From: Candidatus Parcubacteria bacterium
Lineage (GTDB): Bacteria; Patescibacteriota; Minisyncoccia; Phycocordibacterales; CAIZLB01
Direction of reading: 5' to 3'
Assembly (NCBI GenBank): GCA_039795775.1
Contig: JBDKLC010000005.1
Location: 89,905 to 153,904, forward strand
DNA: 64,000 nucleotides
Shown: positions 1 to 64,000 of the stretch, piece by piece
Numbering within the stretch: position 1 is the first letter of the stretch
Layout: every line of letters starts with the position of its first letter
The notes under the pieces: generated by a model
The model's input: only the letters and a program-made list of their open reading frames with translations
Told to the model about the DNA's origin: nothing
Databases searched by the model: none
Program-made: the position numbers and the translations under genes

Positions 1-229
1 AGTTAGTCATGCTATCTGTTGAAGCACAAATATCAAGAGTCACTCCATCAGCGGTTGTGAAAGGGTAGGTGTGTCTCGTATCTGTTCGTGTTTCAGAAGA
101 CTTTCGAGAAGAAATAATAGACACAGTAAAACCTGCTTTGGTCAAAGCTACGGAATCGTTATAGGTTTGTATTTCTACACCACCGCCCTCCATGAGTGGA
201 TAGTCGTGAATGTATAGTATTTTTTTCAT
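1..229 (-). CDS. glycosyltransferase family 4, N-terminal fragment (gene continues beyond window start)
   Basis: Reverse complement from ATG at 229 reads MKKILYIHDYPLMEGGGVEIQTYNDSVALTKAGFTVSIISS..., a typical GT4 N-terminus. Its ATG overlaps the TGA of the upstream LmbE-like gene (ATGA overlap), implying an operon. Confidence 0.5.
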   Translation of the reverse strand, partial: MKKILYIHDYPLMEGGGVEIQTYNDSVALTKAGFTVSIISSRKSSETRTDTRHTYPFTTADGVTLDICASTDSMTN

Positions 230-954
230 GATGATTGTATAAATTCTGCCAATGCTACTGCCGCTCCGTGTGTCATTCGATACCAAGGTGGATTCACCAA
301 CTGGAAACATTCTGCATACGCTACGCCAATTCTGCCACCTCGTGCCATAGAGAGACCTTCGTCTAGTCTTGCTAAGTCACCAAGTCGCTCTCCATATGCC
401 ATCGCGATCGCTTTTTTCTTTAGCTCTTGAGTTGAAGTAATGTCGATGTAGATAGAGGGATTACCTAAAACATTTAATCCGTCAGACTCGAGAATGACAC
501 AGTCTTTTATCTTTTGCCCGTACTCGAGGAGCATACTTCTCATGGCAATCTCGATAGCTTGAAGTACGAGCGAATTTGTTTGTCGGTGTTCAAAGTGATA
601 ATCCTGGCTGTGTTGTACGATGATAATGTTTGGTCGAACAGATCTGATATATTTCACCAGTGCGAGCACATCTTGTTCATTATTTTCGAGGAATTGTGTT
701 TTGTTATCGTAGATATATGTAGTCATTCCTATAGCTTGAGCAAATGCATTCGCTTCTTTTTTTCTTTCCTCAATAACCAGATCATCTGATAGTGACGTCT
801 CAGCATTGTTTGGTTTACCACCTCTTCCAGGAGTTGTGATATATGAGTGAACATCAAAACCCCTCTTCGACATGAGAGCTAATGTTCCGGCTACTTGTGT
901 TTCGTCATCAGGGTGTGCCCCAATAAACATAATTGTGTTTTTGTTTGTATTCAT
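226..954 (-). CDS. PIG-L/LmbE-family N-acetylglucosaminyl deacetylase
   Basis: 242 aa. N-terminal FIGAHPDDETQVAG motif (the AHPDDE metal-binding signature of LmbE/BshB/MshB/PIG-L). Confidence 0.8.
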   Translation of the reverse strand: MNTNKNTIMFIGAHPDDETQVAGTLALMSKRGFDVHSYITTPGRGGKPNNAETSLSDDLVIEERKKEANAFAQAIGMTTYIYDNKTQFLENNEQDVLALVKYIRSVRPNIIIVQHSQDYHFEHRQTNSLVLQAIEIAMRSMLLEYGQKIKDCVILESDGLNVLGNPSIYIDITSTQELKKKAIAMAYGERLGDLARLDEGLSMARGGRIGVAYAECFQLVNPPWYRMTHGAAVALAEFIQSS

Positions 955-988
955 ACGTAAAAAAATTTATTAATAATTTGTATGGAAA

Positions 989-1018
989 GCAGTGAAATGG
1001 GTTGGGCCATTTCACTGC
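989..1018 (-). terminator. hairpin terminator downstream of minus-strand gene 1034..2068
   Basis: Perfect 12-bp inverted repeat GCAGTGAAATGG/CCATTTCACTGC with a 6-nt loop. T-rich on the minus strand beyond it (A-run 955-988 on plus). Confidence 0.5.
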
Positions 1019-1033
1019 TGATGCGGTGGGCAA

Positions 1034-2068
1034 TTATGCCGTAACCACGAGTGTGCAGCCTTCAGAGACGATTGGAGTCGTCTTCATGCAGCGCACGAGA
1101 TCCGCTGGTGAGCGGTGACAGCACAAGTCTTCGAACTCACAAAGAGTGAGGTCCCTTTGCTTGGGCGATCCATCATCCGTGTTCGGGCGGAAGTAGAACC
1201 TTGTGCTCAGGCTCATGCGACCTGCATACTTTTGAGCCACCTGAGTGATGGTTCCACGAGGGTCAGAGTAGTCCCTCAGGAAAAAGTGTGCCGTCGCATT
1301 GATTTTCTCCTGCAGAAACAGTGCCGAGTATACATTGAGCTCAAGGCCCGTTACGTATACGAAGTGAGCAACTGTTGTGTCGTTGACAACCCACTTAGCA
1401 ACGCGTTGCGCCGCCCAGCAGCCTTGAGGGAGTTTTGCATCGTTTGCTTTTGTTACGATGTATGTCCCTTTTAGCCGCCTGAGTGAGCAACGTTCAGCAC
1501 AGCATGGACAAGTCCATGAGCCGATGGCTTTTCCTTCCGGAGTTACATCAGCGAGATCGCCGATCTTTATGCCGAGTTTCGTGCATTGATCGTGAAGCTC
1601 GACAATCTGAATCCGTGGAAGGATCTGACTTGCATCAAACCCTTCGTGACCGTGAAGCTTGTGGGCAACACGTTCGAGGTGGCGCATGCGTTGTTCGACG
1701 ACTGTTCCTTGTGCAAATATCGCATGCACTACCGGCAGTCCGAACAGAGCGCTCAGAAACTTGGCCTGACCGTAGAAGTCAAACCATATATCGGCAGTCT
1801 CTGCCAGACACCAGTCGCCCCAGATATGACCGTATTCGCCGATCGTTCCGGAAAGCATGATATCTGTCGTGATACTTGAACGTTGGAAGGTGTTCGCCAT
1901 CCAAAGAGCAGAGAAGAGCTCTGGAGCACGCAGGTTTGGAACCTGTGTTGATCCGTCGAAATGACAGATATGTTGAGGTTGTTCAGCCATGTGTGCGGCT
2001 TGTTGAATTCCCAGGGTCTGAAGTTCTGAGAATCCGCCATTGAGTGTTTTTGCGTATGTTGATTTCAC
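1034..2068 (-). CDS. hypothetical Cys-containing protein (GC-elevated segment)
   Basis: 344-aa uninterrupted ORF in a roughly 55-57% GC stretch. Contains CPCCAERC and C-terminal Cys residues. No family recognised by eye. Confidence 0.5.
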   Translation of the reverse strand: MKSTYAKTLNGGFSELQTLGIQQAAHMAEQPQHICHFDGSTQVPNLRAPELFSALWMANTFQRSSITTDIMLSGTIGEYGHIWGDWCLAETADIWFDFYGQAKFLSALFGLPVVHAIFAQGTVVEQRMRHLERVAHKLHGHEGFDASQILPRIQIVELHDQCTKLGIKIGDLADVTPEGKAIGSWTCPCCAERCSLRRLKGTYIVTKANDAKLPQGCWAAQRVAKWVVNDTTVAHFVYVTGLELNVYSALFLQEKINATAHFFLRDYSDPRGTITQVAQKYAGRMSLSTRFYFRPNTDDGSPKQRDLTLCEFEDLCCHRSPADLVRCMKTTPIVSEGCTLVVTA

Positions 2069-2120
2069 GGTAAAGTGCGTGTTTCTGTCGTTGTGTGTGG
2101 TTGTTAACGTTGAAAGAACT

Positions 2121-2145
2121 AAAAAACCAGCTCATCGAGAGCTGG
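2121..2145 (-). terminator. minus-oriented hairpin in 5' leader/upstream of gene 1034..2068
   Basis: A-run 2121-2126 then CCAGCTC-atcga-GAGCTGG. Read on the minus strand it is a hairpin followed by TTTTTT. Confidence 0.3.
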
Positions 2146-2431
2146 CTTATAGTGAAGTAGATAATGTATGTAACGTGTCAGTTATATAATTTCAGCACAA
2201 GTCAGATCTCGATAATTAGAAATAAGCAGAGTCCAGAAAACTCGCTTAAAGAAATTATGTCGATATGTTGTGCCCAAATTAATTTGCATGTGGAATATAT
2301 TATATGATATTTCTACATCGGTCAAATAATGTGATAAATAAAGCAATATTTTTATAACGCAACTTGCTGCATCACTGTGGCTTTTTTATATGAGTGGTAT
2401 AATAGACGTATAACAAATTTAATAAGATAAA

Positions 2432-3133
2432 ATGAAATCAAAACGAGCCGGGTTTGCAATGGTAGGTGTTTTAGTTCTTTCCATTGCAGTCCTTACTGGC
2501 GTCACTTACATACTAAAAAATGCAGGTACACCTAACGATCCTGTCACTTTGGTAGCCCAAGCAATAAAAGGTGCAAAGTCAACTCCTTCGGGATCTGGAA
2601 AACCACCATGTCCAAAAAAATGTGTTGCTTTGAAAGCAAAAGCGGACGCAGCAGCGGATGCAGCAGATAAAGCAAATAAAGCCACTGAGAAAGCTTGCGA
2701 GAGAAAAATCAATCCTGATGGGTCACAAGGTGATCTTATAAACAAAGCAGCATGTGATAAAGCAATCGAAGCCGGTAAAAGGGCTCGAGCTGCTGCTGAA
2801 AAGGCTTCACTTGACTATGTTAAGTGTATTAACCAAAACGCTGCATGGCAGTTATGTCCACACTCTAGCTTTCCATATAGTTGGAATATTGATGATCCAG
2901 ACAAACAATGTGCAAAACTAGAGGCTAATTTAGAACAGCAGAGAAAGTGGTTGGTTGCTTCACTTGAATCATATAAAAAATGTATGGAGAACCCACCAAT
3001 GAGACCGTATTGTACAAATCCAAATGGTAGTGAGTATGAACGTGCTCTTCTAGATCTAGGATTTTATTGTCCAGATTCTGCTCGCAACAAACCTTCTTCG
3101 TCAGAGATACTCAGTGGAGTAAGAAAAAATTAA
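2432..3133 (+). CDS. secreted/membrane-anchored Cys-rich hypothetical protein
   Basis: 233 aa with an N-terminal hydrophobic segment (AGFAMVGVLVLSIAVLTGV). About 10 Cys in CxxxC-like spacing and Lys/Ala-rich stretches. Confidence 0.6.
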   Translation: MKSKRAGFAMVGVLVLSIAVLTGVTYILKNAGTPNDPVTLVAQAIKGAKSTPSGSGKPPCPKKCVALKAKADAAADAADKANKATEKACERKINPDGSQGDLINKAACDKAIEAGKRARAAAEKASLDYVKCINQNAAWQLCPHSSFPYSWNIDDPDKQCAKLEANLEQQRKWLVASLESYKKCMENPPMRPYCTNPNGSEYERALLDLGFYCPDSARNKPSSSEILSGVRKN

Positions 3134-3155
3134 TTTAGCTGATTGTAATTAAACA

Positions 3156-3188
3156 TAAAAAAGCCACCGCAAGGTGGCTTTTTTATTT
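3156..3188. terminator. bidirectional rho-independent terminator
   Basis: AAAAAAGCCACC-gcaa-GGTGGCTTTTTTATTT: an 8-bp stem with a GNRA loop flanked by an A-run and a T-run. Sits between convergent genes 2432..3133(+) and 3225..4370(-). Confidence 0.7.
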
Positions 3189-3224
3189 GAGCAGTTATAT
3201 TTGCTCTGAATGGGATTGGTGAAA

Positions 3225-4370
3225 TTATCGATAGAAACTTACAGATGCTGTGTTGTTTCCTTCGTTTGATTCAACGAGGTAGTTACTTGGGTCAAGCCAC
3301 ATAGTAACTGAGTTGTTACCCGCTCGGATGTTGTCGAATTCTACGACGTAGATGACTGAACTGTTTCCTGGAATAGAAATTTCAGCATTTGAGTTATAAA
3401 TTCGAGTTGGACTGTCAGCAAGTTCGCCTCGGAAGTACCAAGGACCTGTCGCATTGTTTCCGTTGTTTACAACTTCGAATCGAATCGCAACACGATTTGA
3501 GTTTTGAAGGTTTGTAGTAGGGTAGAATTGACCACCAGAGAGTATTCCAGACTGAATGTTTCGGATGGCGAGATCAGGTTGTACTGAGCCGTTACCGTTA
3601 CCATTGTAGTTTGTTCCACTTACTGAGAGTGGTACAGATGCAACGTTGTTTCCTTCGTTTGATTCAGCAACACCATTGAATGGGTCGGCAGTAATCACAA
3701 CAGTTGGATTGTTGTCTGTTCGTGGTCTATCAAAGATAGCCTGACCTTCGATTGCAAGACCTGCTGGAATAGATCCGATATTTGTAATATCACGAACCTG
3801 ATCTGCAGCATCGAGAGACGGCATAGTTACCTTGAGATTCCATGTTCCAGTTGAACCAGTACCTCGGTTTTCTACTTTAAATTTTACAACGACAGAATCA
3901 CTTGTAGTAAATGTGTTTGTTGGAATGAATGCGCCTGCTGAGTTGATGATTCCTTTTTCAAGAACAGTCACAACGAGGTCTGGATTACCAGGAACGTATC
4001 CAGGTACATATGATGTACCACCAGTTGGACGTGTATAACCACCACCTGTAGAAGGTCGTGTCACAGTACCAGAGTTTGATCCTGAAGAATTGTTAGAACC
4101 AGTTGTAGTTGGTTTTGATGTAGAAGGAGTACTTGAGGAAATGATAACGAATCCACCATTTGATGTTGGTGTAGTAGTAGCTGTACCAGTTTTCTTATCG
4201 TCACCACCAAAAAGGGAAGTGATAGATACAGATGCGTTGGCGAGAGCGTTAAGAGCTCGAGGTACAATTCGTACGATACCAATACTCAAAAATACGAGGA
4301 TTGCTAAAATTCCGAGGATGACAAGTACACGGAGTACTGTCTGTGATGTCTTGTTTTCGTTGTTTTCCAT
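3225..4370 (-). CDS. N-terminally anchored surface protein with three CARDB-like repeats
   Basis: 381 aa. TM helix near the N-terminus, then a Thr/Ser/Gly-rich linker. Repeated segments each end in the ESNEGNN motif typical of CARDB domains. Confidence 0.7.
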   Translation of the reverse strand: MENNENKTSQTVLRVLVILGILAILVFLSIGIVRIVPRALNALANASVSITSLFGGDDKKTGTATTTPTSNGGFVIISSSTPSTSKPTTTGSNNSSGSNSGTVTRPSTGGGYTRPTGGTSYVPGYVPGNPDLVVTVLEKGIINSAGAFIPTNTFTTSDSVVVKFKVENRGTGSTGTWNLKVTMPSLDAADQVRDITNIGSIPAGLAIEGQAIFDRPRTDNNPTVVITADPFNGVAESNEGNNVASVPLSVSGTNYNGNGNGSVQPDLAIRNIQSGILSGGQFYPTTNLQNSNRVAIRFEVVNNGNNATGPWYFRGELADSPTRIYNSNAEISIPGNSSVIYVVEFDNIRAGNNSVTMWLDPSNYLVESNEGNNTASVSFYR

Positions 4371-4502
4371 AGTGGCTGAATAATACCATATAATACATAT
4401 ACGTCAAGTGCTCCTGTTGCAACTCATTTCATATACATAATGCGATAGAGGTCGCGTTTAATAATCGTTATCACCCTACTACATATGACGAATAGAATAG
4501 GA

Positions 4503-4531
4503 TTGACTTATACACCATTTTGATGTATAAT
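4503..4531 (+). promoter_or_regulatory. candidate sigma70-type promoter (TTGACT-17-TATAAT) giving a near-leaderless sortase mRNA
   Basis: TTGACT at 4503-4508, a 17-nt spacer, TATAAT at 4526-4531. The ATG at 4539 lies 7 nt after the -10 and there is no Shine-Dalgarno. Confidence 0.4.
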
Positions 4532-4538
4532 AGTCTTA

Positions 4539-5246
4539 ATGAATAATCTCTTTCAGAGACACGAAATTCGATTTATCGCCTGGTTTTCAGGGATATTTCT
4601 ACTTACAATAGCCATACTTTCAGGTACTGGTTTTATTCCTAGTGAATTCCAAGAAAAGACACCAGAACCGGGCATATTTGAAAAAATGCGTTTGGCCTTC
4701 CTTGGTGTACCGTATTGGGCACCTTCGGCTACAGAACTCCCTTCAAGAGGCACTAGTAAGAGCACAACTACAACTACTAATAAAAATACGACTACAGAGG
4801 TACAGGTAGAAACACCAGTACGTTTGGCTATTCCAATGATTGATCTCGATACGGGTATTCGAAATCCTGCTTCTACAAACACAACACTTCTCGACGACGA
4901 ACTCCAGCGGGGTGCAGTGCGATACCCAGGATCCGGCTATCCAGGAGTAGGAAATATGTTTATTTTTGGCCATAGTACAAGTTTCAGTATTGTACAAAAC
5001 CAAGCATACAAAGTGTTCAACCGTCTCAAGGAACTCAAGACAGGGGACGAGATTAAGGTCTATTCTGACTCACAGGTATACGTCTATAAAGTTACAACAG
5101 TAAAAAAAGTTGACAAGAACGACACCTGGGTTAAATTCGATGTAGATAACAACATTCTCACTCTCTCTACATGTGATAGTTTCGGTAAAAAAGCTGACAG
5201 ATACGTGGTTGAAGCACAATACATTAGTAAGGGGGCTGTCAAGTAA
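4539..5246 (+). CDS. sortase (transpeptidase) family protein
   Basis: 235 aa. N-terminal TM anchor. Catalytic motifs FGHS (His) and TLSTC (the TLxTC Cys), plus a downstream Arg (KKADRYV). Confidence 0.85.
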   Translation: MNNLFQRHEIRFIAWFSGIFLLTIAILSGTGFIPSEFQEKTPEPGIFEKMRLAFLGVPYWAPSATELPSRGTSKSTTTTTNKNTTTEVQVETPVRLAIPMIDLDTGIRNPASTNTTLLDDELQRGAVRYPGSGYPGVGNMFIFGHSTSFSIVQNQAYKVFNRLKELKTGDEIKVYSDSQVYVYKVTTVKKVDKNDTWVKFDVDNNILTLSTCDSFGKKADRYVVEAQYISKGAVK

Positions 5247-5288
5247 GTACTTGACTTATTCTAACAATCGGTATATAATAGTAACACT

Positions 5289-6746
5289 ATGAATATGAAT
5301 ATTACAAACACAATTTCAGGTAAAAAGCGAGCAGGATTCTTGGCTATCTGTGCGGTCCTCTTTGCTTTCACATTAATGGTAATTCCAGCACAGGTACAGG
5401 CCGGTGGAGACGAAGGTGACGACTACGATACAAGTGGCGTTAACTGGGGAAACTCAGACTACGATACAAGTGGTGTAAACTGGGGAAACTCAGATTACGA
5501 TACTAGTGGTGTAAACTGGGGTTCTAACGGATACAGTTCAGGTGGTGCATCTGATAGTGGTTCAAACTACTATACATATGATACTCCAACTTATAAGTAT
5601 TACTCACCATCATCATCTGGTTCAGGTTATACAAACTACTCGACACCTACATACAAGTACAATACTTCAAGAGGTAACGGTGGTAGTTTAGCTTCTGGTT
5701 ACACACCGATGACATATGTCCCTTACAATAGTAATAAAAATACTAATACACAGGGTCAGTCTTCAAGTAACAAGAATACAAACACAAACAATAACTCTAG
5801 TAAGTCTACTAGTGCGAGTACTGCAAGTGCGAACAACACAAACAATATTTCGAACACTAACAACAACCAGGACATTACGAACAACGTAAACAACAACAAC
5901 ATTAGTCTCGTTGTATACGCAGCTGGTGCTACATCAACTTACAGTAATGTGAGTGATAACAATCAGCAGCTCGATGGTTATTGTGTGATCAACCCTTCAA
6001 CAGCCGAAATAAACCAGGATCTTAACTTCATGGCTTATCCAAACGGTGGTAACGGTTCATACACATATAGTTGGTCAGGTACTGACGGTCTTACAAGTAC
6101 ATATCAGAACTTTACAGGACGATACGGTACAGCTGGATACAAAACAGCATACGTAACTATCCGATCTGGAAGTCAGATTGTAACAAAGACATGTAGTACA
6201 ACTATCGTACAGCGATATACACCTCCTACAGGTAACTCAATCAGTGCATACTGTGTTGCGACACCTTCATCAGTTGGTATCAACCAGACTGTGACATGGA
6301 ACGTATACGCTTCAGGTGGTAACGGTAACTACGGTTACTACTGGTCAGGTACAGACAGTCTCTTCGGATACTCTCAGTACATCCAGAAGTCATATAGTTA
6401 TGCTGGTACTAAACAAGCATCAGTTACAGTAACTTCAGGTGGTCAGTCAATTACAGCTACATGTAATGCTGATGTCACAGGAGGTTCAGTATCTAATGTA
6501 AATGTCTACCGACAGCCTACATCTGGTACACCAGTTTCAGGAGTATTCTTGAATCAGGTTCCAGACACAGGTATCAACTGGAGTTTGAAAACAACTCTCT
6601 TCGCGGCAGGTCTTCTTATGTGGAGTGCATTCGTAGCATACATGGTTATCGCTCGACGAAAGCAGTCTCTCGCACTTGCATCTGGTACTTCTAAGGAAGC
6701 AGCATTCAAGCTCGCAAACATGCAGAAGAAAGGTTTGATCTCATAA
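5289..6746 (+). CDS. cell-surface protein with C-terminal sortase sorting signal (VPDTG + TM + RRK)
   Basis: 485 aa. Signal peptide, then 3x DYDTSGVNWGNS repeats and an S/N/T-rich low-complexity region. Two roughly 80-aa repeated domains (YCV..P....INQ...GGNG.Y.Y.WSGTD). C-terminus reads LNQVPDTG followed by a hydrophobic helix and ARRKQ. Confidence 0.7.
   Translation: MNMNITNTISGKKRAGFLAICAVLFAFTLMVIPAQVQAGGDEGDDYDTSGVNWGNSDYDTSGVNWGNSDYDTSGVNWGSNGYSSGGASDSGSNYYTYDTPTYKYYSPSSSGSGYTNYSTPTYKYNTSRGNGGSLASGYTPMTYVPYNSNKNTNTQGQSSSNKNTNTNNNSSKSTSASTASANNTNNISNTNNNQDITNNVNNNNISLVVYAAGATSTYSNVSDNNQQLDGYCVINPSTAEINQDLNFMAYPNGGNGSYTYSWSGTDGLTSTYQNFTGRYGTAGYKTAYVTIRSGSQIVTKTCSTTIVQRYTPPTGNSISAYCVATPSSVGINQTVTWNVYASGGNGNYGYYWSGTDSLFGYSQYIQKSYSYAGTKQASVTVTSGGQSITATCNADVTGGSVSNVNVYRQPTSGTPVSGVFLNQVPDTGINWSLKTTLFAAGLLMWSAFVAYMVIARRKQSLALASGTSKEAAFKLANMQKKGLIS
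5421..5528 (+). repeat. 3 x 36-bp near-perfect tandem repeat inside CDS 5289..6746
   Basis: gactacgatacaagtggcgttaactggggaaactca repeated three times with a few substitutions. Encodes DYDTSGVNWGNS x3. Confidence 0.9.
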
Positions 6747-6813
6747 ACGGATTTCAAATCAGGACTCACGTCCCGAAAGCAAAGTAAGTTCATATTCATT
6801 CTCAACTCATAAA

Positions 6814-6845
6814 CAAAAAGCCCCAGCAATGGGGCTTTTTGTTTT
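6814..6845. terminator. bidirectional rho-independent terminator
   Basis: AAAAAGCCCCA-gcaa-TGGGGCTTTTTGTTTTG between convergent genes 5289..6746(+) and thrS(-). Confidence 0.8.
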
Positions 6846-6858
6846 GCTTTATTTTTTC

Positions 6859-8625
6859 TTAGTACGCCTTAGAATTGTTTTCTTCTGTAAGCTTTTGTGT
6901 CACTGCTTCGATAGACATCTGGCCAAGGTTGCCTTTGTCTCGACTTTCGAGAGTTACCATGTTTGCTTCTATTTCTTTGTCACCGATAACAATCCAATAA
7001 GGAAGTTTGTCGACTTTTGAAGCTCGCACTTTCTTTCCAAGACCTTCTGCAGAGTCGTCGAGTTCTGATCGGAGGCCTGCGGCAGTGAGAGCTGCGTGAA
7101 CTGTCTTTGCGTATTCGTGCTGTCGTTCACCGATAGGGATAATCTTTACTTGTACAGGTGAAAGCCAGAGAGGGAAGTTGCCCGCCAAGTGTTCGATGAG
7201 AGTAGCCATGAATCGTTCGATAGAACCCATAATGGCACAGTGAATCATCACGATCTGTTCTTTTTCACCTTTCTCATTTATACATGTGAGACCAAATCGC
7301 TGAGGCATGTTGAAGTCGAGCTGAATTGTAGCTACCTGAAGTGTTCGTCCGATAGAGTCTTTACTGATGAAGTCGATCTTTGGTCCGTACATTGCTGCTT
7401 CACCTTTACCGTCGATGTATTCGTAGCCTCGCTTTTCGATAATAGCTTTGATTTGATTTTCAGCTTTTTCCCATGTCTCTTTTGTACCAATATATTTTTC
7501 AAAAGATTCTGGATCGTGTCGTGAGAATCGTACTTGGAGGTTGTTGAAACCGAATGTCTTGTAGAAGTTGTCGATGATATCCCAGATAGCAAAGATTTCT
7601 TCTTCAATTTGAATTTCTCGACAGAATACGTGTGCATCGTCTTGAGTAATAGATCGTACTCGTGAAAGACCAGCAAGCTCACCTGACTGTTCGTCTCGAT
7701 ATACCATTGTAGTTTCGCAGTATCGTTGTGGAAGGTCCTTGTAACTTCGCTGTGCACTATCGTAGATCTGAGTATGGTGAGGACAGTTCATTGGCTTCAT
7801 TGCAAAGAGATGCTTTTCTCGAGTTTCAATCTTGAAGAGTTCATCTGCAAATTTTGCCCAGTGACCTGATGTCTCGTAGAGGTCCTTTTTTGTGATGTGA
7901 GGAATAGTTACTTTCTGGTAGCCTTTTGCTTTTCGCATGTCCCATACGTAGTCGTTGAGAGCTTCTCGGATAAATGTTCCTTTTGGAGTCCAGAGTGGAA
8001 GACCTGAACCTACGAGTTCAGAGAATACGAAGAGTCCCATTTCTTTACCAATCTTTTTGTGATCTCGTTTTGCAGCTTCTTCCATTTGGAGGACATACGC
8101 CTCGAGTTCTTCTTTTGAGTGAAAGGCGAGACCGTATACTCGACTGAGCATTTTGTTCTTTTCATCACCTCGCCAGTATGCGCCAGCGATTTTTGAAAGC
8201 TTGAATGAGTGAGCATCTATGTCTTTGCTTGGGTGTTCTACGTGACCACCTCGACAGAGGTCTGTGAATGCTCCTGATGTGTAGAGGGTAATGTCTTCAC
8301 CTTTTGCTACGATCTCTTCGATGAGCTCGAGTTTGAAAGGGTTGTCTGCAAAGTATGCTCGGGCTTCATCAGCTGAAACTTTCTTATGAGAAAATTCTGT
8401 CCATGTTTTGAGAAGTTCTCGCATTTTCTTTTCGATAGCCGGAAAGTCTTTTTCTGAAACGGCAGTATCTTTGTCTTGTGCAAAGTCCATGTCGTAATAG
8501 AAGCCATTGTCTACAGCTGGGCCAATGGTAAGAAGCGTCTTTGGATAGAGTTCGGTGATTGCTGCCGCTAAAAGGTGGGCAAGTGTATGTCGTACGTGTT
8601 CTATATTTGGCTTATTCATAAACAA
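6859..8625 (-). CDS. thrS: threonyl-tRNA synthetase (short form lacking N-terminal TGS domain)
   Basis: 588 aa. HVRHTLAHLLAAAI editing-domain HxxxH motif. Class II core and anticodon-binding region throughout. Confidence 0.9.
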   Translation of the reverse strand: MFMNKPNIEHVRHTLAHLLAAAITELYPKTLLTIGPAVDNGFYYDMDFAQDKDTAVSEKDFPAIEKKMRELLKTWTEFSHKKVSADEARAYFADNPFKLELIEEIVAKGEDITLYTSGAFTDLCRGGHVEHPSKDIDAHSFKLSKIAGAYWRGDEKNKMLSRVYGLAFHSKEELEAYVLQMEEAAKRDHKKIGKEMGLFVFSELVGSGLPLWTPKGTFIREALNDYVWDMRKAKGYQKVTIPHITKKDLYETSGHWAKFADELFKIETREKHLFAMKPMNCPHHTQIYDSAQRSYKDLPQRYCETTMVYRDEQSGELAGLSRVRSITQDDAHVFCREIQIEEEIFAIWDIIDNFYKTFGFNNLQVRFSRHDPESFEKYIGTKETWEKAENQIKAIIEKRGYEYIDGKGEAAMYGPKIDFISKDSIGRTLQVATIQLDFNMPQRFGLTCINEKGEKEQIVMIHCAIMGSIERFMATLIEHLAGNFPLWLSPVQVKIIPIGERQHEYAKTVHAALTAAGLRSELDDSAEGLGKKVRASKVDKLPYWIVIGDKEIEANMVTLESRDKGNLGQMSIEAVTQKLTEENNSKAY

Positions 8626-8690
8626 TTGGTTATGACAGCTATAGTAGCAGGTTTTGGCAGGAGATTAAAGCCAAGCGGCTGAGGTGCTCG

Positions 8691-11600
8691 TTAGGCAAGA
8701 GGCTTGATGGCATCTGCCATAAAGCTTGGGTTACCGTCTCGAGATGAGGTCTTGCCCTTGATCACGACACATCGGTCTACCTGAAGGATGTTTTTGTATT
8801 GTTCGTATGCTTTTGGAAATACTACAACTTCGATTGAGCCACTAAAGTCAGCGAGCCGCATGAACATCATTCGCACAGTTGGATCTTTCTTTGTAGCGAT
8901 TTCTTTTGCTTCTTCAATGATACCGGCAAGCACAATCTGTTTGCCTTCGTCTCGTTTTGGTTTGCCTCGGAACTTTGGTTTGTTTGCAGATGGTTTTGGG
9001 GCTGCTGGCTTTGATGGGAATGGCTCGGCGTCTGGATCAATCATGCCACTTTCGACGGCTGGTGCGAGAATTGCTTCTTCACCTGCTTTCTTTTTGTCTT
9101 CTTCTTCGATTTGTAGTTTTACTTTTGCAATATTGAGTTCTCGTGTTTTAAAAATTTCAGCGTATTTGTCGAGTGGGTGACCAGATACAAAGAGGCCGAG
9201 GAGTTCTTTTTCCCATGCGAGCTTTTCTGCAGGTTGAGCATGTCCTTCTTCTTTGAGTTTGAGATGCATGCCGTATTTATTTTTTGCTTTAGCTAGTTGT
9301 GTCTCTTCAGATTCCATCGCTGCAAAAGCACCAAAGAGTGATGTTTGATTTTCTGCCTGTTTGTGCTGTTCTTTGTTGTATTCCAAAAGGTCAGGGAGGT
9401 TTGCAAGCATCACACCTCGGTCACCGTATTCATCCATGGCACCAGATTTAATGAGAGCTTCGAGAGATTTTTTGTTGAGATTTTTATCTTTGATTCGATT
9501 GAGGAATTCTTCGAGTGTTTTGAATCGGCCGTTCTTTTTCCGTTCTTCGATGATAGTGTCAGCAATACCTTCGCCGAAGTTTTTAATACTATAGAGACCG
9601 AATCGGATTTTGTCCGGTTCGATGTCACCCTTTGCATTCATGCCACCACCTTTGATAACAGTAAATGTTCCAAATGATTCGTTGAGGTCAGGAGGAAGTA
9701 CGGCAAGATTCATTCGCTTACATTCAGCAATGTATTCGCCGATTTCGACAACATCGCCGTGCGCACCTGTAAGAATCGCCGCCATATAAATAGCAGGGAA
9801 GTTTGCTTTCATGTACGCAGTTTTGTACGCCACGTTTCCGTAACTCGCAGCATGCGCTTTGTTGAAGCCGTATCCCTGGAATGGTTCGAACAATTTCCAA
9901 ATATCTTCAGCCAACTTTTTTGAAATACCTGAATGTGAAATACAACCATCTACGAACTTTACATGTTGCTTTGCCATTTCTTCTGGAATCTTTTTTCCTA
10001 CCGCTTTTCGGAATTTGTCTACTTCTCCCCATGTATATCCAGCGAGTTCGATGGCGGTCATAAGAAGGTCATCCTGATATACGAGAAGACCGTATGTTCG
10101 ATCGAGGAAGGCTTTCATCTTTGGATGATAGAAAATAGTTTTGTGCTTGCCGTGTTTTCGAGCGATGTATTCGTCGATCGTTTCCATTGGCCCAGGTCGA
10201 TAGAGCGCTACCATTACGTTGATATCGTGGATGGTTGTTGGTTTGAGTTGTTTGAGAGCTTGTGTGATACCAGATCCTGAAAGCTGGAATACACCCGTCG
10301 TATCACCACGTGCGAGCATTTCGAATGTCTTTTTGTCGTCGAGAGGAATGAGATCGATGTCGAGTTTGATACCCTCAATCTTTTCTGTGAGGTCGAGTGC
10401 ATCGGCAAGCTGTGCCAAGTTTTTGAGACCGAGGAAGTCGAATTTCAAAAGACCGGCGTTTTCTTCATCCACTGATCGCATGTCGTACTGAGTAATGATG
10501 CGGCCTTCGCCTTTTGGATCGAGCTGTAGCGGTACTACTTCTGTAATAGGAATAGGAGCAATCACCACACCGGCAGCGTGTACAGAAATGTGTCGTGCAC
10601 AACCTTCGATCTTTTTTGCCATTTCAATAATTTTTTTGACATCGGCATCTTTGTCATAAATTTCTTTGAGTTCTGGTGTGTCTGCCAACGCTCGTTCAAT
10701 TGTCATTGGAAAACCTTGCTGACCCATTGGGATAAGCTTTGAAATTTTGTCACCGAGTGTGTATGGATATTTGAGAGCTCGCGCCACGTCTTTTACGGCA
10801 CCTCTGGCAGCCATGGTTCCGAATGTACCGATTTGCGCTACTTTGTCCTGACCGTATTTTTGTCGAGAGTAGGTGATCATTTCGTCTCGTCGGTTATCGG
10901 CGAAGTCCATGTCGATGTCTGGCGCTGAAGGTCGTTCTGGGTTCAAGAATCGTTCGAAAGGAAGATTGAAGGCGATTGGGTCTACGTTTGTAATACCAGT
11001 GAGGTACGTCACAATAGAGCCGGCTACTGATCCTCGAATGTTTGTAAGGATGCCGTGGTCGTATGCATATCGAAGAAGGTCAGCTACTACGAGGAAGTAT
11101 GGAGCGTACCCTTTATCTTTAATAACTTTGAGTTCATACTCGATTCGCTCTTTTACGGTGGCGTCGAGTTCCATTCGTCGTCGCTCGAGACCTGCGTACG
11201 TAAGATTGCGAAGTTCGTCGTCGGCAGGGAGTCCACTTTCTACAACGTATTCAGGAAAGAGCCATTTACCAAGCTCGATCTGAAGATTTATTTTTTCTAC
11301 AATCTTCTGACAGTTATCGAGTGCGTCAGGTGTGTCTTTAAATAATTCTTCTGCGCGTTCACTGGTTATAAATGAAAGGTCGGCGTTGTCTTCGGATGTT
11401 CGTTCACTGAATTGATCTTGAATAGCGAGAAGTGTTTGTCGAGCTTCTTTGTCATCAGCTTTTATATAGTACACATCGTGACCTGCAACAATCTGAATGT
11501 TTTCTTCACGAGCAAACGCAATAAGCTTTTCCATGATACCTTCGTGCTCTTCAATTTCAGGATGATGAGTGATTTCAATATAAAAATCATCCTTAAAAAT

Positions 11601-12092
11601 GTTTTTATAGTACTGTGCTATTTCACGTGCTCGGTCTATATTGCCAGCTTTGATAGCTTGAGTAATCTCGCCACTAAATGAAGGCATTATACAGAGAAGT
11701 CCGGTTGGATATTTTTCTATAAGTTCACGGTCAATTCGTGGTTTGTAATAAAAACCTTCGAAGAATGAGTCAGTAACGAGTTTGATGAGACTCTTGTAGC
11801 CAGACGCATCTTTTGCCAAAAGAAGGAGTCGAGTTCGGCGGTTGTCGATGCGTGGTTCTTTGTCGTGGCGAGTTCGAGCAGCAACATAAAAATCTACGCC
11901 GAGGATTGGTTTGATGTTCTGTTTTATACATTCTTTGTAAAACTGAATGGCACCGTACATGTTGCCGTTGTCAGTGAGAGCGACAGCTGGCATAGCATTA
12001 TCAATCGCAGCTTTTACCAACGCTTTTATTTTTGGAAGCGCTTGAAGGAGGCTGTAATGGCTATGAGTGTGGAGATGGACGAATCGTGACAT
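8691..12092 (-). CDS. dnaE: DNA polymerase III alpha subunit
   Basis: 1133 aa. N-terminal PHP domain (FVHLHTHSHYSLL). Polymerase core, fingers and OB fold conserved along the full length. Confidence 0.95.
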   Translation of the reverse strand: MSRFVHLHTHSHYSLLQALPKIKALVKAAIDNAMPAVALTDNGNMYGAIQFYKECIKQNIKPILGVDFYVAARTRHDKEPRIDNRRTRLLLLAKDASGYKSLIKLVTDSFFEGFYYKPRIDRELIEKYPTGLLCIMPSFSGEITQAIKAGNIDRAREIAQYYKNIFKDDFYIEITHHPEIEEHEGIMEKLIAFAREENIQIVAGHDVYYIKADDKEARQTLLAIQDQFSERTSEDNADLSFITSERAEELFKDTPDALDNCQKIVEKINLQIELGKWLFPEYVVESGLPADDELRNLTYAGLERRRMELDATVKERIEYELKVIKDKGYAPYFLVVADLLRYAYDHGILTNIRGSVAGSIVTYLTGITNVDPIAFNLPFERFLNPERPSAPDIDMDFADNRRDEMITYSRQKYGQDKVAQIGTFGTMAARGAVKDVARALKYPYTLGDKISKLIPMGQQGFPMTIERALADTPELKEIYDKDADVKKIIEMAKKIEGCARHISVHAAGVVIAPIPITEVVPLQLDPKGEGRIITQYDMRSVDEENAGLLKFDFLGLKNLAQLADALDLTEKIEGIKLDIDLIPLDDKKTFEMLARGDTTGVFQLSGSGITQALKQLKPTTIHDINVMVALYRPGPMETIDEYIARKHGKHKTIFYHPKMKAFLDRTYGLLVYQDDLLMTAIELAGYTWGEVDKFRKAVGKKIPEEMAKQHVKFVDGCISHSGISKKLAEDIWKLFEPFQGYGFNKAHAASYGNVAYKTAYMKANFPAIYMAAILTGAHGDVVEIGEYIAECKRMNLAVLPPDLNESFGTFTVIKGGGMNAKGDIEPDKIRFGLYSIKNFGEGIADTIIEERKKNGRFKTLEEFLNRIKDKNLNKKSLEALIKSGAMDEYGDRGVMLANLPDLLEYNKEQHKQAENQTSLFGAFAAMESEETQLAKAKNKYGMHLKLKEEGHAQPAEKLAWEKELLGLFVSGHPLDKYAEIFKTRELNIAKVKLQIEEEDKKKAGEEAILAPAVESGMIDPDAEPFPSKPAAPKPSANKPKFRGKPKRDEGKQIVLAGIIEEAKEIATKKDPTVRMMFMRLADFSGSIEVVVFPKAYEQYKNILQVDRCVVIKGKTSSRDGNPSFMADAIKPLA

Positions 12093-12121
12093 AAAATAGA
12101 TAATGACATTATAGATTTTTT

Positions 12122-12814
12122 ATGAAGAAAAACCAAAAAAGGCCAGAACTAAGGAGATTTAAGTGGCTCGTGGGGATAGATGAAGTGGGAAGAGGGCCAC
12201 TTGCAGGACCTGTGGCTGTTTGTGCTTCCTTAGTTCGATTTGATGATTTGAGAAAAGATTCAGGAAAAATTAATGCAAGTCTGAGAAAGCTGATGAAATT
12301 TTCTTCATCTTTGAAACTCACTGATTCAAAAAAATTGTCTTTGAAACAGCGCGGTGAATGGTTTGATGTATTAAAGTCCTCTGAAAAAGGTGGACATATA
12401 TATTTTTCTCTCGAGTATGCGTCTGCTCAAACAATTGATGCAAAGGGAATTGCTGTGTGTATCAAATCATTGGTGAATAAAAATTTAAAAAAACTTCAAA
12501 AGAAAATAAACTTTTCATATGATGATGTGCTTGTGTTGCTTGATGGCGGTCTCAAAGCCCCGACAGAATTCATTCATCAAGAAACGATTATTAAAGGTGA
12601 TGAAAAAGAGGCTATTATTTCGTATGCGTCTATCATTGCAAAAGTTAGTCGTGATGAATACATGAAAAAACTCTCAAAAAAGTATCCTGAATACGGGTTT
12701 GATATACATAAAGGGTATGGGACTCTTGCACATCGGATAGCAATTCAAAAAAATGGTGTAAGTAATGAACATCGTGTTTCGTTTCTGTCTTCAATCATAG
12801 GTAGTATGAAATAA
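12122..12814 (+). CDS. rnhB: ribonuclease HII
   Basis: 230 aa. VGIDEVGRGPLAGPVAVCA active-site motif. Confidence 0.9.
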   Translation: MKKNQKRPELRRFKWLVGIDEVGRGPLAGPVAVCASLVRFDDLRKDSGKINASLRKLMKFSSSLKLTDSKKLSLKQRGEWFDVLKSSEKGGHIYFSLEYASAQTIDAKGIAVCIKSLVNKNLKKLQKKINFSYDDVLVLLDGGLKAPTEFIHQETIIKGDEKEAIISYASIIAKVSRDEYMKKLSKKYPEYGFDIHKGYGTLAHRIAIQKNGVSNEHRVSFLSSIIGSMK

Positions 12815-12965
12815 AGCTCAAGACTGGACTCGCCGTTTAAAAGGTGTAGAATTTTCGGTAGAAAAAGAAAGAGGCCAAATTTGCAAAGATGAGGCATATT
12901 TCTTTTTATGTGGAAAACCGTATGTGGCAACATACACAACATAACCGCGTGCTCTTTAAACTATC

Positions 12966-13706
12966 ATGTCTAGAATTACGAATGTCACAGCTGTTGCTGG
13001 AGATCAACTCAAAACTGTCGAACAACTCACCGCGCTGCATCCACTTGTGGAACATCCCAAAGGTTTCGAATCGAAATACAAGGTCCGCGTTGCTCGCCGA
13101 AAGGAAAACGGCCGACCAAATTTCATCACGTCGCCGCAAGCCGACCAGCCAACTCACGAACCTATCTATGACTGGTATCGGACGCTGGTTATCCTGCGTT
13201 CCGAAAAAGTTCATAGCAAAGGGGACACGAAGGTTCCTAAACTCGTGCATCTCAAACCAGTGGAGGACAGCAATCCGTTGCTTTACCTGCCGAACTTCTA
13301 CACCGAAGGTGTCCGGAACTCGGAGGTGAGCGAAAGCGTAGCCTATATCCAAGCGAAGCTCCACATTATACCGGGCCTTGTGGAACTGGTGAAAGACCTC
13401 ACCTTCAAGGGTGAAGAGAGTTTGCGCGTCGCAGCTATGGTGGCTCAGAATTTCTCGGGCCGGGTAGCCAGCGGTGCGCATGTGAAGTTGATGGAACATT
13501 CCTATACTCTTCAGTTTGAACCTCTGACCAAGGAACTCATCGCCGGTTTCAACATCGTCGATCTCGACGTTCTCTTGTCCGTCGTCACACATCTCGCCAA
13601 ACATCCGGATTACAAAACGCCTTTCCGGGGGCTCAAGACTGCCATTGCGGCCGCCAAAAAAGTGCGCGCTGGTGAAGCGCGCTCTACTACAAAGGCGGCC
13701 GCCTAA
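12966..13706 (+). CDS. hypothetical protein in GC-rich segment (strand assignment tentative)
   Basis: 246-aa ORF. A 232-aa ORF overlaps on the opposite strand. Plus strand preferred because the strong terminator at 13733-13776 is plus-oriented. Confidence 0.4.
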   Translation: MSRITNVTAVAGDQLKTVEQLTALHPLVEHPKGFESKYKVRVARRKENGRPNFITSPQADQPTHEPIYDWYRTLVILRSEKVHSKGDTKVPKLVHLKPVEDSNPLLYLPNFYTEGVRNSEVSESVAYIQAKLHIIPGLVELVKDLTFKGEESLRVAAMVAQNFSGRVASGAHVKLMEHSYTLQFEPLTKELIAGFNIVDLDVLLSVVTHLAKHPDYKTPFRGLKTAIAAAKKVRAGEARSTTKAAA

Positions 13707-13732
13707 CCATGGCCGTCTACAAGAATATCAGT

Positions 13733-13776
13733 GTCCGCGAAGGCCTATCCAGGCCCTCGCGGACATTTCTTTTTAT
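13733..13776 (+). terminator. rho-independent terminator
   Basis: 13-bp stem GTCCGCGAAGGCC/GGCCCTCGCGGAC with one mismatch and loop TATCCA, followed by ATTTCTTTTTAT. Confidence 0.7.
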
Positions 13777-13904
13777 AGGAAACCTTAAAACGCCCCAGGA
13801 ACATATAAGAGAAGAGCCTGTTCAGTATCCAGTCATAGCGCCCTGTAGGGGCCTCCCTTGCGAATTTCAATAAAAAATGTATACTGGGTCACATGGTAAA
13901 CCAC

Positions 13905-14165
13905 ATGCGTCACACAAAAGGGCATACCCGAAATCGACGAAGTCATCATTCTCTCAAAGCGATGGGTGTGATTCTTTGTGAAAGTTGCGGTAGTCCTCGA
14001 CAAAAGCACGTTGCTTGTCCAAAATGCGGAACTTATAAGGGAAATAAAGTTATTGACCACAAGGCAAAAGCAGATAAGAAAATCGCAAAGAAGCAAGCAG
14101 CAGATGCTCCAAAAGAAGTAAAGGCTCCAAAAGCAAAAGCTAAGTCAGCTAAAAAGACAAAATAA
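13905..14165 (+). CDS. rpmF: 50S ribosomal protein L32 with Lys/Ala-rich C-terminal extension
   Basis: MRHTKGHTRNRRSHHSLK... then a C..C...C..C zinc ribbon. Tail reads KAKADKKIAKKQAADAPKEVKAPKAKAKSAKKTK. The ORF track starts 4 codons earlier at 13893. Confidence 0.85.
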   Translation: MRHTKGHTRNRRSHHSLKAMGVILCESCGSPRQKHVACPKCGTYKGNKVIDHKAKADKKIAKKQAADAPKEVKAPKAKAKSAKKTK

Positions 14166-14207
14166 TAAAACGGAAAGTAGGCAAGGATAGAATTTTGAAA
14201 AAAATAT

Positions 14208-15110
14208 ATGGCCAACAGGCACCTCTCACGATCAATCGTTATGCAATCCCTCTTCGAGTGGGATTTTGGTAGTCTTGCGGATTCATCTATTTCAGATATT
14301 CTTGTTCGAAATGCGGAAGAGTTCGCTCCTGGTATGAGCGACTTTTCTTTTATGAAAAATTTGGCTGATGGCGTTATCAAAAAACGACCAGACCTTGACT
14401 CTATTATTGAAAAGGCCGCTCCTGAATGGCCAATCAAAAAAATATCAACAGTAGACCGAAACGTCCTCCGACTTGGTCTGTATGAGCTTCTCTTTGCTGA
14501 TAAAAAAGAAGTACCAGCAAAAGTAGCTATCAACGAATCTATTGAACTTGCAAAGACATTCGGTGGCGAGACTTCTGGTAAATTCGTAAACGGCGTACTT
14601 GGTGCCGTCTACAAAGAAATGGGCGAGCCGGGCAAAGACGAAATTTCTCCTCGAAAAAACAAAGGCCGACAAGATATTCCATTTGAAGAAATGCCAATTA
14701 AGGCGCTTGGTGGGTCTGTTGTGTATGCAAAACATGAAGGCCAGTATTACCTCGCGCTCGTTCACGATGTATTCGGTCACTGGACCCTTTCAAAAGGAAA
14801 GCTCGAAGCTGGTGAAGATGTACAGCAGGGAACAATCCGAGAAATCAAAGAAGAACTTGGTCTCGATATTGTTCTCGAAGAAGAACTCGCAAAAAACGAG
14901 TACGTTGCATCTCATCCAGAAGAAGGTAAGATCCGAAAACAAGTTACTTATTTCTTAGGAAAAGCTGAATACGGCGACCTCACACTCGGTACAAGTGGAG
15001 GACTCGACGATGCTCAGTGGTTTAAGGTACAGGACATCCTTACTCTCAATTTCTATAACGACATTTTGCCTATTGTTACAAAGGCAATCAACATTTTGCT
15101 TAAAAAATAA
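14208..15110 (+). CDS. nusB: NusB antitermination factor fused to a C-terminal Nudix hydrolase domain
   Basis: Residues 1-140 carry NusB signatures (VDRNVLRLGLYELLF, INESIELAKTFGGETSGKFVNGVLG). Residues 160-300 carry a canonical Nudix box GKLEAGEDVQQGTIREIKEELGL. Confidence 0.75.
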   Translation: MANRHLSRSIVMQSLFEWDFGSLADSSISDILVRNAEEFAPGMSDFSFMKNLADGVIKKRPDLDSIIEKAAPEWPIKKISTVDRNVLRLGLYELLFADKKEVPAKVAINESIELAKTFGGETSGKFVNGVLGAVYKEMGEPGKDEISPRKNKGRQDIPFEEMPIKALGGSVVYAKHEGQYYLALVHDVFGHWTLSKGKLEAGEDVQQGTIREIKEELGLDIVLEEELAKNEYVASHPEEGKIRKQVTYFLGKAEYGDLTLGTSGGLDDAQWFKVQDILTLNFYNDILPIVTKAINILLKK

Positions 15111-15141
15111 ACTATGATAGGGTTGGTCCGTCATACATATT

Positions 15142-15828
15142 ATGGATTTCTCAGTATTCGAAAAAAGCATAAAAGTAGAGTTTAAAGATAAAGGTCTTCT
15201 CAAACAGGCCTTTATTCACCGTTCATATATCAACGAAAATCGAGGTCTCAAACTCGAACACAACGAACGTCTCGAATTCCTCGGGGATGCTGTACTTGAA
15301 CTTGTTATTACAGATTACCTTTATCACAAATATCCAGGTAAACCAGAAGGCGAGCTTACTGCATACCGATCGTCATTGGTGAATTCAAATACACTTGCAG
15401 CAGCTGCTGAAAGAATTGGTGTGAACTCATTCTTACTCCTTTCACGAGGCGAAGCAAAAGATACAGGCCGAGCACGACAGTATATTCTTGCGAATACATT
15501 TGAAGCTCTTATTGGTTCTATTTATCTCGACCAAGGATATGGAGCTGCAGAAAAATTCATATCAGATCATTTGTTCGGTCTCATCGATGATATCGTCTCA
15601 AAGAAGACATTTATCGACGCAAAGAGTCGATTTCAAGAAGTTGCTCAGGAAAAAGTTGGTGTAACACCCGCATACAAACTCATCAAAGAATCAGGTCCAG
15701 ATCACAACAAAATCTTTACAGTTGGTGTATTTTTGTCTGAGGAAAAGGTAGCTGCAGGTGACGGTAAATCTAAGCAAGAAGCTGAGCAAAAAGCAGCCGA
15801 AAAAGCTCTCCAAGTAAAAGGCTGGTAG
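15142..15828 (+). CDS. rnc: ribonuclease III
   Basis: 228 aa. ERLEFLGDAVLELVITDYLY signature and a C-terminal dsRBD. Confidence 0.9.
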   Translation: MDFSVFEKSIKVEFKDKGLLKQAFIHRSYINENRGLKLEHNERLEFLGDAVLELVITDYLYHKYPGKPEGELTAYRSSLVNSNTLAAAAERIGVNSFLLLSRGEAKDTGRARQYILANTFEALIGSIYLDQGYGAAEKFISDHLFGLIDDIVSKKTFIDAKSRFQEVAQEKVGVTPAYKLIKESGPDHNKIFTVGVFLSEEKVAAGDGKSKQEAEQKAAEKALQVKGW

Positions 15829-15832
15829 CCGT

Positions 15833-15858
15833 AGCCCCATCGCTGGGGCTTTTTGTTT
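15833..15858 (+). terminator. rho-independent terminator after rnc
   Basis: AGCCCCA-tcgc-TGGGGCTTTTTGTTT. Confidence 0.8.
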
Positions 15859-15861
15859 ACA

Positions 15862-16023
15862 TTACTTTTTTGACTCTTTTTGGTTCTGTTCGAATTTCCA
15901 CTTTCGAATCAATGTTCGAAAAAACTCGCTCACAGAGTTGTAACCTCCATTTTTGACTTCTTCTTCGATGATCTCGATTAATTGTTGAGGTAGAGATATG
16001 TGGATTGTGTTTCTTTTTTTCAT
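15862..16023 (-). CDS. small ribbon-helix-helix (CopG/ParD-like) DNA-binding protein, orphan
   Basis: 53-aa ORF absent from the track (under 60 aa): MKKRNTIHISLPQQLIEIIEEEVKNGGYNSVSEFFRTLIRKWKFEQNQKESKK. Matches the ParD/CopG pattern ISLP..L...I...V..G.Y.S.SE..R..IR. No toxin partner ORF is adjacent. Confidence 0.5.
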   Translation of the reverse strand: MKKRNTIHISLPQQLIEIIEEEVKNGGYNSVSEFFRTLIRKWKFEQNQKESKK

Positions 16024-16125
16024 AATACATAGGTGGAGATACTAATAGGTTGGAACTTGCTTGTAGATCTTACAGGTATGTTTTTTTCGTGTTTTTTCAC
16101 TGTGTCATTGAATGTAGTGGCTCTG

Positions 16126-16148
16126 CCATCTAGATAACACCTAGATGG
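16126..16148. promoter_or_regulatory. perfect 8-bp inverted repeat, candidate operator upstream of the RHH gene
   Basis: CCATCTAG-ataacac-CTAGATGG lies about 100 bp upstream of the RHH start, in a 560-bp AT-rich intergenic region. Confidence 0.3.
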
Positions 16149-16418
16149 TTCATCTGTGTCAAATTGTGTCACGGTGCTCAGATTGAAGTTTTTGTTGAAT
16201 TAAAAAGTTAAATTTAAAGCTTCTACTTAAATTCAAAAAAATCAGAACACAAAGTAAACTGTAGAATCTCTCTCATTAAGCAAACATAAAATATTTATAA
16301 TATAATCATAAAATTTAACAAAAACTGATCTACTTGTGAAAAATTCAGTAAAACTTTATACAATGTTTATTACACTTTATAACGTGCGTTTCTGACCGTT
16401 TTTTTGTAGAATTAAAGG

Positions 16419-18689
16419 GTGAATCTCAAATCTCTCGAAATCAACGGCTTTAAATCGTTCGCCAAAAAAGGAGCACTCAGCTTCAATTCTTCAATTACAT
16501 CTATTGTAGGGCCAAACGGCTCGGGTAAATCAAACGTGGCTGAATCATTCCGATTCGTGCTTGGAGAACAATCCATCAAGTCTATGCGAGGAAAGAAAGG
16601 CGAGGACCTTATCTTCAACGGTGGAAAAGATACACCTCGATCAAATAGAGCATCTGTAAAGCTCGTTTTTGATAACACCCATCGAATGTTCAATGTCGAC
16701 TTCGAAGAAGTAGCCCTCGAACGTGTGGTACATCGAGACGGAGTTAATGAATATTTTATAAACGGCTCTCAGGTGCGTCTCAAGGATGTTGTTGAGCTTC
16801 TTGCGCATGCAAACATTGGCGCGTCAGGCCACCATATCATTTCACAAGGTGAAGCTGACCGACTCCTTTCTGCACAGCCACGAGAACGACGAGAAATGAT
16901 CGAAGACGCACTCGGTCTCAAGGTCTATCAATACAAAAAAGATGAAAGTGAAAAGAAACTCCAAAAGACAGCACAACACATCAAAGAAGTTGAATCACTC
17001 CGACGAGAAATTGCTCCACACATTAAGTTTTTGAAAAAGCAGGTAGAAAAAATTGAGAAGGCAATTTTGCTCCGACAGGAACTTACAGATTTATATAAAG
17101 AATACTTCAAACACGAAGACGCATACGTGAAGTATGAAAAAGCTGCGATTGCTGAAGAAAAAGTAAAACCTTCAGAAGAGTTGCACAAACTCCAACTCGA
17201 GCTTGCAGAGCACAAAGCATCACTCGCTGAAGCTCAAAAAGAACATGCAAAAAGTTCTGAGCTTTTTACACTTGAATCAAAAATCAGAGAAACTCGAGCA
17301 AAGAAGGACTCGCTCACTCGAGAATTAGGACGACTTGAAGGGGAAATGGCGTATCTCAAACGTCTCATTGAAAAACGCCTTCACGAAGCCGCGCAGTCAA
17401 ACAATAAGCAGATTTATCTATCTGAAGTAGAACAATTGAGTAAAGAGATTGATGCAAAAATTGCGTATTCGCTCACTATCGAAGATACAGCGACACTCAA
17501 AGCAACAATGTCAGAAATCCGAGATCTTTTTGGATCATTTTTGTCTCATCACAAGACTGCCGAAGTGAGCTCTTCAAACGACGAAGAAAGAGAAATAGAG
17601 CAAATCAGTCACAAGATGAAGGATCTCTCAAAAAATCTTGAAATAGTTGGTCAGGAAGAAACATCACAAGCAGCAGAGTACGCACAAATCAAATCAGATA
17701 TTGATGCAGAAAAAGATAAAAACGTAGAGTCAGAAAAAGCCATCCTTCGTATTATGTCTCGACAGAACGAACTTCACGGAGAGCTTCAGATAATCAAAGC
17801 ACGAGAAGAACGAATTCGAATTGAAGATGAAGAATTTAAACGAGAACTTCATGAAGCTGCAATGCTCGTTGGACGTGAAGCTATTGCCTATGAAGCTGTT
17901 CTCGCACATTCATCAACTCCAGAAGAACGACATGCGCAATCAGAACGAAGACGAACTGTAGAAAAAATAAAAATTCGACTCGAAGAAAACGGCGGTGCTG
18001 GTGGCGATGACGTCATGAAAGAATTCAAAGAAGCAGAAGAACGAGATATGTTCCTCGCTCGTGAACTTACAGACCTCGAAACGTCTGCTGCTACATTAAA
18101 TGGCATGATCACAGAGCTCACTGGAAAACTTGATGAAATGTTCAAGGAAGGTATCAAAAAAATTAACACAGAATTCGAACGATTCTTCAAACTGATGTTC
18201 GGAGGAGGTGAAGCACGACTCGACCTTGTAAAAGAAGAAAAGAAACGACGAAAGAAGTCAGATGATGATTCAGATGACGAACTCACGTCAGCTCTCCTCG
18301 AGGCATCTGCTGCAGATGATGACGAACCAGTACAAGAAGGTATTGATATTCACGTAGCGCTTCCACACAAGCGTACAAAGGGCCTTATGATGCTTTCAGG
18401 AGGAGAACGAGCCCTCACATCTATCGCACTCTTATTTGCAATGTCACAGGTGAACCCGCCTCCATTTATTATTCTCGACGAAACAGACGCCGCGCTCGAT
18501 GAAGCAAACTCTCGAAAGTACGGCGATATGATCGTTTCTCTCTCAAAACACTCTCAGCTCATTCTTATTACTCACAACCGAGAAACAATGTCGCGAGCTG
18601 GAGTTATCTACGGAGTAACAATGGGTAGTGAAGGATATTCAAAACTTCTCTCTATCGCATTCGAAGAAGCAGTAGCAGTAGCAAAATAG
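16419..18689 (+). CDS. smc: SMC-family chromosome condensation ATPase, unusually short (756 aa, no recognisable hinge)
   Basis: N-terminal head MNLKSLEINGFKSF...GPNGSGKSN..FRFVLGEQS. C-terminal head LSGGERALTSIALLFAMSQVNPPPFIILDETDAALDEAN. Coiled-coil middle. GTG start. Confidence 0.8.
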   Translation: MNLKSLEINGFKSFAKKGALSFNSSITSIVGPNGSGKSNVAESFRFVLGEQSIKSMRGKKGEDLIFNGGKDTPRSNRASVKLVFDNTHRMFNVDFEEVALERVVHRDGVNEYFINGSQVRLKDVVELLAHANIGASGHHIISQGEADRLLSAQPRERREMIEDALGLKVYQYKKDESEKKLQKTAQHIKEVESLRREIAPHIKFLKKQVEKIEKAILLRQELTDLYKEYFKHEDAYVKYEKAAIAEEKVKPSEELHKLQLELAEHKASLAEAQKEHAKSSELFTLESKIRETRAKKDSLTRELGRLEGEMAYLKRLIEKRLHEAAQSNNKQIYLSEVEQLSKEIDAKIAYSLTIEDTATLKATMSEIRDLFGSFLSHHKTAEVSSSNDEEREIEQISHKMKDLSKNLEIVGQEETSQAAEYAQIKSDIDAEKDKNVESEKAILRIMSRQNELHGELQIIKAREERIRIEDEEFKRELHEAAMLVGREAIAYEAVLAHSSTPEERHAQSERRRTVEKIKIRLEENGGAGGDDVMKEFKEAEERDMFLARELTDLETSAATLNGMITELTGKLDEMFKEGIKKINTEFERFFKLMFGGGEARLDLVKEEKKRRKKSDDDSDDELTSALLEASAADDDEPVQEGIDIHVALPHKRTKGLMMLSGGERALTSIALLFAMSQVNPPPFIILDETDAALDEANSRKYGDMIVSLSKHSQLILITHNRETMSRAGVIYGVTMGSEGYSKLLSIAFEEAVAVAK

Positions 18690-18693
18690 TTAC

Positions 18694-19857
18694 ATGATTA
18701 CATTATTTAGAATTTTAGTTCTGGTCGGATTGGCTTACCCGATATTTCTTATCATTGGCTACGGGATAATTTGGGATCACAAGTATTTCGAGTCACTTTT
18801 CGCACTAGTACTGATAGCTATTTACTACAGTACGTTTTATTTTCCACAAAAATCAGTTATATGGAAAGCAGTAAATATAACAATATTTACTGCTGAATTT
18901 GTTTGGCTAGTTCATAGATTGTTTTTTTACGCAAAAGAGTATGCTGTTAGTGGTTATGCTAATGAAGAAAGTACTTTAGTATATATACTAATTTTTGCTT
19001 CGCTGTGTCGAGTTGTATTGGCCACACAAGATAGTTATAAAAAGTATAGTAAGTATTTTTCAGTGATACTTTGCTTGTGTATATACAGTGTAAGTGCAGC
19101 AATAGGCTTTTATATTGGAAGTAAGGTTTTACATACTCCAGCTCAAACCTACTATTATCCTTGTGGTTTTTCTTTAAATCATAGCCCGCTAGTCCCTGAC
19201 TCTGGAGGTATGTTTGCTAATGATTCTCACGGTTGGGAGCAAGAAGTAAGATCAACCAGTACTAGTATTTTTGATAGAAGAGACTACAACGAATTTGTAC
19301 TAGAGAAAGTGCTTGTTAAAAATAAATGTTCAAATGAATCAAATCCAATAAACGTCGGTCAATATAATCAGTTACTTATGTATCCGACTCTTAGTATTAC
19401 AACCTACTTTGATAAAGAAGGAAGTGATACTGATGTTAAAGATTGGTTTACTAATACATGGTTAGATATAGATAATCCTTTTACTACCGACTACTTTTTT
19501 GTAGATGAAAAGTTTAATTCTATGTTGAATGAACACGTCAATCTTTACGAAGATCGTATTTTAAATAAAGATTCAAAGAAGTTAGTTCAACCCATACTTG
19601 AAAGTATGATGTTAAAAGCAAAACGTATTTCAATAAATGACTATCCAGCTTTAGTTGTAGACAACACTTCAGAATATTATTTAGAAAAAGTATATTTTCT
19701 GAGCAGCAAAAAAGGACAATTTGCAGCAATAAGATGTACGTATGCTTTTGACTCTGTTGAGGATCAGCAACTGAACACAGACCTCTGTGAAAAAGCACTT
19801 TCATCTTTCAACATGTATGAACTTTCTGAAGACATCAGAAGATATATAACTAATTAG
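18694..19857 (+). CDS. AT-rich hypothetical membrane protein (4 N-terminal TM helices + extracytoplasmic domain)
   Basis: 387 aa at roughly 30% GC versus about 47% in the flanks. Starts 4 nt after the smc stop. Confidence 0.5.
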   Translation: MITLFRILVLVGLAYPIFLIIGYGIIWDHKYFESLFALVLIAIYYSTFYFPQKSVIWKAVNITIFTAEFVWLVHRLFFYAKEYAVSGYANEESTLVYILIFASLCRVVLATQDSYKKYSKYFSVILCLCIYSVSAAIGFYIGSKVLHTPAQTYYYPCGFSLNHSPLVPDSGGMFANDSHGWEQEVRSTSTSIFDRRDYNEFVLEKVLVKNKCSNESNPINVGQYNQLLMYPTLSITTYFDKEGSDTDVKDWFTNTWLDIDNPFTTDYFFVDEKFNSMLNEHVNLYEDRILNKDSKKLVQPILESMMLKAKRISINDYPALVVDNTSEYYLEKVYFLSSKKGQFAAIRCTYAFDSVEDQQLNTDLCEKALSSFNMYELSEDIRRYITN

Positions 19858-19869
19858 GAATGATGTATT

Positions 19870-21861
19870 TTATTGAGCTTGGTCTATGATAACGAAGTCG
19901 AGCATTCTGTTTTCGAGGTCTGCACCGAGGAGTTTTACTCGGATAGGATCGCCGAGATGGAATTCTCGTTTAGTTTTCTGACCTACAACTTTGTAGTTCT
20001 TTTGGTCTACTTCATAGAAGTCACCAGGAAGATCTCGAAGTCGAATAAGACCTTCTGCTTTTGCCTCAGGCTCTTCAACGTAGATACCCCAGTCAGCAAT
20101 ACCAGAGATAACAGCATCAAACTCCTGACCAATCTTGTCCTGCATGTATTCCACTTGCTTGTATTTGATAGAAGCTCGTTCAGCATCGGCTGCTTCGATT
20201 TCTCGTCGTGAAGACTGTTCACAAATCTTTTCGAGAGTTGCCACAAACTGCTGAGCAACAACTTTTCCTTGGAGGAGTTGTCCGAGGATTCGGTGCACCA
20301 TGAGGTCTGGATATCGTCGGATAGGTGATGTGAAGTGTGTGTAATATTCGAAAGCGAGACCGAAGTGGCCTACGTTCTTTGTAGAGTAGAGGGCTTTTGC
20401 CATAGATCGAAGAGTAGCTGTCTTGATAGCTGTTTCAGCACTGTTGCCAATGACATCTTGAAGAAGTTTTTGCACTTCTTTTGGCGTAATCTTTTTACTT
20501 GGATTGAATTCGATACCCATGGCCTTCACAAACACAGCGAGCTCATGAAGCTTTTCGTGGTTTGGAAGGTCATGCACTCGGTATACACCGGCAAGAGGAG
20601 TATTCGACTGCTTGTTTTTGTCATACACATATTTTGCTACTTCTTGGTTGGCAAGAAGCATAAATTCTTCGACGAGTTTGTGTGTGTCGAGTCGTTCTTT
20701 CTTGTATACAGCAATAGGCTTGCCGTTTTCATCAAGTTTGAATTTGATTTCAGTTGAGTCGAAGTCGATAGAGCCCTTGTTCTTTCGTCGTCGCTGGAAA
20801 ATCTTTGCGATCTGATTGAATTCGTTGAGTTCTTTGAAATATTCACCAGTACCTGCATCAAGTACTTCTTGTGCGTTTTCGTAAGTGAATCGTTTGTCAG
20901 AATAAATAACAGTCTGCCCAAACCATCGGTCGTGAATTTCACCATTTCGGTTCATCTTAAACACAGCTGAGAAAGCGAATCGGTCTTCGTGTGGGTTCAA
21001 ACTACATACATCTGTAGAGAGAATAGAAGGGAGCATCGGCACTGTTCGGTCTACGAGATAGACAGATGTCGCTCGTCGTCGAGCTTCATCGTCGAGAGGT
21101 GTACCTTCTCTTACGAAATGAGATACGTCAGCAATATGCACGCCAATTTCTAAGAGTGCATTACCATGCTGATCTTTTTCATCGAGTTCTCGAAGTGAAA
21201 GCGCATCATCGAAGTCCTTTGCATCAAATGGGTCGATAGTACATGTAAATACTTTTCGGAAATCTCGTCGTTTTGCTACTTCTTCGTCAGTGATAGGAGC
21301 ATAGAGTCGTCGTGATTCTTCAGCACTATCGATGACATCTTGAGTAAATGTAGTATCAAATCCTCGTTCGATAACAATAGACTCCATTTCTACGTTGTTG
21401 TTTCCTTTTTCACCAATTACTTTAACGAGTGTACCTGGTGCAATTCTACCTTCTGTCCATGCATCGAATGATACTTGTGCGACTGCTTTTAGACCTTCTT
21501 TGAGGCTGGCATCAGCGGGGAGGTTCTTAATCCAGATAGCAATGTGAGCTCGGCGGTCATCAGGTTCAAGGAAAAATTCACCGACGTTTTTTACGCCGGC
21601 CATTACTGTACCTACAAACTGTATTTTCTTTCGTTCGAGCACACGTACTACTTTTCCTTGTATAGCACCTTTATAGCCACTATATGTCTCTACTTCTACA
21701 GTATCTCCATGGAGGGCGAGACCAATATCATCTGGTTCGATAGAAATGTCTTCTTCTGAATGTTCAACATTGAGAAAACCTTTTCCTTTTGAGTTAAGAC
21801 TGATAATGCCTGTTTCAATATTAGTTTTTTTATCTTTATTTGAGATTTCGTTCATGTTCAA
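19870..21861 (-). CDS. rnr: ribonuclease R (RNB-family 3'-5' exoribonuclease)
   Basis: 663 aa. Cold-shock/OB N-terminus, RNB catalytic core, C-terminal S1 domain. Confidence 0.9.
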   Translation of the reverse strand: MNMNEISNKDKKTNIETGIISLNSKGKGFLNVEHSEEDISIEPDDIGLALHGDTVEVETYSGYKGAIQGKVVRVLERKKIQFVGTVMAGVKNVGEFFLEPDDRRAHIAIWIKNLPADASLKEGLKAVAQVSFDAWTEGRIAPGTLVKVIGEKGNNNVEMESIVIERGFDTTFTQDVIDSAEESRRLYAPITDEEVAKRRDFRKVFTCTIDPFDAKDFDDALSLRELDEKDQHGNALLEIGVHIADVSHFVREGTPLDDEARRRATSVYLVDRTVPMLPSILSTDVCSLNPHEDRFAFSAVFKMNRNGEIHDRWFGQTVIYSDKRFTYENAQEVLDAGTGEYFKELNEFNQIAKIFQRRRKNKGSIDFDSTEIKFKLDENGKPIAVYKKERLDTHKLVEEFMLLANQEVAKYVYDKNKQSNTPLAGVYRVHDLPNHEKLHELAVFVKAMGIEFNPSKKITPKEVQKLLQDVIGNSAETAIKTATLRSMAKALYSTKNVGHFGLAFEYYTHFTSPIRRYPDLMVHRILGQLLQGKVVAQQFVATLEKICEQSSRREIEAADAERASIKYKQVEYMQDKIGQEFDAVISGIADWGIYVEEPEAKAEGLIRLRDLPGDFYEVDQKNYKVVGQKTKREFHLGDPIRVKLLGADLENRMLDFVIIDQAQ

Positions 21862-22017
21862 TATGCTAACAGAAATAGCTCAAATAACAACTCGAAGGCA
21901 CGTAAATAAGCCATTTTTTGTCATTTAAGAGGCTATTTGAAGGGAAGTGCTGTGAATGAGCACTATCTCTAAAAGAGGGCCGTTAGCTGCCTTTCAGGGC
22001 TCTTGTTGGGCATATTG

Positions 22018-22046
22018 TTGACTCTTGAGGCTCTATCTGTTAGTAT
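22018..22046 (+). promoter_or_regulatory. candidate sigma70-type promoter for rpsP (TTGACT-17-TAGTAT), near-leaderless
   Basis: TTGACT at 22018-22023, a 17-nt spacer, TAGTAT at 22041-22046. ATG at 22058 with no SD. Confidence 0.35.
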
Positions 22047-22057
22047 TTTGCCTACAT

Positions 22058-22372
22058 ATGTTAAAGATACGACTACAACGAATTGGCCGAAAGAACGAAC
22101 CGTCTTTTCGACTTGTTTTGACAGAATCTAAGAGTGCTACAAAAAAGAAAGCCATTGAAGTACTTGGTTCACACGATTTCCGAAAGGATGGAACAATCCT
22201 CAAGGCTGATCGAATTAAACACTGGATTTCTATGGGTGCTCAGGTTTCTGACACAGCTCATAACCTCCTTGTTTCAAACAAAATCATTACAGGCAAAAAG
22301 AAGAACGTATTGCCAAAGAAGACAGTTGCAGCAAAACCAGAAGAAGCAGCAGCCGCTCCAGCACAGGCTTAA
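22058..22372 (+). CDS. rpsP: 30S ribosomal protein S16
   Basis: MLKIRLQRIGRKNEPSFRLVLTESKS... The track ORF starts upstream at 22025; the conserved S16 N-terminus begins at 22058. Confidence 0.9.
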   Translation: MLKIRLQRIGRKNEPSFRLVLTESKSATKKKAIEVLGSHDFRKDGTILKADRIKHWISMGAQVSDTAHNLLVSNKIITGKKKNVLPKKTVAAKPEEAAAAPAQA

Positions 22373-22515
22373 ATCTCCTTAACACATTGAGACACTCTCT
22401 TTGTGTAATTTAGCTCACCTCGTAACGTTATAGAGAAAGTAGGTATAACAGCATTGACCCAAGTGGAGGTTCTTATATAATTTATTAGGTATAATCATTA
22501 ATAACCGAAAAACGT

Positions 22516-22833
22516 ATGAATGAAAGAGACGCACAGTTTTTAGAGTATGTAGTGAAGGCGCTCGTTGATAATCCCGATGCTGTAAAAATCAGTAGAACAG
22601 TGGATGAAATGGGTGTGCTTCTCACTCTTATCGTTGACCCAGCAGATATGGGCAAGATAATCGGCCGATCAGGAAACACAGCAAAAGCAATTCGAACACT
22701 TCTTCGAGTGGTAGGAATGAAGAATAATGCACGAGTAAACCTTAAGATTAATGAACCCGAAGGCGGACTTCCACGAAAGGAAGGAAGTATGAAGTCAGTA
22801 GATGAGGCAATGGCAGATCTCAATATTGAATAA
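22516..22833 (+). CDS. KH-domain RNA-binding protein (UPF0109/YlqC-like)
   Basis: 105 aa. KISRTVDEMGVLLTLIVDPADMGKIIGRSGNTAKAIRTLL GxxG KH motif. Conserved position between rpsP and trmD. Confidence 0.8.
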   Translation: MNERDAQFLEYVVKALVDNPDAVKISRTVDEMGVLLTLIVDPADMGKIIGRSGNTAKAIRTLLRVVGMKNNARVNLKINEPEGGLPRKEGSMKSVDEAMADLNIE

Positions 22834-22853
22834 TCAAATCTAGTGTCAGAAAG

Positions 22854-22884
22854 CAATACCCCGAAAGGGGTATTGTTATTTTAC
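22854..22884 (+). terminator. rho-independent terminator
   Basis: CAATACCCC-gaaa-GGGGTATTG followed by TTATTTTA. Confidence 0.75.
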
Positions 22885-22959
22885 AAAACTATTGTATAGT
22901 ACAAGTGCCCAAATACATTCTCAGTCAGGATACTATCTTATTCTTATTTGATTTAGACG

Positions 22960-23706
22960 ATGAAAACTAAAAAGCCAACACAGGCACCACTCACATTTCA
23001 TATCATCTCTCTTTTTCCAGAGAGCTTTTCTTCGTATCTCGGTGAATCAATTCTCGCTCGTGCACAGAAAGAAAAGAAGATTGCCGTGAAGTTCTATAAC
23101 CCACGTGATTTTTCAAAACCAACTGGTGCACAAAAACTAAAAGAACGACCATACTTGCGTGTGGATGACAAACCATACGGTGGTGGTCCGGGCATGGTGA
23201 TGCAAGCTCTTCCATTGGCGAAAGCGATTGATAAAGCCTTGAGTGGTGCTCAAAAAAAGAAGACATTTACAAAAGCTCAGATTGTTTTTTTGTCTCCAAC
23301 CGGTACTCAGTTTACAAATGACCTCGCCACTGAAGCTGCCCATACATATTCAGATATCATTTTTCTTTGTGGAAGATACGAGGGGATTGATGCCCGTGTA
23401 AAAAGTATGTTCAAGATGGATGAAGTATCTGTAGGTCCATTTGTTACTACAGGAGGGGAGTTGCCAGCTATGATTATGATCGATGCCATCTCTCGTCAGA
23501 TTCCAGGAGTACTCGGCAACTTTTCAAGTCGGGAAGAATCACGTATCTCATCAAGTGACGTCTATACACGACCTGCCGTCGTTGAATTTAAAAAGAAAAC
23601 GTACGCAGTGCCAGAAGTGCTTCTTTCAGGCCACCATGCGGTCATTGATTCATGGAAGGAAGAAAAGAAATCTGTCAAAGGGACAAAACGTCAGACAATA
23701 AAATAA
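22960..23706 (+). CDS. trmD: tRNA (guanine37-N1)-methyltransferase
   Basis: 248 aa. SPOUT fold signatures (FHIISLFPE, YGGGPGMVM). Confidence 0.9.
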   Translation: MKTKKPTQAPLTFHIISLFPESFSSYLGESILARAQKEKKIAVKFYNPRDFSKPTGAQKLKERPYLRVDDKPYGGGPGMVMQALPLAKAIDKALSGAQKKKTFTKAQIVFLSPTGTQFTNDLATEAAHTYSDIIFLCGRYEGIDARVKSMFKMDEVSVGPFVTTGGELPAMIMIDAISRQIPGVLGNFSSREESRISSSDVYTRPAVVEFKKKTYAVPEVLLSGHHAVIDSWKEEKKSVKGTKRQTIK

Positions 23707-23984
23707 GGGCTCAGACTAGGGTTGATTTCAATAAAGGAATGTCAACAGGGTTAATTTGACACCTGTGGATAATTCGTTTACTATGTGGTTCTGCGATAAC
23801 GATTGAGTTTATGGCTGACTCATCGCGGAATTTCTCATCTTTGATCTTTGGTTACCCGCCAAAGACCAATACCCGGGTAAGCTACAGATAGCCTTTTACA
23901 ACCTTAGAAATAAGGACGGGCATCTGTCGGCTTCACAATTGAATGATTATAAATTTATAAGTGTATTAAGACGCACCCAGCATT

Positions 23985-26900
23985 ATGATGCGCCCAAAAA
24001 AAACGTTTTCGCGATTCAAGGAGCCGCTCGCGCCGCTTCCAAACTTGGTAGAAGGTCAGTTACTTTCATATAAATGGTTACTAGAACAAGGTATTAATGA
24101 TGTCTTTAAGGAATTTGCAGCCGTTACAGACTATTCAGGCAAAAAATTTGAACTTGAATTCGTAAGCTTCCAGCTCGACAAGTCAAAGCACGACGAGTAT
24201 TACGCAAAAGAAAATAAGATGAACTTCGAAGCACCTCTCAAGGTGATGGTTCGTCTTAAGAATAAAATTATGGGCAGTGTGAAGGAACAAGAAATCTTCA
24301 TGGCCGATTTCCCTTTGATGACAGATCATGGGACTTTTATCATTAACGGTATCGAACGACTTATCGTTCCTCAGCTCGCACGATCATACGGTGTATTCTT
24401 TACAGCGTCTGAAACAAAGGGCCGAAATTACTTTGGAGCAAAAATCATTCCAGCACGAGGTGCATGGATTGAACTCGAAAGTGATGCTGATGGTGCTATA
24501 TATGTACGAATCGATCGAAAGCGAAAATTCGCTGTTTCATCTCTCCTCCGGGTATTCGGTACTACAACTGATTCAGAAATCAAGGCTCTTTTCAAAGATA
24601 ATGAAGAAGCTAAGATGTGGATCGACACAACTCTTGCAAAAGACCACGCGAAGACAGTAGAAGATTCATATATTGAAATCTACAAACGACTTCGAGATGG
24701 TGACCTTGCTACAGCTGAAAACGCAAAAGAAGAAGTAGACAAACTCATGAGTAAGGATCGATATGACCTTTCAAAGGTAGGACGATTCCGATTCAATCAG
24801 CGATTTGAAAAGGGTATGGACGAACAAGATCTCGTTCGAATGACTCTATCTATTGATGACCTCAAGACTATTATTGAACACATCATCAAGCTCAATAATC
24901 ACCCAGAAGCTCTTATCGACGACGTTGACCACATGGGTTCACGACGAGTGAAGTATGTAGGTGAACTTCTTCAGCAGAAGATTCGACTTGGTATGACTCA
25001 GATCCGACGAAACATTCAGAACCGAATGTCTACTATCGATACTGATGCAACTCTCCCTGTACAGTTCATTGTTCCTCGACCTCTCCAGGCTCGAATCAAA
25101 GAATTCTTTACAACAAACCAGTTGTCACAGTTCATGAGTCAGGAAAACATCTTGGCTGAAATCGAACATCTTCGAACAATTACAGCTCTTGGTTCTGGAG
25201 GTCTTACACGAGAACGAGCTGGTATTGAAGTTCGAGACGTTCACCCTTCACACTACGGCCGAGCTTGTCCTATTCACACACCAGAAGGTCAAAACATTGG
25301 TCTCGTACTTCACCTTGCGACATACGCTCGAATCAACCACTTCGGTATGATCGAAACTCCGTATGCAAAAGTGAAGAACGGAAAGATCACAAAAGAAATC
25401 GTATATTTGAACGCACTCGAAGAAGAAGGCTTCAAAATTGCGCACGCTGCGACTCCTTATGATGCAGACGGAAAGATTTCTGAAAAACAGGTAGAAGTTC
25501 GAATCAAAGGACGACCAGTACTTGTACCACTCGAAGAAGTAGACTACATCGACGTTGCTACAGAACAGGCGTTCTCTATTTCAACATCTATGATTCCGTT
25601 CTTGAACCACGACGATGCCAACCGAGCGCTCATGGGATCAAACATGCAGAAGCAGGCTACACCTTGTATCATTCCTGAAGCTCCATTTGTTGCTACAGGT
25701 ATTGAAGAAAAGGCGGCTCAAGATACAGGGCGAATCATCATTGCTCCTGAAGACGGTACTATCGTTGCAGTAGATGCACGAGAAATCACTCTTAAGGGTA
25801 AGAAGGATCACAAGTTCCGACTCGTTAGTTTCAATAGAACAAACCAATTTACTGCATTCCATCAGCGACCTCTCGTTGAATTGAATCAGAAAGTAAAACG
25901 AGGTGATGTTCTCGCGGACACATCTACATCTGAAAACGGTCAGATGGCTCTTGGACAGAACGTTCTTGTAGCATTCATGACTTGGTCAGGTGCAAACTAT
26001 GAAGATGCCATCATCGTATCTGAACGACTTGTAAAAGAATCTAAATTTACATCAATCCACATCGAAGAAATCGTTGTGAATGTTCGAGATACAAAACTAG
26101 GGCCTGAAGTTACAACTCACGACATTCCAAACGTTGGTGAAAACCGACTCAAGAATCTCGACGTAGACGGTATCGTTCGAGTAGGTGCTGAAGTACGACC
26201 TGGCGATATTCTCGTAGGTAAAATTACTCCAAAATCTGAAACTCAGCTCACTCCAGAAGAACGACTTCTCCGATCTATCTTCGGTGAAAAATCACGAGAT
26301 GTAAAAGATACATCAAAGCGACTCGAAAACGGTAAACGAGGACGAGTTATTGGTGTAAAAATCTTCTCACGAGAAAAGGGTGACAAACTCGAATCTGGAA
26401 TCATCAAACGAATCCACATCGAAGTTGCACTTCTCCGAAATCTTTCAGTGGGTGACAAACTTGCTGGACGACACGGTAACAAGGGTGTTATCTCACGAGT
26501 ACTCCCAGTAGAAGATATGCCATACATGGCTGACGGAACACCTATCGACGTGATCCTTACACCTCTTGGTGTACCATCTCGAATGAACCTCGGTCAGATT
26601 CTCGAACTCCACCTCGGTCTCGCAGCTTCAAAGCTCGGCTACCAGGCGATTGTTCCTCCATTTACAGGTGCAACAGCTGAAGAAGTAAAAGCTGAACTTG
26701 TAAAAGCAGGCTTCAACGAAAACGGAAAGATGAAACTCTTCGACGGACGAACGGGTGAACAATACAACCAGGACATTGCGGTTGGATACATGTACATCTT
26801 GAAACTTCACCACATGGTTGAAGACAAGATCCACATGCGATCAATTGGTCCGTACTCTCTCATTACACAGCAGCCACTTGGAGGTAAAGCTCAAGGTGGA

Positions 26901-27176
26901 GGTCAGCGATTTGGAGAGATGGAAGTATGGGCGCTTGCAGGTTACGGAGCAGCTCATGCACTTCGAGAAATGCTTACAATCAAGTCTGACGATATCCAAG
27001 GTCGGTCTCAGGCATTCGATTCAATTGTAAAGGGTGAAAAACTCCTCGAACCAGGAACACCAGCATCATTCAACGTACTTCTTTCAAACCTCCGAGGTCT
27101 CGGCATCGACGTAGAACTCAACAAAGAAGGACAGGTAGCAGATGCGTCTGAACTTACAACTGAAGAAGCAAAATAA
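23985..27176 (+). CDS. rpoB: DNA-directed RNA polymerase beta subunit
   Basis: 1063 aa. Conserved along the full length (e.g. GSRRVKYVGELLQ, NMQKQA, GDKLAGRHGNKGV). Confidence 0.95.
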   Translation: MMRPKKTFSRFKEPLAPLPNLVEGQLLSYKWLLEQGINDVFKEFAAVTDYSGKKFELEFVSFQLDKSKHDEYYAKENKMNFEAPLKVMVRLKNKIMGSVKEQEIFMADFPLMTDHGTFIINGIERLIVPQLARSYGVFFTASETKGRNYFGAKIIPARGAWIELESDADGAIYVRIDRKRKFAVSSLLRVFGTTTDSEIKALFKDNEEAKMWIDTTLAKDHAKTVEDSYIEIYKRLRDGDLATAENAKEEVDKLMSKDRYDLSKVGRFRFNQRFEKGMDEQDLVRMTLSIDDLKTIIEHIIKLNNHPEALIDDVDHMGSRRVKYVGELLQQKIRLGMTQIRRNIQNRMSTIDTDATLPVQFIVPRPLQARIKEFFTTNQLSQFMSQENILAEIEHLRTITALGSGGLTRERAGIEVRDVHPSHYGRACPIHTPEGQNIGLVLHLATYARINHFGMIETPYAKVKNGKITKEIVYLNALEEEGFKIAHAATPYDADGKISEKQVEVRIKGRPVLVPLEEVDYIDVATEQAFSISTSMIPFLNHDDANRALMGSNMQKQATPCIIPEAPFVATGIEEKAAQDTGRIIIAPEDGTIVAVDAREITLKGKKDHKFRLVSFNRTNQFTAFHQRPLVELNQKVKRGDVLADTSTSENGQMALGQNVLVAFMTWSGANYEDAIIVSERLVKESKFTSIHIEEIVVNVRDTKLGPEVTTHDIPNVGENRLKNLDVDGIVRVGAEVRPGDILVGKITPKSETQLTPEERLLRSIFGEKSRDVKDTSKRLENGKRGRVIGVKIFSREKGDKLESGIIKRIHIEVALLRNLSVGDKLAGRHGNKGVISRVLPVEDMPYMADGTPIDVILTPLGVPSRMNLGQILELHLGLAASKLGYQAIVPPFTGATAEEVKAELVKAGFNENGKMKLFDGRTGEQYNQDIAVGYMYILKLHHMVEDKIHMRSIGPYSLITQQPLGGKAQGGGQRFGEMEVWALAGYGAAHALREMLTIKSDDIQGRSQAFDSIVKGEKLLEPGTPASFNVLLSNLRGLGIDVELNKEGQVADASELTTEEAK

Positions 27177-27195
27177 TTAATTGAGTACAAAATAT

Positions 27196-30100
27196 ATGAA
27201 AACAAATCTCAACGTAAAAGGTAAACACTCAACAATCGATGATTTCGATGCTGTAGTGCTTAAGATTGCTTCTCCAGAAAAGATCCGAGAATGGTCATTT
27301 GGTGAAGTACGAAAGCCAGAGACAATGAACTACCGAACTCAGCGAAGTGAAAAGGATGGTCTCTTCGATGAAAAGATTTTCGGTCCAGAAAAAGACTACG
27401 AATGTTATTGCGGTAAATACAAAGGTATTCGATACAAGGGTATTGTCTGCGAACGATGTGGAGTTGAACTCACACGAGCTATTGTTCGACGAGAACGAAT
27501 GGGGCACATTGAACTTTCTGTTCCTGTAGCGCACATTTGGTACCTCCGAACACTTCCATCTCGAATCGCACAGATTCTTGGTATGAGTGCTGCAGATGTA
27601 GAGCGAGTAATTTACTTCGCTGGATATCTCATCACAACAGTAAACGAAGGTGAACGAGAAAAACTTCTCAAAGAACTTGATTCTGAATATAAGAACAAGG
27701 TGAAGTCTCTTCAGGACGAAAAGACTCGTGAAGCGATCTCAGAACTTTTGCTTTCAGCTAAACGAGAAATTGAATCAATCCAAATTGGTCGAGTACTCGA
27801 TGAAGTTGAATATCACAAATTCTCTCTCAAATACGGAACATGTTTCGAAGCTGGCATTGGTGCTGAAGCTGTATTCAATATTTTCAAAAATCTTGATACC
27901 GCAAAACTCCTTGAAACTCTTCAGGGTGATGTAGGTAAAGTGAATGCAGCTGATCGAGAAAAACTCTTCCGACGAATCAGTCTCATCAAATCAATGAACG
28001 GCGCAAACATCCGACCAGAATGGATGTTCATCACAGCTCTTCCAGTTATTCCAGCAGCTCTCCGACCTATGGTAGCTCTTGAAGGTGGACGACATGCGAC
28101 TTCAGACGTGAACGACCTCTACCGACGAGTAATCAACCGAAACAACCGATTGAAGAAACTCAAAGAAATTCACGCTCCAGACGTTATTCTCCGAAACGAA
28201 AAACGAATTCTTCAAGAAGCTGTAGATGCCCTCATCGACAACTCAATCCGACACGGTAGTACTGTATACGCTGGTCTCAACCAGGCTCAGCGACGAGCTC
28301 TCAAATCTCTTGCGGACAACCTCAAGGGTAAGCGAGGTCTCTTCCGACAGAACCTCTTGGGTAAGCGAGTAGACTACTCAGGACGATCAGTAATCGTAGT
28401 AGGTCCAGATCTTAAGTTGAACCAGTGTGGTCTTCCAAAACACATGGCTCTTGAACTTTTCCGACCATTCGTTATTTCTGAACTCTTGAAACGAGAACTT
28501 GCATTCAACATTCGAGGCGCATCACGACTTATCGATGATGGAGCTGCAGAAGTATGGGCAATCCTCGAACAAGTAATTCAGCACAAATACGTTCTCTTGA
28601 ACCGAGCGCCAACTCTTCACCGACTTTCTATCCAGGCCTTCAAGCCAATTCTTATCGAAGGTAACGCGATCCAAATTCACCCTCTCGTATGTAGTCCATT
28701 CAACGCGGACTTCGACGGTGACACTATGGCCGTACACGTACCACTTTCAGAAGAAGCTCAGAAAGAAGCTGCAGAAATCATGTCTTCAGACAAGAACATT
28801 CTCAAACCAGGTACAGGTGAACTTACAGTAGCCAACAAGATGCTCGACATCGTACTCGGTGCATACTGGATGACAAAGACAGAAAAGGGTGAAAAGGGTG
28901 AAGGTAAAATCTTCGCATCACCAGATGAAGCTATCCGAGCTCAAAACTTTGATCAGATTTCATTCCGAGCGGCTATCAAGGTTCTCGCACCTGAAACTCC
29001 TAAGTATGGAGAACTTGGTGGAACAGTATTCGAAACAACAGTTGGACGAATTCTCTTCAACAACGTACTCCCAGAAAACTACGCATTCATTAACAAAGAA
29101 ATCAACAAGGCGGGAATGAATGCCATCATTGATGACATCATCACTCACCACGGTCTCGAAAATGCTCCAAAGCTCATCGACGATCTTAAGAAGTTCGGTT
29201 TCAACTATGTAACACAGTCAGGTGTAACATGGAGTATTGATGACGCGAAGATTCCAGAGAAGAAACAAGAAGTAGTAGGCGCTGCATCTAAGCGAGCTGC
29301 TGATGTAATGGCTCAGTACAATGAAGGTCTCCTTTCAGAAGAAGAAAAGACTCGAAAGATTATTGAAATCTGGCAGTCAACACGAGGTGAAGTTGAAAAA
29401 CTCATCGGTGCTGAACTCAAGTCAGGTCCAGTACATGACATGGTACTCTCAGGTGCTCGAGGTTCCCTCGGTAACCTTACACAGATGGTAGGTATGAAGG
29501 GTCTCATCACAAACACACAAGGTGAAACTATCGACTTCCCAATTCTTTCATCATTCAAAGAAGGTCTTACACCTATTGAATACTTCATTACAACTCACGG
29601 TGCACGAAAGGGTATGACCGATACCGCCCTCAACACAGCGCGAGCCGGTTACCTCACACGACGACTCTTCGTAGTTGCTCAGTCAGTAATGATTACTGAA
29701 GAAGATTGCGGTACAACAAAGGGTATTCCAATTCAGAAGATTGGTGCATCTGGTATCGAAACTTCATACGTAAAATCTGTTACAGGACGAGTACTTGCTA
29801 AGGATGTTGTAAATGCAGCAGGAGAAGTTCTCTTCAAGAAAAATCACCTTGTTATCAAGGACGATGCTGCGAAGATTGAAAAATCTAATGTACAGGAAGT
29901 ATGGGTGCGATCACCACTTACTTGTGAGACAGCAATCGGTATCTGTACACAGTGTTACGGATATGACCTTGGACGAAACAAACTCGTAGAAGTGGGTGAA
30001 GCCGTTGGAACAATTGCCGCTCAGGCCATTGGTGAACCAGGTACACAGCTTACTATGCGAACCTTCCACGCCGGAGGTGTGGCGACAGTAGGTGGAGACA

Positions 30101-30891
30101 TCACTGCCGGTCTTCCTCGAGTAGAAGAAGTATTCGACAACCGACGACCAAAGAATCCAGCAATCGTTGCATCTCACGATGGTATGATCATGGATATCAA
30201 GGAAGTAGGAAAAGAACGAGTAATCAAACTTCTTCCAGATGTGCCTCTAAAGAACAACAAGAAGGGAAGTGAAATTGAATATACCGCTCACTATGCCCGA
30301 ATGCCTCTTGTAAAAATTGGTCAGCACGTTTCAAAGGGTGACCTTCTCACAGACGGTTCTGCCGATGTAGATGAACTCTTCGAATATTCAGGTAAAGATC
30401 GATCACAGGAATACATTATTTCTGAAGTGAAGAAACTTTACGAACTTCAGGGAGAAAACGTTTCTCGAAAACACATTGAAGTTGTAGTACGAGAAATGTT
30501 CAGTCGAGTGAAGATCAAGGAAGTTGGAGATTCACAGTTCTCAGTAAACGACGTTGTAGAACGATTTGAATTCGATCAGATCAACGCCGAAATCCGAGAA
30601 CGAGGTGGACTCGAAGCGAAGGCAGAAGCAGTAGTCATGGGTATCGCGGAAGCGTCACTCAACCGACGAAGTTTCCTTTCAGCAGCTTCATTCCAGCACA
30701 CTCACCGAATGCTCATTGGTGCATCTCTCCGAGCAAACAAAGACCCTCTCTACGGTATTATGGAAAACGTAATGATTGGTCGCCTCATCCCAGCAGGTAC
30801 AGGATTCAAGGGAAGTAAAAAGCAATTGATGATCGAAGAACTTCGAAAAGAAATTCCTCTCGAATCAGAAGATACTCCTACAGACCGATAA
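27196..30891 (+). CDS. rpoC: DNA-directed RNA polymerase beta' subunit
   Basis: Zn-finger CYCGKYKGIRYKGIVCERCG, NADFDGD catalytic loop, trigger loop. The track starts at TTG 27181; ATG 27196 is the more likely start. Confidence 0.95.
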   Translation: MKTNLNVKGKHSTIDDFDAVVLKIASPEKIREWSFGEVRKPETMNYRTQRSEKDGLFDEKIFGPEKDYECYCGKYKGIRYKGIVCERCGVELTRAIVRRERMGHIELSVPVAHIWYLRTLPSRIAQILGMSAADVERVIYFAGYLITTVNEGEREKLLKELDSEYKNKVKSLQDEKTREAISELLLSAKREIESIQIGRVLDEVEYHKFSLKYGTCFEAGIGAEAVFNIFKNLDTAKLLETLQGDVGKVNAADREKLFRRISLIKSMNGANIRPEWMFITALPVIPAALRPMVALEGGRHATSDVNDLYRRVINRNNRLKKLKEIHAPDVILRNEKRILQEAVDALIDNSIRHGSTVYAGLNQAQRRALKSLADNLKGKRGLFRQNLLGKRVDYSGRSVIVVGPDLKLNQCGLPKHMALELFRPFVISELLKRELAFNIRGASRLIDDGAAEVWAILEQVIQHKYVLLNRAPTLHRLSIQAFKPILIEGNAIQIHPLVCSPFNADFDGDTMAVHVPLSEEAQKEAAEIMSSDKNILKPGTGELTVANKMLDIVLGAYWMTKTEKGEKGEGKIFASPDEAIRAQNFDQISFRAAIKVLAPETPKYGELGGTVFETTVGRILFNNVLPENYAFINKEINKAGMNAIIDDIITHHGLENAPKLIDDLKKFGFNYVTQSGVTWSIDDAKIPEKKQEVVGAASKRAADVMAQYNEGLLSEEEKTRKIIEIWQSTRGEVEKLIGAELKSGPVHDMVLSGARGSLGNLTQMVGMKGLITNTQGETIDFPILSSFKEGLTPIEYFITTHGARKGMTDTALNTARAGYLTRRLFVVAQSVMITEEDCGTTKGIPIQKIGASGIETSYVKSVTGRVLAKDVVNAAGEVLFKKNHLVIKDDAAKIEKSNVQEVWVRSPLTCETAIGICTQCYGYDLGRNKLVEVGEAVGTIAAQAIGEPGTQLTMRTFHAGGVATVGGDITAGLPRVEEVFDNRRPKNPAIVASHDGMIMDIKEVGKERVIKLLPDVPLKNNKKGSEIEYTAHYARMPLVKIGQHVSKGDLLTDGSADVDELFEYSGKDRSQEYIISEVKKLYELQGENVSRKHIEVVVREMFSRVKIKEVGDSQFSVNDVVERFEFDQINAEIRERGGLEAKAEAVVMGIAEASLNRRSFLSAASFQHTHRMLIGASLRANKDPLYGIMENVMIGRLIPAGTGFKGSKKQLMIEELRKEIPLESEDTPTDR

Positions 30892-30955
30892 AGTTTAACA
30901 ACACCCCACAGAGCCGCACCTACAAGTGCGGTTCTTGGTATAATTGATTCACCAT

Positions 30956-32773
30956 ATGTCATCTGCGACAGAATTGATTAAGGAAAAATTAAATATTGCT
31001 GATGTTATTGGCTCATATATTAAGGTTGAAAAATCTGGAGCCAACTACAAAGCTCGATGTCCTTTTCACAATGAAAAGACACCTTCGTTCTTTATTTCAC
31101 CAGGACGTGGCAATTACTATTGCTTCGGTTGCGGTGTAAAAGGAGATATCTTCACATTCGTACAAGAATTTGAAAAAGTTGATTTCATCGGTGCACTCAA
31201 ACTTCTCGCTGAGCGAGCGGGTGTTCCTTTGGAGCAATTCAAATCTGAAAACAAAGGCCAATTCGATCATCTTCGAACAGTACTCGAAAAAGCTACAAAC
31301 TTTTTCCAGGCAAATCTCAAACAAAACAAAGAGGCTCTCGCGTACCTCAAAGGGCGAGGTCTCACGGATGAAACAATAGACTCGTGGAGAATTGGATATG
31401 CACTTCCAGAATGGCGTACATTGCACGATGACTTACTTCGACAAGGCGTAAGTGTGTCAGACATGGAAGCAGTAGGTCTCGTAAAAAGATCAGATCCATC
31501 AAATGACAAACAGACCGTATACGATCGGTTCCGAAGTCGAATCATTTTCCCACTCTTCGACACAACAGGAAGAGTAATTGGATATTCAGGACGAATATTT
31601 GGTGAAGAGGCAACAAAGAAAAATGATCAAGGCGAAAGTGTTGCTCCAAAATATCTCAACAGTCCTGATACACCGCTCTTCAACAAATCTGAAATTCTCT
31701 ATGGATTCAACAAAGCAAAAGAAGGAATGCGACAGTGGGGGTATGCGGTGCTTGTTGAAGGACAAATGGATTTGCTCATGTGCCATCAGTCTGGTTTCAA
31801 CAATGCTGTCGCAACATCAGGTACATCTCTGACGGATCAGCATCTTGATAAAATCAAGAAAATGAGTAATAATCTGATGATCGTCTACGACGCAGACAAG
31901 GCAGGTCTCAAGGCCACATTACGAGCCTGGACCGCCGCGTTGTCACTAGGAATGGACGTGAAAATAGCCGGCTTGCCGGTAGGGGAAGACCCCGCATCCA
32001 TCCTCCTTTCAAACAAGGAGCAATTCAAAGAAGCTTTGAAACATTCAAAGCACATCATCGATTATTATCTCGATATACTTCTCAGAGAAAAGCTTCCAGA
32101 ACGAAAACTCTGGCAAGCTGTAGAAACTGAAGTGCTTCCATATGCAGCAGCGATAGAAAGTGCCATTGATAAATCGCATTTCATCACTCGAATAAGTCTG
32201 CGCACTGGTATTCCAGAAGATGCACTTCGGGAACAACTTAAAAAGCATGCGACTGACGCAACACCACAACGGTCCACAGCGTCTCCGCATGCAGCTCCTT
32301 CCACTTCTCACCAAACATTCGGACCTGAAAAACAGCCCGAATCAGTACAAGACAAAGTCACAGAACGGCTTGTTGGTTTTATTTTGCTCGAAAAAAGTAA
32401 ACAAAAAGATTCAAGTAAAGATGACAGTGTCGAAGATCCTCGTATCACCAACATGCTTGCGAGAATTAAGACTATTGTCGGCGATGTGAGATTTGGCCAG
32501 ATAGAAGAGCTCATCGCCAGAGCACCGCAAGGCATCCTCTTTGAAGCAGAGATGATGTTTGCTGGTAGTACAAAAATAGAAAAAAATATAGACGACCTAT
32601 TGTTCTCTCTCGAAGAAAACATACTCAAAGAAAAATTTGCCGTCAGCATGAAAGAGCTTCAACAAGCTGAACGGCTCGGGGACAAAGAAAAGCAACAAAT
32701 GCTCATCCTCAAATGCCAAGATCTTTCGTTGCAGATATCTGCACTCAACCACAAAAGAAAGCAGACCCAGTAG
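30956..32773 (+). CDS. dnaG: DNA primase
   Basis: CPFHNEKTPSFFISPGRGNYYCFGCGVKGDIFTFV zinc-binding domain and a Toprim core. TATAAT at 30939-30944 upstream. The track starts at TTG 30944. Confidence 0.9.
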   Translation: MSSATELIKEKLNIADVIGSYIKVEKSGANYKARCPFHNEKTPSFFISPGRGNYYCFGCGVKGDIFTFVQEFEKVDFIGALKLLAERAGVPLEQFKSENKGQFDHLRTVLEKATNFFQANLKQNKEALAYLKGRGLTDETIDSWRIGYALPEWRTLHDDLLRQGVSVSDMEAVGLVKRSDPSNDKQTVYDRFRSRIIFPLFDTTGRVIGYSGRIFGEEATKKNDQGESVAPKYLNSPDTPLFNKSEILYGFNKAKEGMRQWGYAVLVEGQMDLLMCHQSGFNNAVATSGTSLTDQHLDKIKKMSNNLMIVYDADKAGLKATLRAWTAALSLGMDVKIAGLPVGEDPASILLSNKEQFKEALKHSKHIIDYYLDILLREKLPERKLWQAVETEVLPYAAAIESAIDKSHFITRISLRTGIPEDALREQLKKHATDATPQRSTASPHAAPSTSHQTFGPEKQPESVQDKVTERLVGFILLEKSKQKDSSKDDSVEDPRITNMLARIKTIVGDVRFGQIEELIARAPQGILFEAEMMFAGSTKIEKNIDDLLFSLEENILKEKFAVSMKELQQAERLGDKEKQQMLILKCQDLSLQISALNHKRKQTQ

Positions 32774-32827
32774 CAAGCATGCGCGTAAGATTACACAATT
32801 ATTTTAAATACAATTAATACCTCACCA

Positions 32828-34135
32828 ATGGCAAAGAAAGTCTCAACTAAATCTGATAAAAAGGATAAAAAGAAAGTAACAAAACCTGCTGCAAAGAAGG
32901 TAGCTAAACCTGTTGTAAAGAAAGCTCCAAAAGTGAAAGGACCAAAGTCTGCAACTTCAAAAGCTATGAAGCCTCAAAAAGCTGCTAAGCCACAGAAGGC
33001 ATCAAAGACAGCTGCGTTTGTAAAATCAGGCAAACCTGAAGCTAAGAAAAAAGGAAAAAAGTCTGAAGGAACATTCGAACAAAAAGCTGAATCACTTATG
33101 CAAAAAGGGAAGGATCGAGGATTCATTACATACGATGAAATTCTCAAAGAGTTCCCAATGATTGAATTGGAAATTAGCTTCCTCGATCAGCTCTACGAAA
33201 AGCTCGCCACAGCTGGTATCGACGTTCTCGAAGGTGGAGGTCTTCTTCAGATGAAGAACGAAGAAGAAGAAATGCTCAAGAAATATTCAATGAGTAAGAG
33301 TGATTCTGGTTACGACTCTATCCAGATGTATCTCAAAGAAATTGGTCAGTACCCACTCATTGGTGCTCACGAAGAAAAAGAACTCGCGAAGCGAATTCAG
33401 ATAGGTGATAACGAAGCTAAGAGTCTTCTCGCAAAAGCCAACCTTCGACTCGTAGTATCTATTGCAAAGAAATACGCCAACCGATCTCCAGACCTTACAC
33501 TTCTCGACCTCATCCAAGAAGGTAACCTCGGTCTCTTCAAGGCCGTAGATAAATTCGATTGGTCAAAAGGATTCAAATTCTCTACATACGCTACATGGTG
33601 GATTCGACAGTCTATCACTCGAGCACTCGCAGATCAGTCACGAACAATTCGAGTACCAGTACACATGGTAGAAACAATCGCCAAGTACAAGCAGGTGGTA
33701 CGACGACTCTCACAGGACCTCGGTCGAGAACCTCTTCCTGAAGAAATTGCGACAGAAATGGGTCTTGATGTAGAAAAAATTTATACAATCGAAAAGATCG
33801 ACCAGAACACTGTGTCACTCGACACACCAGTAGGTGAAGACGATGACAAATCTACATACGGAGACTTCATCGCTGATGATCGAATCCTTTCTCCAGATCA
33901 AGAATCATCACGACGAATTCTCGCTGATCAGGTTCGAGAAATTCTCGGTGACCTTTCAGAAAAAGAACGAGAAATTCTCGCTCTCCGACACGGTCTTACT
34001 GATGGTATCCAACACACATTGGAAGAAGTAGGAAAGATGTTCGGCGTGACTCGAGAACGAATCCGACAGATTGAAGCAAAAGCACACGAAAAGATTCGAC
34101 AGCATGAAAAAGTAAATCGTCTCAAAAACTATTAA
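32828..34135 (+). CDS. rpoD: RNA polymerase sigma-70 factor RpoD with about 80-aa Lys/Ala/Pro-rich N-terminal tail
   Basis: Regions 2-4 conserved ([59 protein letters not shown]). N-terminus is [26 protein letters not shown]... Confidence 0.9.
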
Positions 34136-34218
34136 AACCATTAATTTTTTCTCAAGAATTTCTTAAGAAAAAATAAAGAGAAATATAAAACAAAAGTGAA
34201 AAGAATATAAAAAGTTCA

Positions 34219-34260
34219 CCCCCGGCCATCTTGCGATGTGCCGGGGGCTTTTGTTGTTTT
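34219..34260 (+). terminator. rho-independent terminator after rpoD
   Basis: CCCCCGGC...GCCGGGGG stem followed by CTTTTGTTGTTTT. Confidence 0.8.
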
Positions 34261-34309
34261 GGGCAGATGCCCGTGTTGTTTTGAACTTAGAACTTAGAAC
34301 TCCGTAGGA

Positions 34310-35092
34310 TCAGATGACCCAATCAACGCCCACAGGGTAGCGGTCGTCGGTGAATTGAGGCTCGAGGCCCAGCTCTTGCCAGTCTTCGTCGCGGATGATG
34401 GCCATGCGATAGATGTCATTTTGTGACACGTTCCCGGAAATACTGAAGTGGTAGGAAAGCGCATTCAGATTCGCGAGAACGTTACGATCGTGACTCAAAC
34501 CTGCGTTACGTAGTGTTTGGTTGTCACCGTATGCATTGGAGCGGAGTTTGATTTTTCCTGCCCGGCGTCGAAGCTGTTGAAGCAGCGGAGCAGACAAGAG
34601 CATTAGCCGGTCTGCAATGCGCTCTTTATCTAGCAGCTGCGCAAGGTCACTCTCAGTCATACAAGCAAGGATTTCGTTTACAAGGAGACTTCGTTCGAAG
34701 CTGTATTTCTTGTAATCAGTGCCAATGATGGATTTCCAGATCTTTGAGAACGCCGTTTTGAAGGTCTCTGTATCTGGGCAGTCCAACGTTTTCAGGTGTC
34801 GCATAAATACGACCCCTCCGATGGCTGATACGACTACAGCAAGAGTATTCCAGCTAAGGAACACTGGCTGTTTCCACAACGCATAGGCGAAGTAGAGCGT
34901 AACGATAAGCAATGTAATCCACAAGATGACCCTGCGGACAAAGTATCGAACCTCATCCTTTTCGTGTTCTTTTAACACAGGGTAGGCCCACCGTTGAGGT
35001 GGATTGTGACCAAGAGATAAGGATCTTCCTGCATCAAGTGTTTTTTCGAGTTCTGTTCTTAGTTGTTTAGGTGCGTTTTGCACGTTTGTCAT
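34310..35092 (-). CDS. hypothetical 2-TM membrane protein (GC-rich insert)
   Basis: 260 aa. Two predicted TM helices (VILWITLLIVTLYFAYALW, LAVVVSAIGGVVFM) followed by a roughly 150-aa soluble C-terminal region. About 58% GC. Confidence 0.5.
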   Translation of the reverse strand: MTNVQNAPKQLRTELEKTLDAGRSLSLGHNPPQRWAYPVLKEHEKDEVRYFVRRVILWITLLIVTLYFAYALWKQPVFLSWNTLAVVVSAIGGVVFMRHLKTLDCPDTETFKTAFSKIWKSIIGTDYKKYSFERSLLVNEILACMTESDLAQLLDKERIADRLMLLSAPLLQQLRRRAGKIKLRSNAYGDNQTLRNAGLSHDRNVLANLNALSYHFSISGNVSQNDIYRMAIIRDEDWQELGLEPQFTDDRYPVGVDWVI

Positions 35093-35360
35093 TGTATTTG
35101 TTCTTGTCTGCCAAAGGCATTCGCGAAAAGGTCGTCAGACCATACAAGGCAACCGGCAGGCTGCCTCATATACGTTTTCGTATAGGATAGGTGGCAGCCA
35201 TTCCATATATAATTATATCACAAATAGTCTATAAGTCAAGCTCTACGGTTTCTATAAAATGGCTTAGCTTAACTAAAAATATGTAAAATGAAACACCCCG
35301 GGGGACCTTGTGAAAAGGCCACTCGGGGTGTGGATCATGTGTGTTCGCCTACGGGATTTC

Positions 35361-35924
35361 TCAGGTTGTTGCAGTTGCCGGTGCAGAATTAGTAATCGGC
35401 ACGACAACATTGCCTGTCTGGAAATACGGGTAGAGAACAATTGTCAGTTCTGAGTTACCGGCCGGTGTGTCGGAGTTGAATACAGACTCTTCCGAGAGCC
35501 TTACCCACTGGAATGGTGGACCTCTATGATCCAACAGTGGTTTTGCTTGTTCTCGTGTGAATGTCACTGGGCATATGGACCCTCGAAGTTCCATAAGAAC
35601 AATAACCTCTGTCCTGGTAGTCATGTGGGTGCCGTAGGGATATACCTCGTTTGGTTCAATGTCTTCTCCCGTAAGGTGACAGACCCTTCCGATTTCGACT
35701 CCTTCCCATTTGATCAGGAGCCAGGCAGCGAAGCCCAGCAGCAAGATGACGCCAAGGGCGAAGAGATGGAAGTTTCGTCGCTGAAAAATTTTCAGAACGC
35801 TTGTTTTGTCTTCAATCCACATCCCGACTGTAACAGCCAGAGTGAGAGCGAGTGCGTAGAGCACAAATGATATGATAGTTTTGATGGTCACGATGTTATG
35901 TTTGTGTGACCGCCTAAAGAACAA
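35361..35924 (-). CDS. hypothetical 2-TM membrane protein (possible bacterial PH-like architecture)
   Basis: 187 aa. Two N-terminal TM helices then a roughly 110-aa soluble domain. GC-rich. Confidence 0.5.
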   Translation of the reverse strand: MFFRRSHKHNIVTIKTIISFVLYALALTLAVTVGMWIEDKTSVLKIFQRRNFHLFALGVILLLGFAAWLLIKWEGVEIGRVCHLTGEDIEPNEVYPYGTHMTTRTEVIVLMELRGSICPVTFTREQAKPLLDHRGPPFQWVRLSEESVFNSDTPAGNSELTIVLYPYFQTGNVVVPITNSAPATATT

Positions 35925-36034
35925 TTCCGTCAGGAAGTGCTCCTGGCGGGTTGGCAGTATTATAACACAAATACGAAAATAGTAAACCCCAAAAACAGAA
36001 GCGCGTAAAAGGGGTTATACGCTATAATAAGCGC

Positions 36035-38980
36035 ATGAATACTGCTGAGGCCTTAACATTCCAGGAACGCTATAAAAAGCTCAATAAAGCCCAAAAACAG
36101 GCTGTAGATACGATTGAGGGACCTGTTCTTGTCGTAGCTGGCCCAGGAACTGGTAAGACAACTATTTTGACCCTCCGTATTGCCAATATTCTCCTTAAGA
36201 CAGACACACCACCATCTGGCATTTTAGCCATAACATTTACTGATGCTGGTGTAAAAGCAATGAAAGAAAAGCTCCGAGAAGTGATTGGTTCTCGAGCTGA
36301 TGAAGTACGCATTCATACATTCCATGGATTTGCCGCTGCCGTCATTGCTGAATTCAAAGATCATTTTGTGCATCTCCAAGATACACGACAAATGACTGAC
36401 ATCGATGCTGAAGCGTTGGTCCGAAGTATCCTCACGGGAGAAGATTTTGCACAATTGCGTCCGTTTGGTAATCCAGATTTTTATATTTATCCGCTCCTCA
36501 GTGGTATTCGAGATGCAAAGAAAGAAGCACTTTCACCGGAAGCGTTGCGACAATTTGCAAAAGATGAAATAGAACGAACAAAAAATGATGAGGAGTCTAT
36601 TTCTACACGAGGCGCCACAAAAGGCCAGCTTAAAGCTGATGCAAAAAAATATATCGAGAAATGTGAGAAGACATTGGTCTTTGCAGATGTGTATGAAGCA
36701 TATGAAGCTCAAAAGAAAGAAAGAAAATTGCTCGACTTTGATGATCTTATTTTTCAGCTGTTGCTCACATTAGGAAAAGATGAATTATTGCTGCGACTTC
36801 TTCAGGAAAAATTCTTATATATTTTGGTAGACGAACATCAAGATACAAACGACTCGCAGAACCTTATTGTCAAAGTGCTTGCAGATTTCTTTGAAAACCC
36901 AAACGTATTTATTGTGGGTGATGAAAAGCAAGCCATTTACCGATTCCAGGGTGCTTCAGTTGAGAACTTTTTGAGTTTTTCTAAACGTTGGAAAGGTATG
37001 ACGACAATTTCTCTTGAAGACAACTATCGGTCACACCAACATATTTTGGATGCAAGTTACAAGATGATTGAAAATAACTACAGCGAAGGCGAACACGAAC
37101 ATCTTCGTATCAAATTGTCATCTGGTGCATCACACAAAGAACGACCTATCGATGTAGTACAAGCCGCAGATGCAGAGACAGCAGAACAGTTTTTGGTAAA
37201 AGAGCTCAAGCGTATTGTGGCAGAAGAGCCTGAAAAAACAGTTTCAATTATTTCTAAAACAAATAGAGATGTAGAACGAGTGATTCGATTATGCCAATCA
37301 TATGGTGTACCTGTGTCTGCTGAGCGAAGCATCGATATTTTTTCTCATCCAGTAGGTATTGTGTTTTTCGCCCTCATTCAAGCCATTGTAGATCCGCTTG
37401 ATGGTGAAGCGTTAGGCAAGACTGTTATATCTGGTTTGTGGAATCTAAGCTTTCAACATACAGCACCATTTCTTAAACAACTTCGAAGTAAAGATATGAG
37501 TGCTGTCGATGAATTTGTGCCTAAGCTTTCACAGATTCGAAAAGAACTTCTCGGCGACAGTCCTATTTCATTTATCATGTACGCTGCAGACCAATCTGGA
37601 CTCACTGCACTTGTGGCTCGAGATCCCGCGTTTGTCGAAGTGTGGCGAGGTATTGTGAAGTTGTCAGAATCTATTTCACGACAAGAAGATATTCGAGATC
37701 CACGGTTGCTCATTGAAAAGTTGCTTGCGTACAAAACATCTGCAGAAACAAAAAGTGTGAAAGTAAAAATCGGCGTTCCAGAGGCTGGTGTAAAAGTGAT
37801 GACGGCTCATGGGTCAAAAGGATTGGAATTCGATTATGTGTTTATTCCATATGCCACAGAGGAATCGTGGTCGAGTCGTGCACAGCCCTCATATTTCGTT
37901 ATGCCATTTGAGCAACTATCAAAAGACGGTGATGATATCCGTGATGTTCGGCGACTCTTTTATGTAGCTCTTACACGAGCAAAGCAGCACGCAACTGTGC
38001 TCGTACCTATAGAAGATTCAGGTGGAGAGCTTCTCACACCTCTTCGTTTTGTTGATGAGCTTGATCAAAAGTCTGTTGAGCACATTCAGTTGGCAAAAGT
38101 AAAAAGTGAAGATGTGCTTGTAAAGACACACGTAGCATTTTCGAGTGAAGCACGTGATAAAGCTATTCATGAATTTGCTAAGCATATATTGCTTGAATCA
38201 GGATTATCTGTGACTGCGTTGAATCACTTTATTCAATGTCCAAGCAGTTTTGTATTCAAAAGTATTTTAAAAATTCCAGAAGCTCCTCATCCATCTGCCG
38301 AAAAAGGTATTGCTATGCACTTGGCATTCGATCGTATTTGGAAAGCAGAAGACAAGAGTTTGCAGAACATTCGTGCGATTTGTGAAAAGACAATCGTTGA
38401 GCATATCGACTCATCGTTGTTGTATAGCTATCAAAAAGAAGCTGTAAAGAAAGAGTTGCTCGAACAGGTACCAGACATGTGCGCCAGTTTGCTTGGACAT
38501 TTTGCTCAGAAGGGCGAAGTGTTTACTGAGGCCTGGACCAAAACTGACTTTGTTGGTGCATATGATGGTAAAGAGATTTCAATTCCAATTCATGGGAAGC
38601 TTGATGCTCTTATCGATGCGGTGACAGATGTGTATGTATACGACTACAAGACACGAGGAAAAATGAGTGTAAATCAGATCAAGGGTCTCACAAAAAGTTC
38701 AGATGGAAATTATTTCCGTCAGCTTGTGTTTTATAAGATGCTGCTCATGGATCAGTCAAAATATGCTGGCAAAAAGATTATTCCATCGCTTGTGTTTTTG
38801 ACACCAGATGAAAAGGGAAATTGTCATACTGAGACATTGCCTATTGAGGCTGAAGATATTGTGAAGGTGAAGACTGAGATACAGGCACTTATTCACGCTG
38901 TGTGGTCGGGTACATTGATTTCTGCCAATTGTGATGACACAAAGTGTGAGTGGTGCAATTTGAAGAAAGTCTTGGCATAG
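36035..38980 (+). CDS. UvrD/PcrA-family helicase fused to C-terminal RecB/Cas4-like PD-(D/E)XK nuclease with Cys cluster (AddA-like single chain)
   Basis: 981 aa. Walker A VVAGPGTGKT and motif II ILVDEHQDTN. C-terminal YVYDYKTRGK nuclease motif and CPSSF...CDDTKCEWC Cys cluster. TATAAT sits 6 nt before the ATG. Confidence 0.85.
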   Translation: MNTAEALTFQERYKKLNKAQKQAVDTIEGPVLVVAGPGTGKTTILTLRIANILLKTDTPPSGILAITFTDAGVKAMKEKLREVIGSRADEVRIHTFHGFAAAVIAEFKDHFVHLQDTRQMTDIDAEALVRSILTGEDFAQLRPFGNPDFYIYPLLSGIRDAKKEALSPEALRQFAKDEIERTKNDEESISTRGATKGQLKADAKKYIEKCEKTLVFADVYEAYEAQKKERKLLDFDDLIFQLLLTLGKDELLLRLLQEKFLYILVDEHQDTNDSQNLIVKVLADFFENPNVFIVGDEKQAIYRFQGASVENFLSFSKRWKGMTTISLEDNYRSHQHILDASYKMIENNYSEGEHEHLRIKLSSGASHKERPIDVVQAADAETAEQFLVKELKRIVAEEPEKTVSIISKTNRDVERVIRLCQSYGVPVSAERSIDIFSHPVGIVFFALIQAIVDPLDGEALGKTVISGLWNLSFQHTAPFLKQLRSKDMSAVDEFVPKLSQIRKELLGDSPISFIMYAADQSGLTALVARDPAFVEVWRGIVKLSESISRQEDIRDPRLLIEKLLAYKTSAETKSVKVKIGVPEAGVKVMTAHGSKGLEFDYVFIPYATEESWSSRAQPSYFVMPFEQLSKDGDDIRDVRRLFYVALTRAKQHATVLVPIEDSGGELLTPLRFVDELDQKSVEHIQLAKVKSEDVLVKTHVAFSSEARDKAIHEFAKHILLESGLSVTALNHFIQCPSSFVFKSILKIPEAPHPSAEKGIAMHLAFDRIWKAEDKSLQNIRAICEKTIVEHIDSSLLYSYQKEAVKKELLEQVPDMCASLLGHFAQKGEVFTEAWTKTDFVGAYDGKEISIPIHGKLDALIDAVTDVYVYDYKTRGKMSVNQIKGLTKSSDGNYFRQLVFYKMLLMDQSKYAGKKIIPSLVFLTPDEKGNCHTETLPIEAEDIVKVKTEIQALIHAVWSGTLISANCDDTKCEWCNLKKVLA

Positions 38981-39033
38981 TATGTTTTGTGTACAAAGTA
39001 AAAAGTAGGAAACTTTCACACTTTTAGATATAA

Positions 39034-39067
39034 AGAAAAAACAGATCCTTTCGGCTCTGTTTTTTCT
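39034..39067. terminator. bidirectional terminator
   Basis: AAAAAACAGAtcctttcggcTCTGTTTTTTC between convergent genes. Confidence 0.65.
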
Positions 39068-39098
39068 TATGCTTTCGCGATACCTGTTGAGTTTGAAA

Positions 39099-39800
39099 CT
39101 ACTTGAGGAATTGTTCTACAAGTGACTTAAGTGCTTCGTAAGGAATAGCTCCGAGACCCTGACCCTGTGCATCTACGATTGGGAAGGTCTGACCCTTAGC
39201 GAGTACAACTGTGTATGGTGTACCTCGTGCACCAGCCTTGAGACCCTCCTGGTATTGTTCTTCAATTTTTGTTGCAAACTTACCACTATCAAGACAAGTT
39301 TTAAATTTAGCCTGATCGAGACCTACAATTTTTGCTGTGTTGAGTAACTCAGCATCTTCGAGTCGGTTGTTTGATGGAGTAACTGAATAGATATGATCGA
39401 TATATTTCCAGAAAACTTCTTCACCTCCGAGTTCAGCAGCACACTCTGAAGCCTCAGCTTCTTTTCGTGCCTTTGGATGAATATCAAGTGGAAAGTGTCT
39501 GTATACCCAAGCTACATCTTTGCCATATGTTGTTACAATCTTTGAAAGACTTGCATGGAAACTTTTACAGAAAGGACATTCGAGATCTGAGTAGTCTATG
39601 ATGACAATTTTTGCATTCTTGTTGCCTCGGATGTGATCTGCAGCAGTCACTGGAGCAACTTCCGCTTTAAATGTATCTACTGATCCGATACCTGCTGGAG
39701 CTTTCGCTGGCTGTGTAGATGTTATGTAGATAGCGAAGGCGATGAGACCTCCTGCAATGATAATGGCGATGGGAACAATTAACTTATTCAGCTGATTCAT
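39099..39800 (-). CDS. DsbA-like thiol-disulfide oxidoreductase, membrane-anchored
   Basis: 233 aa. N-terminal TM. YSDLECPFCKSFH with a CPFC active site. Confidence 0.85.
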   Translation of the reverse strand: MNQLNKLIVPIAIIIAGGLIAFAIYITSTQPAKAPAGIGSVDTFKAEVAPVTAADHIRGNKNAKIVIIDYSDLECPFCKSFHASLSKIVTTYGKDVAWVYRHFPLDIHPKARKEAEASECAAELGGEEVFWKYIDHIYSVTPSNNRLEDAELLNTAKIVGLDQAKFKTCLDSGKFATKIEEQYQEGLKAGARGTPYTVVLAKGQTFPIVDAQGQGLGAIPYEALKSLVEQFLK

Positions 39801-39880
39801 GTTTAATTAAATTACTTTGCAAAATTATATGCATGCATTATATCACGCATTTGTTTGAATAAAACCAGCGAAAACTGTAG

Positions 39881-40456
39881 TTAGAAAGGAAGAGAGAAGG
39901 TCATTTTTGAATCTTCTTTCTGTTCCCAGTTTGTTGTGTCGATAGGGAATTCGATAATTTGTTCACCTTCTTTATACTTGAGCTTTTTGTTCGCCATAGC
40001 ATAGTCGTACACTTCTTTTGTGATTCGTACGTCTTCGATACAGTACTTGATGATTTTTTCGATTTCACCTTTTTTCCACCATTCGATTGCATCGAGTCCA
40101 TTGCCACCTTTGCCTTTGTTGAGGGTGCCTTGCGCGATGATACCTAGACCGATTCGATGACCGAGAGATTTTCGTACTTCTTTAAGAAGGTCGAGGCTCT
40201 TGAGCTTCATGAGATCACCTGGATAGTATTTGTTGAGAATAGGAAGGTCGAAGTGATCGCCGTTGAATGTAATGATAACGTCTGCCTTTTCAAGAATAGG
40301 CCAGAGCTTGCCGAGGTCTTCTTGAAGATAACTTGTGTATTGGTCTGTATCAGAGTCGTGAATACAAACAACAGAAATATCTAGAAGTGTAGGGTCAGCT
40401 TTACCAACTTCCTGAAATGTATTTCGGGTTTCAATGTCGAGTGTGATTTTTCTCAT
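39881..40456 (-). CDS. RNase H-like 3'-5' exonuclease (DEDD/DnaQ-like)
   Basis: 191 aa. LDIETRN (Exo I), FNGDHFDLPIL (Exo II) and YCIEDV (Exo III). Confidence 0.6.
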   Translation of the reverse strand: MRKITLDIETRNTFQEVGKADPTLLDISVVCIHDSDTDQYTSYLQEDLGKLWPILEKADVIITFNGDHFDLPILNKYYPGDLMKLKSLDLLKEVRKSLGHRIGLGIIAQGTLNKGKGGNGLDAIEWWKKGEIEKIIKYCIEDVRITKEVYDYAMANKKLKYKEGEQIIEFPIDTTNWEQKEDSKMTFSLPF

Positions 40457-40459
40457 GTA

Positions 40460-41731
40460 TTACTTTTTTATTTCTTGAACTTCCGCGCCTGTGACAATGT
40501 CTTTGATGATATATGTAGATTTTTCTGCTTCTTGTGAGCCAACAGGGATGATGTAAGGAATGCCTTGTTTTGTTGCAGATTTAATCTGGTCACCAAGAGA
40601 TTTGTAGGTGTAGTTGAGTGCAATGTTGATGTCTTTAGATCGAAGCTCTGCTGCAACTTTTTCAGCATAGTCTTTTGCATCTTCATCGAGAATACAGATC
40701 ATAGCGTCTGTTGTAGATCGATATGCCGGAATGAGATTTCGACTTTCGAGGAATGTCTGGATAGTCATATCACCCATACCAAATCCTACCGCTGATACTT
40801 TTTCATCTCCAAAGAGAGAAAGGAGTTCGTCGAATCGGCCACCACCGAAGATTGACCGGTTGTTTTCTGGGTTGGTATCAAATACTTCGAATACAATACC
40901 TGTGTAATAGTCGAACCCACGAATAAGAGTTTCATCGTACGAAACATTTTTGATGCCTCGAGCTTTGAGAGTATCGAGCACTATGTCGAGCTCTTCTTTT
41001 GCTTGTCGGATTTCTGGGAAGGCCATTGCCTCTGCGTAATCTGCACTACCATGACTGAGATTGAGGAACTCGAATGGTTCTCCAACAATCTTTTCGGCTT
41101 CTTCTGCAAATACTTCTGGAGGAAGTTTTGCTTTTTTGTCGATGAGCTTTTGCATCGCCTTTGTTTTTTGAGCGTCCATTTCAAACCAGTTGTTGAACAC
41201 AGCGTTCATAAGCTTTCGACTACTTACTTTGATTTCGAAGTCAGATTCTTGAGCGCCAAACGCTTTCATGATGTCGTGTGAAAGGGCAATGCATTCGATA
41301 TCTGCTTCAGATGAATCAATACCAAAGATGTCAGCATTGAGCTGCCAGAATTCTCGCCCTCGTCCTCGCTGAGGTCGCTGATATCGGAAGAAGTTTTGGA
41401 TAGAGTACCATCGCGCTGGGAAACCAATGTCTCGTCGCTTTGCAGCTACCATTCGAGCAACTGTTGGTGTCATTTCTGGTCGGAGTGTTACTTCTCGATC
41501 GCCACGGTCTACGAATGTGTATGTTTCTTCGTTTACAATTTCGTCACCAGACTTAGCTTTGTAGAGCTCTGATGGCTCAAGAATAGAAGCTGTATATTCA
41601 ACAAATCCGTATTTTTCTACAGCTTTTCGCCATATATCAAAGATATATTTTTGAACGGCCATGTCTTCTGGATAGAAGTCACGAACGCCTTTATATGGCT
41701 CTGTGCTCAATTTAGTGTTATTTTTACTCAT
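40460..41731 (-). CDS. hisS: histidyl-tRNA synthetase
   Basis: 423 aa. YKGVRDFYPEDM, class II motifs and a C-terminal anticodon-binding domain. Confidence 0.9.
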   Translation of the reverse strand: MSKNNTKLSTEPYKGVRDFYPEDMAVQKYIFDIWRKAVEKYGFVEYTASILEPSELYKAKSGDEIVNEETYTFVDRGDREVTLRPEMTPTVARMVAAKRRDIGFPARWYSIQNFFRYQRPQRGRGREFWQLNADIFGIDSSEADIECIALSHDIMKAFGAQESDFEIKVSSRKLMNAVFNNWFEMDAQKTKAMQKLIDKKAKLPPEVFAEEAEKIVGEPFEFLNLSHGSADYAEAMAFPEIRQAKEELDIVLDTLKARGIKNVSYDETLIRGFDYYTGIVFEVFDTNPENNRSIFGGGRFDELLSLFGDEKVSAVGFGMGDMTIQTFLESRNLIPAYRSTTDAMICILDEDAKDYAEKVAAELRSKDINIALNYTYKSLGDQIKSATKQGIPYIIPVGSQEAEKSTYIIKDIVTGAEVQEIKK

Positions 41732-41757
41732 GTAGATATCATTGTATCCTACCTCTT

Positions 41758-42558
41758 ATGACTAAACAATTCTCCAAAGAAGAACAATTTAATGGTGTAC
41801 TGAGCGTCTATAAGCGCCCTGGCGAGACGCCTTTGGAGTGCTTGAATAGGCTGCGAATAGAGCGACCTGAGTTTCAAGATGCCACATTGAGTTATGTGGG
41901 TAGATTGGACCCGTTGGCTTCAGGGGTGCTTTTGGTCGTTGCTGGTGACGAGAACAAAAAGCGAGATCAGTATTTGTCTCTTTCGAAGGAATATAAGATT
42001 GAAGTGTTGCTTGGTGTAGCTACGGATACATATGACGTGCTCGGCCTTATTACTGAGCACAAGATAGAATATCCTGCCGTAGATGAAGAACAGATAAAAA
42101 AAGTTTTAAATAAATATGTCGGAGAAATGTCTGTGCCATACCCAATGTACTCTTCGAAGCCCGTCGATGGAAAGCCTTTGTTTGCGTGGGCAAAAGAAGG
42201 TAAGAGTGATGAAGTGGACGTGCCTGAAACGAAGTTAAAGATTTCTTCAATTAGTTTTGATGGTGTACGAAGTGTTTCTTCTGAAGATATACATACATAT
42301 ATAAAAGAGTCAGTGAATGCCGTGAACGGTGATTTTAGACAAGATGCGATTTTAGGAAAGTGGAATGATTTTTTTGCGGATGATAAAACAAGAGTCGCGA
42401 CATTTACTGTCGTATCCTTGACGGTAAATTGTGAGAGTGGGTCTTATATGCGGTCACTTGCTGTAGAAATTGGAAAAGATATTGGAGCGCCTGCGTTGGC
42501 TTTGAAAATTGTGAGAACGAGAGTGGGGGAATATTGCGCCGAGAATTTTAATAAATAG
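41758..42558 (+). CDS. truB: tRNA pseudouridine(55) synthase
   Basis: 266 aa. GRLDPLASGVLLVVAG catalytic Asp motif. Confidence 0.85.
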   Translation: MTKQFSKEEQFNGVLSVYKRPGETPLECLNRLRIERPEFQDATLSYVGRLDPLASGVLLVVAGDENKKRDQYLSLSKEYKIEVLLGVATDTYDVLGLITEHKIEYPAVDEEQIKKVLNKYVGEMSVPYPMYSSKPVDGKPLFAWAKEGKSDEVDVPETKLKISSISFDGVRSVSSEDIHTYIKESVNAVNGDFRQDAILGKWNDFFADDKTRVATFTVVSLTVNCESGSYMRSLAVEIGKDIGAPALALKIVRTRVGEYCAENFNK

Positions 42559-42593
42559 TTTACATTTTCTTTAGCGTTTGTTTATAGCATGAG

Positions 42594-43667
42594 TTGTATA
42601 ACTTATGCATGAAAGAAGTAGAAGATGTCGCCGTATTTACACAAAATATTTTAAAAGAAGCACATGCACGTAAAGCTTCAGATATACATATTGATCCAAC
42701 GATTGACTCGATATTAATTCGATTTCGGATAGACGGAGTATTGAGGGAAGTATACAAAGTAAAAAGTAGGAATATTTCGGAAATTGTTGGACATATCAAG
42801 ATACTGTCTGGTTTGCGAATAGATGTACATGATAGAGCGCAAGATGGGCGCTTATTCTTACTGGTAGGCGAGACTCAAATTGATGTCCGAGTTTCAATCG
42901 TGCCGACCTTTTATGGAGAAAATATAGTTTTTCGTATTCTTGATCAACAGGTTAATAAAGATTTAAGTTTCGACGATTTAGGAATAGACGAATCTCAGCA
43001 ATCAGTTATTAATGAAAAAGTTTTTAAATCACAGGGTCTTATTTTAGTAGCAGGACCAACTGGTTCTGGAAAAACAACAACGCTGTATTCATTTATACAA
43101 AAGATTGCCAAGAGAGATCTGTGTGTCATTACCCTTGAAGATCCAATTGAATATTCAATACCTGGAATAAGACAAGTTCATGTAAGGCAAGAACGTGGCT
43201 TTACGTTTGCAAATGCTCTCAAAAGTATTTTGAGACAAGACCCTGATGTTGTCATGGTGGGAGAGATTCGTGACAAAGAAACAGCTCAAATTGTTATACA
43301 TACTGCTCTTACGGGTCATCTTGTTTTATCAACAATTCATGCGTCATCAGCGAGTGCTGTTATTTTAAGGTTATCAGAAATGGGGCTTGAGCCTTATCTT
43401 GTTGCAGCAACTCTTAGTCTTGTAATAAGTCAGAGACTAGCGAGAAAAATTGCAGAGTCAGGAGGTTATGCTGGGAGATTGGGCATTTTCGAAGTGGTAG
43501 GTATTAACGAAAAACTCAGAGAACTAATCATAAAGAATGTCTCTTCTGATGATTTAAAAAGAGAGATCGAGAGACAAGGTATTTTAAGTCTACTTCAAGA
43601 CGGGATAAAAAAAGTTGATCAAGGAAAGACATCATTAGAAGAATTGAAACGAGTCCTATATGAATAA
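42594..43667 (+). CDS. type IV pilus/type II secretion assembly ATPase (PilB/GspE family, N1 domain absent)
   Basis: 357 aa. ASDIHIDP..ILIRFRIDGVL N2 motif, Walker A LVAGPTGSGKTTT and Walker B VVMVGEIRD. Terminal ...TSLEELKRVL. Confidence 0.85.
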   Translation: MYNLCMKEVEDVAVFTQNILKEAHARKASDIHIDPTIDSILIRFRIDGVLREVYKVKSRNISEIVGHIKILSGLRIDVHDRAQDGRLFLLVGETQIDVRVSIVPTFYGENIVFRILDQQVNKDLSFDDLGIDESQQSVINEKVFKSQGLILVAGPTGSGKTTTLYSFIQKIAKRDLCVITLEDPIEYSIPGIRQVHVRQERGFTFANALKSILRQDPDVVMVGEIRDKETAQIVIHTALTGHLVLSTIHASSASAVILRLSEMGLEPYLVAATLSLVISQRLARKIAESGGYAGRLGIFEVVGINEKLRELIIKNVSSDDLKREIERQGILSLLQDGIKKVDQGKTSLEELKRVLYE

Positions 43668-44688
43668 ACAAAAAATAATCTTTCTTAAAAAACTCGCTTC
43701 ATTGCTTGAAATAGAAATGCCTATTCGAGAAGCTTTGAGTATTGCTGCAAAGAACAACAAAAATAAGTCGCTCGGTAGTGCGATTCAAAGACTTATACAA
43801 AGAGTAAATTTAGGTGAATCGCTTTCTGCTTCAATGAGCTATGATAGAGAGTTTTGGTACTCGTTAATTATTGCACTTGTATGGGCGGGAGAGCTTTCAT
43901 CCAAGTTACACCAACATCTGAGTGAAGCCGCGGATCTAATGGAAAAAAATCAAAAGTTTATTAAAAAAGTTATTTCAGCTTTAGTGTACCCTCTTGTTAT
44001 AGCTGTGGTGAGTATGGGACTTATTATTTTTTTACTTTTCTATATTTACCCAAAGATTATTCCAGTTCTTAACAGTCTCAACATTCCACTTCCTTTTACA
44101 ACAAAAGTTATTATCTATGTAAAACATATAATTGAGACATGTTGGTACATACCAGTATTTCTAGGAGTAGTTTGTTTTAGTCTTAGCCTTGTAAAACGTG
44201 TAAAGAATTACTATAAGGTAATTTTTCATACTATCGTTACTACCATGCCAGTTATCGGTAGTTTGTTTAAAACATACAATTTTTCAGTTGCGGCAAAGCA
44301 TATAGGTACCATCTCACCAACCGAAATAGGGCTTATTCAATCTATCGCTATGGCAAGTGAAGTCGTTACTGTTTTAGATGTGAAGGACGGCTTAATAAAA
44401 CTAATTACTTCATTACAAAAAGGTGAAAGTGTATCAAATAGTTTGATTGCTGATAAAAGGTTTCCTGATATTTGGCATGAATATTCATTTATAGGTGAAC
44501 GTACGAGTCGACTAAGTCTGATGTTTCTTAAAATATCTAATATACATGAACGGGAAGTGGAAGAAAAAGTTGAGTTATATAGTAAGTTTTTAGAGCCGTT
44601 ATTAATGGTTATTACAGGGGGTGTTGTTTTATTTATTGCACTTTCTATTATTGGCCCAATGTATTCAATTACACAGTATGTACAATAA
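43660..44688 (+). CDS. type IV pilus assembly platform protein PilC/GspF family
   Basis: 342 aa polytopic membrane protein with a T2SSF-like duplicated architecture. Overlaps the ATPase stop by 8 nt. Confidence 0.8.
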   Translation: MNKQKIIFLKKLASLLEIEMPIREALSIAAKNNKNKSLGSAIQRLIQRVNLGESLSASMSYDREFWYSLIIALVWAGELSSKLHQHLSEAADLMEKNQKFIKKVISALVYPLVIAVVSMGLIIFLLFYIYPKIIPVLNSLNIPLPFTTKVIIYVKHIIETCWYIPVFLGVVCFSLSLVKRVKNYYKVIFHTIVTTMPVIGSLFKTYNFSVAAKHIGTISPTEIGLIQSIAMASEVVTVLDVKDGLIKLITSLQKGESVSNSLIADKRFPDIWHEYSFIGERTSRLSLMFLKISNIHEREVEEKVELYSKFLEPLLMVITGGVVLFIALSIIGPMYSITQYVQ

Positions 44689-45940
44689 AAGAGGATTTAT
44701 GCTTATTGAAATTCTACTTGCATATGGTTTTTGGACATTCGTGTTTTTTACATTATTTTCTTTATGGACGGGTTTCTCATCAATGAGTGAACCGTTAGAC
44801 AAAGTACTTTCCAGTGTAAATAATTTATATGCGGCTACGTCAACGTACCAAAAATTTGTTGATAGAGAATTAAACTTGAAGACGTTCGAACGACTTCAAA
44901 ATCCAAGATATAAGATTCAATATATTGATACAGCGTGGCAAGACTCAATTGGCTCGAAAAGTTGTCGGGGACTAAACACAAATGAGCTAGTAGAAGATTA
45001 TTCATTGTCTTTGGGACTTGAAGAGAGAAATGAACTATCAGATGCATATATACGGAATAATACGTTATATGTTGTCACAAACTCGGCATCAACTTCAGAT
45101 CCTGACTTGTATATATTTAATATAGAAAATCCTCGTATTCCTCAGATGATCACATCAATTAATTCAGGACCAGGCCTATCAAGACTTATAGTTGCAGGAA
45201 ACACAGTCTTTGTTGCAGATACTAGCAGCATAAATCAAGTTCAGGCTTTTTCTTTCGTAGATGACACACTTAGTTTGAAATGGAAATATGCAGTTCCTGG
45301 TGCTCATTCTTCGACTTCCCCGATAACAAAACGAATATTTTATGCTTCAAAAAAACTTTATATTGGTACAGAAAAAACTGTTCTGCCTGAAATATATGTC
45401 GTCGATGTAAGTGGGCAGTTCCCACGTTTGTTAGCCTCTGCCGAGGTGGGTGCCTCAGTAAACGATATATTTGTAAAAAGAGATAATGTTTTTCTTTTAA
45501 CACCTTTAGACCTTGAAATCAAAGTGCTTGATGCAGTAAGTCTTACAGAAAAAACATCATATGATTCTGAAGGACATTTAGGAAATGGCAAAAGAATAGA
45601 TGCGTATAATGATGAACTACTGTTTGGACGCACTCTTGGGGGAGAAGAATTAGAACATTTATCAGTTGACTCTACTACACAGAATATTGTTCGGAATTAT
45701 TCATACAAATTAAAATCTTCAGTTGATGATATTGTTTCCTCAAAAGACTATATTTATGTTTTAACGGCAGATCAGCAAAAAGAACTTCAAGTATTTAAAA
45801 AAGATCAGGCCGCATTTGTTTATTCGTCTTCAGTTGACTTGCCTCAACGAGCAACGTCATTTACATGTTCACAAGACAAAATGTACGTTGTCCTACCGCA
45901 TGAAATAAAAGTATATAAAGCTAAAAATAAGTATGAATAG
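44678..45940 (+). CDS. large pilin-like protein with class III (prepilin) signal
   Basis: Real start is probably ATG 44678: MYNKRGFMLIEILLAYGF... (prepilin peptidase site G|FMLIE). The track ORF extends upstream to 44621. Confidence 0.65.
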   Translation: MYNKRGFMLIEILLAYGFWTFVFFTLFSLWTGFSSMSEPLDKVLSSVNNLYAATSTYQKFVDRELNLKTFERLQNPRYKIQYIDTAWQDSIGSKSCRGLNTNELVEDYSLSLGLEERNELSDAYIRNNTLYVVTNSASTSDPDLYIFNIENPRIPQMITSINSGPGLSRLIVAGNTVFVADTSSINQVQAFSFVDDTLSLKWKYAVPGAHSSTSPITKRIFYASKKLYIGTEKTVLPEIYVVDVSGQFPRLLASAEVGASVNDIFVKRDNVFLLTPLDLEIKVLDAVSLTEKTSYDSEGHLGNGKRIDAYNDELLFGRTLGGEELEHLSVDSTTQNIVRNYSYKLKSSVDDIVSSKDYIYVLTADQQKELQVFKKDQAAFVYSSSVDLPQRATSFTCSQDKMYVVLPHEIKVYKAKNKYE

Positions 45941-46361
45941 GGGATTCTCACTCGTCGAAGTTTTAGTATATGTAGCCCTCTTGAGTGCATTATGTCTGAG
46001 CACTGTCTTTATGACTATGCTTATTTACAAAAATAGTTTAGAGCTAAAGGTAGCGACTTCAACCAATCAAGATTTATTATTCATTACAACGTATATCCAA
46101 GAATTTATGAGTATGTCGTCGTCAGTAAGAATTGAAAATAACGAAACTACTTCTAAGTTACTAATTACTCTACAAAATACCGAAATAGATATTTATGAAA
46201 AAGATGGTTTTTTGACTGCATCTCGAGCCGAGAAAGAATGGAAGATCCTTCCTAATACAAGTATTGAAAAAGCCGTATTTAGTGTTAAAAGTTACGACAC
46301 TTTCGACTTGCAACTTAAATTAAACAGTCAAAATTTCACTATTACAGTACGCACTATTTAA
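45933..46361 (+). CDS. pseudopilin/minor pilin with prepilin-type N-terminus
   Basis: MNRGFSLVEVLVYVALLSAL (G|FSLVE). 142 aa. Confidence 0.7.
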   Translation: MNRGFSLVEVLVYVALLSALCLSTVFMTMLIYKNSLELKVATSTNQDLLFITTYIQEFMSMSSSVRIENNETTSKLLITLQNTEIDIYEKDGFLTASRAEKEWKILPNTSIEKAVFSVKSYDTFDLQLKLNSQNFTITVRTI

Positions 46362-46393
46362 AATATTCTCTTCAATGATATAATTATCTCAAC

Positions 46394-46969
46394 ATGTACA
46401 CGTACAACGACCATTCAGCCTCAGGACTCGGTGCAAAAAAAGCTCATGCTGGAAATGAAGGTGCTATTTCTGAGCAGATGCGATTGCAGCACATCAAAGA
46501 AGAACGTGAACGACAAGAAAAACAGCGAGCACGACAAGAGCTCTCAGACAAGAAGCGCCAGTATGACCTTCACAAAGAAGATATCCGACGGCGAGAAATT
46601 GACTTCCGGCGTGTAGAACAGGAGTTCGCTCATACAGAGCAAATGATTCATGAGTTCGAGCGAGACACAAAACAGAAGGAAGACAAAGTGCAACAAAAGA
46701 AATCACAAGTGCACGAGATGGGAGTCCAAATTCAGAAGTTGCAGCTCGAATTACAACAACTCAAAAATGCTCAGTTGAAAGAATCTGGTACACTGACGCA
46801 CCTCGAAGCAGAGCTCACCTACGCTGTACGAGAAAAAGAAAAGAAGACAGCAGGCTTCCAAGAAATGGAAACAAAAAAGAAACGACAATCATTCGAAATG
46901 GAACGAGTACGAGGAGAAATGGTTCGACTCGAACAAGAAATGAAACATCTCGAAATGAAAGCACGGTAA
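46394..46969 (+). CDS. hypothetical coiled-coil protein
   Basis: 191 aa. Highly charged E/K/R/Q-rich heptad-like sequence. Confidence 0.5.
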   Translation: MYTYNDHSASGLGAKKAHAGNEGAISEQMRLQHIKEERERQEKQRARQELSDKKRQYDLHKEDIRRREIDFRRVEQEFAHTEQMIHEFERDTKQKEDKVQQKKSQVHEMGVQIQKLQLELQQLKNAQLKESGTLTHLEAELTYAVREKEKKTAGFQEMETKKKRQSFEMERVRGEMVRLEQEMKHLEMKAR

Positions 46970-46997
46970 AAGTAGGAATCTTTCCTACTTTTTACTT
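46966..46997. terminator. bidirectional terminator, member of recurring AGTAGGAA...TTCCTACT motif
   Basis: GTAAAAGTAGGAA-tct-TTCCTACTTTTTACTTT between convergent genes 46394..46969(+) and gpmI(-). Confidence 0.7.
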
Positions 46998-48506
46998 TAT
47001 AAGACTTTGACCTGTCATTCCGTCAGGCTTCGCCACACCAAGCAAGTCAAACACAGTTGGAGCGATGTCTGCGAGTGAACCACTGTCTTTCAATGTGAGC
47101 CCTGATGAAGATGTCACAATTGCTGGTACTGGGTTGATTGTATGAGCTGTATGCTTTTTACCAGTTTCCAAATCTACGTTTACTTCGGCATTACCGTGGT
47201 CGGCTGTGACAAAGGCGATACCATCTCGTGCAACCAATGCGTCGATCACTCGACCAAGCTGAAGGTCTACTTCTTCTACAGCTTCGATAATAGCTGGCAC
47301 ATTTGCTGTATGACCTACCATATCCGGGTTTGCAAAGTTGATAAAAATAAAGTTTGTGCCTTTTTCAATTTGCTCGATAGCTTTGTCGGCGATGGCGTCA
47401 GCTCGCATTTTTGGTGCAAGGTCGTGAGTCGCAACATCTTTTCGACTTGCGAGCATGATGTGTTCTTCGCCTTCGTGAGGAAGCTCGACACCACCATTCA
47501 AGAAATATGTAGCGTGAGGAAACTTTTCTGTTTCTGCAATGTGCGCCTGTGTAAGACCTGCGTGAGAAATTTCTTTGGCGAGAGTTGTTTCGATTTGGAT
47601 AGTAGGGAAGGCGACGAGCGTATCAAATTCAGATCCATATGATGTCTGCGTTGCAAAACATACATTGTCTGTCTTTGAGAGGTCAATCATTTTTTTCGAA
47701 AGCATTCGGGCTCTGTCTGCTCGGAAGTTGAAGAAGAATACAGAATCATTTGATTGAATTTTGCATCCCTGACCCATAGGTGTTTTCATGACGATAGGTT
47801 CGAGGTGTTCGTCGAGTTTGCCATCTTTGTACAAATCTTCGATAAAAGTTGAAGGGGGAACTTCACAAATATGTCCTTCACAGTTGAAGAGCGCTTGTTC
47901 TACTTTTGCCAATCGATCCCAGTTGTTGTCTCGATCCATAGCAAAGAATCGTCCTGACACTGTAGCGATAAAGCCTACATCAATTTCTTGGAGAAGTGCT
48001 TCGAGGTCTTTCAAATAGGCTGCAGCACTTTGTGGAGGTGTATCTCGTCCGTCAGTGAAAATATGAATAGCAACTTTTGTGATGCCAGCTTTCTTTGCGG
48101 CTTTAATAAATTCGAAGAGATGCTCTGAATGTGAGTGCACACCACCGTCACCAAGAAGACCCATGACATGAAGCATAGAGTCATGTTTTTTTACATGATC
48201 AAAGAGGGCATGGTACGCTGGATTTTTTTCGTATTCGCCCGTATCAATCGCTTTCTTAATTCGTACGAGGTCTGTGTCGATAGCTTTTCCTGCGCCGATT
48301 GTAGTATGGCCAATTTCACTGTTTCCCATTTGTCCTTCGGGAAGACCTACAGCAAGACCACTCGCTTCGAGGAGTGTGTGAGGATACTGATTCCATAATC
48401 GATCAAAGTTTGGGGTTTTGGCTGCTGAAATGGCATTGTGAGTTGCGTCTTCACGGTAGCCCCAGCCATCGAGGACTATCAAGACTGATTGTTTGGTGTG
48501 CGTCAT
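46992..48506 (-). CDS. gpmI: 2,3-bisphosphoglycerate-independent phosphoglycerate mutase
   Basis: LIVLDGWGYREDATHNAISAAKTPNFDRL...SEIGHTTIGAG. The track ORF extends to 48572; the conserved start is at 48506. Confidence 0.9.
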   Translation of the reverse strand: MTHTKQSVLIVLDGWGYREDATHNAISAAKTPNFDRLWNQYPHTLLEASGLAVGLPEGQMGNSEIGHTTIGAGKAIDTDLVRIKKAIDTGEYEKNPAYHALFDHVKKHDSMLHVMGLLGDGGVHSHSEHLFEFIKAAKKAGITKVAIHIFTDGRDTPPQSAAAYLKDLEALLQEIDVGFIATVSGRFFAMDRDNNWDRLAKVEQALFNCEGHICEVPPSTFIEDLYKDGKLDEHLEPIVMKTPMGQGCKIQSNDSVFFFNFRADRARMLSKKMIDLSKTDNVCFATQTSYGSEFDTLVAFPTIQIETTLAKEISHAGLTQAHIAETEKFPHATYFLNGGVELPHEGEEHIMLASRKDVATHDLAPKMRADAIADKAIEQIEKGTNFIFINFANPDMVGHTANVPAIIEAVEEVDLQLGRVIDALVARDGIAFVTADHGNAEVNVDLETGKKHTAHTINPVPAIVTSSSGLTLKDSGSLADIAPTVFDLLGVAKPDGMTGQSLIK

Positions 48507-48710
48507 GGCTAGTATTCTAATATGTAACTCATTTTCTCGTCTATTTACACGTGTTGAAACAAGTGGTAGCATTTAATTCCGGAGAAATCCCAACACCTCG
48601 TTGGTGGTCAGGAAGGTCCTGAACGACGCGTCGCCACACGCAAAACACAAAACAAAACCCAGTGGCAGTTAGTTGTTAGTTGCACATCAGAATCGAAAGG
48701 AAAACAAGGT

Positions 48711-49184
48711 ATGAAAATCACACCATTCACTATGCGCGGCAATGCCGCACATCTCTTTCAATCGCGAGCGGTTGTCGGAGAAACCATGGAACTCACCATG
48801 TCCGAAGCACAGCGCCGAGAAATCGGCTTCACAGGCCTGACCGTTTACCCAGGCGCGGTGACGGGCACAGTCCTCGCACATCTGCGTCATGGAGGAGGCA
48901 CCCTCGGAGGATGCGCACTCGGCTTCCACGAGTTCGTGGTCGAAATCCACGCAAATGGACACAAGATCTATGCCATCGGCAGTTACGATAATCACGCTGA
49001 CGAACCCGGCGGCAAACTCAGTGTCGTCAACCGCACATGGAAGGGTTCCCTTGAATTCGACCAATCTCGCGAACTGATGAATCTGTTGCGGGCAGAACTC
49101 AAGCTGGCCCTCATACCGCTTGCAAAAAAAGTTCCTGTGCCGACCAATGTGGTCGAATCGGAGCGAACTTCAGCGGCAGCCTAG
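48711..49184 (+). CDS. hypothetical protein (GC-rich segment; strand tentative)
   Basis: 157-aa ORF. Overlapping ORFs on the opposite strand. Plus strand favoured by the downstream plus-oriented terminator. Confidence 0.35.
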   Translation: MKITPFTMRGNAAHLFQSRAVVGETMELTMSEAQRREIGFTGLTVYPGAVTGTVLAHLRHGGGTLGGCALGFHEFVVEIHANGHKIYAIGSYDNHADEPGGKLSVVNRTWKGSLEFDQSRELMNLLRAELKLALIPLAKKVPVPTNVVESERTSAAA

Positions 49185-49300
49185 CTCACGGTTCGCTTCA
49201 TGCGGACCTCAGAAAAAGAAAATCATCGATCCCTCGACGCGCACGCGCTTCGGGGGGTCTTTCTTTTATGTATGTAAAGTGATATCTTTTTGGAAGACAT

Positions 49301-49828
49301 TTGAAAAAATTCCAACTCGGAGTTGGTGGCTCACACACGGTGAGTAACACGTCGTCGCACGTTCAACTGCGACATAGAAAGGACAAGGTAGTTCGTATGA
49401 ACAATCCTCAGTGTGATATCGGCATCTGCGGATCTGAGTCAATCGGTTTGATACAGGCACAACTGATATCTCCTGTGTTTCCACCACATGGGCTCGAAGT
49501 GCGGTTGAGTCTCTGCGCTCAAGATGTGAAAAGTATCCTGGGTGACATTGCACATCAATATGGTGCAACCATCGAATACAGATTTCTGTGCGTCATCATC
49601 CGACTCGAAAGAAAAGGATCAAACCACTGCAAATTTGTGGGACTGCTTCAAACAGGCCTCCAGGAAGGAGAAGTCCTACTCGTTGGAGGTGAGATCGCAC
49701 TCTTGCCGCATCATACCCTTGCTGATAGTTGGCTCATGCCAATCAAAGCATCACGTGATGCTCGACGGCAAATGATTGCAGAGGAAGCCATTCCATTTCC
49801 TGATCGGCCAACATTGTTGGCCGACTAA
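49301..49828 (+). CDS. hypothetical protein (GC-rich segment; strand tentative)
   Basis: 175-aa ORF ending immediately before the strong hairpin at 49830-49870. Confidence 0.35.
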   Translation: MKKFQLGVGGSHTVSNTSSHVQLRHRKDKVVRMNNPQCDIGICGSESIGLIQAQLISPVFPPHGLEVRLSLCAQDVKSILGDIAHQYGATIEYRFLCVIIRLERKGSNHCKFVGLLQTGLQEGEVLLVGGEIALLPHHTLADSWLMPIKASRDARRQMIAEEAIPFPDRPTLLAD

Positions 49829-49829
49829 C

Positions 49830-49870
49830 ACGCCTCTCCCAACCCAGTGGGAGAGGCGTTCAATTTTATA
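49830..49870 (+). terminator. rho-independent terminator
   Basis: ACGCCTCTCCC-aacccagt-GGGAGAGGCGT followed by TCAATTTTAT. Confidence 0.7.
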
Positions 49871-49887
49871 TACATAAATAGTAAAAA

Positions 49888-50171
49888 TTAGAAACCGAGA
49901 GCAGGGATGAGTACCTTCAATGCGGCAAGTATATTTGGAATGATATGAATAGTTGCAACAAGAATAACTAATACAATAAATAAAAAGTTTGCGAGCCGAA
50001 TGAGTGGGTGATGAATAAGCTTTGGATCGATATAGAGTGCAATTGATTCAATAATCCAAATACTTGCTGCCATAATAAACAGTACTAAGTAACGGAATTC
50101 TTGTTGTTGAACTGCCCAGGTGAGAACAAGCACACGAAAGAATACGATAGTATAGACAAAAAGTATTTTCA
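49888..50171 (-). CDS. small hydrophobic membrane protein (about 94 aa, 3 TM) downstream of eno
   Basis: MKILFVYTIVFFRVLVLTWAV...IIPNILAALKVLIPALGF. The track ORF extends into eno; ATG 50171 is the likely start. Confidence 0.5.
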
Positions 50172-50233
50172 TACTACATAAAAAAACGCCGACGTTAATC
50201 GGAGTTTTTTTAGTATCGTTTGTTTGTTGACGA

Positions 50234-51619
<1,386 letters not shown>

Positions 51620-51747
51620 TTATATATTTTTAATGATGTTTGCGGAGGCATTGTAGCATGAGAGAGGAGGAAATGAGAATACCCTCTATATATGTATAAA
51701 AATGCGTCGTGGCTGTATTTATCGCTATTTTATGATAAAGTCGTTTC

Positions 51748-52896
51748 ATGATTAATCTCGGGTTTTGGCAAGGGCTTAAGGAAAAAGCCGACAAGCAAGG
51801 TCGGCCTCTTTTTGTATTGGCACCTATGGCCGATGTGACAGATGCGGCATTTCGAAAAGTCATTGCTACATATGGAAAGCCAGACGTGACATGGACCGAG
51901 TTCGTTTCTGCCGATGGTCTCATGCGCGCGCATCCTGAAGGAAAGATGAAACTTCTCCGAGATCTTTTGTATTCAGACAAAGCTCCCAGTGATGAACGAC
52001 CAATCGTTGCGCAGCTTTTCAGTGCTCGACCCGAATATATGAAGGGTGCGGTGAAGCTTGTCGCTGAACTTGGATACGACGGTATCGACATCAACATGGG
52101 TTGTCCTGATAAAAGTATTGAAAAGCAAGGATGTGGAGCAGCCATGATGAAAAATCCTGAAGCTGCGCAGGCGGTAATCCGTGCAGCAAAAGAAGGTGCC
52201 GAAGAAGCGTGGAATGAAATGAAAGAAAAGGGGACGTTACCACCGAATCAGACTGCGGGACCTATTCCTGTATCTGTAAAAACTCGAATCGGTTACAACA
52301 AAAATGAATTGGCAACATGGTTGCCTGCAATTCTCGAAGCTGAACCTGCTGTGGTGACGATTCATTGTCGAACTCGAAAAGAAATGTCGAAGGTAGCAGC
52401 ACGATGGGAACATATAGAAGAAGCAAAAAAAATCAGAGATGAATTTTTCATAAAAAAAGAATCAACAGGTGAATATAAAAAAGGCGACCCACTGCCGCTC
52501 ATTCTCGGAAACGGTGATGCTGTGTCTATTTCCGATGCAGTCAGTCGAGCAACAACACACAACGCAGACGGTGTAATGCTTGGACGAGCAATCTTCGGTA
52601 ACCCGTGGCTCTTTAAAGGAATCAACGAGCACGATTTTAAACATGACCCAACTGGATACAAACAGTACGAACCTTCAGTATCAGAAAAGTTGAAGGTGAT
52701 GGTGGAACACACAAAACTCTTTGAAGAATTGCTCGGTGATATAAAAAGTTTCGCAATTATGAAAAAACACTACAAAGCGTATGTGAATAATTTTGATGGA
52801 GCAAAAGAACTTCGGGAAGAACTCATGAATGCAGCAAATGCTGGGGAAGTAGAGCAAAAAATTGAGGATTTTTTGATGAAAAGTTCATCTTTCTAA
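51748..52896 (+). CDS. dus: tRNA-dihydrouridine synthase
   Basis: 382 aa. LFVLAPMADVTDAAFRKV FMN-binding TIM-barrel N-terminus, and a catalytic Cys region (GCP). Confidence 0.85.
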   Translation: MINLGFWQGLKEKADKQGRPLFVLAPMADVTDAAFRKVIATYGKPDVTWTEFVSADGLMRAHPEGKMKLLRDLLYSDKAPSDERPIVAQLFSARPEYMKGAVKLVAELGYDGIDINMGCPDKSIEKQGCGAAMMKNPEAAQAVIRAAKEGAEEAWNEMKEKGTLPPNQTAGPIPVSVKTRIGYNKNELATWLPAILEAEPAVVTIHCRTRKEMSKVAARWEHIEEAKKIRDEFFIKKESTGEYKKGDPLPLILGNGDAVSISDAVSRATTHNADGVMLGRAIFGNPWLFKGINEHDFKHDPTGYKQYEPSVSEKLKVMVEHTKLFEELLGDIKSFAIMKKHYKAYVNNFDGAKELREELMNAANAGEVEQKIEDFLMKSSSF

Positions 52897-53076
52897 CTAG
52901 GAGAGGCTAGCATGTGGTGTGTTTGACATTACAGCTATCTGTGGTAATATTATATACGTCAGAGGTGAACCCTTTGATTCTTGATTGGCAACGCCGATCG
53001 AGAAATAACCCTTGCTCTAGCAACATCAGTGGAGTAAGGACACAAAGCACAAAGCCCTAAGGAGGGGCATTCAGTC

Positions 53077-53220
53077 ATGAAGATCCATCTGCACTTGAAG
53101 AGCGAAAACTCGAACATTGTTGATTCCATGCTGCCGGCCGCGCGCCGCGACACCAAACATTATTCCGGCCGCGCCGGAGACGTGGTGCTCGCCGACGCTA
53201 CCGCCAGTCCCTTTGCGTGA
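53077..53220 (+). CDS. 47-codon sORF with strong Shine-Dalgarno (AAGGAGGGG-N8-ATG), function unknown
   Basis: MKIHLHLKSENSNIVDSMLPAARRDTKHYSGRAGDVVLADATASPFA. Its 3' half lies in a roughly 65% GC structured segment. Confidence 0.25.
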   Translation: MKIHLHLKSENSNIVDSMLPAARRDTKHYSGRAGDVVLADATASPFA

Positions 53221-53495
53221 TCATCCGCCGCGGCCCATTGCCCCGGAAGGTGAAAACCGGGGCAACGCCGCACCAGCGAATGGTGCACGCGGGAGACCTC
53301 AGGGTCTCCCAGAGTAGCATGCAACAAGTCGTCAACTCGCGTTGAACTGTTGCAGCACTCACCTGGTTGAGTAGTTTGAACGATTCATATGTTCTCAATA
53401 GGTACAAGCGAAGCTTTGCCGAAGGGAAATCATCGACGCTCTATAGTCCGCACTTCAGTGTCAATCGTCAAATCATACTTGACCCCAACACCCGC

Positions 53496-53533
53496 CTCGG
53501 GCGCACCTGTGCGCCCGAGCCGGAACTTTTTTT
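53496..53533 (+). terminator. hairpin + T-run closing the structured GC-rich segment
   Basis: CTCGGGCGCA-cctg-TGCGCCCGAG, then CCGGAAC and TTTTTTT. Confidence 0.55.
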
Positions 53534-53722
53534 ATATAAAATTTATATAAATTACATATTATTTTGAATAAGATTTTCATTTACAAACTGGCAAAAGTAT
53601 CCTGTAACGTTTTCCACACACTAAAGAGCCTTTTTTAAACGTATACTCAATTCATTACTAATGGTAAGAGACCTGTACCACGTGCAACGAGGGAATGGGG
53701 TTAGACATAATAAGAAAAAAGA

Positions 53723-54172
53723 ATGACAAATATTGCATCAAAAGACCTTACAAAGGTGGCACCACGAAGTGCGTATGAAACTATCAACGGATTCGCTATT
53801 CTCGCACGAGCAATAGACAAGGGACGAGCTACAATCGCTGGTACAAACGGCGATTATAACTTCGACTGTCCAGTTGATAACATGATTCTCAATTTCGTTG
53901 GTATCAAGGGAGAAGAACTTCGAGCAAAACTTGAAGCTGGTGCGACAGACGAAGAGATCGGAACATGGGTGAAGGAAGCATCAAAAAAGTCTGATGAAGA
54001 AATCAAGGCTTGGTCAGAAAGTTTCAAGTCAGATTTTTCATATGCTCACCATCCAGATGCAGGAAAGCAGGCATGGTTCCGAGGTGAATGTGAACGACTT
54101 GGTCTCAATGCAGACACAACAACTCTCTTTGATTATCTCGATGTAGATGACAAAGCAACATTCGCAAACTAG
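53723..54172 (+). CDS. hypothetical protein
   Basis: 149-aa ORF followed by two tandem terminator hairpins. Confidence 0.6.
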   Translation: MTNIASKDLTKVAPRSAYETINGFAILARAIDKGRATIAGTNGDYNFDCPVDNMILNFVGIKGEELRAKLEAGATDEEIGTWVKEASKKSDEEIKAWSESFKSDFSYAHHPDAGKQAWFRGECERLGLNADTTTLFDYLDVDDKATFAN

Positions 54173-54215
54173 TCACTATCAAATTGTAGATTTAGTAGTG
54201 AAAGAGAAATAGTTT

Positions 54216-54251
54216 TAAAAACATTCACCCCTATGTGGGTGAGTGTTTTTA
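54216..54251. terminator. rho-independent terminator
   Basis: AAAAACATTCACCC-ctatgt-GGGTGAGTGTTTTT. Confidence 0.65.
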
Positions 54252-54255
54252 ATTT

Positions 54256-54279
54256 GTAGGAAAGATTCCTACTTTTTAC
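54256..54279 (+). terminator. second hairpin, recurring AGTAGGAA...TTCCTACT motif
   Basis: GTAGGAA-aga-TTCCTACTTTTTAC. Nearly identical to the 46971-46996 hairpin. Confidence 0.6.
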
Positions 54280-54598
54280 TTGTATGCATTTATATATATA
54301 GATGCATATATTTATTTATTTTTAAAAAAACTTGACACGTGTTTACATGTCGATTAAGATGTTACTCCCTCGAGCAAAGCAGTTTTCACAAACCGCTCCT
54401 CAGGGAAGAGTGAACCACAGGTTCACACAAGTTCTTTTCAAGGTTAGTCGTCTAGACAAATCGGTAGGAATGGAGCAAACAAGCTCCACAACAATTTTCA
54501 GAATTTCAAACAATTCCTCCCCCGACAAAAAACTGTCTCACCCTAACCCTAGCCGCAAGGCACCCCAGGCTCGCAAGAGCACCCCCGTAACAAACGGA

Positions 54599-54640
54599 GG
54601 GCCGTCGTTGCAACACGTGACGACGGCCCTTTCCTTTCTC
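54599..54640 (+). terminator. strong hairpin + T-rich tract just upstream of dnaX
   Basis: GGGCCGTCGT-tgcaacacgtg-ACGACGGCCC followed by TTTCCTTTCTC. Confidence 0.5.
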
Positions 54641-54680
54641 GGGGTTTTTGGGCTTTAGTTCATCTGTTATACTAAGTGCA

Positions 54681-55754
54681 ATGAAAACATCTGACATGAA
54701 ATCTACATCAAAAAAAGCTGAAACAGCATACGTTTCTTTATATAGAAAATATCGACCTGAAACATTTGCTGATGTAGTGGGGCAGGAACATGTGACAGAT
54801 CTTCTTGAAGAATCTATCAAACAAGGCAAGCTCGGACACGCATATCTTTTTTGCGGAAGTAGAGGTACAGGTAAGACATCAGTAGCTCGTATTTTTGCGC
54901 GAGCCATCGGCACAACACCAAACGACTTGTATGAAATTGATGCGGCATCAAATACAAGTGTTGAAGACATTCGATCTCTCAATGAAGCGGTAAATACAAT
55001 TCCGTTTGAATCAAAATACAAAGTGTATATTCTTGATGAAGTGCACATGCTTTCGAAGTCTGCGTTCAATGCGTTTTTGAAAACACTCGAAGAACCACCA
55101 AAGCATGTCATCTTTATTTTGGCGACAACAGAAATGGAGAAACTTCCTGAAACAATAGTTTCTCGATGCCAGAGTTTTGTTTTCAAACAGCCAACATCAG
55201 AACTATTGAAAAAAGTAGTACTCGATATTTCAAAAAAAGAAGGCGTACAGATCGAGTCTGCCGCAGCAGAGCTTGTTGCACTTCTTGGTGATGGATCATT
55301 CCGAGACACGCTCAGTATTTTGCAAAAAGTGTTGTCATTGTCTGGCACATCATCTACAGAAATAACATTGGCAGAAGTAGAACGAGTAACGGGAGCTCCA
55401 AAGTCTGCAATTGTATTTGGCATCGTCGATGCGCTCGCACAAAAAGACATCACAGCGGCGCTCGCGCACATCGCGGCCGCACGCGACGCTCATCTCGACA
55501 TGAAAGTATTTTCAAAACTTCTTCTATCACGACTTCGATATTTGTTGCTTCGATCAGTTTCTCCAGCACAAGCAATCGGTGGAGCTCAGGATTTTACACA
55601 AGACGAACAAAAGAAACTTGATGCACTCAAGATGGATACAGCAACAATCGTCAAAGCGCTCTACGCAATGCTCGATGCCAGTCAGCAGGTAGGGAAGTCA
55701 TATATTTCTACACTCCCTCTTGAGCTCGCTGTCGTACGACTCCTCCAAGCATAG
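54681..55754 (+). CDS. dnaX: DNA polymerase III subunit gamma/tau (short form)
   Basis: YRKYRPETFADVVGQEHV, Walker A GSRGTGKTS, ILDEVHMLS, and an arginine finger in SRCQ. The track ORF starts at 54648. Confidence 0.85.
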   Translation: MKTSDMKSTSKKAETAYVSLYRKYRPETFADVVGQEHVTDLLEESIKQGKLGHAYLFCGSRGTGKTSVARIFARAIGTTPNDLYEIDAASNTSVEDIRSLNEAVNTIPFESKYKVYILDEVHMLSKSAFNAFLKTLEEPPKHVIFILATTEMEKLPETIVSRCQSFVFKQPTSELLKKVVLDISKKEGVQIESAAAELVALLGDGSFRDTLSILQKVLSLSGTSSTEITLAEVERVTGAPKSAIVFGIVDALAQKDITAALAHIAAARDAHLDMKVFSKLLLSRLRYLLLRSVSPAQAIGGAQDFTQDEQKKLDALKMDTATIVKALYAMLDASQQVGKSYISTLPLELAVVRLLQA

Positions 55755-55833
55755 CTCTATAAAAAGAACACCTCCCACGCGATTGAACGCGGGGAGGGTT
55801 TTGAGTGTGGCTTTTGCAGCCTGTTCGTCGGGA

Positions 55834-56289
55834 CTATTCCCGGAAGGGGTCGCTTTCCAAAGTCCGGAAGACGATTTGGATGACTGCCCCGGTCTTGTTG
55901 TGGCGATACATCTCCGCTGTGGTGTCGGCGGTGCTGACGGAGAATTCCCCGAGATGGGTGAATTCACCTGACAGGCGGATGTGTTCGCAGAGTTTGGCGT
56001 GGGCCGCAACGCTTTGGACCCGAAAGCCTTCGTGCTGCGGAATGTGACTGCGGACGATCTCGAAACGCACGTGACGCAAATTGGGATTTTGCATGAAGAT
56101 CGTGTGCGCCGGGCCCGTTTCGCTGTCTTTGCCGACTTTTACTTCTTCCCAACAGAGCTGTTTGAAGAGATTGGCTTTTTCTTGGACGGTTTCTCCGATG
56201 ATGATCGGAATGGCCGTGTGTTCGTGGTGGTATGCCACTTGAGCTCCTGATAGGAGATTCAAAACGACAGAGTTGATGGGTGTTTTCAT
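55834..56289 (-). CDS. hypothetical protein, possible cupin-like metal-binding fold (GC-rich)
   Basis: About 151 aa from MKTPINS... GAQVAYHHEHTAIPIIIGE loosely fits G-x5-HxH-x-E of cupin motif 1. Competing ORFs on the opposite strand. Confidence 0.35.
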   Translation of the reverse strand: MKTPINSVVLNLLSGAQVAYHHEHTAIPIIIGETVQEKANLFKQLCWEEVKVGKDSETGPAHTIFMQNPNLRHVRFEIVRSHIPQHEGFRVQSVAAHAKLCEHIRLSGEFTHLGEFSVSTADTTAEMYRHNKTGAVIQIVFRTLESDPFRE

Positions 56290-56554
56290 GAGACGACTAT
56301 CTGATGGTACCGATGCTTGTCGGCAGTTGTTGTGCTGTGGTGTGCTAGTTTTCTCTTTCTTCAAGCAAAGAAAGTTGAAATACAATAACCCAAAATACTA
56401 GTTTTGTATAGGTTTTGAGTAGACGCTGAGAAAGAGATGAAAGGGGAGAATATGAAATACAACCTGACCCTTGAAAAAAAGCTTATTTTAGCGTATTTTA
56501 TAGGAACTATCTGTTGTGGGCTGCATGAGGCAGGGCAATATATAGACAATATAA

Positions 56555-56625
56555 TGGGGGATCGTCTAATGGTAGGACATCCGGTTTTGGTCCGGCGAAT
56601 TGGGGTTCGAGTCCCTATCCCCCAG
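56555..56625 (+). tRNA. tRNA-Gln (anticodon UUG)
   Basis: Hand-folded cloverleaf. Acceptor TGGGGGA/TCCCCCA with U1:A72, discriminator G73. D-arm GTCT/GGAC with GG in the loop. Anticodon loop TTTTGGT. T-arm TGGGG-TTCGAGT-CCCTA. No CCA encoded. Confidence 0.85.
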
Positions 56626-56631
56626 CAAAAC

Positions 56632-56668
56632 AAAAAAGCACCACTGTCAAGTGGTGCTTTTTTATTTT
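56632..56668 (+). terminator. rho-independent terminator after tRNA-Gln
   Basis: AAAAAAGCACCACT-gtca-AGTGGTGCTTTTTTATTTT. Confidence 0.85.
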
Positions 56669-56863
56669 GAGAGGATAATGAGGGGACGAGAAAGCCGGAC
56701 TGAAGTTGCGCAATGAGGAGCTTGCGACGAAGCGCAACGAGGGAGGCGGGGTCGACAGTATTTTTGCGAAGCAAAAATAACTGGTGACCGAGTCCTCATC
56801 ACTTGGCCAACCACAGCTAACACAAGTTGCGTCAAATAATTATTAACTAATAACAAAATTAAT

Positions 56864-57436
56864 ATGACAGATAAGAAGAATGATGATTTAGAAACTGTGA
56901 GGGTTATTACAGAAGCTCTTAAGTCATTTACGAAAGAAGAACGAGAACAAATAATAAGATGGAGTCTTGAAAGACTGGGGATGCAGGCTTTTAAGATTCA
57001 GTCTGCTAATGTGATGCCACAAGAGTCACCTTTGATGACATCACCACAACCATTTTTAAATTCTAGTCCGAAGAATATAAAATCTTTTGTACAAGAAAAA
57101 AATCCCAAGAGCGATGTTCAGTTTGCTGCGGTAGCTGCCTATTTTTATCGTTTTGAAGCATCAGACGGTGAAAAAAAAGAGAAAATCAGTGCAAAAGATT
57201 TGCAGGACGCTGGTCGTCAAGCTAGAGGCTTCGGATTTAAAGACGCTTTGAAGACTTTAAATAATTGTGTAAGACTTGGTTATTTTAATCGCGCAGGACG
57301 GGGTGAATTTGAATTAAATGCAGTCGGTGAGAATCTTGTAGCAATGGTACTTCCTGGGGGAATGAATGAAAGCGTCACGTCTCGAAAAATAAATACTAAA
57401 ATGAAACCAAAGATAACTAAGAAGTCTAAAAAATAG
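56864..57436 (+). CDS. hypothetical protein, first gene of tRNA-adjacent AT-rich island
   Basis: 190 aa with a basic C-terminal tail (KMKPKITKKSKK). About 37% GC. Confidence 0.5.
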   Translation: MTDKKNDDLETVRVITEALKSFTKEEREQIIRWSLERLGMQAFKIQSANVMPQESPLMTSPQPFLNSSPKNIKSFVQEKNPKSDVQFAAVAAYFYRFEASDGEKKEKISAKDLQDAGRQARGFGFKDALKTLNNCVRLGYFNRAGRGEFELNAVGENLVAMVLPGGMNESVTSRKINTKMKPKITKKSKK

Positions 57437-57440
57437 ATTT

Positions 57441-58259
57441 ATGGATACTCTGGGAATCATAGACCAGGCTATTCATGAGATTGCTCACCTTATAAAAAGT
57501 GTAAGCACTAATCGATCTGTTCAGATTAGAACTCATGATGAACAAGAATTAATAAAAGCAAATGTTTTTTCTTGGATCAAGGGACATCGTACATGTCTAC
57601 AATCATTATCTAATAATGAAATCTTAATTTCTGTTGATGAAAAATTCAGTCAACTGCTTGAGTTTTCTGATAAGCACACCAGTCGTTCACGTTATAAAAT
57701 CTTACTTAAATCCACAAAGGCCGAATTAATCAAGTTACGGTCAGAAGCAATTAAAATTGGAAATATTGCCTCAAATAAGACTGATAACTTTTCAAATTCA
57801 GCTCCAGATTTTTCACCTTTGGTTTATGACAAAAAAATGAAAACAATTTTGACGAATAGGTGGAACGAAATTACTAAATGTCTCGAGTGTGATGCGCCAC
57901 TTGCAGCAACCATTATGATGGGAGGTTTATTAGAAGCGTTATTTTTGGCGCGTGCAAATAGACTTGAGGACAAAAGCCCCCTTTATAAAGCAAAAGCTGC
58001 GCCTGTAGAAAAAAATACACGTAAAAATATACCTTTAGATAAATGGATGCTAAATTCATTTATCGAAGTTGCTGCTGAATTAGGTTGGATAAGAAAACCA
58101 GCAAAAGATCTGGGAACTATTTTACGTGATTACAGAAACTATATTCATCCAGAACGAGAATTACGTACAGGTTTTACTTTGGAAAAGGAAGATGCCTTAA
58201 TGTTTTGGCAAATATTTAATCAAGTTTCGAAGCAGATTATTATTAATGCGAATAAGTAG
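57441..58259 (+). CDS. hypothetical protein with C-terminal HEPN-like Rx6H motif (candidate RNase/abortive-infection effector)
   Basis: 272 aa. C-terminal helical region ...LGTILRDYRNYIHPERELR (R-x6-H). Tightly coupled, 4 nt after the preceding gene. Confidence 0.45.
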   Translation: MDTLGIIDQAIHEIAHLIKSVSTNRSVQIRTHDEQELIKANVFSWIKGHRTCLQSLSNNEILISVDEKFSQLLEFSDKHTSRSRYKILLKSTKAELIKLRSEAIKIGNIASNKTDNFSNSAPDFSPLVYDKKMKTILTNRWNEITKCLECDAPLAATIMMGGLLEALFLARANRLEDKSPLYKAKAAPVEKNTRKNIPLDKWMLNSFIEVAAELGWIRKPAKDLGTILRDYRNYIHPERELRTGFTLEKEDALMFWQIFNQVSKQIIINANK

Positions 58260-58362
58260 CCGTGCTCAAGTTACATCGATTTGGTATCATAAGATTCAAC
58301 TGAAAAGCTTTACTCAGCAATTTAGAAAGTATCGAAGGATCTAGAGCGGTCATAATCATTCT

Positions 58363-59916
58363 ATGCATATAAAAATTATCAATCTTAAAGACTTCAAGCG
58401 ATTCAATGATTTCACGATTGACCTTGGAGATTCAGCAAAAAAGATAGTTGCCCTCGTTGGTCCAAATGGTTCTGGTAAGAGCAGTGTGTTCGATGGTTTT
58501 GAGGAATTTTCAAGTCACTTCAAAGGGAGAGGAGGAAAGAAGGCCAGCTATTATGTAAAATCCATATATCAACCAGATCCGTTACCTGGTTCCCAAAACT
58601 ACGATTCGCAAACACATGTCTTTGTAACCTCTGATCAAGAACCTTCCGCATATACAAAAACAAGTTTTTATATCCGTAGTGCACATCGATTTACACCGAG
58701 ATTGGATGTGAATCAGATACAAAAACTTTCTGATGCAGAAAACGATGAGAAAAGGCCTCAATATTTAATTGATCCAGACTCTCGTCTTCAGGATAATTAC
58801 GAGCGACTGATTGGAAGATTTTATGACGATGTTTACGATAAGGAGCTTACAGGAAAGAAATGGTCGGAAGATAATATTGATGGTATCAATAAAGTTTTGA
58901 AAAAGATATTGGATATCACGGTTGTCTTCCTCGGGAATCCAGTAAAAGGAGAAGGAAGTCTATATTTTAAAAAGGGAACCTCGAGTAAATTTCCGTATGA
59001 AAACCTTTCTGCGGGAGAAAAAGAGGTAGTAGATTTAGTCTTAGACATATACGTCAAGAAGGATATTTATTCTGACAGTATAATTTGTATTGATGAGCCA
59101 GAACTGCATCTCAATACTTCAATTCAAAGAAAGCTATTGGTTGAGATTGAGAAGATTGTTCCAAATAACAGCCAGCTTTGGGTTGCAACGCATAGCATTG
59201 GTTTCTTAAGAGCACTTCAAGAGGACCTGAAAGACAAGACTGCGGTTATTGATTTCATTGGTCATAACTTCGATGAAACTGTTGTACTAAAACCTATTTC
59301 GGGAACAAGAAAAGATTGGACTAGAATATTTGAGACAGCCCTGGAAGATTTAACAGGTCTTCTTGCACCCAAAAAGATTATCTATTGTGAAGGACGACCA
59401 GATCCTTCTGCTACAGGTATGGAGCAGGGTTTGGATGCAGATGTTTATAATGAAATATTTTCACACAAATACCCTGACACCTTATTCGTATCAAGTGGCG
59501 GTGGAAATGCGATTAACAAAAGCGCTCTACTTGCTCTTAAGATCTTAAGAAAAGCATTCAATACAGTAGATCTGTATCTGCTTAGGGATAAAGATGAATT
59601 ATCAACTTCAGAACGAGATAGCTTTATTGCTGCCGACCCTTCAAACAAGATGCTTCTTCGACGTGAGCTTGAAAATTATCTCTTCGATAAAGAAATACTT
59701 AAAAAGTACTGTGTTGAGAATTCGAAGGTGTTCGACGAAGCGAAGTATGATAACAAAGTGACTTATATTAAAGAACAGGACCTGAAGCCTGTGCAGCAAG
59801 ATATTCAAGCATCGTGCCAAGAATCAGGTGATATGGCACATTTTAAAAGAGCTTTGGCGAAGTTTATATCTCAAGATACAGCAGTGTTTATCGAACTAGA
59901 ATCATTGGTATTTTAG
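58363..59916 (+). CDS. ABC-type ATPase fused to Toprim-like nuclease domain (OLD family / DUF4435-like; Gabija-GajA- or PARIS-like)
   Basis: 517 aa. Walker A VGPNGSGKSS, signature LSAGEKE, Walker B IICIDEPELHL, H-loop VATHS. C-terminal Toprim-like IIYCEGRPD (Glu) and LRDKDE (DxD). Confidence 0.7.
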   Translation: MHIKIINLKDFKRFNDFTIDLGDSAKKIVALVGPNGSGKSSVFDGFEEFSSHFKGRGGKKASYYVKSIYQPDPLPGSQNYDSQTHVFVTSDQEPSAYTKTSFYIRSAHRFTPRLDVNQIQKLSDAENDEKRPQYLIDPDSRLQDNYERLIGRFYDDVYDKELTGKKWSEDNIDGINKVLKKILDITVVFLGNPVKGEGSLYFKKGTSSKFPYENLSAGEKEVVDLVLDIYVKKDIYSDSIICIDEPELHLNTSIQRKLLVEIEKIVPNNSQLWVATHSIGFLRALQEDLKDKTAVIDFIGHNFDETVVLKPISGTRKDWTRIFETALEDLTGLLAPKKIIYCEGRPDPSATGMEQGLDADVYNEIFSHKYPDTLFVSSGGGNAINKSALLALKILRKAFNTVDLYLLRDKDELSTSERDSFIAADPSNKMLLRRELENYLFDKEILKKYCVENSKVFDEAKYDNKVTYIKEQDLKPVQQDIQASCQESGDMAHFKRALAKFISQDTAVFIELESLVF

Positions 59917-60074
59917 ATCGAGACTTCCTAGTTTTCCAGTACAACTTTACTCTTGAAACACGTCAGTAAATCTCTCTTCGCGAACGTCGACCCTTCAGTA
60001 AGTAGATACTTCGCATAGTTCCGGATATCGGCATCCTTTGCAGGATACGTTTCTTCCGCCCACATGGGTCAAAT

Positions 60075-60575
60075 GTGTCAAAAATGCTAAAATTAAAAAA
60101 CATGATCCTAAAACCTATCTCTTCTGGCAAGCTTGTAGTTATTAGTGCTACAAAAGGTACTGACACACTTGCCTTTGCCAACGACGTATTCAGCTATATC
60201 GATCCTAACTTAAAAAATTGGGGATGCGACAAGATTGAGAAAGAAACTCCAGAAATGGCTGTTGAAGTGTATGAACAAATCGAAGACGCAACCTATCCTG
60301 AGATCTTCGGTAGTGTGGATCAAAACCTCGATCATTTAGTATTGACCACCTCGCAAATCAAGAACTTCGTGGTCAATAATGCAAAGGACTATCTTCTGGA
60401 GGCGGAATGGACATGTTTTCGTTTTCTCTTTAAGACGGGTGATGAATTTTTCATTGCAGATGTGCGAGTTCTCAACAACGGCAATCGTGATGTTCGTGTC
60501 ACTCGCTTTTTGGATGGCTCTGTCCGTCATGCAGAGTATCGCCATCGTATTGTGGTCCCACAACTAGCTGAATGA
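60075..60575 (+). CDS. hypothetical protein
   Basis: 166-aa ORF. No recognisable motifs. Confidence 0.5.
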   Translation: MSKMLKLKNMILKPISSGKLVVISATKGTDTLAFANDVFSYIDPNLKNWGCDKIEKETPEMAVEVYEQIEDATYPEIFGSVDQNLDHLVLTTSQIKNFVVNNAKDYLLEAEWTCFRFLFKTGDEFFIADVRVLNNGNRDVRVTRFLDGSVRHAEYRHRIVVPQLAE

Positions 60576-60593
60576 TTTCTTGGAATAAAGTAT

Positions 60594-61367
60594 ATGTCAT
60601 TAACTCTCCATAAAAACTGCAAATCTCTTCTTGAAGCCTTCAAATCAGGTAAGCTCGGTCAGACAGTAATGCCTGAAGATTCTAATCCTGGATTTTCTGA
60701 TAAAGATGCGGAAATGAGAATTGCATACTTTACGCTACCGATGGCTCTCAACTATCAGCGAGATAGCTACAAGCTTTGGGAAGCTGCTCTCAAGACCTTT
60801 AATGATTCTGAAACTAAGTTTGTATTTGATGTGGTCAAAGTTTCCAAAGCATCGGAAGACGATGTTCGAAAAGCTTTGATGAAATATAAGGTCGCACTTC
60901 AACCGAACAAACATATAAATACATGGAGGACAATCGCCAAGACGATAGCAAATAACTGGGGATCATTTACTAAGTTTTTTGAAGCAACACAAAATGATTT
61001 TCTGAAACTAAAGCAAATAGTAATCATTGAACACAAGAAGGGTTTCCCATATTTGTCTGGACCAAAGATATTTAATTATTGGTCTTTCATAATCAGTACT
61101 TACGGGGGTATCAAGCTAACGAATCGCGATCATATTGAAATTGCTCCTGATACTCACATCACACAGTGTTCGGTAAAGCTTGGAGTTATTACTAAAGAAG
61201 AGGCAGAGTTGCTTACTAAAGATGCTATTTCAGAACGATGGAGGGAATTGCTCAAGGAGAGCGGTATTGACCCAATTGATATGCACCCACCACTCTGGTT
61301 TTGGAGTAGAAATGGATTTGTGTTTGAAATTAATCCCTCAGAAACTCGAACCGAAAAAAGAGTATAA
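60594..61367 (+). CDS. HhH-GPD superfamily DNA glycosylase-like protein
   Basis: 257 aa. LSGPKIFNYWSFI...IEIAPDTHITQCSVKLGVI...HPPLWFW parallels EndoIII LPGVGRKTA...AVDTHVFRVSNRLGL...HHWLILHG (helix-hairpin-helix, Lys, Asp). Confidence 0.45.
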   Translation: MSLTLHKNCKSLLEAFKSGKLGQTVMPEDSNPGFSDKDAEMRIAYFTLPMALNYQRDSYKLWEAALKTFNDSETKFVFDVVKVSKASEDDVRKALMKYKVALQPNKHINTWRTIAKTIANNWGSFTKFFEATQNDFLKLKQIVIIEHKKGFPYLSGPKIFNYWSFIISTYGGIKLTNRDHIEIAPDTHITQCSVKLGVITKEEAELLTKDAISERWRELLKESGIDPIDMHPPLWFWSRNGFVFEINPSETRTEKRV

Positions 61368-61375
61368 TAACCACC

Positions 61376-62149
61376 ATGCTCGTATCCGTACTAATTCCAA
61401 CATACAACCGAAAACACATAATAGAACAAGCTATTCAAAGCGTGCTGAATCAATCATTCAGAGATTTTGAAGTAATTGTTGTTGATGATGGTTCAACTGA
61501 CGGTACAAAAGAATATATCGAGTCACTCAATCTTCCAATTACGCTCATTTCAAAAGAAAATGGCGGAGTGGCAAGTGCCAGAAATGAAGGGATAAAAAAC
61601 GCACGAGGTACATACATCGCATTCCTCGACTCAGATGATGCGTGGTTGCCAGATAAACTCAAAGCACAGGTTGAGTATTTTCAAGCGCACCCAGATATTC
61701 CGTTGGTATACACCGATGAATATATTGAAGTAAATGGTGAAGTGCTTCCAAAAACTAGATTTGAACGAGCCGATGTTGGAGATGAAGTGAAAAACAATTT
61801 CTTACTTTCTGGATTTGTACAGCGAACGCCAATTCATACATCTGCTGTCATGCTTAAAAAATCAGTACTCGACGAAGTAGGGTATTTTAATGAGACCTTA
61901 AAGATTCATGAGGACAGTGAGTTGTGGAATCGTATTAGTATGAAATACAAGTTTGGATATATTGATACTCCTTTGGCCATATTTCGATACAAAGATGGGG
62001 TAGACCATCTCATGAAAGATTTTCATTCAGAACCTTCAAAAGAAGAAGGTAGAAAGTATGTGAAGTTATACGAAGAAATGCATAAGGATGCTATGACTGA
62101 TGAAATCAAAAAAAGTATTGAAGAAAGTTATGCGATTTTAAACAAATGA
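61376..62149 (+). CDS. family 2 glycosyltransferase
   Basis: VLIPTYNRKHIIEQAIQSVLNQSFRDFEVIVVDDGSTDGT...FLDSDD (DxD) GT-A signatures. 8 nt after the previous gene. Confidence 0.85.
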   Translation: MLVSVLIPTYNRKHIIEQAIQSVLNQSFRDFEVIVVDDGSTDGTKEYIESLNLPITLISKENGGVASARNEGIKNARGTYIAFLDSDDAWLPDKLKAQVEYFQAHPDIPLVYTDEYIEVNGEVLPKTRFERADVGDEVKNNFLLSGFVQRTPIHTSAVMLKKSVLDEVGYFNETLKIHEDSELWNRISMKYKFGYIDTPLAIFRYKDGVDHLMKDFHSEPSKEEGRKYVKLYEEMHKDAMTDEIKKSIEESYAILNK

Positions 62150-62180
62150 AAAGTGTATTTAATATCGGAATTATATTATA

Positions 62181-64000
62181 ATGGGCTCAAATATGAGCAA
62201 GTATTTTTTCTATTTTTTGTTAATAGCAACGTTGAGCGTCACACCCGTATCTTCCGTATTTGCCGCTAAACTAGAACGTCCACTAACAGTCGGTTCTTCG
62301 GGCGACGATGTTACAGTTTTACAAGAAAATTTGAAAAAATTAGGATTCTTTAAGGCAGATGTTAATGGTTTTTTTGGCCCTATCACTAAAGCGGCGGTTG
62401 AAGCTTTTCAATTAAATAAAGGCATTGCATCTCCAAGTATGCCCGGTTTCGGTTATGTCGGTCCAAAAACTAGAGAACTATTTAACTCTATTATTGTTGG
62501 AAGTACTACCACAACTACCATAAGTGCTACCAATACGACACCAATCAAAACGGGTACTATTGAAAATAATCTATCTCTCGTACTTTCTCGTGATTTATAT
62601 GTTGGAATCCAAGGCGAAGATGTAAGACAATTGCAACTATTTCTTAAAGCTCAGGGATTTTATACCCAGCCCTCGATTACAGGTTACTTTGGCACCGTAA
62701 CAAAAAATGCGGTAGCGGCTTTTCAACGAGCTAATACTCTACCAATGACTGGACGTGTTGGACTTCAAACACGTGCAAAAATTGTTGTTAGTAACCCGCC
62801 GACAATACATATTTCTAATACAGTACCTACGCGACCCCGTATAGTTCTTTCCAGCCGACCACCTGAGCCGACGGTTGTACCTGCAACTACAGCTGGACCG
62901 AATCTCTCTGTGACTGTCTCAGAGGATGATGCTGATAATAGTGTCACACCCAACCAGTCAATCACATATACTGTTGCCATTTCGAATAGTGGAACGACTA
63001 ATGCGGGGACTTCGTTTACCGCAAATATTCCAACTGATATGGGTAATCCAGGGACATTCAGCTATTCAAACTGTGGTGGTGCAAGCGAATCGTTTGGTTC
63101 ACCGACGCTCACGGTTTCTTCTATAAGTATAAGCAAGGGAGCAACATGTACTGTTACATTTGTCATAAGTGTTGATACTCCGTTGAATGAAGGTACTGGT
63201 CTAACAGTAAGTGTGGATGTAGTCGCCGCAGCTCAAGGTGGAAATAATCCAGACTCTGTATCAGCGAGTGCTTTGACAGTAGATGCTACTCCAGCTCTCA
63301 CAGTTACATCAGCTGAAAATGATGCTGATAATACTGTCACACGTAGTCAAGATATTACATATACTCTCACAATTGATAATACTGGGGACGGTTATGCAAC
63401 TGGTGTTGATCTTACTGATACCATAGTCGGTGACGTGAGTGATGTTGGCACGTTTGGATTTTCAGGTTGCGGTTCGAACTATACAAATAATTCTTCAGGT
63501 CAGACATTGAGCGTCTCAAACGTAGAGATTGCCGTGAGCACCGACTGTATCATTACATATCATGTATCAGTAGATAGTGATGCAGATCATCAAGGAACCA
63601 TTACAAACAACGCTGATGTGGCTGCGGCAGACGAAGGCGGAAATAATCCCAATGCGACAAGTACAAGTGCACTTACTGTGGATGTGCCAATTGTATCTTA
63701 TTGGGCTGATGGTCTTTCTGTCGGAAATATGGATTCATCGACCAATTGGCAAGAGCAAAGTGGTCTTGCGACTCCACATCTAGCGGCGAACTCAAATTAT
63801 TTATGGAGTGTATCAGATTCACCAGCAAACCAAATCCAGGCTATCAACACTACAAATGCGGCTAATTTGGGTATTCTCACATTGACAGGTCAGACAGCAA
63901 TGGTCGATCTTGAAGACATTGAATGTGCATCTGTTGGTGGGACAAACTATTGCTATGCAATGGATTTTGGAAATAACGGAAACACCGCTAACTCACGTGG
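62181..64000 (+). CDS. large secreted protein: 2 peptidoglycan-binding (PG_binding_1-like) domains + DUF11-type conserved repeats (runs off window end)
   Basis: Signal peptide MGSNMSKYFFYFLLIATLSVTPVSSVFA. Two LxxGxxGxDVxxLQxxLKxxGFxxxxxxGxFGxxTxxAVxxFQ repeats. Repeated VT.NQSITYTVAISNSGTT / VTRSQDITYTLTIDNTGDG units. Frame verified to stay open to 64000. Confidence 0.7.
   Translation, partial: MGSNMSKYFFYFLLIATLSVTPVSSVFAAKLERPLTVGSSGDDVTVLQENLKKLGFFKADVNGFFGPITKAAVEAFQLNKGIASPSMPGFGYVGPKTRELFNSIIVGSTTTTTISATNTTPIKTGTIENNLSLVLSRDLYVGIQGEDVRQLQLFLKAQGFYTQPSITGYFGTVTKNAVAAFQRANTLPMTGRVGLQTRAKIVVSNPPTIHISNTVPTRPRIVLSSRPPEPTVVPATTAGPNLSVTVSEDDADNSVTPNQSITYTVAISNSGTTNAGTSFTANIPTDMGNPGTFSYSNCGGASESFGSPTLTVSSISISKGATCTVTFVISVDTPLNEGTGLTVSVDVVAAAQGGNNPDSVSASALTVDATPALTVTSAENDADNTVTRSQDITYTLTIDNTGDGYATGVDLTDTIVGDVSDVGTFGFSGCGSNYTNNSSGQTLSVSNVEIAVSTDCIITYHVSVDSDADHQGTITNNADVAAADEGGNNPNATSTSALTVDVPIVSYWADGLSVGNMDSSTNWQEQSGLATPHLAANSNYLWSVSDSPANQIQAINTTNAANLGILTLTGQTAMVDLEDIECASVGGTNYCYAMDFGNNGNTANSR

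What the first reader, a model, noticed from the sequence alone, without database searches (positions are those of the whole stretch)
53077..53545. RBS-preceded 47-codon sORF running into a roughly 65% GC, highly structured non-coding segment (candidate ncRNA or leader)
The 825-bp gap between dus and the next gene is unusually long for this compact genome. It holds a textbook SD (AAGGAGGGG) 8 nt before an ATG that opens a 47-codon ORF. Immediately after comes a GC-rich tract dense in perfect hairpins: GGGAGACC-tca-GGGTCTCCC, GCCCCGG-aaggtgaaaa-CCGGGGC, GCAACA...TGTTGC with a nested CAAC...GTTG, and CTCGGGCGCA-cctg-TGCGCCCGAG followed by a T-run. There are short matches to RNase P RNA-like strings (AGGUGAAA...GCACCAGCGAAUGG, GCAACAAGUC), but no P4 core, so the identity is unresolved. 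It could be a leader-peptide attenuator, a riboswitch-like element or a structured sRNA.
Basis: seen in the sequence. Interest (0 to 1): 0.5.

Follow-up and report, generated by a model that had tools for sequence, protein, structure and literature searches.

The report
Orphan small-ORF cassette in Paceibacteria
The long gap after the dus gene holds a self-contained mini-gene found only in this one lineage of a tiny uncultured bacterium: it has its own promoter and terminator, would make a tightly folded RNA of about 575 bases, and carries one or two very small GC-rich reading frames, so it is neither a known RNA nor a regulator of the next gene.

Summary
The described sequence is real. There is an 826-nt gap, AAGGAGGGG 9 nt before an ATG, a 47-codon ORF, 63-68% GC in a 42% GC window, and all four hairpins.

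It is not RNase P RNA, tmRNA, SRP RNA, 6S RNA or a riboswitch: Rfam and ARAGORN found nothing. It is not a leader of the next gene either. A strong terminator comes first, followed by that gene's own conserved promoter region, and the closest syntenic relative lacks the whole ~680-nt segment.

It reads as an autonomous unit: a near-consensus promoter at 52923, a ~575-nt RNA (folding z about -8) and a terminator at 53496. The SD is an outlier, because 0 of 38 long ORFs here have one.

The GC-rich tract looks coding rather than non-coding. The sORF has GC1/2/3 of .60/.45/.74 (p=0.002). A second 42-codon ORF, overlapping its stop as GTGA, has .64/.48/.79. The periodicity ends where the GC island ends.

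No homolog was found in proteins, metagenomes, viruses or relatives, so no covariation test is possible. Other Paceibacteria carry unrelated cassettes of the same design in the dus-dnaX slot.

Best reading: an orphan, moron-like small-ORF cassette, possibly a dual-function RNA. Moderate interest.

The parts
52923..52950 (+). sigma-70-type promoter: TTGACA (52923-52928), 16-nt spacer, TG, TAATAT (52945-52950). The predicted transcription start is near 52957.
   Evidence: 10 of 12 matches, extended -10. In one search, 10 of the 13 site calls of this strength (12 distinct positions; the 52923 site is called at two spacings) fall in the 15% of the window that is intergenic. This promoter and the one at 54332 are the only ones with no annotated gene downstream.
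52958..53039 (+). 5' leader with three stable hairpins: 52958-52978, 52979-53003 and 53010-53039.
   Evidence: MFE and pair probabilities of 0.8-0.99. A leader of about 120 nt is unusual in a genome whose genes are mostly leaderless.
53054..53068 (+). Small hairpin GCCCU-AAGGA-GGGGC that holds the Shine-Dalgarno-like AAGGAGGGG (53059-53067) in its loop and 3' arm.
   Evidence: mean unpaired probability of the SD 0.53. SD motifs precede 0 of 38 long ORFs in the window and 20 of 365 in related Paceibacteria loci.
53077..53220 (+). sORF1, 47 codons: MKIHLHLKSENSNIVDSMLPAARRDTKHYSGRAGDVVLADATASPFA.
   Evidence: GC1/2/3 is .60/.45/.74 with permutation p=0.002, while host genes have GC3 of .33-.36. 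JGI and NCBI both call it a gene. It has no homolog. The AlphaFold2 model is disordered, pLDDT 55.
53217..53345 (+). sORF2, 42 codons, with a GTG start overlapping the TGA stop of sORF1 (GTGA): VIIRRGPLPRKVKTGATPHQRMVHAGDLRVSQSSMQQVVNSR. It covers the 'perfect hairpin' tract. It is either a coupled second ORF or the shifted continuation of one ~89-codon ORF.
   Evidence: GC1/2/3 is .64/.48/.79 with p=0.0016. The phase of maximal GC switches near 53215, and the periodicity stops at 53345, where the GC island ends. There are no homologs and no Pfam match. The GTGA overlap is weak evidence on its own, because any TGA stop gives an NTG codon in that frame.
53238..53354 (+). Cluster of GC-rich hairpins inside and at the end of sORF2: 53238-53265, 53270-53286, 53291-53310 and 53320-53354. 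The last one spans the sORF2 stop codon.
   Evidence: (z=-4.1). A covariance model of 53209-53362 finds only itself in 35 sources.
53346..53495 (+). 3' untranslated part, 45-50% GC with no codon periodicity. Its upstream portion (53361-53461) pairs locally and, at long range, back to the start of sORF1 (53091-53100 with 53453-53461). It ends in a C/A-rich, mostly single-stranded stretch (53483-53495).
53496..53533 (+). Intrinsic terminator: a 10-bp GC stem with loop CCUG, then CCGGAAC and T7. The stem becomes 14 bp if base 53495 is G, as it is in four short-read contigs.
   Evidence: Short-read contigs break within or just upstream of this hairpin.

Best explanation
Window 52923-53533 (+) is an autonomous accessory gene cassette specific to this lineage. 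It sits in a variable slot between the housekeeping genes dus and DUF5069/dnaX of a Paceibacteria (Patescibacteria) genome.

Proposed mechanism:
- A host-type promoter drives an RNA of about 575 nt that ends at a strong intrinsic terminator.
- The RNA has a leader of about 120 nt with three hairpins.
- A Shine-Dalgarno site follows, partly held in a small hairpin.
- Then comes a GC3-rich coding core of one or two tiny ORFs (47 and 42 codons, GTGA overlap).
- A structured 3' UTR of about 150 nt completes the transcript.

Because this organism otherwise starts translation without SD sequences, mostly on leaderless mRNAs, the SD is what lets ribosomes enter an ORF buried inside a long folded RNA. 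The heavy folding probably stabilises the transcript and throttles translation.

The product is most likely a small, disordered or basic peptide, or a pair of them. The RNA may also act as a regulator in its own right (a dual-function RNA).

The atypical composition and the absence of the element from the nearest relatives point to recent acquisition or fast turnover, in the manner of a phage 'moron'.

What is shown: the sequence anatomy, the in-silico promoter and terminator, the excess of structure, the codon periodicity, the absence from relatives, and the absence of any known family.
What is inferred: transcription, translation, function and origin.
For: - Promoter and terminator.
- Structure: z is -8.4 to -9.2 with local shuffles, against -0.1 to -1.3 for coding controls.
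- SD: it is an outlier in an SD-less genome.
- Codon-position GC periodicity: present in sORF1 (p=0.002) and in sORF2 (p=0.0016). It starts and stops with the ORFs and with the GC island.
- Insertion relative to L085: dus-141 bp-DUF5069. Only 53575-53659 is conserved there.
- Variable slot: dus->dnaX synteny holds in 72 of 88 loci, with spacing from 0 to 2.7 kb.
- Cassettes of the same design but unrelated sequence occur in L082 and L076. Each has a promoter, an SD, a GC3-rich sORF of 44-51 codons (GC3 .84-.94, p<=0.0007), a structured tail (z -3.6 to -4.6) and a terminator.
- The design is about 16-fold enriched in the slot: 4 hits in 81 kb against 3 in 984 kb.
Against: - There is no expression data.
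- No homolog exists anywhere: 5.8 billion protein clusters, 1.84 billion representatives, a metagenome 18-mer scan, four viral scans, phage and plasmid BLAST, and 84 related loci.
- The three datasets that carry the element agree through 53446; the only differences are a few bases at the contig ends in and just before the terminator hairpin (53481-53512). So neither covariation nor dN/dS can be tested.
- The peptides of the look-alike cassettes are not detectably related, so the 'class' is only architectural.
- Two short ORFs in different frames with the same periodicity is also what a frameshifted pseudogene looks like.
- The peptide is predicted to be disordered.
- Dense perfect hairpins inside a coding region are unusual.
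Confidence: 0.45

Rival explanations
1. A decaying piece of foreign, GC-rich DNA: a frameshifted or truncated gene with its downstream hairpins, captured in a recombination-prone slot and now without function.
For: - The sequence is an orphan with deviant composition.
- Two ORFs in different frames show identical codon-position profiles, with the phase switching at 53215.
- Other GC-rich orphan ORFs are scattered between core genes in the same window and are absent from L085.
- The C-terminus of sORF1 gives a short match to PPC-domain repeats.
- The slot is hypervariable among the closest relatives.
Against: - Its promoter is as good as real gene promoters of this genome, and its terminator is perfect.
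- Its folding z of -8 is far beyond that of GC-rich coding DNA in the same genome, which gives -0.1 to -1.3.
- The same design recurs in other genomes.
- The PPC-like match does not extend into sORF2, the Pfam PPC model does not match, and one 30-bit hit is expected by chance in 1.84 billion proteins.
Confidence: 0.25
2. A purely non-coding, trans-acting or scaffold RNA of about 575 nt. The AGGAGG and AUG are then incidental or structural, for example an anti-SD decoy or part of a hairpin.
For: - The excess of structure is stronger on the + strand.
- GC-rich islands in AT-rich genomes are typical of structured RNAs.
- A C-rich single-stranded stretch lies just before the terminator, here and in the look-alike units.
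- The neighbouring unit at 54332-54645 is a promoter-to-terminator RNA without a credible ORF.
Against: - Three-base GC periodicity confined to the two ORFs is not expected of a non-coding RNA.
- SD plus a start codon recurs in the look-alike cassettes, although only about 5% of genes in these genomes have an SD.
- No family, no homolog and no covariation were found.
Confidence: 0.2
3. A type I toxin-antitoxin-like locus: a small toxic peptide encoded on a highly folded, translationally silenced mRNA.
For: - A small ORF sits inside a long, very stable mRNA with a partly sequestered SD.
- Such loci are lineage-specific, fast-evolving and intergenic, and they often occur in tandem. L076 has four mini units.
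Against: - Neither peptide has a hydrophobic or transmembrane segment (seen directly in the sequence).
- There is no convincing antisense promoter inside the unit. The only minus-strand site, a 9-of-12 match at 53586-53558, lies outside it in AT-rich spacer.
- There is no padloc, Pfam or PHROG evidence. Pfam and PHROGs were searched; padloc was not run.
Confidence: 0.05
4. A cis-acting leader, leader-peptide attenuator or riboswitch that controls the downstream DUF5069 gene, or a divergent housekeeping RNA (RNase P RNA, tmRNA, SRP RNA or 6S RNA).
For: The element lies upstream of a gene. An SD-led short ORF is followed by hairpins and a terminator.
Against: - Rfam gives nothing at gathering score or at E<=10, and ARAGORN finds no tmRNA.
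- The terminator is 276 nt from the stop codon.
- About 190 nt of spacer follows the terminator, and it contains the promoter region that is conserved with L085.
- L085 and most relatives lack the element.
Confidence: 0.04

Closest known systems
Phage 'morons' (Hendrix-type accretion cassettes: promoter + small ORF + intrinsic terminator inserted between genes that are adjacent in relatives)
   Same: It has its own sigma-70 promoter and its own factor-independent terminator. It lies between genes that are adjacent in a relative (L085). Its base composition differs from that of its neighbours. It is a small orphan ORF.
   Different: It sits in a bacterial chromosome between housekeeping genes, not in a phage or prophage (no phage or PHROG matches). 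The ORFs are far smaller than usual, and the transcript is mostly structured RNA.
Dual-function sRNAs such as Staphylococcus aureus RNAIII (514 nt, hld) and E. coli SgrS/SgrT
   Same: It is a long, highly folded RNA with a short SD-led ORF in its 5' half and a structured 3' domain with C-rich unpaired segments before the terminator.
   Different: There is no sequence or structural homology. No targets are known. There is no conservation even among close relatives. This is an analogy of design only.
Type I toxin mRNAs (hok, ldr, tisB, fst)
   Same: A small ORF is embedded in a very stable mRNA with limited SD access. Such loci are lineage-specific intergenic units, sometimes in tandem.
   Different: The peptides are hydrophilic or basic and lack a membrane helix. 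No antisense RNA gene was detected.
Structured ncRNAs found as GC-rich intergenic islands in AT-rich genomes (GC-IGR approach; families such as OLE, ROOL, GOLLD, raiA)
   Same: It is a GC-rich, strongly folded island in a long intergenic gap.
   Different: It matches none of the 4227 Rfam families. The GC excess sits at third codon positions of ORFs. No homologs exist to support a conserved fold.

Membership tests
Bacterial RNase P RNA (Rfam RF00010/RF00011 and relatives) | Match to the covariance model, including the P4 core (CR-I/CR-V) | tested here: not met
   cmscan finds nothing at gathering score over the whole window, and nothing at E<=10 on 52850-53750.
tmRNA | tRNA-like domain (acceptor and T arm) flanking a tag reading frame | tested here: not met
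   ARAGORN finds only tRNA-Gln in the window. There is no Rfam tmRNA hit. The 3' end is an intrinsic terminator, not a T arm with CCA.
SRP RNA, 6S RNA, riboswitches, ribozymes, group I/II introns | Match to any curated covariance model | tested here: not met
   Only chance-level hits to unrelated families appear at E 0.9-8. The same holds for look-alike units in ten related loci.
Leader-peptide transcription attenuator | The terminator, with an alternative antiterminator, lies directly downstream of the leader ORF | tested here: not met
   There are 276 nt of independently folded RNA between the stop (53220) and the terminator (53496).
Leader-peptide transcription attenuator | The regulated gene lies in the same transcription unit, and the element is conserved together with it | tested here: not met
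   The promoter region of the DUF5069 gene (53575-53659) lies after the terminator and is conserved in L085. L085 has the gene (85% identity) but not the element.
Moron-like accretion cassette | Own promoter and own intrinsic terminator | tested here: met
   (in silico only).
Moron-like accretion cassette | Lies between genes that are adjacent in relatives, with deviant composition | tested here: met
   In L085 dus and DUF5069 are 141 bp apart. GC is 0.63-0.68 against 0.417 for the window, and GC3 is .74-.79 against about .35.
Moron-like accretion cassette | Resides in a phage or prophage genome | tested here: not met
   The neighbours are enolase, dus, DUF5069 and dnaX. There is no phage DNA or PHROG match.
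Dual-function sRNA | The small ORF is translated | tested here: inconclusive
   An SD lies at 9 nt, and coding-type GC periodicity gives p=0.002. No ribosome or peptide data are available.
Dual-function sRNA | The RNA base-pairs with target mRNAs | not testable with these tools
   Only 64 kb of the genome is available, and there is no expression or interaction data.
Type I toxin-antitoxin | Hydrophobic membrane-spanning peptide shorter than 60 aa | tested here: not met
   Neither sORF1 nor sORF2 has a run of about 18 hydrophobic residues. The AlphaFold2 model is disordered.
Type I toxin-antitoxin | Overlapping or adjacent antisense RNA gene | tested here: inconclusive
   There is no promoter-like site on the minus strand within 52957-53533. 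One weak site (9 of 12) lies at 53586-53558 in AT-rich spacer.
PPC domain (Pfam PF04151) | Match to the domain profile over its length | tested here: not met
   There is no Pfam hit for sORF1, sORF2 or their fusion. Only 26-31 residues resemble the start of P0123/P0124 repeats, and sORF2 does not continue the match.

The most novel reading that the evidence does not exclude
The dus-dnaX slot of Paceibacteria may be a nursery for a previously undescribed class of fast-evolving mini transcription units. Each has a consensus promoter, an SD (in genomes that otherwise hardly use SD), a GC3-rich ORF of about 45-50 codons, a strongly folded tail and a terminator, and the units are sometimes arrayed in tandem (four in L076). 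The window's element would be one member. These would be 'cellular morons' or dual-function RNAs that serve the accessory or symbiotic biology of ultra-small bacteria.
Probability: 0.2. Interest if true: 0.6.

Novelty: new member of a known kind. Interest (0 to 1): 0.38.

Why it matters
If the unit is expressed, a genome of about 0.5-1 Mb that is otherwise stripped to essentials still maintains or acquires tiny accessory genes embedded in elaborate RNA. It would also show that such a genome uses SD-led initiation specifically for them, while its housekeeping genes are leaderless. The recurrence of unrelated cassettes of the same design at one chromosomal slot across Paceibacteria would give a concrete place to study gene gain, small-protein birth and RNA-level control in the Candidate Phyla Radiation. 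There is a practical lesson too: a GC-rich, hairpin-rich island in an AT-rich genome is not automatically a non-coding RNA, and codon-position GC should be checked first.

Tried and rejected
- **Known RNA families.** Rfam at gathering score on the whole window and at E<=10 on the gap, plus ARAGORN, found no RNase P RNA, tmRNA, SRP RNA, 6S RNA, riboswitch, intron or ribozyme. Ten related loci gave nothing either.
- **Alternative genetic code (UGA read-through).** The sORF frame has only TGA stops up to 53549. However, enolase, dus and the other genes are full-length under table 11, so this was rejected.
- **Homologs by DNA.** I tried phage and plasmid BLAST, nhmmer against 84 dus loci and the four closest relatives, a metagenome 18-mer scan that gave 41 chance hits, four viral scans, tblastx and a single-sequence covariance model. 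Nothing was found.
- **Homologs by protein.** sORF1 found only itself. The fused sORF1+2 found nothing. Pfam and PHROGs gave nothing.
- **PPC-domain pseudogene idea.** The HMMER E-values of 6e-7 and 5e-4 come from the same ~28 residues matching four tandem repeats. A single copy scores about 30 bits, which is expected by chance in 1.84 billion proteins. The match also fails to continue into sORF2.
- **Repeat or mobile element.** There is no second copy and no terminal repeats in the window.
- **Assembly chimera.** The short-read contigs that carry this locus all end in the element's 3' part: two assemblies of one sample break inside the terminator hairpin, and the dus-side contig of a second sample ends 50 nt upstream at 53446. 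However, the dus-side and DUF5069-side contigs of one sample overlap by 35 nt, and the synteny matches L085.
- **Peptide family among look-alike cassettes.** No significant similarity was found.

Full report
**The observation**

The window is 41.7% GC. The gap between dus (51748..52896, Pfam Dus) and the next gene (53723..54172, DUF5069) is 826 nt, the longest real gap in the 64 kb. AAGGAGGGG lies at 53059-53067, 9 nt before an ATG that opens a 47-codon ORF (53077..53220). GC reaches 0.63-0.68 across 53081-53360, the strongest GC island in the window.

The folding excess is real. The z-score is -8.5 on the + strand and -3.8 on the - strand. With dinucleotide shuffles confined to 50- or 100-nt blocks, which keeps the local GC, it is -8.4 to -9.2 on + and -4.5 on -. 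Stretches of about 475-575 nt from dus and from two GC-rich orphan ORFs in the same window give -0.1 to -1.3. In 150-nt windows the four consecutive + strand values are -2.4, -1.8, -3.0 and -5.4, against a window-wide mean of -0.4 (sd 1.4). The signal is therefore spread over the whole unit rather than carried by one extraordinary hairpin.

**What it is not**

Rfam at gathering score finds only tRNA-Gln in the window. At E<=10 on 52850-53750 it gives only chance hits to unrelated families. ARAGORN finds no tmRNA. The RNase P-like strings therefore carry no weight.

It is not a leader or attenuator of the DUF5069 gene, for three reasons:
- The terminator is 276 nt beyond the stop codon.
- About 190 nt of AT-rich spacer follows the terminator.
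- Within that spacer, 53575-53659 aligns with the region upstream of DUF5069 in the closest syntenic relative, L085 (Dus 74% identical, DUF5069 85%). There dus and DUF5069 are only 141 bp apart.

Relative to L085, about 680 nt (52897 to about 53575) is an insertion.

**The organism and its habits**

Dus relatives place the window in Patescibacteria/Paceibacteria (best species-representative match 64%, 'Ca. Taylorbacteria'). The sORF product exists in NCBI as a hypothetical protein of a 'Candidatus Parcubacteria bacterium' MAG on a 509-kb contig.

In this genome SD sequences are essentially unused. None of 38 long ORFs in the window has one, and only 20 of 365 do in 84 related loci. Many genes have their -10 box 8-10 nt before the ATG, which means leaderless mRNAs.

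Strong sigma-70-type sites (at least 10 of 12 matches) behave as real signals here. The scan made 13 site calls at 12 distinct positions (the RNA1 site at 52923 is called at two spacings), and 10 of the calls lie in the 15% of the window that is intergenic. The promoter at 52923-52950 (TTGACA-16-TG-TAATAT) is one of only two with no annotated gene behind it.

The unit thus has a host-type promoter, an unusually long and hairpin-rich leader, and an SD that stands out against the genome. That is what an ORF buried inside a long folded RNA would need in order to be translated.

**The GC-rich tract looks coding**

- sORF1 has GC1/2/3 of .60/.45/.74, with permutation p=0.002. Host genes have .56/.40/.35.
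- A second ORF, sORF2 (53217..53345, 42 codons), has its GTG start overlapping the TGA of sORF1. It shows the same profile, .64/.48/.79, with p=0.0016.
- In a sliding analysis the phase of maximal GC switches at about 53215. The periodicity disappears after 53345, exactly where the GC island ends.

So the '65% GC structured non-coding segment' is covered by two small reading frames with a GC3-rich codon pattern foreign to this genome. These are either two coupled micro-ORFs or one ~89-codon ORF split by a frameshift. The GTGA overlap does not discriminate between the two, because a TGA stop automatically creates an NTG codon in that frame.

The hairpins lie inside sORF2 and across its stop codon. 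Two readings fit the high GC3: third positions may have been recruited for RNA stability, or the DNA came from a GC-rich donor. I cannot separate these.

**No relatives anywhere**

- sORF1 finds only itself among 5.8 billion protein clusters.
- HMMER against 1.84 billion representatives adds three repeat proteins. Their E-values come from the same ~28 residues matching tandem PPC-domain repeats. A single copy scores about 30 bits, which is expected by chance at this database size. Pfam PPC does not match. The independent test, whether sORF2 continues the domain, is negative.
- The fused ORF finds nothing.
- DNA searches of phages, plasmids, viral contigs, a metagenome 18-mer scan, 84 dus loci and the four closest relatives find nothing, and neither does a covariance model of the hairpin cluster.
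- Contigs from two JGI samples and one Logan assembly agree with the window through 53446. The only differences are a few bases at the contig ends in and just before the terminator hairpin (53481-53512).

Covariation or dN/dS tests are therefore impossible with public data.

**Context: a variable slot with look-alike cassettes**

dus is followed by dnaX in 72 of 88 Paceibacteria loci. The spacing ranges from zero (11 loci) to 2.7 kb, and the slot is often much more GC-rich than the genome. The nearest relatives carry different, unrelated sequences after dus (L087 at 79% Dus identity and L086 at 73%), or none (L085).

L082 and L076 carry units of the same design:
- a TTGACA-16-TATATT promoter,
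- AGGAGG 4-6 nt before the start codon,
- sORFs of 44, 47 and 51 codons with GC3 of .84-.94 (p<=0.0007),
- a folded tail (z -3.6 to -4.6),
- and a terminator.

L076 has four promoter-to-terminator mini units in a row.

A rule-based scan finds this design four times in 81 kb of slot sequence, against three weak cases in 984 kb elsewhere. In the 64-kb window, on both strands, it finds only the element under study. The peptides and the RNAs of these units share no detectable similarity. The resemblance is architectural, not homology.

**Interpretation**

The best-supported reading (about 0.45) is an autonomous, lineage-specific accessory cassette: an mRNA of about 575 nt, possibly a dual-function RNA, for one or two tiny peptides, strongly folded and SD-dependent. 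It was acquired or is turning over in a hypervariable slot, in the manner of a phage moron.

The main rivals are:
- a functionless, frameshifted remnant of foreign DNA (0.25). The good promoter and terminator, the extreme folding and the recurrence of the design argue against it;
- a purely non-coding RNA (0.2). The ORF-confined periodicity and the recurrent SD plus start codon argue against it.

Type I toxin, leader or attenuator, and divergent housekeeping RNA are unlikely. Function remains inferred. Transcript mapping, peptide detection and read-level SNP patterns would decide.

**Assembly caveat**

Short-read assemblies of this population do not span the 3' end of the element. In one sample, two assemblies break inside the terminator hairpin (53475-53511), and the dus-side contig of a second sample ends 50 nt upstream at 53446. 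Four short-read contigs from that one sample read G at 53495 where the window has C, and G would lengthen the stem to 14 bp. The 35-nt overlap between the two JGI contigs, together with the synteny of L085, supports the join shown in the window.

Noticed in passing
window 54332-54645 (+): A second promoter-to-terminator unit lies just upstream of dnaX: TTGACA-17-TAAGAT at 54332-54360, an RNA of about 280 nt (z=-6.9), C-rich segments and a 14-bp terminator stem. It has no Rfam match and no credible SD-led ORF, and it is absent from relative L085. It could be an sRNA or a dnaX leader.
   Followed up: partly
whole window; e.g. starts at 4539, 5289, 8691-12092(-), 36035, 46394, 61376: The genome essentially lacks Shine-Dalgarno sites (0 of 38 long ORFs). 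Many genes have a TATAAT-like box ending 8-10 nt before the ATG, which implies widespread leaderless mRNAs. Only 5% of long ORFs in 84 related Paceibacteria loci have an SD.
   Followed up: partly
window 12966-13706 (+), 48711-49184 (+), 55834-56289 (-): These are orphan ORFs with GC3 of .58-.66, against about .35 for housekeeping genes. They have no Pfam or PHROG family or phage match, and those tested are absent from the syntenic relative L085. They appear to be compositionally foreign accessory genes interleaved with core genes.
   Followed up: partly
window 53475-53511: Two short-read assemblies of one sample break inside the terminator hairpin, with discordant bases at their ends. At 53495 four contigs read G where the window reads C. 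The dus-side contig of a second sample ends earlier, at 53446. This points to a coverage drop or to population heterogeneity at a GC hairpin.
   Followed up: partly
L076 3965-5334; L082 3957-4890; L072 4040-4800: Other Paceibacteria carry arrays of small promoter-to-terminator units (four in L076) between dus and dnaX. Several have SD-led, extremely GC3-rich ORFs of 40-59 codons. None matches Rfam, and none resembles the others in sequence.
   Followed up: partly
window 38992-39026, 42750-42778, 46953-47001, 54256-54291: A near-identical hairpin, AAAAGTAGGAA..TTCCTACTTTTT, recurs at the ends of several genes. It looks like a shared bidirectional terminator motif.
   Followed up: no
window 23756-23984 (+): A strong promoter (TTGACA-17-TACTAT) lies about 200 nt upstream of the 1063-aa gene at 23985. 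This leaves a long leader in an otherwise leaderless genome, possibly a regulatory 5' UTR.
   Followed up: no
window 5421-5528: Three tandem 36-nt (12-codon) repeats lie inside the ORF 5289..6746. A related pair of repeats lies at 6045/6315.
   Followed up: no

Follow-up and report, generated by a model that had tools for sequence, protein, structure and literature searches.

Do two closely spaced genes downstream of a tRNA-Gln gene in a Candidatus Parcubacteria genome encode a HEPN ribonuclease together with the partner that controls it, and to which kind of genetic system would such a pair belong? HEPN RNases are among the commonest effectors of prokaryotic conflict systems, and most of their families are untested. 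The stretch of DNA analysed here, hereafter the window, comprises 64,000 nucleotides of contig JBDKLC010000005.1 (assembly GCA_039795775.1). The original prediction, made from the letters of the window and its open reading frames, was of a two-gene pair separated by only 4 nt, and both reading frames are present:

56864..57436, forward strand: gene A, an open reading frame with an ATG start, encoding a basic protein of 190 aa (pI 9.73)

57441..58259, forward strand: gene B, an open reading frame with an ATG start, encoding an all-helical two-domain protein of 272 aa, the predicted effector

The TAG stop codon of A is followed by ATTT and then directly by the ATG of B, confirming the 4-nt gap. 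Gene A starts 238 nt downstream of the tRNA-Gln gene, and the GC content of A (37%) and B (34%) compares with 42% for the window. Since 456 homologue clusters for A (top 1e-118) and 426 for B (top 1e-130) were found at E <= 1e-3, neither gene is a chance reading frame. Scans of Pfam, NCBIfam, PADLOC and PHROGs gave no family match for either protein, a Pfam domain was present in none of the homologue clusters (0/456 for A, 0/426 for B), and a PDB sequence search with the full-length and domain profiles of the A and B families (A1, A2, A3, A4) returned no meaningful match. An isolated PADLOC 'HEase' match to residues 43-149 of B (E 8e-4) was treated as spurious.

The AF2 model of B (pLDDT 87.6, pTM 0.68) divides the protein into two domains, the second of which contains the residues of greatest interest:

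57441..57773, forward strand: B residues 1-111, a family-specific N-terminal four-helix domain (helices 3-23, 32-52, 60-76 and 82-111)

57831..58256, forward strand: B residues 131-272, a HEPN-like (DUF4145-like) domain in the AF2 model

57933..57935, forward strand: codon of E165, the invariant acidic residue of helix-2 (MMGGLLEAL; 244/244 ungapped sequences)

58125..58151, forward strand: R229 to P237 of the motif LRDYRNYIHP at the end of helix-3 (conservation in 251 sequences; AF2 model)

The N-terminal domain, in which Q28, K39, A40, W45, R50, R82 and Y85 are conserved, is predicted to be regulatory or partner-binding. HEPN domains are defined as a four-helix up-down bundle of two alpha-hairpins (PMC3710099), and residues 131-272 are modelled as such a bundle, made of helix-1 (131-149), helix-2 (153-174), a kinked helix-3 (204-233) and a kinked helix-4 (237-271). 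As in the HEPN definition, the helices 153-174 and 204-233 are separated by an insert (175-203), here a loop that contains a short helix and a beta-bridge; the model shows a break in the last helix at 244-248, which fits the kinked helix-4 of HEPN proteins; and helix-2 carries a conserved acidic residue, E165, with the spacing Ex5R (E165...R171) rather than Ex3[KR]. E165 is predicted to be an auxiliary active-site residue of this fold. The only Foldseek matches with a probability > 0.4 were HEPN domains. By structural definition the C-terminal domain of B, as modelled, has a HEPN-type fold.

The catalytic motif had been read as an Rx6H motif, RDYRNYIH, and this reading stands in part. The string does occupy residues 229-236 (nt 58125-58148) in the helical C-terminal region, R229-D-Y-R-N-Y-I-H236 is an Rx6H motif with an Asp after the Arg, as in HEPN motifs, and its histidine is invariant. 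The strictly invariant arginine, however, is R232 and not R229: conservation is 251/251 for R232 and H236, 250/251 for N233, 248/251 for P237, 240/251 for Y231 and 228/251 (91%) for R229. Counted from R232, the motif becomes Rx3H with an Asn after the Arg, which lies outside the canonical Rx4-6H range. The helix 220-233 stops just ahead of H236, which is placed in a turn in the model. This Rx3H spacing of the invariant residues, together with the substitution of the Rx6H Arg in 9% of relatives, was counted against the reading of the pair as a HEPN module. The proposal of a HEPN-like fold with conserved Arg and His residues nevertheless withstood both the comparison of the model with the published definition and the residue counts among homologues.

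Comparison with the nearest database family places the domain more closely. The DUF4145 model (PF13643) scores 20.2 bits in one relative (P0047) and 19.4 bits in a Streptomyces relative, against a cutoff of 23.1, and the two proteins, which diverged independently, are each aligned over the entire domain. Four further relatives gave weaker DUF4145 matches of about 14 bits, and B of the window itself gave none to PF13643 at E <= 1. The domain is called here DUF4145-like, and not a formal PF13643 member, because the best scores among its relatives remain below the gathering score of 23.1 bits; that no curated sequence-model threshold was reached was also counted against the HEPN-module reading. 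The family of this domain is large (about 3,000 representative proteins) and modular. In relatives that match the B C-terminal domain at E ~1e-30, an AbiTii N-terminal domain replaces the one found in B. AbiTii is present in 7 of 28 broader relatives, in 5 of them above the Pfam gathering score (Pfam up to 4.3e-9), and all seven also match the PADLOC AbiTii model (best E 1.5e-11). In other relatives the B-type C-terminal domain carries different N-terminal regions; the domain also overlaps a PIN_12 gene next to three recombinases, and an AAA gene adjoining Wadjet genes.

The partner protein had been described as basic with a Lys-rich tail, and as a possible co-transcribed antitoxin, sensor or nucleic-acid binder. 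Four segments are distinguished in A:

56876..56974, forward strand: A residues 5-37, an N-terminal helical hairpin with the conserved motif E-x-E-R-I-x-R-W (AF2 secondary structure)

56990..57061, forward strand: A residues 43-66, a disordered low-complexity linker (pLDDT < 50)

57077..57346, forward strand: A residues 72-161, a winged helix-turn-helix (wHTH) domain

57353..57433, forward strand: A residues 164-190, a disordered Lys/Arg-rich tail (pLDDT < 50)

In the alignment of the hairpin, E28, R29, I30, R32 and W33 are nearly invariant and E36 is invariant, which makes this segment a candidate B-binding or dimerisation element. The linker varies in length and sequence (alignment A2). The terminal helix of the wHTH domain is the invariant N-x-V-G-E-N-L-V-A-M-x-L-P-G, and A is closest in structure to the MarR, PadR, DtxR and HrcA regulators. 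The tail contains 9 Lys/Arg against 1 acidic residue in the last 27 residues; it was found in 30/30 aligned homologues and likely confers non-specific nucleic-acid binding. On its structural model, A is predicted to bind DNA through a winged helix and to end in a basic, disordered tail.

Do the two genes belong together beyond this one genome? In 79/79 informative loci (those with room for A), A immediately precedes B on the same strand; the loci were drawn from 243 species-representative genomes in at least 12 phyla, and the gaps between the two genes are estimated at -46 to +38 nt. The pairwise distances of A and B co-vary (r = 0.74; Mantel p <= 0.001). The two genes are inherited together in an obligate pairing, and the idea of a co-transcribed partner gains in substance, A being a predicted winged-helix nucleic-acid binder. 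No third gene family is common to more than 6 of 80 loci. The distribution of the module is patchy, and it moves horizontally: it occurs sparsely, in 243 of about 185,600 species genomes spread over many phyla, and relatives at 72-77% identity have unrelated neighbourhoods. Cultured carriers include Dyella acidisoli 4MZ03 (locus L044) and Bradyrhizobium zhengyangense (locus L053). The flanks of the pair include integrases, IS481, a resolvase, ParE, DUF4917 and GmrSD; housekeeping genes make up most of the immediate neighbours, with mobile or defence genes at only about 10%. That the pair derives from a phage or plasmid was considered and set aside: the pair was found in none of 50,697 phage records, plasmid records held only remote relatives sharing the domain, and 2.9 million viral contigs (IMG/VR) gave only two partial matches. 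The ordinary housekeeping flanks and the absence from phage records were counted against reading the pair as a module of this kind.

The region upstream of A contains three elements that bear on its insertion and expression:

56555..56626, forward strand: tRNA-Gln gene (anticodon TTG), found by ARAGORN and as an Rfam tRNA (53.2 bits)

56626..56669, no strand assigned: a terminator-like bidirectional hairpin, AAAAAAGCACCACT-gtca-AGTGGTGCTTTTTT (inverted repeat I3)

56759..56779, no strand assigned: a perfect palindrome with arms of 9 nt, TATTTTTGC-gaa-GCAAAAATA, located 85 nt ahead of A in the window sequence

The tRNA gene is possibly the upstream edge of the insertion and its integration target. 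Of 60 other loci, 4 have a tRNA gene no more than 250 nt upstream of A, one of them in a Saccharibacteria MAG (locus L019) in which it is the same tRNA-Gln(ttg); within 6 kb downstream, no convincing direct repeat of the tRNA 3' end was found as an attachment site. The hairpin that follows the tRNA, with 20-nt arms that are 95% complementary and a 4-nt loop, is predicted from its sequence to insulate the A-B operon from the tRNA. The palindrome may serve the winged-helix protein A as an operator. Palindromes with arms of at least 9 nt occur upstream of A in 9 of 78 loci, against about 0.8 expected from shuffles, and some of them resemble terminators of upstream genes; the excess is thus confounded by upstream terminators and was left out of the evidence. 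As to an RNA component, Rfam finds only the tRNA and no ncRNA.

The original prediction had also drawn support from the gene that follows the pair:

58363-59916, forward strand: OLD/AriAB-type ABC ATPase (PADLOC AriAB 6.6e-29, PtuA 1.6e-21)

Taken with this neighbour, A and B could be accessory subunits of a single PARIS-like or Gabija-like defence system, a reading favoured by the adjacency of the three genes on the same strand, by their lowered GC in the window and by the PADLOC AriAB and PtuA matches of the ATPase. Against it, B is separated from the ATPase by 103 nt, compared with 4 nt between A and B, the ATPase was not seen beside the pair in any of the roughly 90 further loci that were inspected, and no third gene family recurs in more than 6 of 80 loci. 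The argument from the neighbouring ATPase-Toprim gene fails because the ATPase is not beside the pair anywhere else examined. The adjacent OLD-type ATPase is incidental, and the three-gene system, which we hold to be very improbable, was dropped as largely refuted by this lack of co-occurrence.

Several known systems share one or another trait with the pair. In RAZR, the DUF4145 domain is a HEPN RNase of proven activity, for which R146 and H154 are essential (PMC13017515). The DUF4145-like HEPN domains (PF13643) of RAZR/PD-T7-4, BxaP and Ishtar resemble that of B in being an all-helical bundle with an Arg...Asn...His arrangement at the junction of helix-3 and the following loop, and in its use, predicted in the case of B, as an N- or C-terminal effector module coupled to sensor domains that vary. 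The RAZR motif is R146-x7-H154, whereas that of B is shorter, R229-x6-H236 with the invariant R232-N-x-x-H; and RAZR/PD-T7-4, BxaP and Ishtar are single genes, whereas B has a family-specific N-terminal domain and an obligate partner encoded separately. The PADLOC PD-T7-4 model gave no match. Another DUF4145-like HEPN family, 'c2405', is fused to AbiTii (Anantharaman et al. 2013, PMC3710099). This N-terminal fusion is shared with the relatives of B, whereas B itself has a different N-terminal domain; the c2405 family is described as lacking the Arg (Anantharaman et al. 2013, PMC3710099), whereas the B domain has two conserved Arg residues. E. coli CFT073 C_RS11400, picked as the probable c2405 because of its place in the genome and an HhH domain at its C terminus, not because of its locus tag, was not matched by hmmsearch with the domain profile and reached an hhalign probability of 0.4%.

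Among two-gene systems, the type IX retron Kva2 also combines a HEPN protein with a separate winged-helix protein encoded by adjacent, tightly spaced genes, and its winged-helix protein alone neutralises the HEPN toxin and binds nucleic acid (bioRxiv 10.64898/2026.07.14.738597). The retron has the order HEPN then winged helix, with a reverse transcriptase (RT) and an msr/msd ncRNA, whereas in the A-B pair the winged helix precedes the HEPN protein and neither RT nor ncRNA is present (80 loci; Rfam). The retron winged-helix protein (245 aa) contains two alpha-beta-beta-alpha-beta HEPN-binding domains, in contrast to the helical hairpin, disordered linker, wHTH and basic tail of A; the retron HEPN protein, unlike B, is devoid of an Rx4-6H motif and relies on H64 and R122, which lie in different helices; and sequence similarity of A or B to the type IX retron pair was not detectable with PADLOC. 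HepT-MntA (HEPN/MNT, type VII toxin-antitoxin) is likewise a two-gene module with a HEPN protein, and HepT ranks among the best matches of B in the structural comparison. Its partner, however, is a minimal nucleotidyltransferase, of which no gene occurs at the A-B loci, and AMPylation-based neutralisation is not expected, because A is a predicted DNA-binding winged-helix protein and not an MNT. Compared with HepT, B does not have the Rx4HxY motif, is twice the size and has an extra N-terminal domain. The organisation of the pair is that of type II toxin-antitoxin systems, with the DNA binder first and the effector second, co-directional, separated or overlapping by a few nucleotides and always together, and so is its autonomous mobility, with scattered insertion among housekeeping genes. 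A and B are larger than usual type II proteins, and in A the conserved core is folded and the variable part is the linker. Antitoxins are typically small and labile; A, with 190 aa and this conserved folded core, does not resemble them, which counts against the module reading.

We think it probable, with moderate confidence, that A and B together are a self-contained module of two genes, toxin-antitoxin-like or abortive-infection-like, in which A restrains B, a HEPN RNase effector. B would be the effector, its C-terminal domain a divergent HEPN ribonuclease of the DUF4145-like clade with a predicted active site formed by R232, N233 and H236, supported by R229 and by the helix-2 residue E165. 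As in other HEPN enzymes, this site would probably lie across a HEPN dimer interface and cleave RNA independently of metal, and the N-terminal four-helix domain of B would be a likely docking or regulatory surface. A, made just ahead of B from the same transcript, would bind nucleic acid through its winged helix and Lys-rich tail, keep B inactive by binding to it directly and probably act as a repressor of the operon as well. Once A is lost, titrated or displaced, for instance by phage infection or another stress, B would be freed to cut cellular RNA, resulting in growth arrest. The AbiTii fusions, the PIN_12 and AAA associations of the domain, the mobile and toxin-type genes in the flanks and the differing surroundings of close relatives speak for a conflict system, and RAZR and Kva2 provide precedents. 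Toxicity, RNase activity, neutralisation by A, the trigger and a defence phenotype are what we infer for the pair.

The same features have to be weighed against two further kinds of explanation. The pair could be a transcription-regulator complex, in which A is a sequence-specific regulator and B a non-catalytic HEPN-type co-regulator or ligand sensor comparable to MtlR, a member of the HEPN clade that controls mannitol genes. The structural proximity of A to known regulators, the mostly housekeeping flanks and the non-canonical spacing of the invariant Arg and His of B would suit such a complex, and the DUF4145-like clade does include the non-enzymatic regulator MtlR (PMC3710099). Yet the motif is often lost in HEPN domains of the MtlR type (PMC3710099), whereas R232, N233, H236 and E165 are invariant over 251 sequences of several architectures, as fits a catalytic site; no conserved target gene or regulon adjoins the pair; the B-type C-terminal domain is fused to AbiTii in relatives; and a sparse occurrence across phyla, with differing neighbours even in close relatives, fits a mobile selfish module. 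A regulator complex appears improbable.

The other explanation keeps the ribonuclease and changes the role of A, which, linker-histone-like, would sit on DNA or another nucleic acid and cage the HEPN site of B until a phage nuclease, DNA or protein frees the RNase. Such nucleic-acid-sensing defence would resemble a type IX retron minus its reverse transcriptase and msDNA, and we regard it as unlikely, though far from negligible. It is opposed by the want of an RT, ncRNA or conserved third component, by the reversed gene order and the different winged-helix architecture, devoid of the alpha-beta-beta-alpha-beta HEPN-binding domains, by the failure of any PADLOC retron model to match A or B and by the weak enrichment in defence islands. 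In a more specific, retron-independent form of 'caged HEPN' defence, which we consider unlikely, A would tether and occlude B on host or self nucleic acid, and infection-specific damage or competition would free the RNase. If this were true, the pair would be a new two-gene abortive-infection system, spread over at least 12 phyla, among them the Patescibacteria with their small genomes, and with a non-canonical R-N-x-x-H catalytic core. Returning to the toxin-antitoxin-like or abortive-infection-like module, the A-B operon is most likely a familiar kind of module built from new parts and so far unnamed.

Genome and defence-system annotation misses the pair because no annotation library names it, and yet it is a compact, obligate two-gene module found in 243 species-representative genomes, with some 430-460 protein clusters per gene. 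It would allow the control of a HEPN nuclease by a winged-helix nucleic-acid binder to be studied in a minimal setting that is free of RT, and the motif of B, an invariant R-N-x-x-H-P with a second Arg, is a natural variant with which the needs of the HEPN active site may be probed. Patescibacteria have reduced genomes with few recognised defence or toxin-antitoxin systems, and it is for this reason that the presence of the A-B pair among them matters.

Two open reading frames lie downstream of a tRNA gene in the window, exactly as proposed in the original prediction, and are separated by only 4 nt (the TAG stop of gene A, then ATTT, then the ATG of gene B).

Features of the A-B locus and its flanks in the window
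56555-56626: tRNA-Gln(ttg), upstream of gene A
56626-56669: clean bidirectional terminator hairpin, directly after tRNA-Gln(ttg)
56864-57436, + strand: gene A, open reading frame of 190 aa
57441-58259, + strand: gene B, open reading frame of 272 aa
58363-59916, + strand: OLD-family/AriAB-type ABC ATPase, 517 aa, with a C-terminal extension

Both genes have a lower GC content (A 37%, B 34%) than the window (42%), and A is indeed a basic protein with a Lys-rich tail, having a pI of 9.73 and 9 Lys/Arg among its last 27 residues. The protein database holds an identical copy of A (P0121, from Candidatus Parcubacteria RL094_348); the exact 272-aa B is not among its matches, the best of which shows 77% identity, the source annotation may lack B or give it a different gene call. 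A 194 nt spacer (56670-56863, 46% GC) separates gene A from the tRNA terminator; it has no match in Rfam and contains a GTTGCGC...GCGCAAC pair and, at 56759-56779, a perfect palindrome (9+3+9).

Neither protein matched a model in Pfam, NCBIfam, PADLOC or PHROGs, and their homologue clusters (426 for B and 456 for A) are all annotated as 'hypothetical'. No Pfam family recurs among 30 members of the A family, which by sequence is therefore new. Relatives of B occur in 243 genomes in a scan of one genome per species, carried by Patescibacteria, Planctomycetota, Acidobacteriota, Verrucomicrobiota, Pseudomonadota, Myxococcota, Chloroflexota, Armatimonadota, Nitrospirota, Bacteroidota, Spirochaetota, Omnitrophota and Actinomycetota. 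The original prediction had taken A for the partner of B, and among 80 fetched loci an A homologue (E 1e-45 to 2e-82) lies directly upstream of B on the same strand in 79, with an estimated -46 to +38 nt between the genes; the sole exception is a contig that stops before the expected position of A. Leaving aside shadow ORFs within the two genes, a third gene family is shared by at most 6 of the 80 loci, and the pairwise distance matrices of the two proteins are correlated (r = 0.74, Mantel p <= 0.001), with the same nearest neighbour for both in 41/79 loci. Constant adjacency, the lack of a third family and the correlated distances therefore identify A-B as a unit of two genes that are obligately paired and inherited together. 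Phage records lack the pair, plasmid records yielded only remote relatives that share no more than the domain, and 2.9 million viral contigs gave two partial matches only.

The AlphaFold model of B, built on a 34-sequence alignment (pLDDT 87.6, pTM 0.68), is helical throughout: residues 1-111 form an N-terminal four-helix domain, 112-130 a low-confidence linker and 131-272 a C-terminal domain, which in the model fits each of the features used to define HEPN proteins (Anantharaman et al. 2013, PMC3710099). Helix-1 (131-149) and helix-2 (153-174, with E165) are followed by an insert (175-203), helix-3 (204-233), whose last residues are L-R229-D-Y-R232-N233, with H236 and P237 in the next turn, and a kinked helix-4 (237-271). 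No PDB sequence is detectable with any profile of the families. P0047, a member of the B family, matches Pfam DUF4145 of the HEPN clan (E 6.5e-4, 20.2 bits, below the gathering score of 23.1) over profile positions 4-87 of 88 and residues 144-257; an independently diverged Streptomyces plasmid protein matches it in the homologous region at 19.4 bits, and four further relatives do so more weakly. Model and near-threshold matches together support the proposed HEPN-like nature of the C-terminal region.

The RDYRNYIH stretch (residues 229-236, nt 58125-58148), originally read as an Rx6H motif, was followed across 251 motif-covering sequences from the core family and other architectures.

Conservation of B residues
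R232: 251/251
H236: 251/251
N233: 250/251
P237: 248/251
Y231: 240/251
R229: 228/251 (replaced by K, M, G, Q or C)
E165: 244/244 ungapped
G161: 242/243
R140: 231/235
E143: 234/237

The Arg and His, whose lack of conservation in homologues had been named beforehand as speaking against the HEPN assignment, are thus retained. The His of the Rx6H motif stands as predicted and its Arg is highly, not absolutely, conserved, but it is R232, not R229, that never varies, the strictly invariant core being R-N-x-x-H-P with a spacing of 3. Both R229 and R232 are candidate catalytic residues, between which sequence alone does not decide. In RAZR, the DUF4145 domain uses R146 and H154 at a spacing of 7 (PMC13017515), unlike the invariant pair of B.

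The C-terminal domain profile detects 3,026 representative proteins at E <= 1e-3, 1,239 at <= 1e-10 and 133 at <= 1e-30, the top matches being B-like proteins of about 265 aa and the lower ones proteins of 250-520 aa with the domain at the C-terminus and various N-terminal regions. Among 28 broader relatives, a genuine AbiTii domain is present in seven (Pfam up to 4.3e-9, PADLOC AbiTii up to 1.5e-11), five of them above the Pfam gathering score. The family thereby resembles Abi-type HEPN proteins, in which one effector domain is combined with many N-terminal or partner modules (Anantharaman et al., PMC3710099). The 'c2405' family, a DUF4145-like clade fused to AbiTii (Anantharaman et al., PMC3710099), is the obvious candidate name; the profile does not detect the probable c2405 protein of E. 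coli CFT073. The latter, C_RS11400 (390 aa, 27573-28745 on the minus strand of the fetched tcpC island locus, L018), is annotated as a 'ComEA family DNA-binding protein', has a C-terminal HHH_3 match (1.7e-9) and neither AbiTii nor DUF4145 in current Pfam, and is probably the protein that names the HEPN family in the literature. On a Paraburkholderia fungorum plasmid (NZ_CP099644.1; L013, 3554-5637), a gene for a 299-aa protein with the HEPN-like domain overlaps that for a 395-aa PIN_12 protein (2.2e-29), both directly after three tandem tyrosine recombinase genes, and may form another kind of module, with two nucleases, on an element bearing the recombinase trio. On a Streptomyces chartreusis plasmid (NZ_CP108842.1; L015, 1-4417), a 280-aa HEPN-like protein (DUF4145 E 1.1e-3) is encoded next to Wadjet-type TIGR02679/TIGR02680 genes, its gene overlapping the end of one for a 1,453-aa AAA-domain protein; this is probably a further use of the domain in a defence island.

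Protein A is modelled in four parts (pLDDT 72 overall): a helical hairpin (residues 5-37) with a conserved E-x-E-R-I-x-R-W motif, a disordered linker whose length varies (43-66), a well-predicted domain (72-161, pLDDT 88-95) and a disordered, Lys/Arg-rich C-terminal tail. T131, L132, N134 and G139 of the recognition-helix region are invariant, as is the C-terminal helix N-x-V-G-E-N-L-V-A-M-x-L-P-G.

The genomic contexts of the pair vary, many holding plain housekeeping genes only and others a tyrosine integrase with a ParE toxin-antitoxin pair, IS481 with a resolvase and ArdC, or DUF4917. Bulk annotation of the 122 nearest substantial ORFs gave GmrSD (3), phage integrase (2), resolvase/recombinase (2), NYN (2) and HNH (2) as the only families to recur, together with one IstB, the remainder being one-off metabolic or housekeeping matches. 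One lineage (L006, 5385-6819; L007, 1968-3402) exemplifies insertion into a cluster of housekeeping repair genes, with A-B flanked by uvrB and a uvrA-like gene and uvrC close by. In the window, as in 4/60 other loci (L019, L030, L061 and L071), a tRNA precedes A by no more than 250 nt, and in L019, a Saccharibacteria MAG, it is the same tRNA-Gln(ttg), which suggests insertion targeted to tRNAs in some lineages; no direct repeat of the tRNA end flanking the pair was found in the window.

The downstream ATPase (PADLOC AriAB 6.6e-29 over residues 170-448, PtuA 1.6e-21; Pfam AAA_21 and AAA_15) lies in the same low-GC stretch and is probably a defence gene in its own right, OLD/PARIS-like or Gabija-like. 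It is followed by two uncharacterised genes (60075-61367, + strand), encoding a 166-aa protein without matches and a 257-aa protein with weak AGOG (E 1.4e-3) and DUF2400 matches, possibly a helix-hairpin-helix DNA glycosylase-like protein, and then by a family-2 glycosyltransferase-like ORF (61376-62149).

As the best-supported reading, we infer that A-B is a toxin-antitoxin-like or abortive-infection-like module, in which B would be an HEPN RNase effector with presumed RNase activity and toxicity, and A a nucleic-acid-binding partner, translated just before B, that would bind and restrain it and probably also regulate the operon. A trigger and any defence phenotype are likewise what we infer. 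The operator search upstream of A yielded the 56759-56779 palindrome as a candidate and no clear operator. Two experimental precedents resemble the pair: RAZR, whose DUF4145 domain is an RNase with Arg and His essential for defence (PMC13017515), and the type IX retron Kva2, in which a winged-helix protein from a gene of its own wraps around the HEPN toxin and by itself mitigates toxicity (bioRxiv 10.64898/2026.07.14.738597). A-B itself was rejected as a type IX retron, having no RT or ncRNA, a reversed gene order and a different winged-helix architecture, and PADLOC retron models match neither protein.

A nucleic-acid-sensing defence complex, retron-IX-like without the RT, is compatible with all data and differs from the toxin-antitoxin-like or abortive-infection-like reading mainly in what A senses. 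An MtlR-type, non-catalytic regulator complex is disfavoured, since the R/N/H/E set of B is invariant, no target gene is conserved and the module is mobile. A three-gene system of A, B and the OLD ATPase, whose proximity had been offered as support for a defence or toxin role, is in essence refuted, as the three genes do not occur together elsewhere: the ATPase adjoins A-B in none of about 90 other loci examined, and even relatives at 72-77% identity have unrelated neighbourhoods without it, so this neighbour is incidental to the window and irrelevant to the pair. The toxin or defence role stays putative and loses the ATPase argument.

The original observation is confirmed and its interpretation supported, with R232 replacing R229, the ATPase set aside and function treated as presumptive. 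HEPN effector modules are known as a kind; the N-terminal domain of B, the obligate winged-helix partner and the non-canonical motif spacing are new, and the A-B module is widespread yet unannotated.

Follow-up and report, generated by a model that had tools for sequence, protein, structure and literature searches.

A compact single-chain ABC ATPase-Toprim protein, probably related to merged PARIS AriAB, in a Candidatus Parcubacteria bacterium

Anti-phage modules that couple an ABC ATPase to a Toprim domain, such as OLD, Gabija, PARIS, and certain retron effectors, rank among the most widespread, and recent studies show that for at least two of these, tRNA cleavage is the means of killing. PARIS comprises 11 clades, two of which are merged, the fusion having arisen once; an insertion region of AriA builds a hexamer and is thought to recognize the trigger (PMC11464382). 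The E. coli system is activated by anti-restriction proteins such as Ocr and cleaves tRNA (PMC11464382, PMC12409363). Its AriB subunit is a two-metal tRNase in which the E26A substitution abolishes tRNA cleavage and two "tweezer" lysines, K60 and K64, hold the anticodon loop (PMC12409363). Beyond PARIS, purified OLD and GajA enzymes cleave DNA in vitro (PMC10568477), and P2 OLD is reported to cleave tRNA in vivo without DNA degradation (bioRxiv 10.64898/2026.07.10.737580). HEC-04 is a validated ATPase-Toprim fusion embedded in Hma systems; for defence it needs its Walker A motif as well as its Toprim site. PrrC is the model for a fallback that is set off by inhibition of restriction, and the same source sets out the reasoning behind ABC ATPase defences embedded in larger systems (bioRxiv 10.1101/2024.01.29.577857).

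The stretch of DNA analysed here, referred to as the window, spans 64,000 nucleotides of a Candidatus Parcubacteria contig. On its plus strand, an ATG-started open reading frame (ORF) at 58363..59916, stop codon included, encodes a 517-aa protein that combines an ABC ATPase with a Toprim domain in a single chain. The protein is 100% identical to one on record from a 509-kb contig of a Candidatus Parcubacteria metagenome-assembled genome (MAG; P0001) and has >3000 homologs, which among the matches listed align over the full length with E values down to 1e-260. The conservation is far beyond chance, and the ORF is a real, conserved gene. Almost all of the 120 listed homologs are 510-560 aa long and align end to end. 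At 50% identity, a profile of the family's C-terminal part recovers no fewer than 718 clusters, of which 424 lie at E <=1e-10; nearly all are proteins of roughly 500-560 aa with the same architecture, or fragments of such proteins, and two longer clusters, of 665 and 683 aa, belong to the family as well and carry insertions. Members occur in Patescibacteria, Alphaproteobacteria, and Ignavibacteria, and their source labels read only "AAA family ATPase" or "predicted ATPase."

The ATPase head occupies residues 1-290 (58363..59232, plus strand, as are all features of the gene given below) and is of the AAA_15/AAA_21/SMC_N type. With the N-terminal ~290 aa, Pfam returns AAA_21 at 7.8e-18, AAA_15 at 4.7e-16, and SMC_N at 1.4e-09. 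A first-pass annotation of this DNA, made from the sequence alone, had described a single-chain ABC ATPase plus Toprim nuclease, and the motifs on which it relied are all present and invariant or nearly so in 49 full-length homologs. In the head, these are the Walker A motif or P-loop GPNGSGKS (residues 33-40, 58459..58482), with G33, P34, N35, G36, G38, K39, and S40 invariant; the ABC signature LSAGE (residues 215-219, 59005..59019), with L215, S216, G218, E219, and K220 invariant; the Walker B motif and D-loop IICIDEPE (residues 240-247, 59080..59103), which includes the catalytic E245 and in which I243, D244, E245, P246, and E247 are invariant; and the H-loop ATHS (residues 275-278, 59185..59196), invariant at A275, T276, H277, and S278. 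The ABC ATPase motifs are thus intact. Between the P-loop and the signature lies a shortened insertion (residues ~56-188, 58528..58926, delimited from the model and the AriAB alignment), in which the model shows loops of low confidence and, at 141-182, a hairpin of two helices.

An AlphaFold2 model of the whole protein has a mean pLDDT of 85. When the full model is searched with Foldseek, the list is dominated by ATPase matches, with the ATPases of Septu PtuA, retron Eco8, and GajA at E values around 1e-10; likewise, when the PDB is searched with an HMM of the full-length family, all matches are to ATPases. The first-pass annotation had proposed a comparison of the predicted structure with GajA and class 1 OLD: a likeness to GajA is seen in the ATPase head, and the closest structural match is not a class 1 OLD. 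A linker of one beta-strand and a helix (316-331) in the model (residues 291-335, 59233..59367) connects the head to the C-terminal part and is colinear with AriAB residues about 429-455.

The Toprim core follows at residues 336-445 (59368..59697), where strands at 338-342, 373-377, 403-408, and 428-430 alternate with helices, and a C-terminal helical bundle, modelled with pLDDT above 90, completes the protein (residues 446-517, 59698..59913). Conservation in the core was assessed over 72 divergent family representatives taken from an exhaustive HMMER scan. At the end of the first strand, the predicted catalytic glutamate E343 (59389..59391), the Glu of IIYCEGRPD singled out in the first-pass annotation, is present in 71 of the 72 and follows a cysteine, C342, that all 72 share. 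The aspartate of a G-L-D-A motif, D358 (59434..59436), is a candidate second-metal ligand and is likewise kept in 72/72. A DxD motif at the end of the third strand, D409-K-D411 (59587..59595), also noted at the outset within LRDKDE, retains each aspartate in 70/72, and E437-N438-Y439 (59671..59679), within RRELENYLFD, retains E437 and Y439 in 71/72 each. The nearly invariant acidic cluster of E343, D358, D409, D411, and E437 is predicted to be of a two-metal-binding type. In the helical bundle, K475 is kept in 70 of the 72.

In PADLOC, the whole protein matches the merged PARIS AriAB model PDLC02981 best (6.6e-29, 99 bits); the alignment covers protein residues 170-448, well past the ATPase, with its best stretch on profile positions 264-529 of 694. 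When the C-terminal 227 aa are searched by themselves, PDLC02981 is again matched (8.7e-4), and no other PADLOC model is; a second AriAB model, PDLC02982, scores 39.6 bits and covers the ATPase only. A tblastn search of plasmids found a 720-aa AriAB protein of Lichenicola, identified as such by 656 bits over PDLC02981 positions 1-693, with which the 517-aa protein is colinear over residues 161-486 (E 2e-14, 28% identity). The invariant residues of the AriAB clade pair with the conserved residues described above: E466 with E343, D474 with D358, S493 and G494 with S377 and G379, D525 and D527 with D409 and D411, and E549, N550, and Y551 (in HLENYLLE) with E437, N438, and Y439. By this pairing, E343 is the equivalent of AriAB E466 and, by inference, of AriB E26.

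Profile comparisons agree with this placement. The family matches a set of 30 AriAB-clade proteins at 99.2% probability (E 3e-19), a score that includes the C-lobe of the ATPase. For a comparison confined to the C-terminal part, the AriAB target alignment was trimmed after its H-loop; against this target, the 72-representative C-terminal alignment gives 95.9% probability with E 5.8e-9 over 133 columns, and controls with reversed, unrelated, and five column-shuffled targets give E values of 0.08-0.33 and probabilities under 1%. The narrower 30-sequence C-terminal alignment, run by hhalign against full-length AriAB, gives a weak and misregistered match (E 0.0027, 11%).

Searches of the C-terminal part against general libraries yielded little. 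Pfam matched no family to it alone at two cut points with E up to 10. The first-pass annotation had suggested AAA_21, Toprim_OLD, and DUF4435 as the profiles by which to judge the protein, and of these AAA_21 is matched as described, while neither Toprim profile is. The OLD-type Toprim profile, PF20469, is unmatched by the whole protein, by its C-terminal part, and by any of 30 family members. DUF4435 (PF14491) is unmatched by the C-terminal part of the 517-aa protein and matches 1 of the 30 (4.8e-4); as the true AriAB of Lichenicola also fails to match it, and about 40% of the listed AriAB clade carry it, the missing DUF4435 match carries little weight. The profile of the 30-sequence C-terminal alignment found two chance-level matches in the PDB, neither of them AriB. 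Foldseek with the C-terminal model returned no significant PDB match (best E 0.065), a small Toprim protein appearing only at rank 6, and the Toprim core itself is modelled with moderate confidence (pLDDT 52-85). A rival reading, in which the C-terminal domain is no nuclease, looks like Toprim only as any alpha/beta sandwich might, and serves the ATPase as a tail for regulation or binding, we judge highly improbable. Since the fold, the sequence profile, and the placement of the motifs all agree, we consider the assignment of the C-terminal domain as Toprim secure, and the single-chain ABC ATPase plus Toprim reading of the gene is supported.

We conclude that the 517-aa protein belongs to the OLD/PARIS superfamily of ABC ATPase plus Toprim proteins and that merged AriAB proteins are probably its nearest named relatives. 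The Lichenicola cladoniae plasmid protein WP_171837336.1 exemplifies the latter (PADLOC PDLC02981; "merged" clades, Burman et al. 2024, PMC11464382). Both proteins consist of one polypeptide in which an AAA_15/21 ABC ATPase precedes a DUF4435-type Toprim, colinearity extends from the ABC signature to and across the Toprim core, and both share the paired motifs E-G, (F/L)D, S-G, DxD, and ENYL, the first reading F-E-G in AriAB and C-E-G in the family described here. The differences are nonetheless considerable. Whereas the Lichenicola AriAB matches the whole of the AriAB model at 656 bits, the 517-aa protein matches about 45% of it at 99 bits, and it is about 180 aa shorter than merged AriAB (517 versus about 698 aa). 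Roughly 100 aa of this are lost from the ATPase insertion (residues 1-188 versus AriAB 23-310) and roughly 90 aa from the tail (451-517 versus AriAB 563-720). The insertions with which AriA builds its hexamer are largely absent; of the AriA-type insertions, the hairpin at 141-182 alone remains in the model. In addition, the C-terminal family profile recovers its own 718 clusters and does not reach AriB. The architecture is thus AriAB-like, yet the protein lies outside the described AriAB clades, and because its profile recovers at least 718 clusters of nearly uniform architecture, it represents a distinct, sizeable family within the superfamily.

Other named systems resemble the protein in part. 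Class 1 OLD proteins (P2 Old; Thermus scotoductus OLD, PDB 6p74) are likewise encoded by a single gene with no fixed partner; their ABC ATPase contains a short helical insertion, their Toprim is C-terminal, and their length is similar. The first-pass annotation had considered 517 aa short for this class, but the Thermus protein (6p74_A) is 528 aa long, so the length is not unusual. By Pfam and by structure the protein is not a class 1 OLD, as there is no PF20469 match and the closest structural match lies elsewhere. GajA, the class 2 OLD, is set aside because its helicase partner is lacking: as had been noted from the start, no UvrD-like GajB helicase is adjacent, the neighbours of 190, 272, 166, and 257 aa carrying no helicase domain, and no conserved helicase partner is found in the contexts of homologs. 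Septu PtuA and the retron effector families are excluded since their matches are confined to the ATPase; the NCBIfam matches all lie far below threshold (PtuA, 61.8 bits against a cut-off of 500; restrict_AAA_1, 21 against 300).

Like the family described here, HEC-04 is a single-chain ABC ATPase plus Toprim embedded in larger defence operons. Its Toprim has been compared with that of Bp OLD rather than AriB (bioRxiv 10.1101/2024.01.29.577857). PADLOC matches the C-terminal part of the 517-aa protein only to AriAB, and no HEC-04 model is found among the best 25 of 126 PADLOC matches of the whole protein; the HEC models confirmed in that library are those of HEC-01A. PrrC also fuses an ABC-type NTPase head to an RNA-cutting effector, and has no sequence match to the 517-aa protein. 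The PrrC effector is a HEPN-type domain (PMC3710099), in contrast to the Toprim found here. Furthermore, PrrC sits in the prr loci of type I restriction-modification (R-M) systems, whereas no R-M operon lies within the window.

These comparisons also bear on the substrate. It is possible, though we think it rather unlikely, that an ATPase-regulated Toprim nicks or degrades phage or host DNA and that immunity comes from DNA damage instead of a block to translation. The in vitro cleavage of DNA by purified OLD and GajA would fit such an activity, as would the lack of an evident equivalent of the AriB anticodon-loop lysines: no obvious counterpart of K60/K64 was found, and helix 357-366 (DADVYNEIFS) contains no lysine, so the substrate may differ from that of AriB. 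On the other hand, the closest relatives by every sequence measure appear to be AriAB and AriB, not OLD, a ranking that derives mainly from sequence evidence; the OLD-like Toprim profile is unmatched; and P2 OLD itself is reported to act on tRNA in vivo with no degradation of DNA. Because AriB, the closest relative, is a two-metal tRNase and P2 OLD is reported to cleave tRNAs in vivo, we favour tRNA as the putative target.

Within the window, dnaX (54648-55754) is followed by a minus-strand ORF and by tRNA-Gln (56555-56626), after which comes a hairpin. The order from the tRNA onward is a 190-aa ORF, a 272-aa ORF, the 517-aa gene, a 166-aa ORF, a 257-aa ORF, and a family 2 glycosyltransferase gene. 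Neighbours had no match in family libraries, and the idea that the 272-aa neighbour is a HEPN protein was dropped, as it had neither a PDB nor a Pfam match. There is no restriction system beside the 517-aa gene in the window, and promoter and terminator scans gave results at chance level and were uninformative. G+C content is 0.36-0.38 over 57-60 kb versus about 0.42-0.47 on the flanks. Despite this drop, an island integrated at tRNA-Gln is not demonstrated, because the block contains neither an integrase nor a direct repeat of the tRNA-Gln end.

The position just downstream of dnaX recurs in one other context (L008), where the homolog follows dnaX directly, although a direct comparison of the neighbours in the window with those of the L008 homolog shows no resemblance. 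In Rhizorhapis, the homolog lies among housekeeping genes. Together with weak N-terminal matches to Rad50, SMC, and RecF models, these placements could point to a non-immune factor for DNA repair or chromosome maintenance, in which a RecF/RecN/SbcC-like ABC ATPase is joined to a RecR-like, DNA-binding Toprim. We regard this as very unlikely.

Elsewhere, the family keeps different company. In two contexts, the homolog is embedded in a type I R-M operon: in L007, the order is hsdM, a small ORF, hsdS, the homolog (P0034), a 209-aa ORF, and hsdR, and in L013 it is hsdM, a small ORF, hsdS, the homolog (P0033), and hsdR. Such embedding is absent in the window and in five other contexts. The PrrC anticodon nuclease classically sits at this point, between hsdS and hsdR, a position that it thus has in common with members of the 517-aa family. 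In L015, the homolog has a large N6/N4 methyltransferase on one side and a ResIII helicase on the other, and SIR2 and DUF87 genes come next; in L016, it is beside a Gabija pair, whose GajA-like member carries PF20469, and a serine recombinase; and in L004, it precedes an HTH gene, then an unknown ORF, and then a methyltransferase. A 36%-identical relative on the Zymomonas plasmid pZMOB01, where the homolog is WP_014466397.1, lies among toxin-antitoxin genes. Across nine contexts, the window and eight others, the neighbours are unrelated, and as they differ from context to context there is no conserved partner gene: this is a single-gene system. The family is scattered across phyla and often lies in or beside restriction-modification or other defence genes, the pattern of a mobile defence gene.

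On balance, we consider it probable that the 517-aa protein is a self-contained anti-phage abortive-infection protein that acts by cutting tRNA; most likely, it stops infected cells from supporting phage growth. Its trigger, oligomeric state, and substrate we infer as follows. The ATPase head, probably a dimer or higher oligomer, would hold the nuclease shut through contacts of the head and its insertion. A phage-derived cue, which may be an anti-restriction protein, the disappearance of a restriction complex encoded next to it, or nucleic acid that is aberrant, would alter the ATP-bound state of the head and thereby expose the Toprim site. The Toprim would then cleave nucleic acid by two-metal catalysis; if host tRNAs are cut, as they are by AriB and P2 OLD, translation and phage growth would halt. 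In two-gene PARIS (AriA plus AriB; PDB 8v46 and 8ux9), the nuclease is released, whereas here sensor and nuclease form one chain. As a consequence, the nuclease would not leave as an AriB dimer, and activation would proceed by rearrangement. The loss of most of the AriA insertion likewise implies a different way of sensing.

A more specific form of this proposal takes the PrrC-like placement as its starting point. The family could be a minimal, one-chain "guardian of restriction" that, like PrrC, is wired to type I/III restriction complexes (hsdS/hsdR, mod/res) and sets off its Toprim nuclease once these have been disabled by an anti-restriction protein of a phage. The large AriA insertions would then have been lost because the state of the restriction complex is read directly, with no need for a hexameric cage to capture the phage protein, and free-standing copies such as that of the Parcubacteria would act as stand-alone sensors. 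We offer this as a speculative reading and think it unlikely.

The ABC ATPase plus Toprim principle, its single-chain forms, and embedding in restriction operons were already known, and as the general principle is not new, the gain is incremental. What is new is a compact family that escapes Pfam's DUF4435 and OLD-Toprim profiles and is labelled in sources as ATPase only, its size and its spread, which includes Patescibacteria, and its recurrent PrrC-like placement. If the protein is confirmed to act in defence, the family would add a sizeable unannotated clade to catalogues of defence systems, and would offer a small, partner-free model of how an ATPase head gates a covalently attached Toprim nuclease. 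The copies in restriction operons would allow a test of whether the PrrC-style backup for blocked restriction has been reinvented with a Toprim effector. Confirmation would also put a system of this type on record for a Candidatus Parcubacteria MAG, and if the protein does stand guard over restriction, it would be one of the smallest immune proteins to unite a complete sensor and effector in bacteria whose genomes are very small.

Homologs of the ATPase-Toprim protein are found within and beside defence loci. In three loci the homolog is embedded in a restriction-modification operon (L007, 2602-11190; L013, 2338-10576; L015, 3917-10251), a placement for which PrrC is also known. Two of these, L007 and L013, are type I systems with the homolog lying between hsdS and hsdR, while at L015 it has an N6/N4 methyltransferase of 693 aa on one side and a ResIII helicase of 895 aa on the other. 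At a further locus, L016 (6001-11153), a Gabija-like pair, comprising a 571-aa ATPase with an OLD-like Toprim domain and a 466-aa UvrD-type helicase, lies ~460 bp downstream of the homolog, with a serine recombinase nearby. Two different ABC ATPase-Toprim systems therefore stand side by side at this locus.

Within the family, the cysteine directly before the predicted catalytic Glu (Cys342; window 59386-59388), which gives a C-E-G motif, is invariant in all 72 of the divergent representatives aligned across the Toprim domain, whereas the AriAB clade has F-E-G at this position. In two members, P0297 (665 aa) and P0346 (683 aa), ~100 aa of low-complexity sequence is inserted between the Toprim DxD and ENY motifs, and there is a second insertion within the ATPase insertion, so these sites evidently tolerate large additions.

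We find that true merged, single-chain AriAB proteins are under-detected by Pfam DUF4435 (PF14491). The Lichenicola AriAB (L011, 1947-4106) scores 656 bits against the PADLOC AriAB model and has no match to PF14491 at an E value of 0.01. Among 120 listed members of the AriAB clade (P0121-P0240), a precomputed PF14491 match is present in only about 40%.

Two open frames downstream of the target gene, both on the plus strand, were also considered. The first, two genes downstream (257 aa; window 60594-61367), has weak, sub-threshold matches to the N-glycosylase/DNA lyase AGOG (1.4e-3) and to DUF2400 (7.7e-3), and may encode a DNA glycosylase of the helix-hairpin-helix type. The second, a long frame of >600 aa (window ~62163-64000) that extends past the window end, starts like a signal peptide, contains Thr/Ser-rich modules in repeated copies as well as two peptidoglycan-binding-like repeats, and is probably a surface protein.

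Just upstream of the target gene, on the plus strand, lie ORFs of 190 aa (window 56864-57436) and then 272 aa (window 57441-58259), which form a conserved two-gene cassette that moves independently of the ATPase-Toprim gene. The 272-aa protein has at least 426 homologs, in taxa including Pacebacteria, Verrucomicrobia and Longimicrobiales, and in both of the two other genomes examined the gene directly 5' of the 272-aa homolog encodes a protein of 191-200 aa that is homologous to the first ORF (identity 38-40%, E about 1e-39). Comparison of the cassette with Pfam, PADLOC, NCBIfam, PHROGs and PDB returned nothing convincing, the single PADLOC match, 'HEase', being marginal (8e-4). Residues R229, Y231, R232, N233, H236 and P237 are invariant in the 272-aa family, and the stretch that holds them, RDYRNYIHP, loosely resembles the HEPN Rx4-6H motif. 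The two ORFs may represent an undescribed toxin or defence pair.

A family member is located downstream of dnaX both in the window (54648-58363) and at L008 (4621-7581), from another Patescibacteria genome. At L008 it follows dnaX immediately; in the window, the two genes are separated by tRNA-Gln (UUG; 56555-56626), with a strong hairpin (AAAAAAGCACCACTGTCAAGTGGTGCTTTTTT) after it, and by the two-gene cassette. Over the 3 kb after the tRNA (window 57000-60000), G+C falls to 0.36-0.38, lower than in the surroundings, and a search around this stretch for an integrase and for a repeat of the tRNA-Gln end found neither. In these small Patescibacteria genomes, the stretch downstream of dnaX may be a hotspot of variation.
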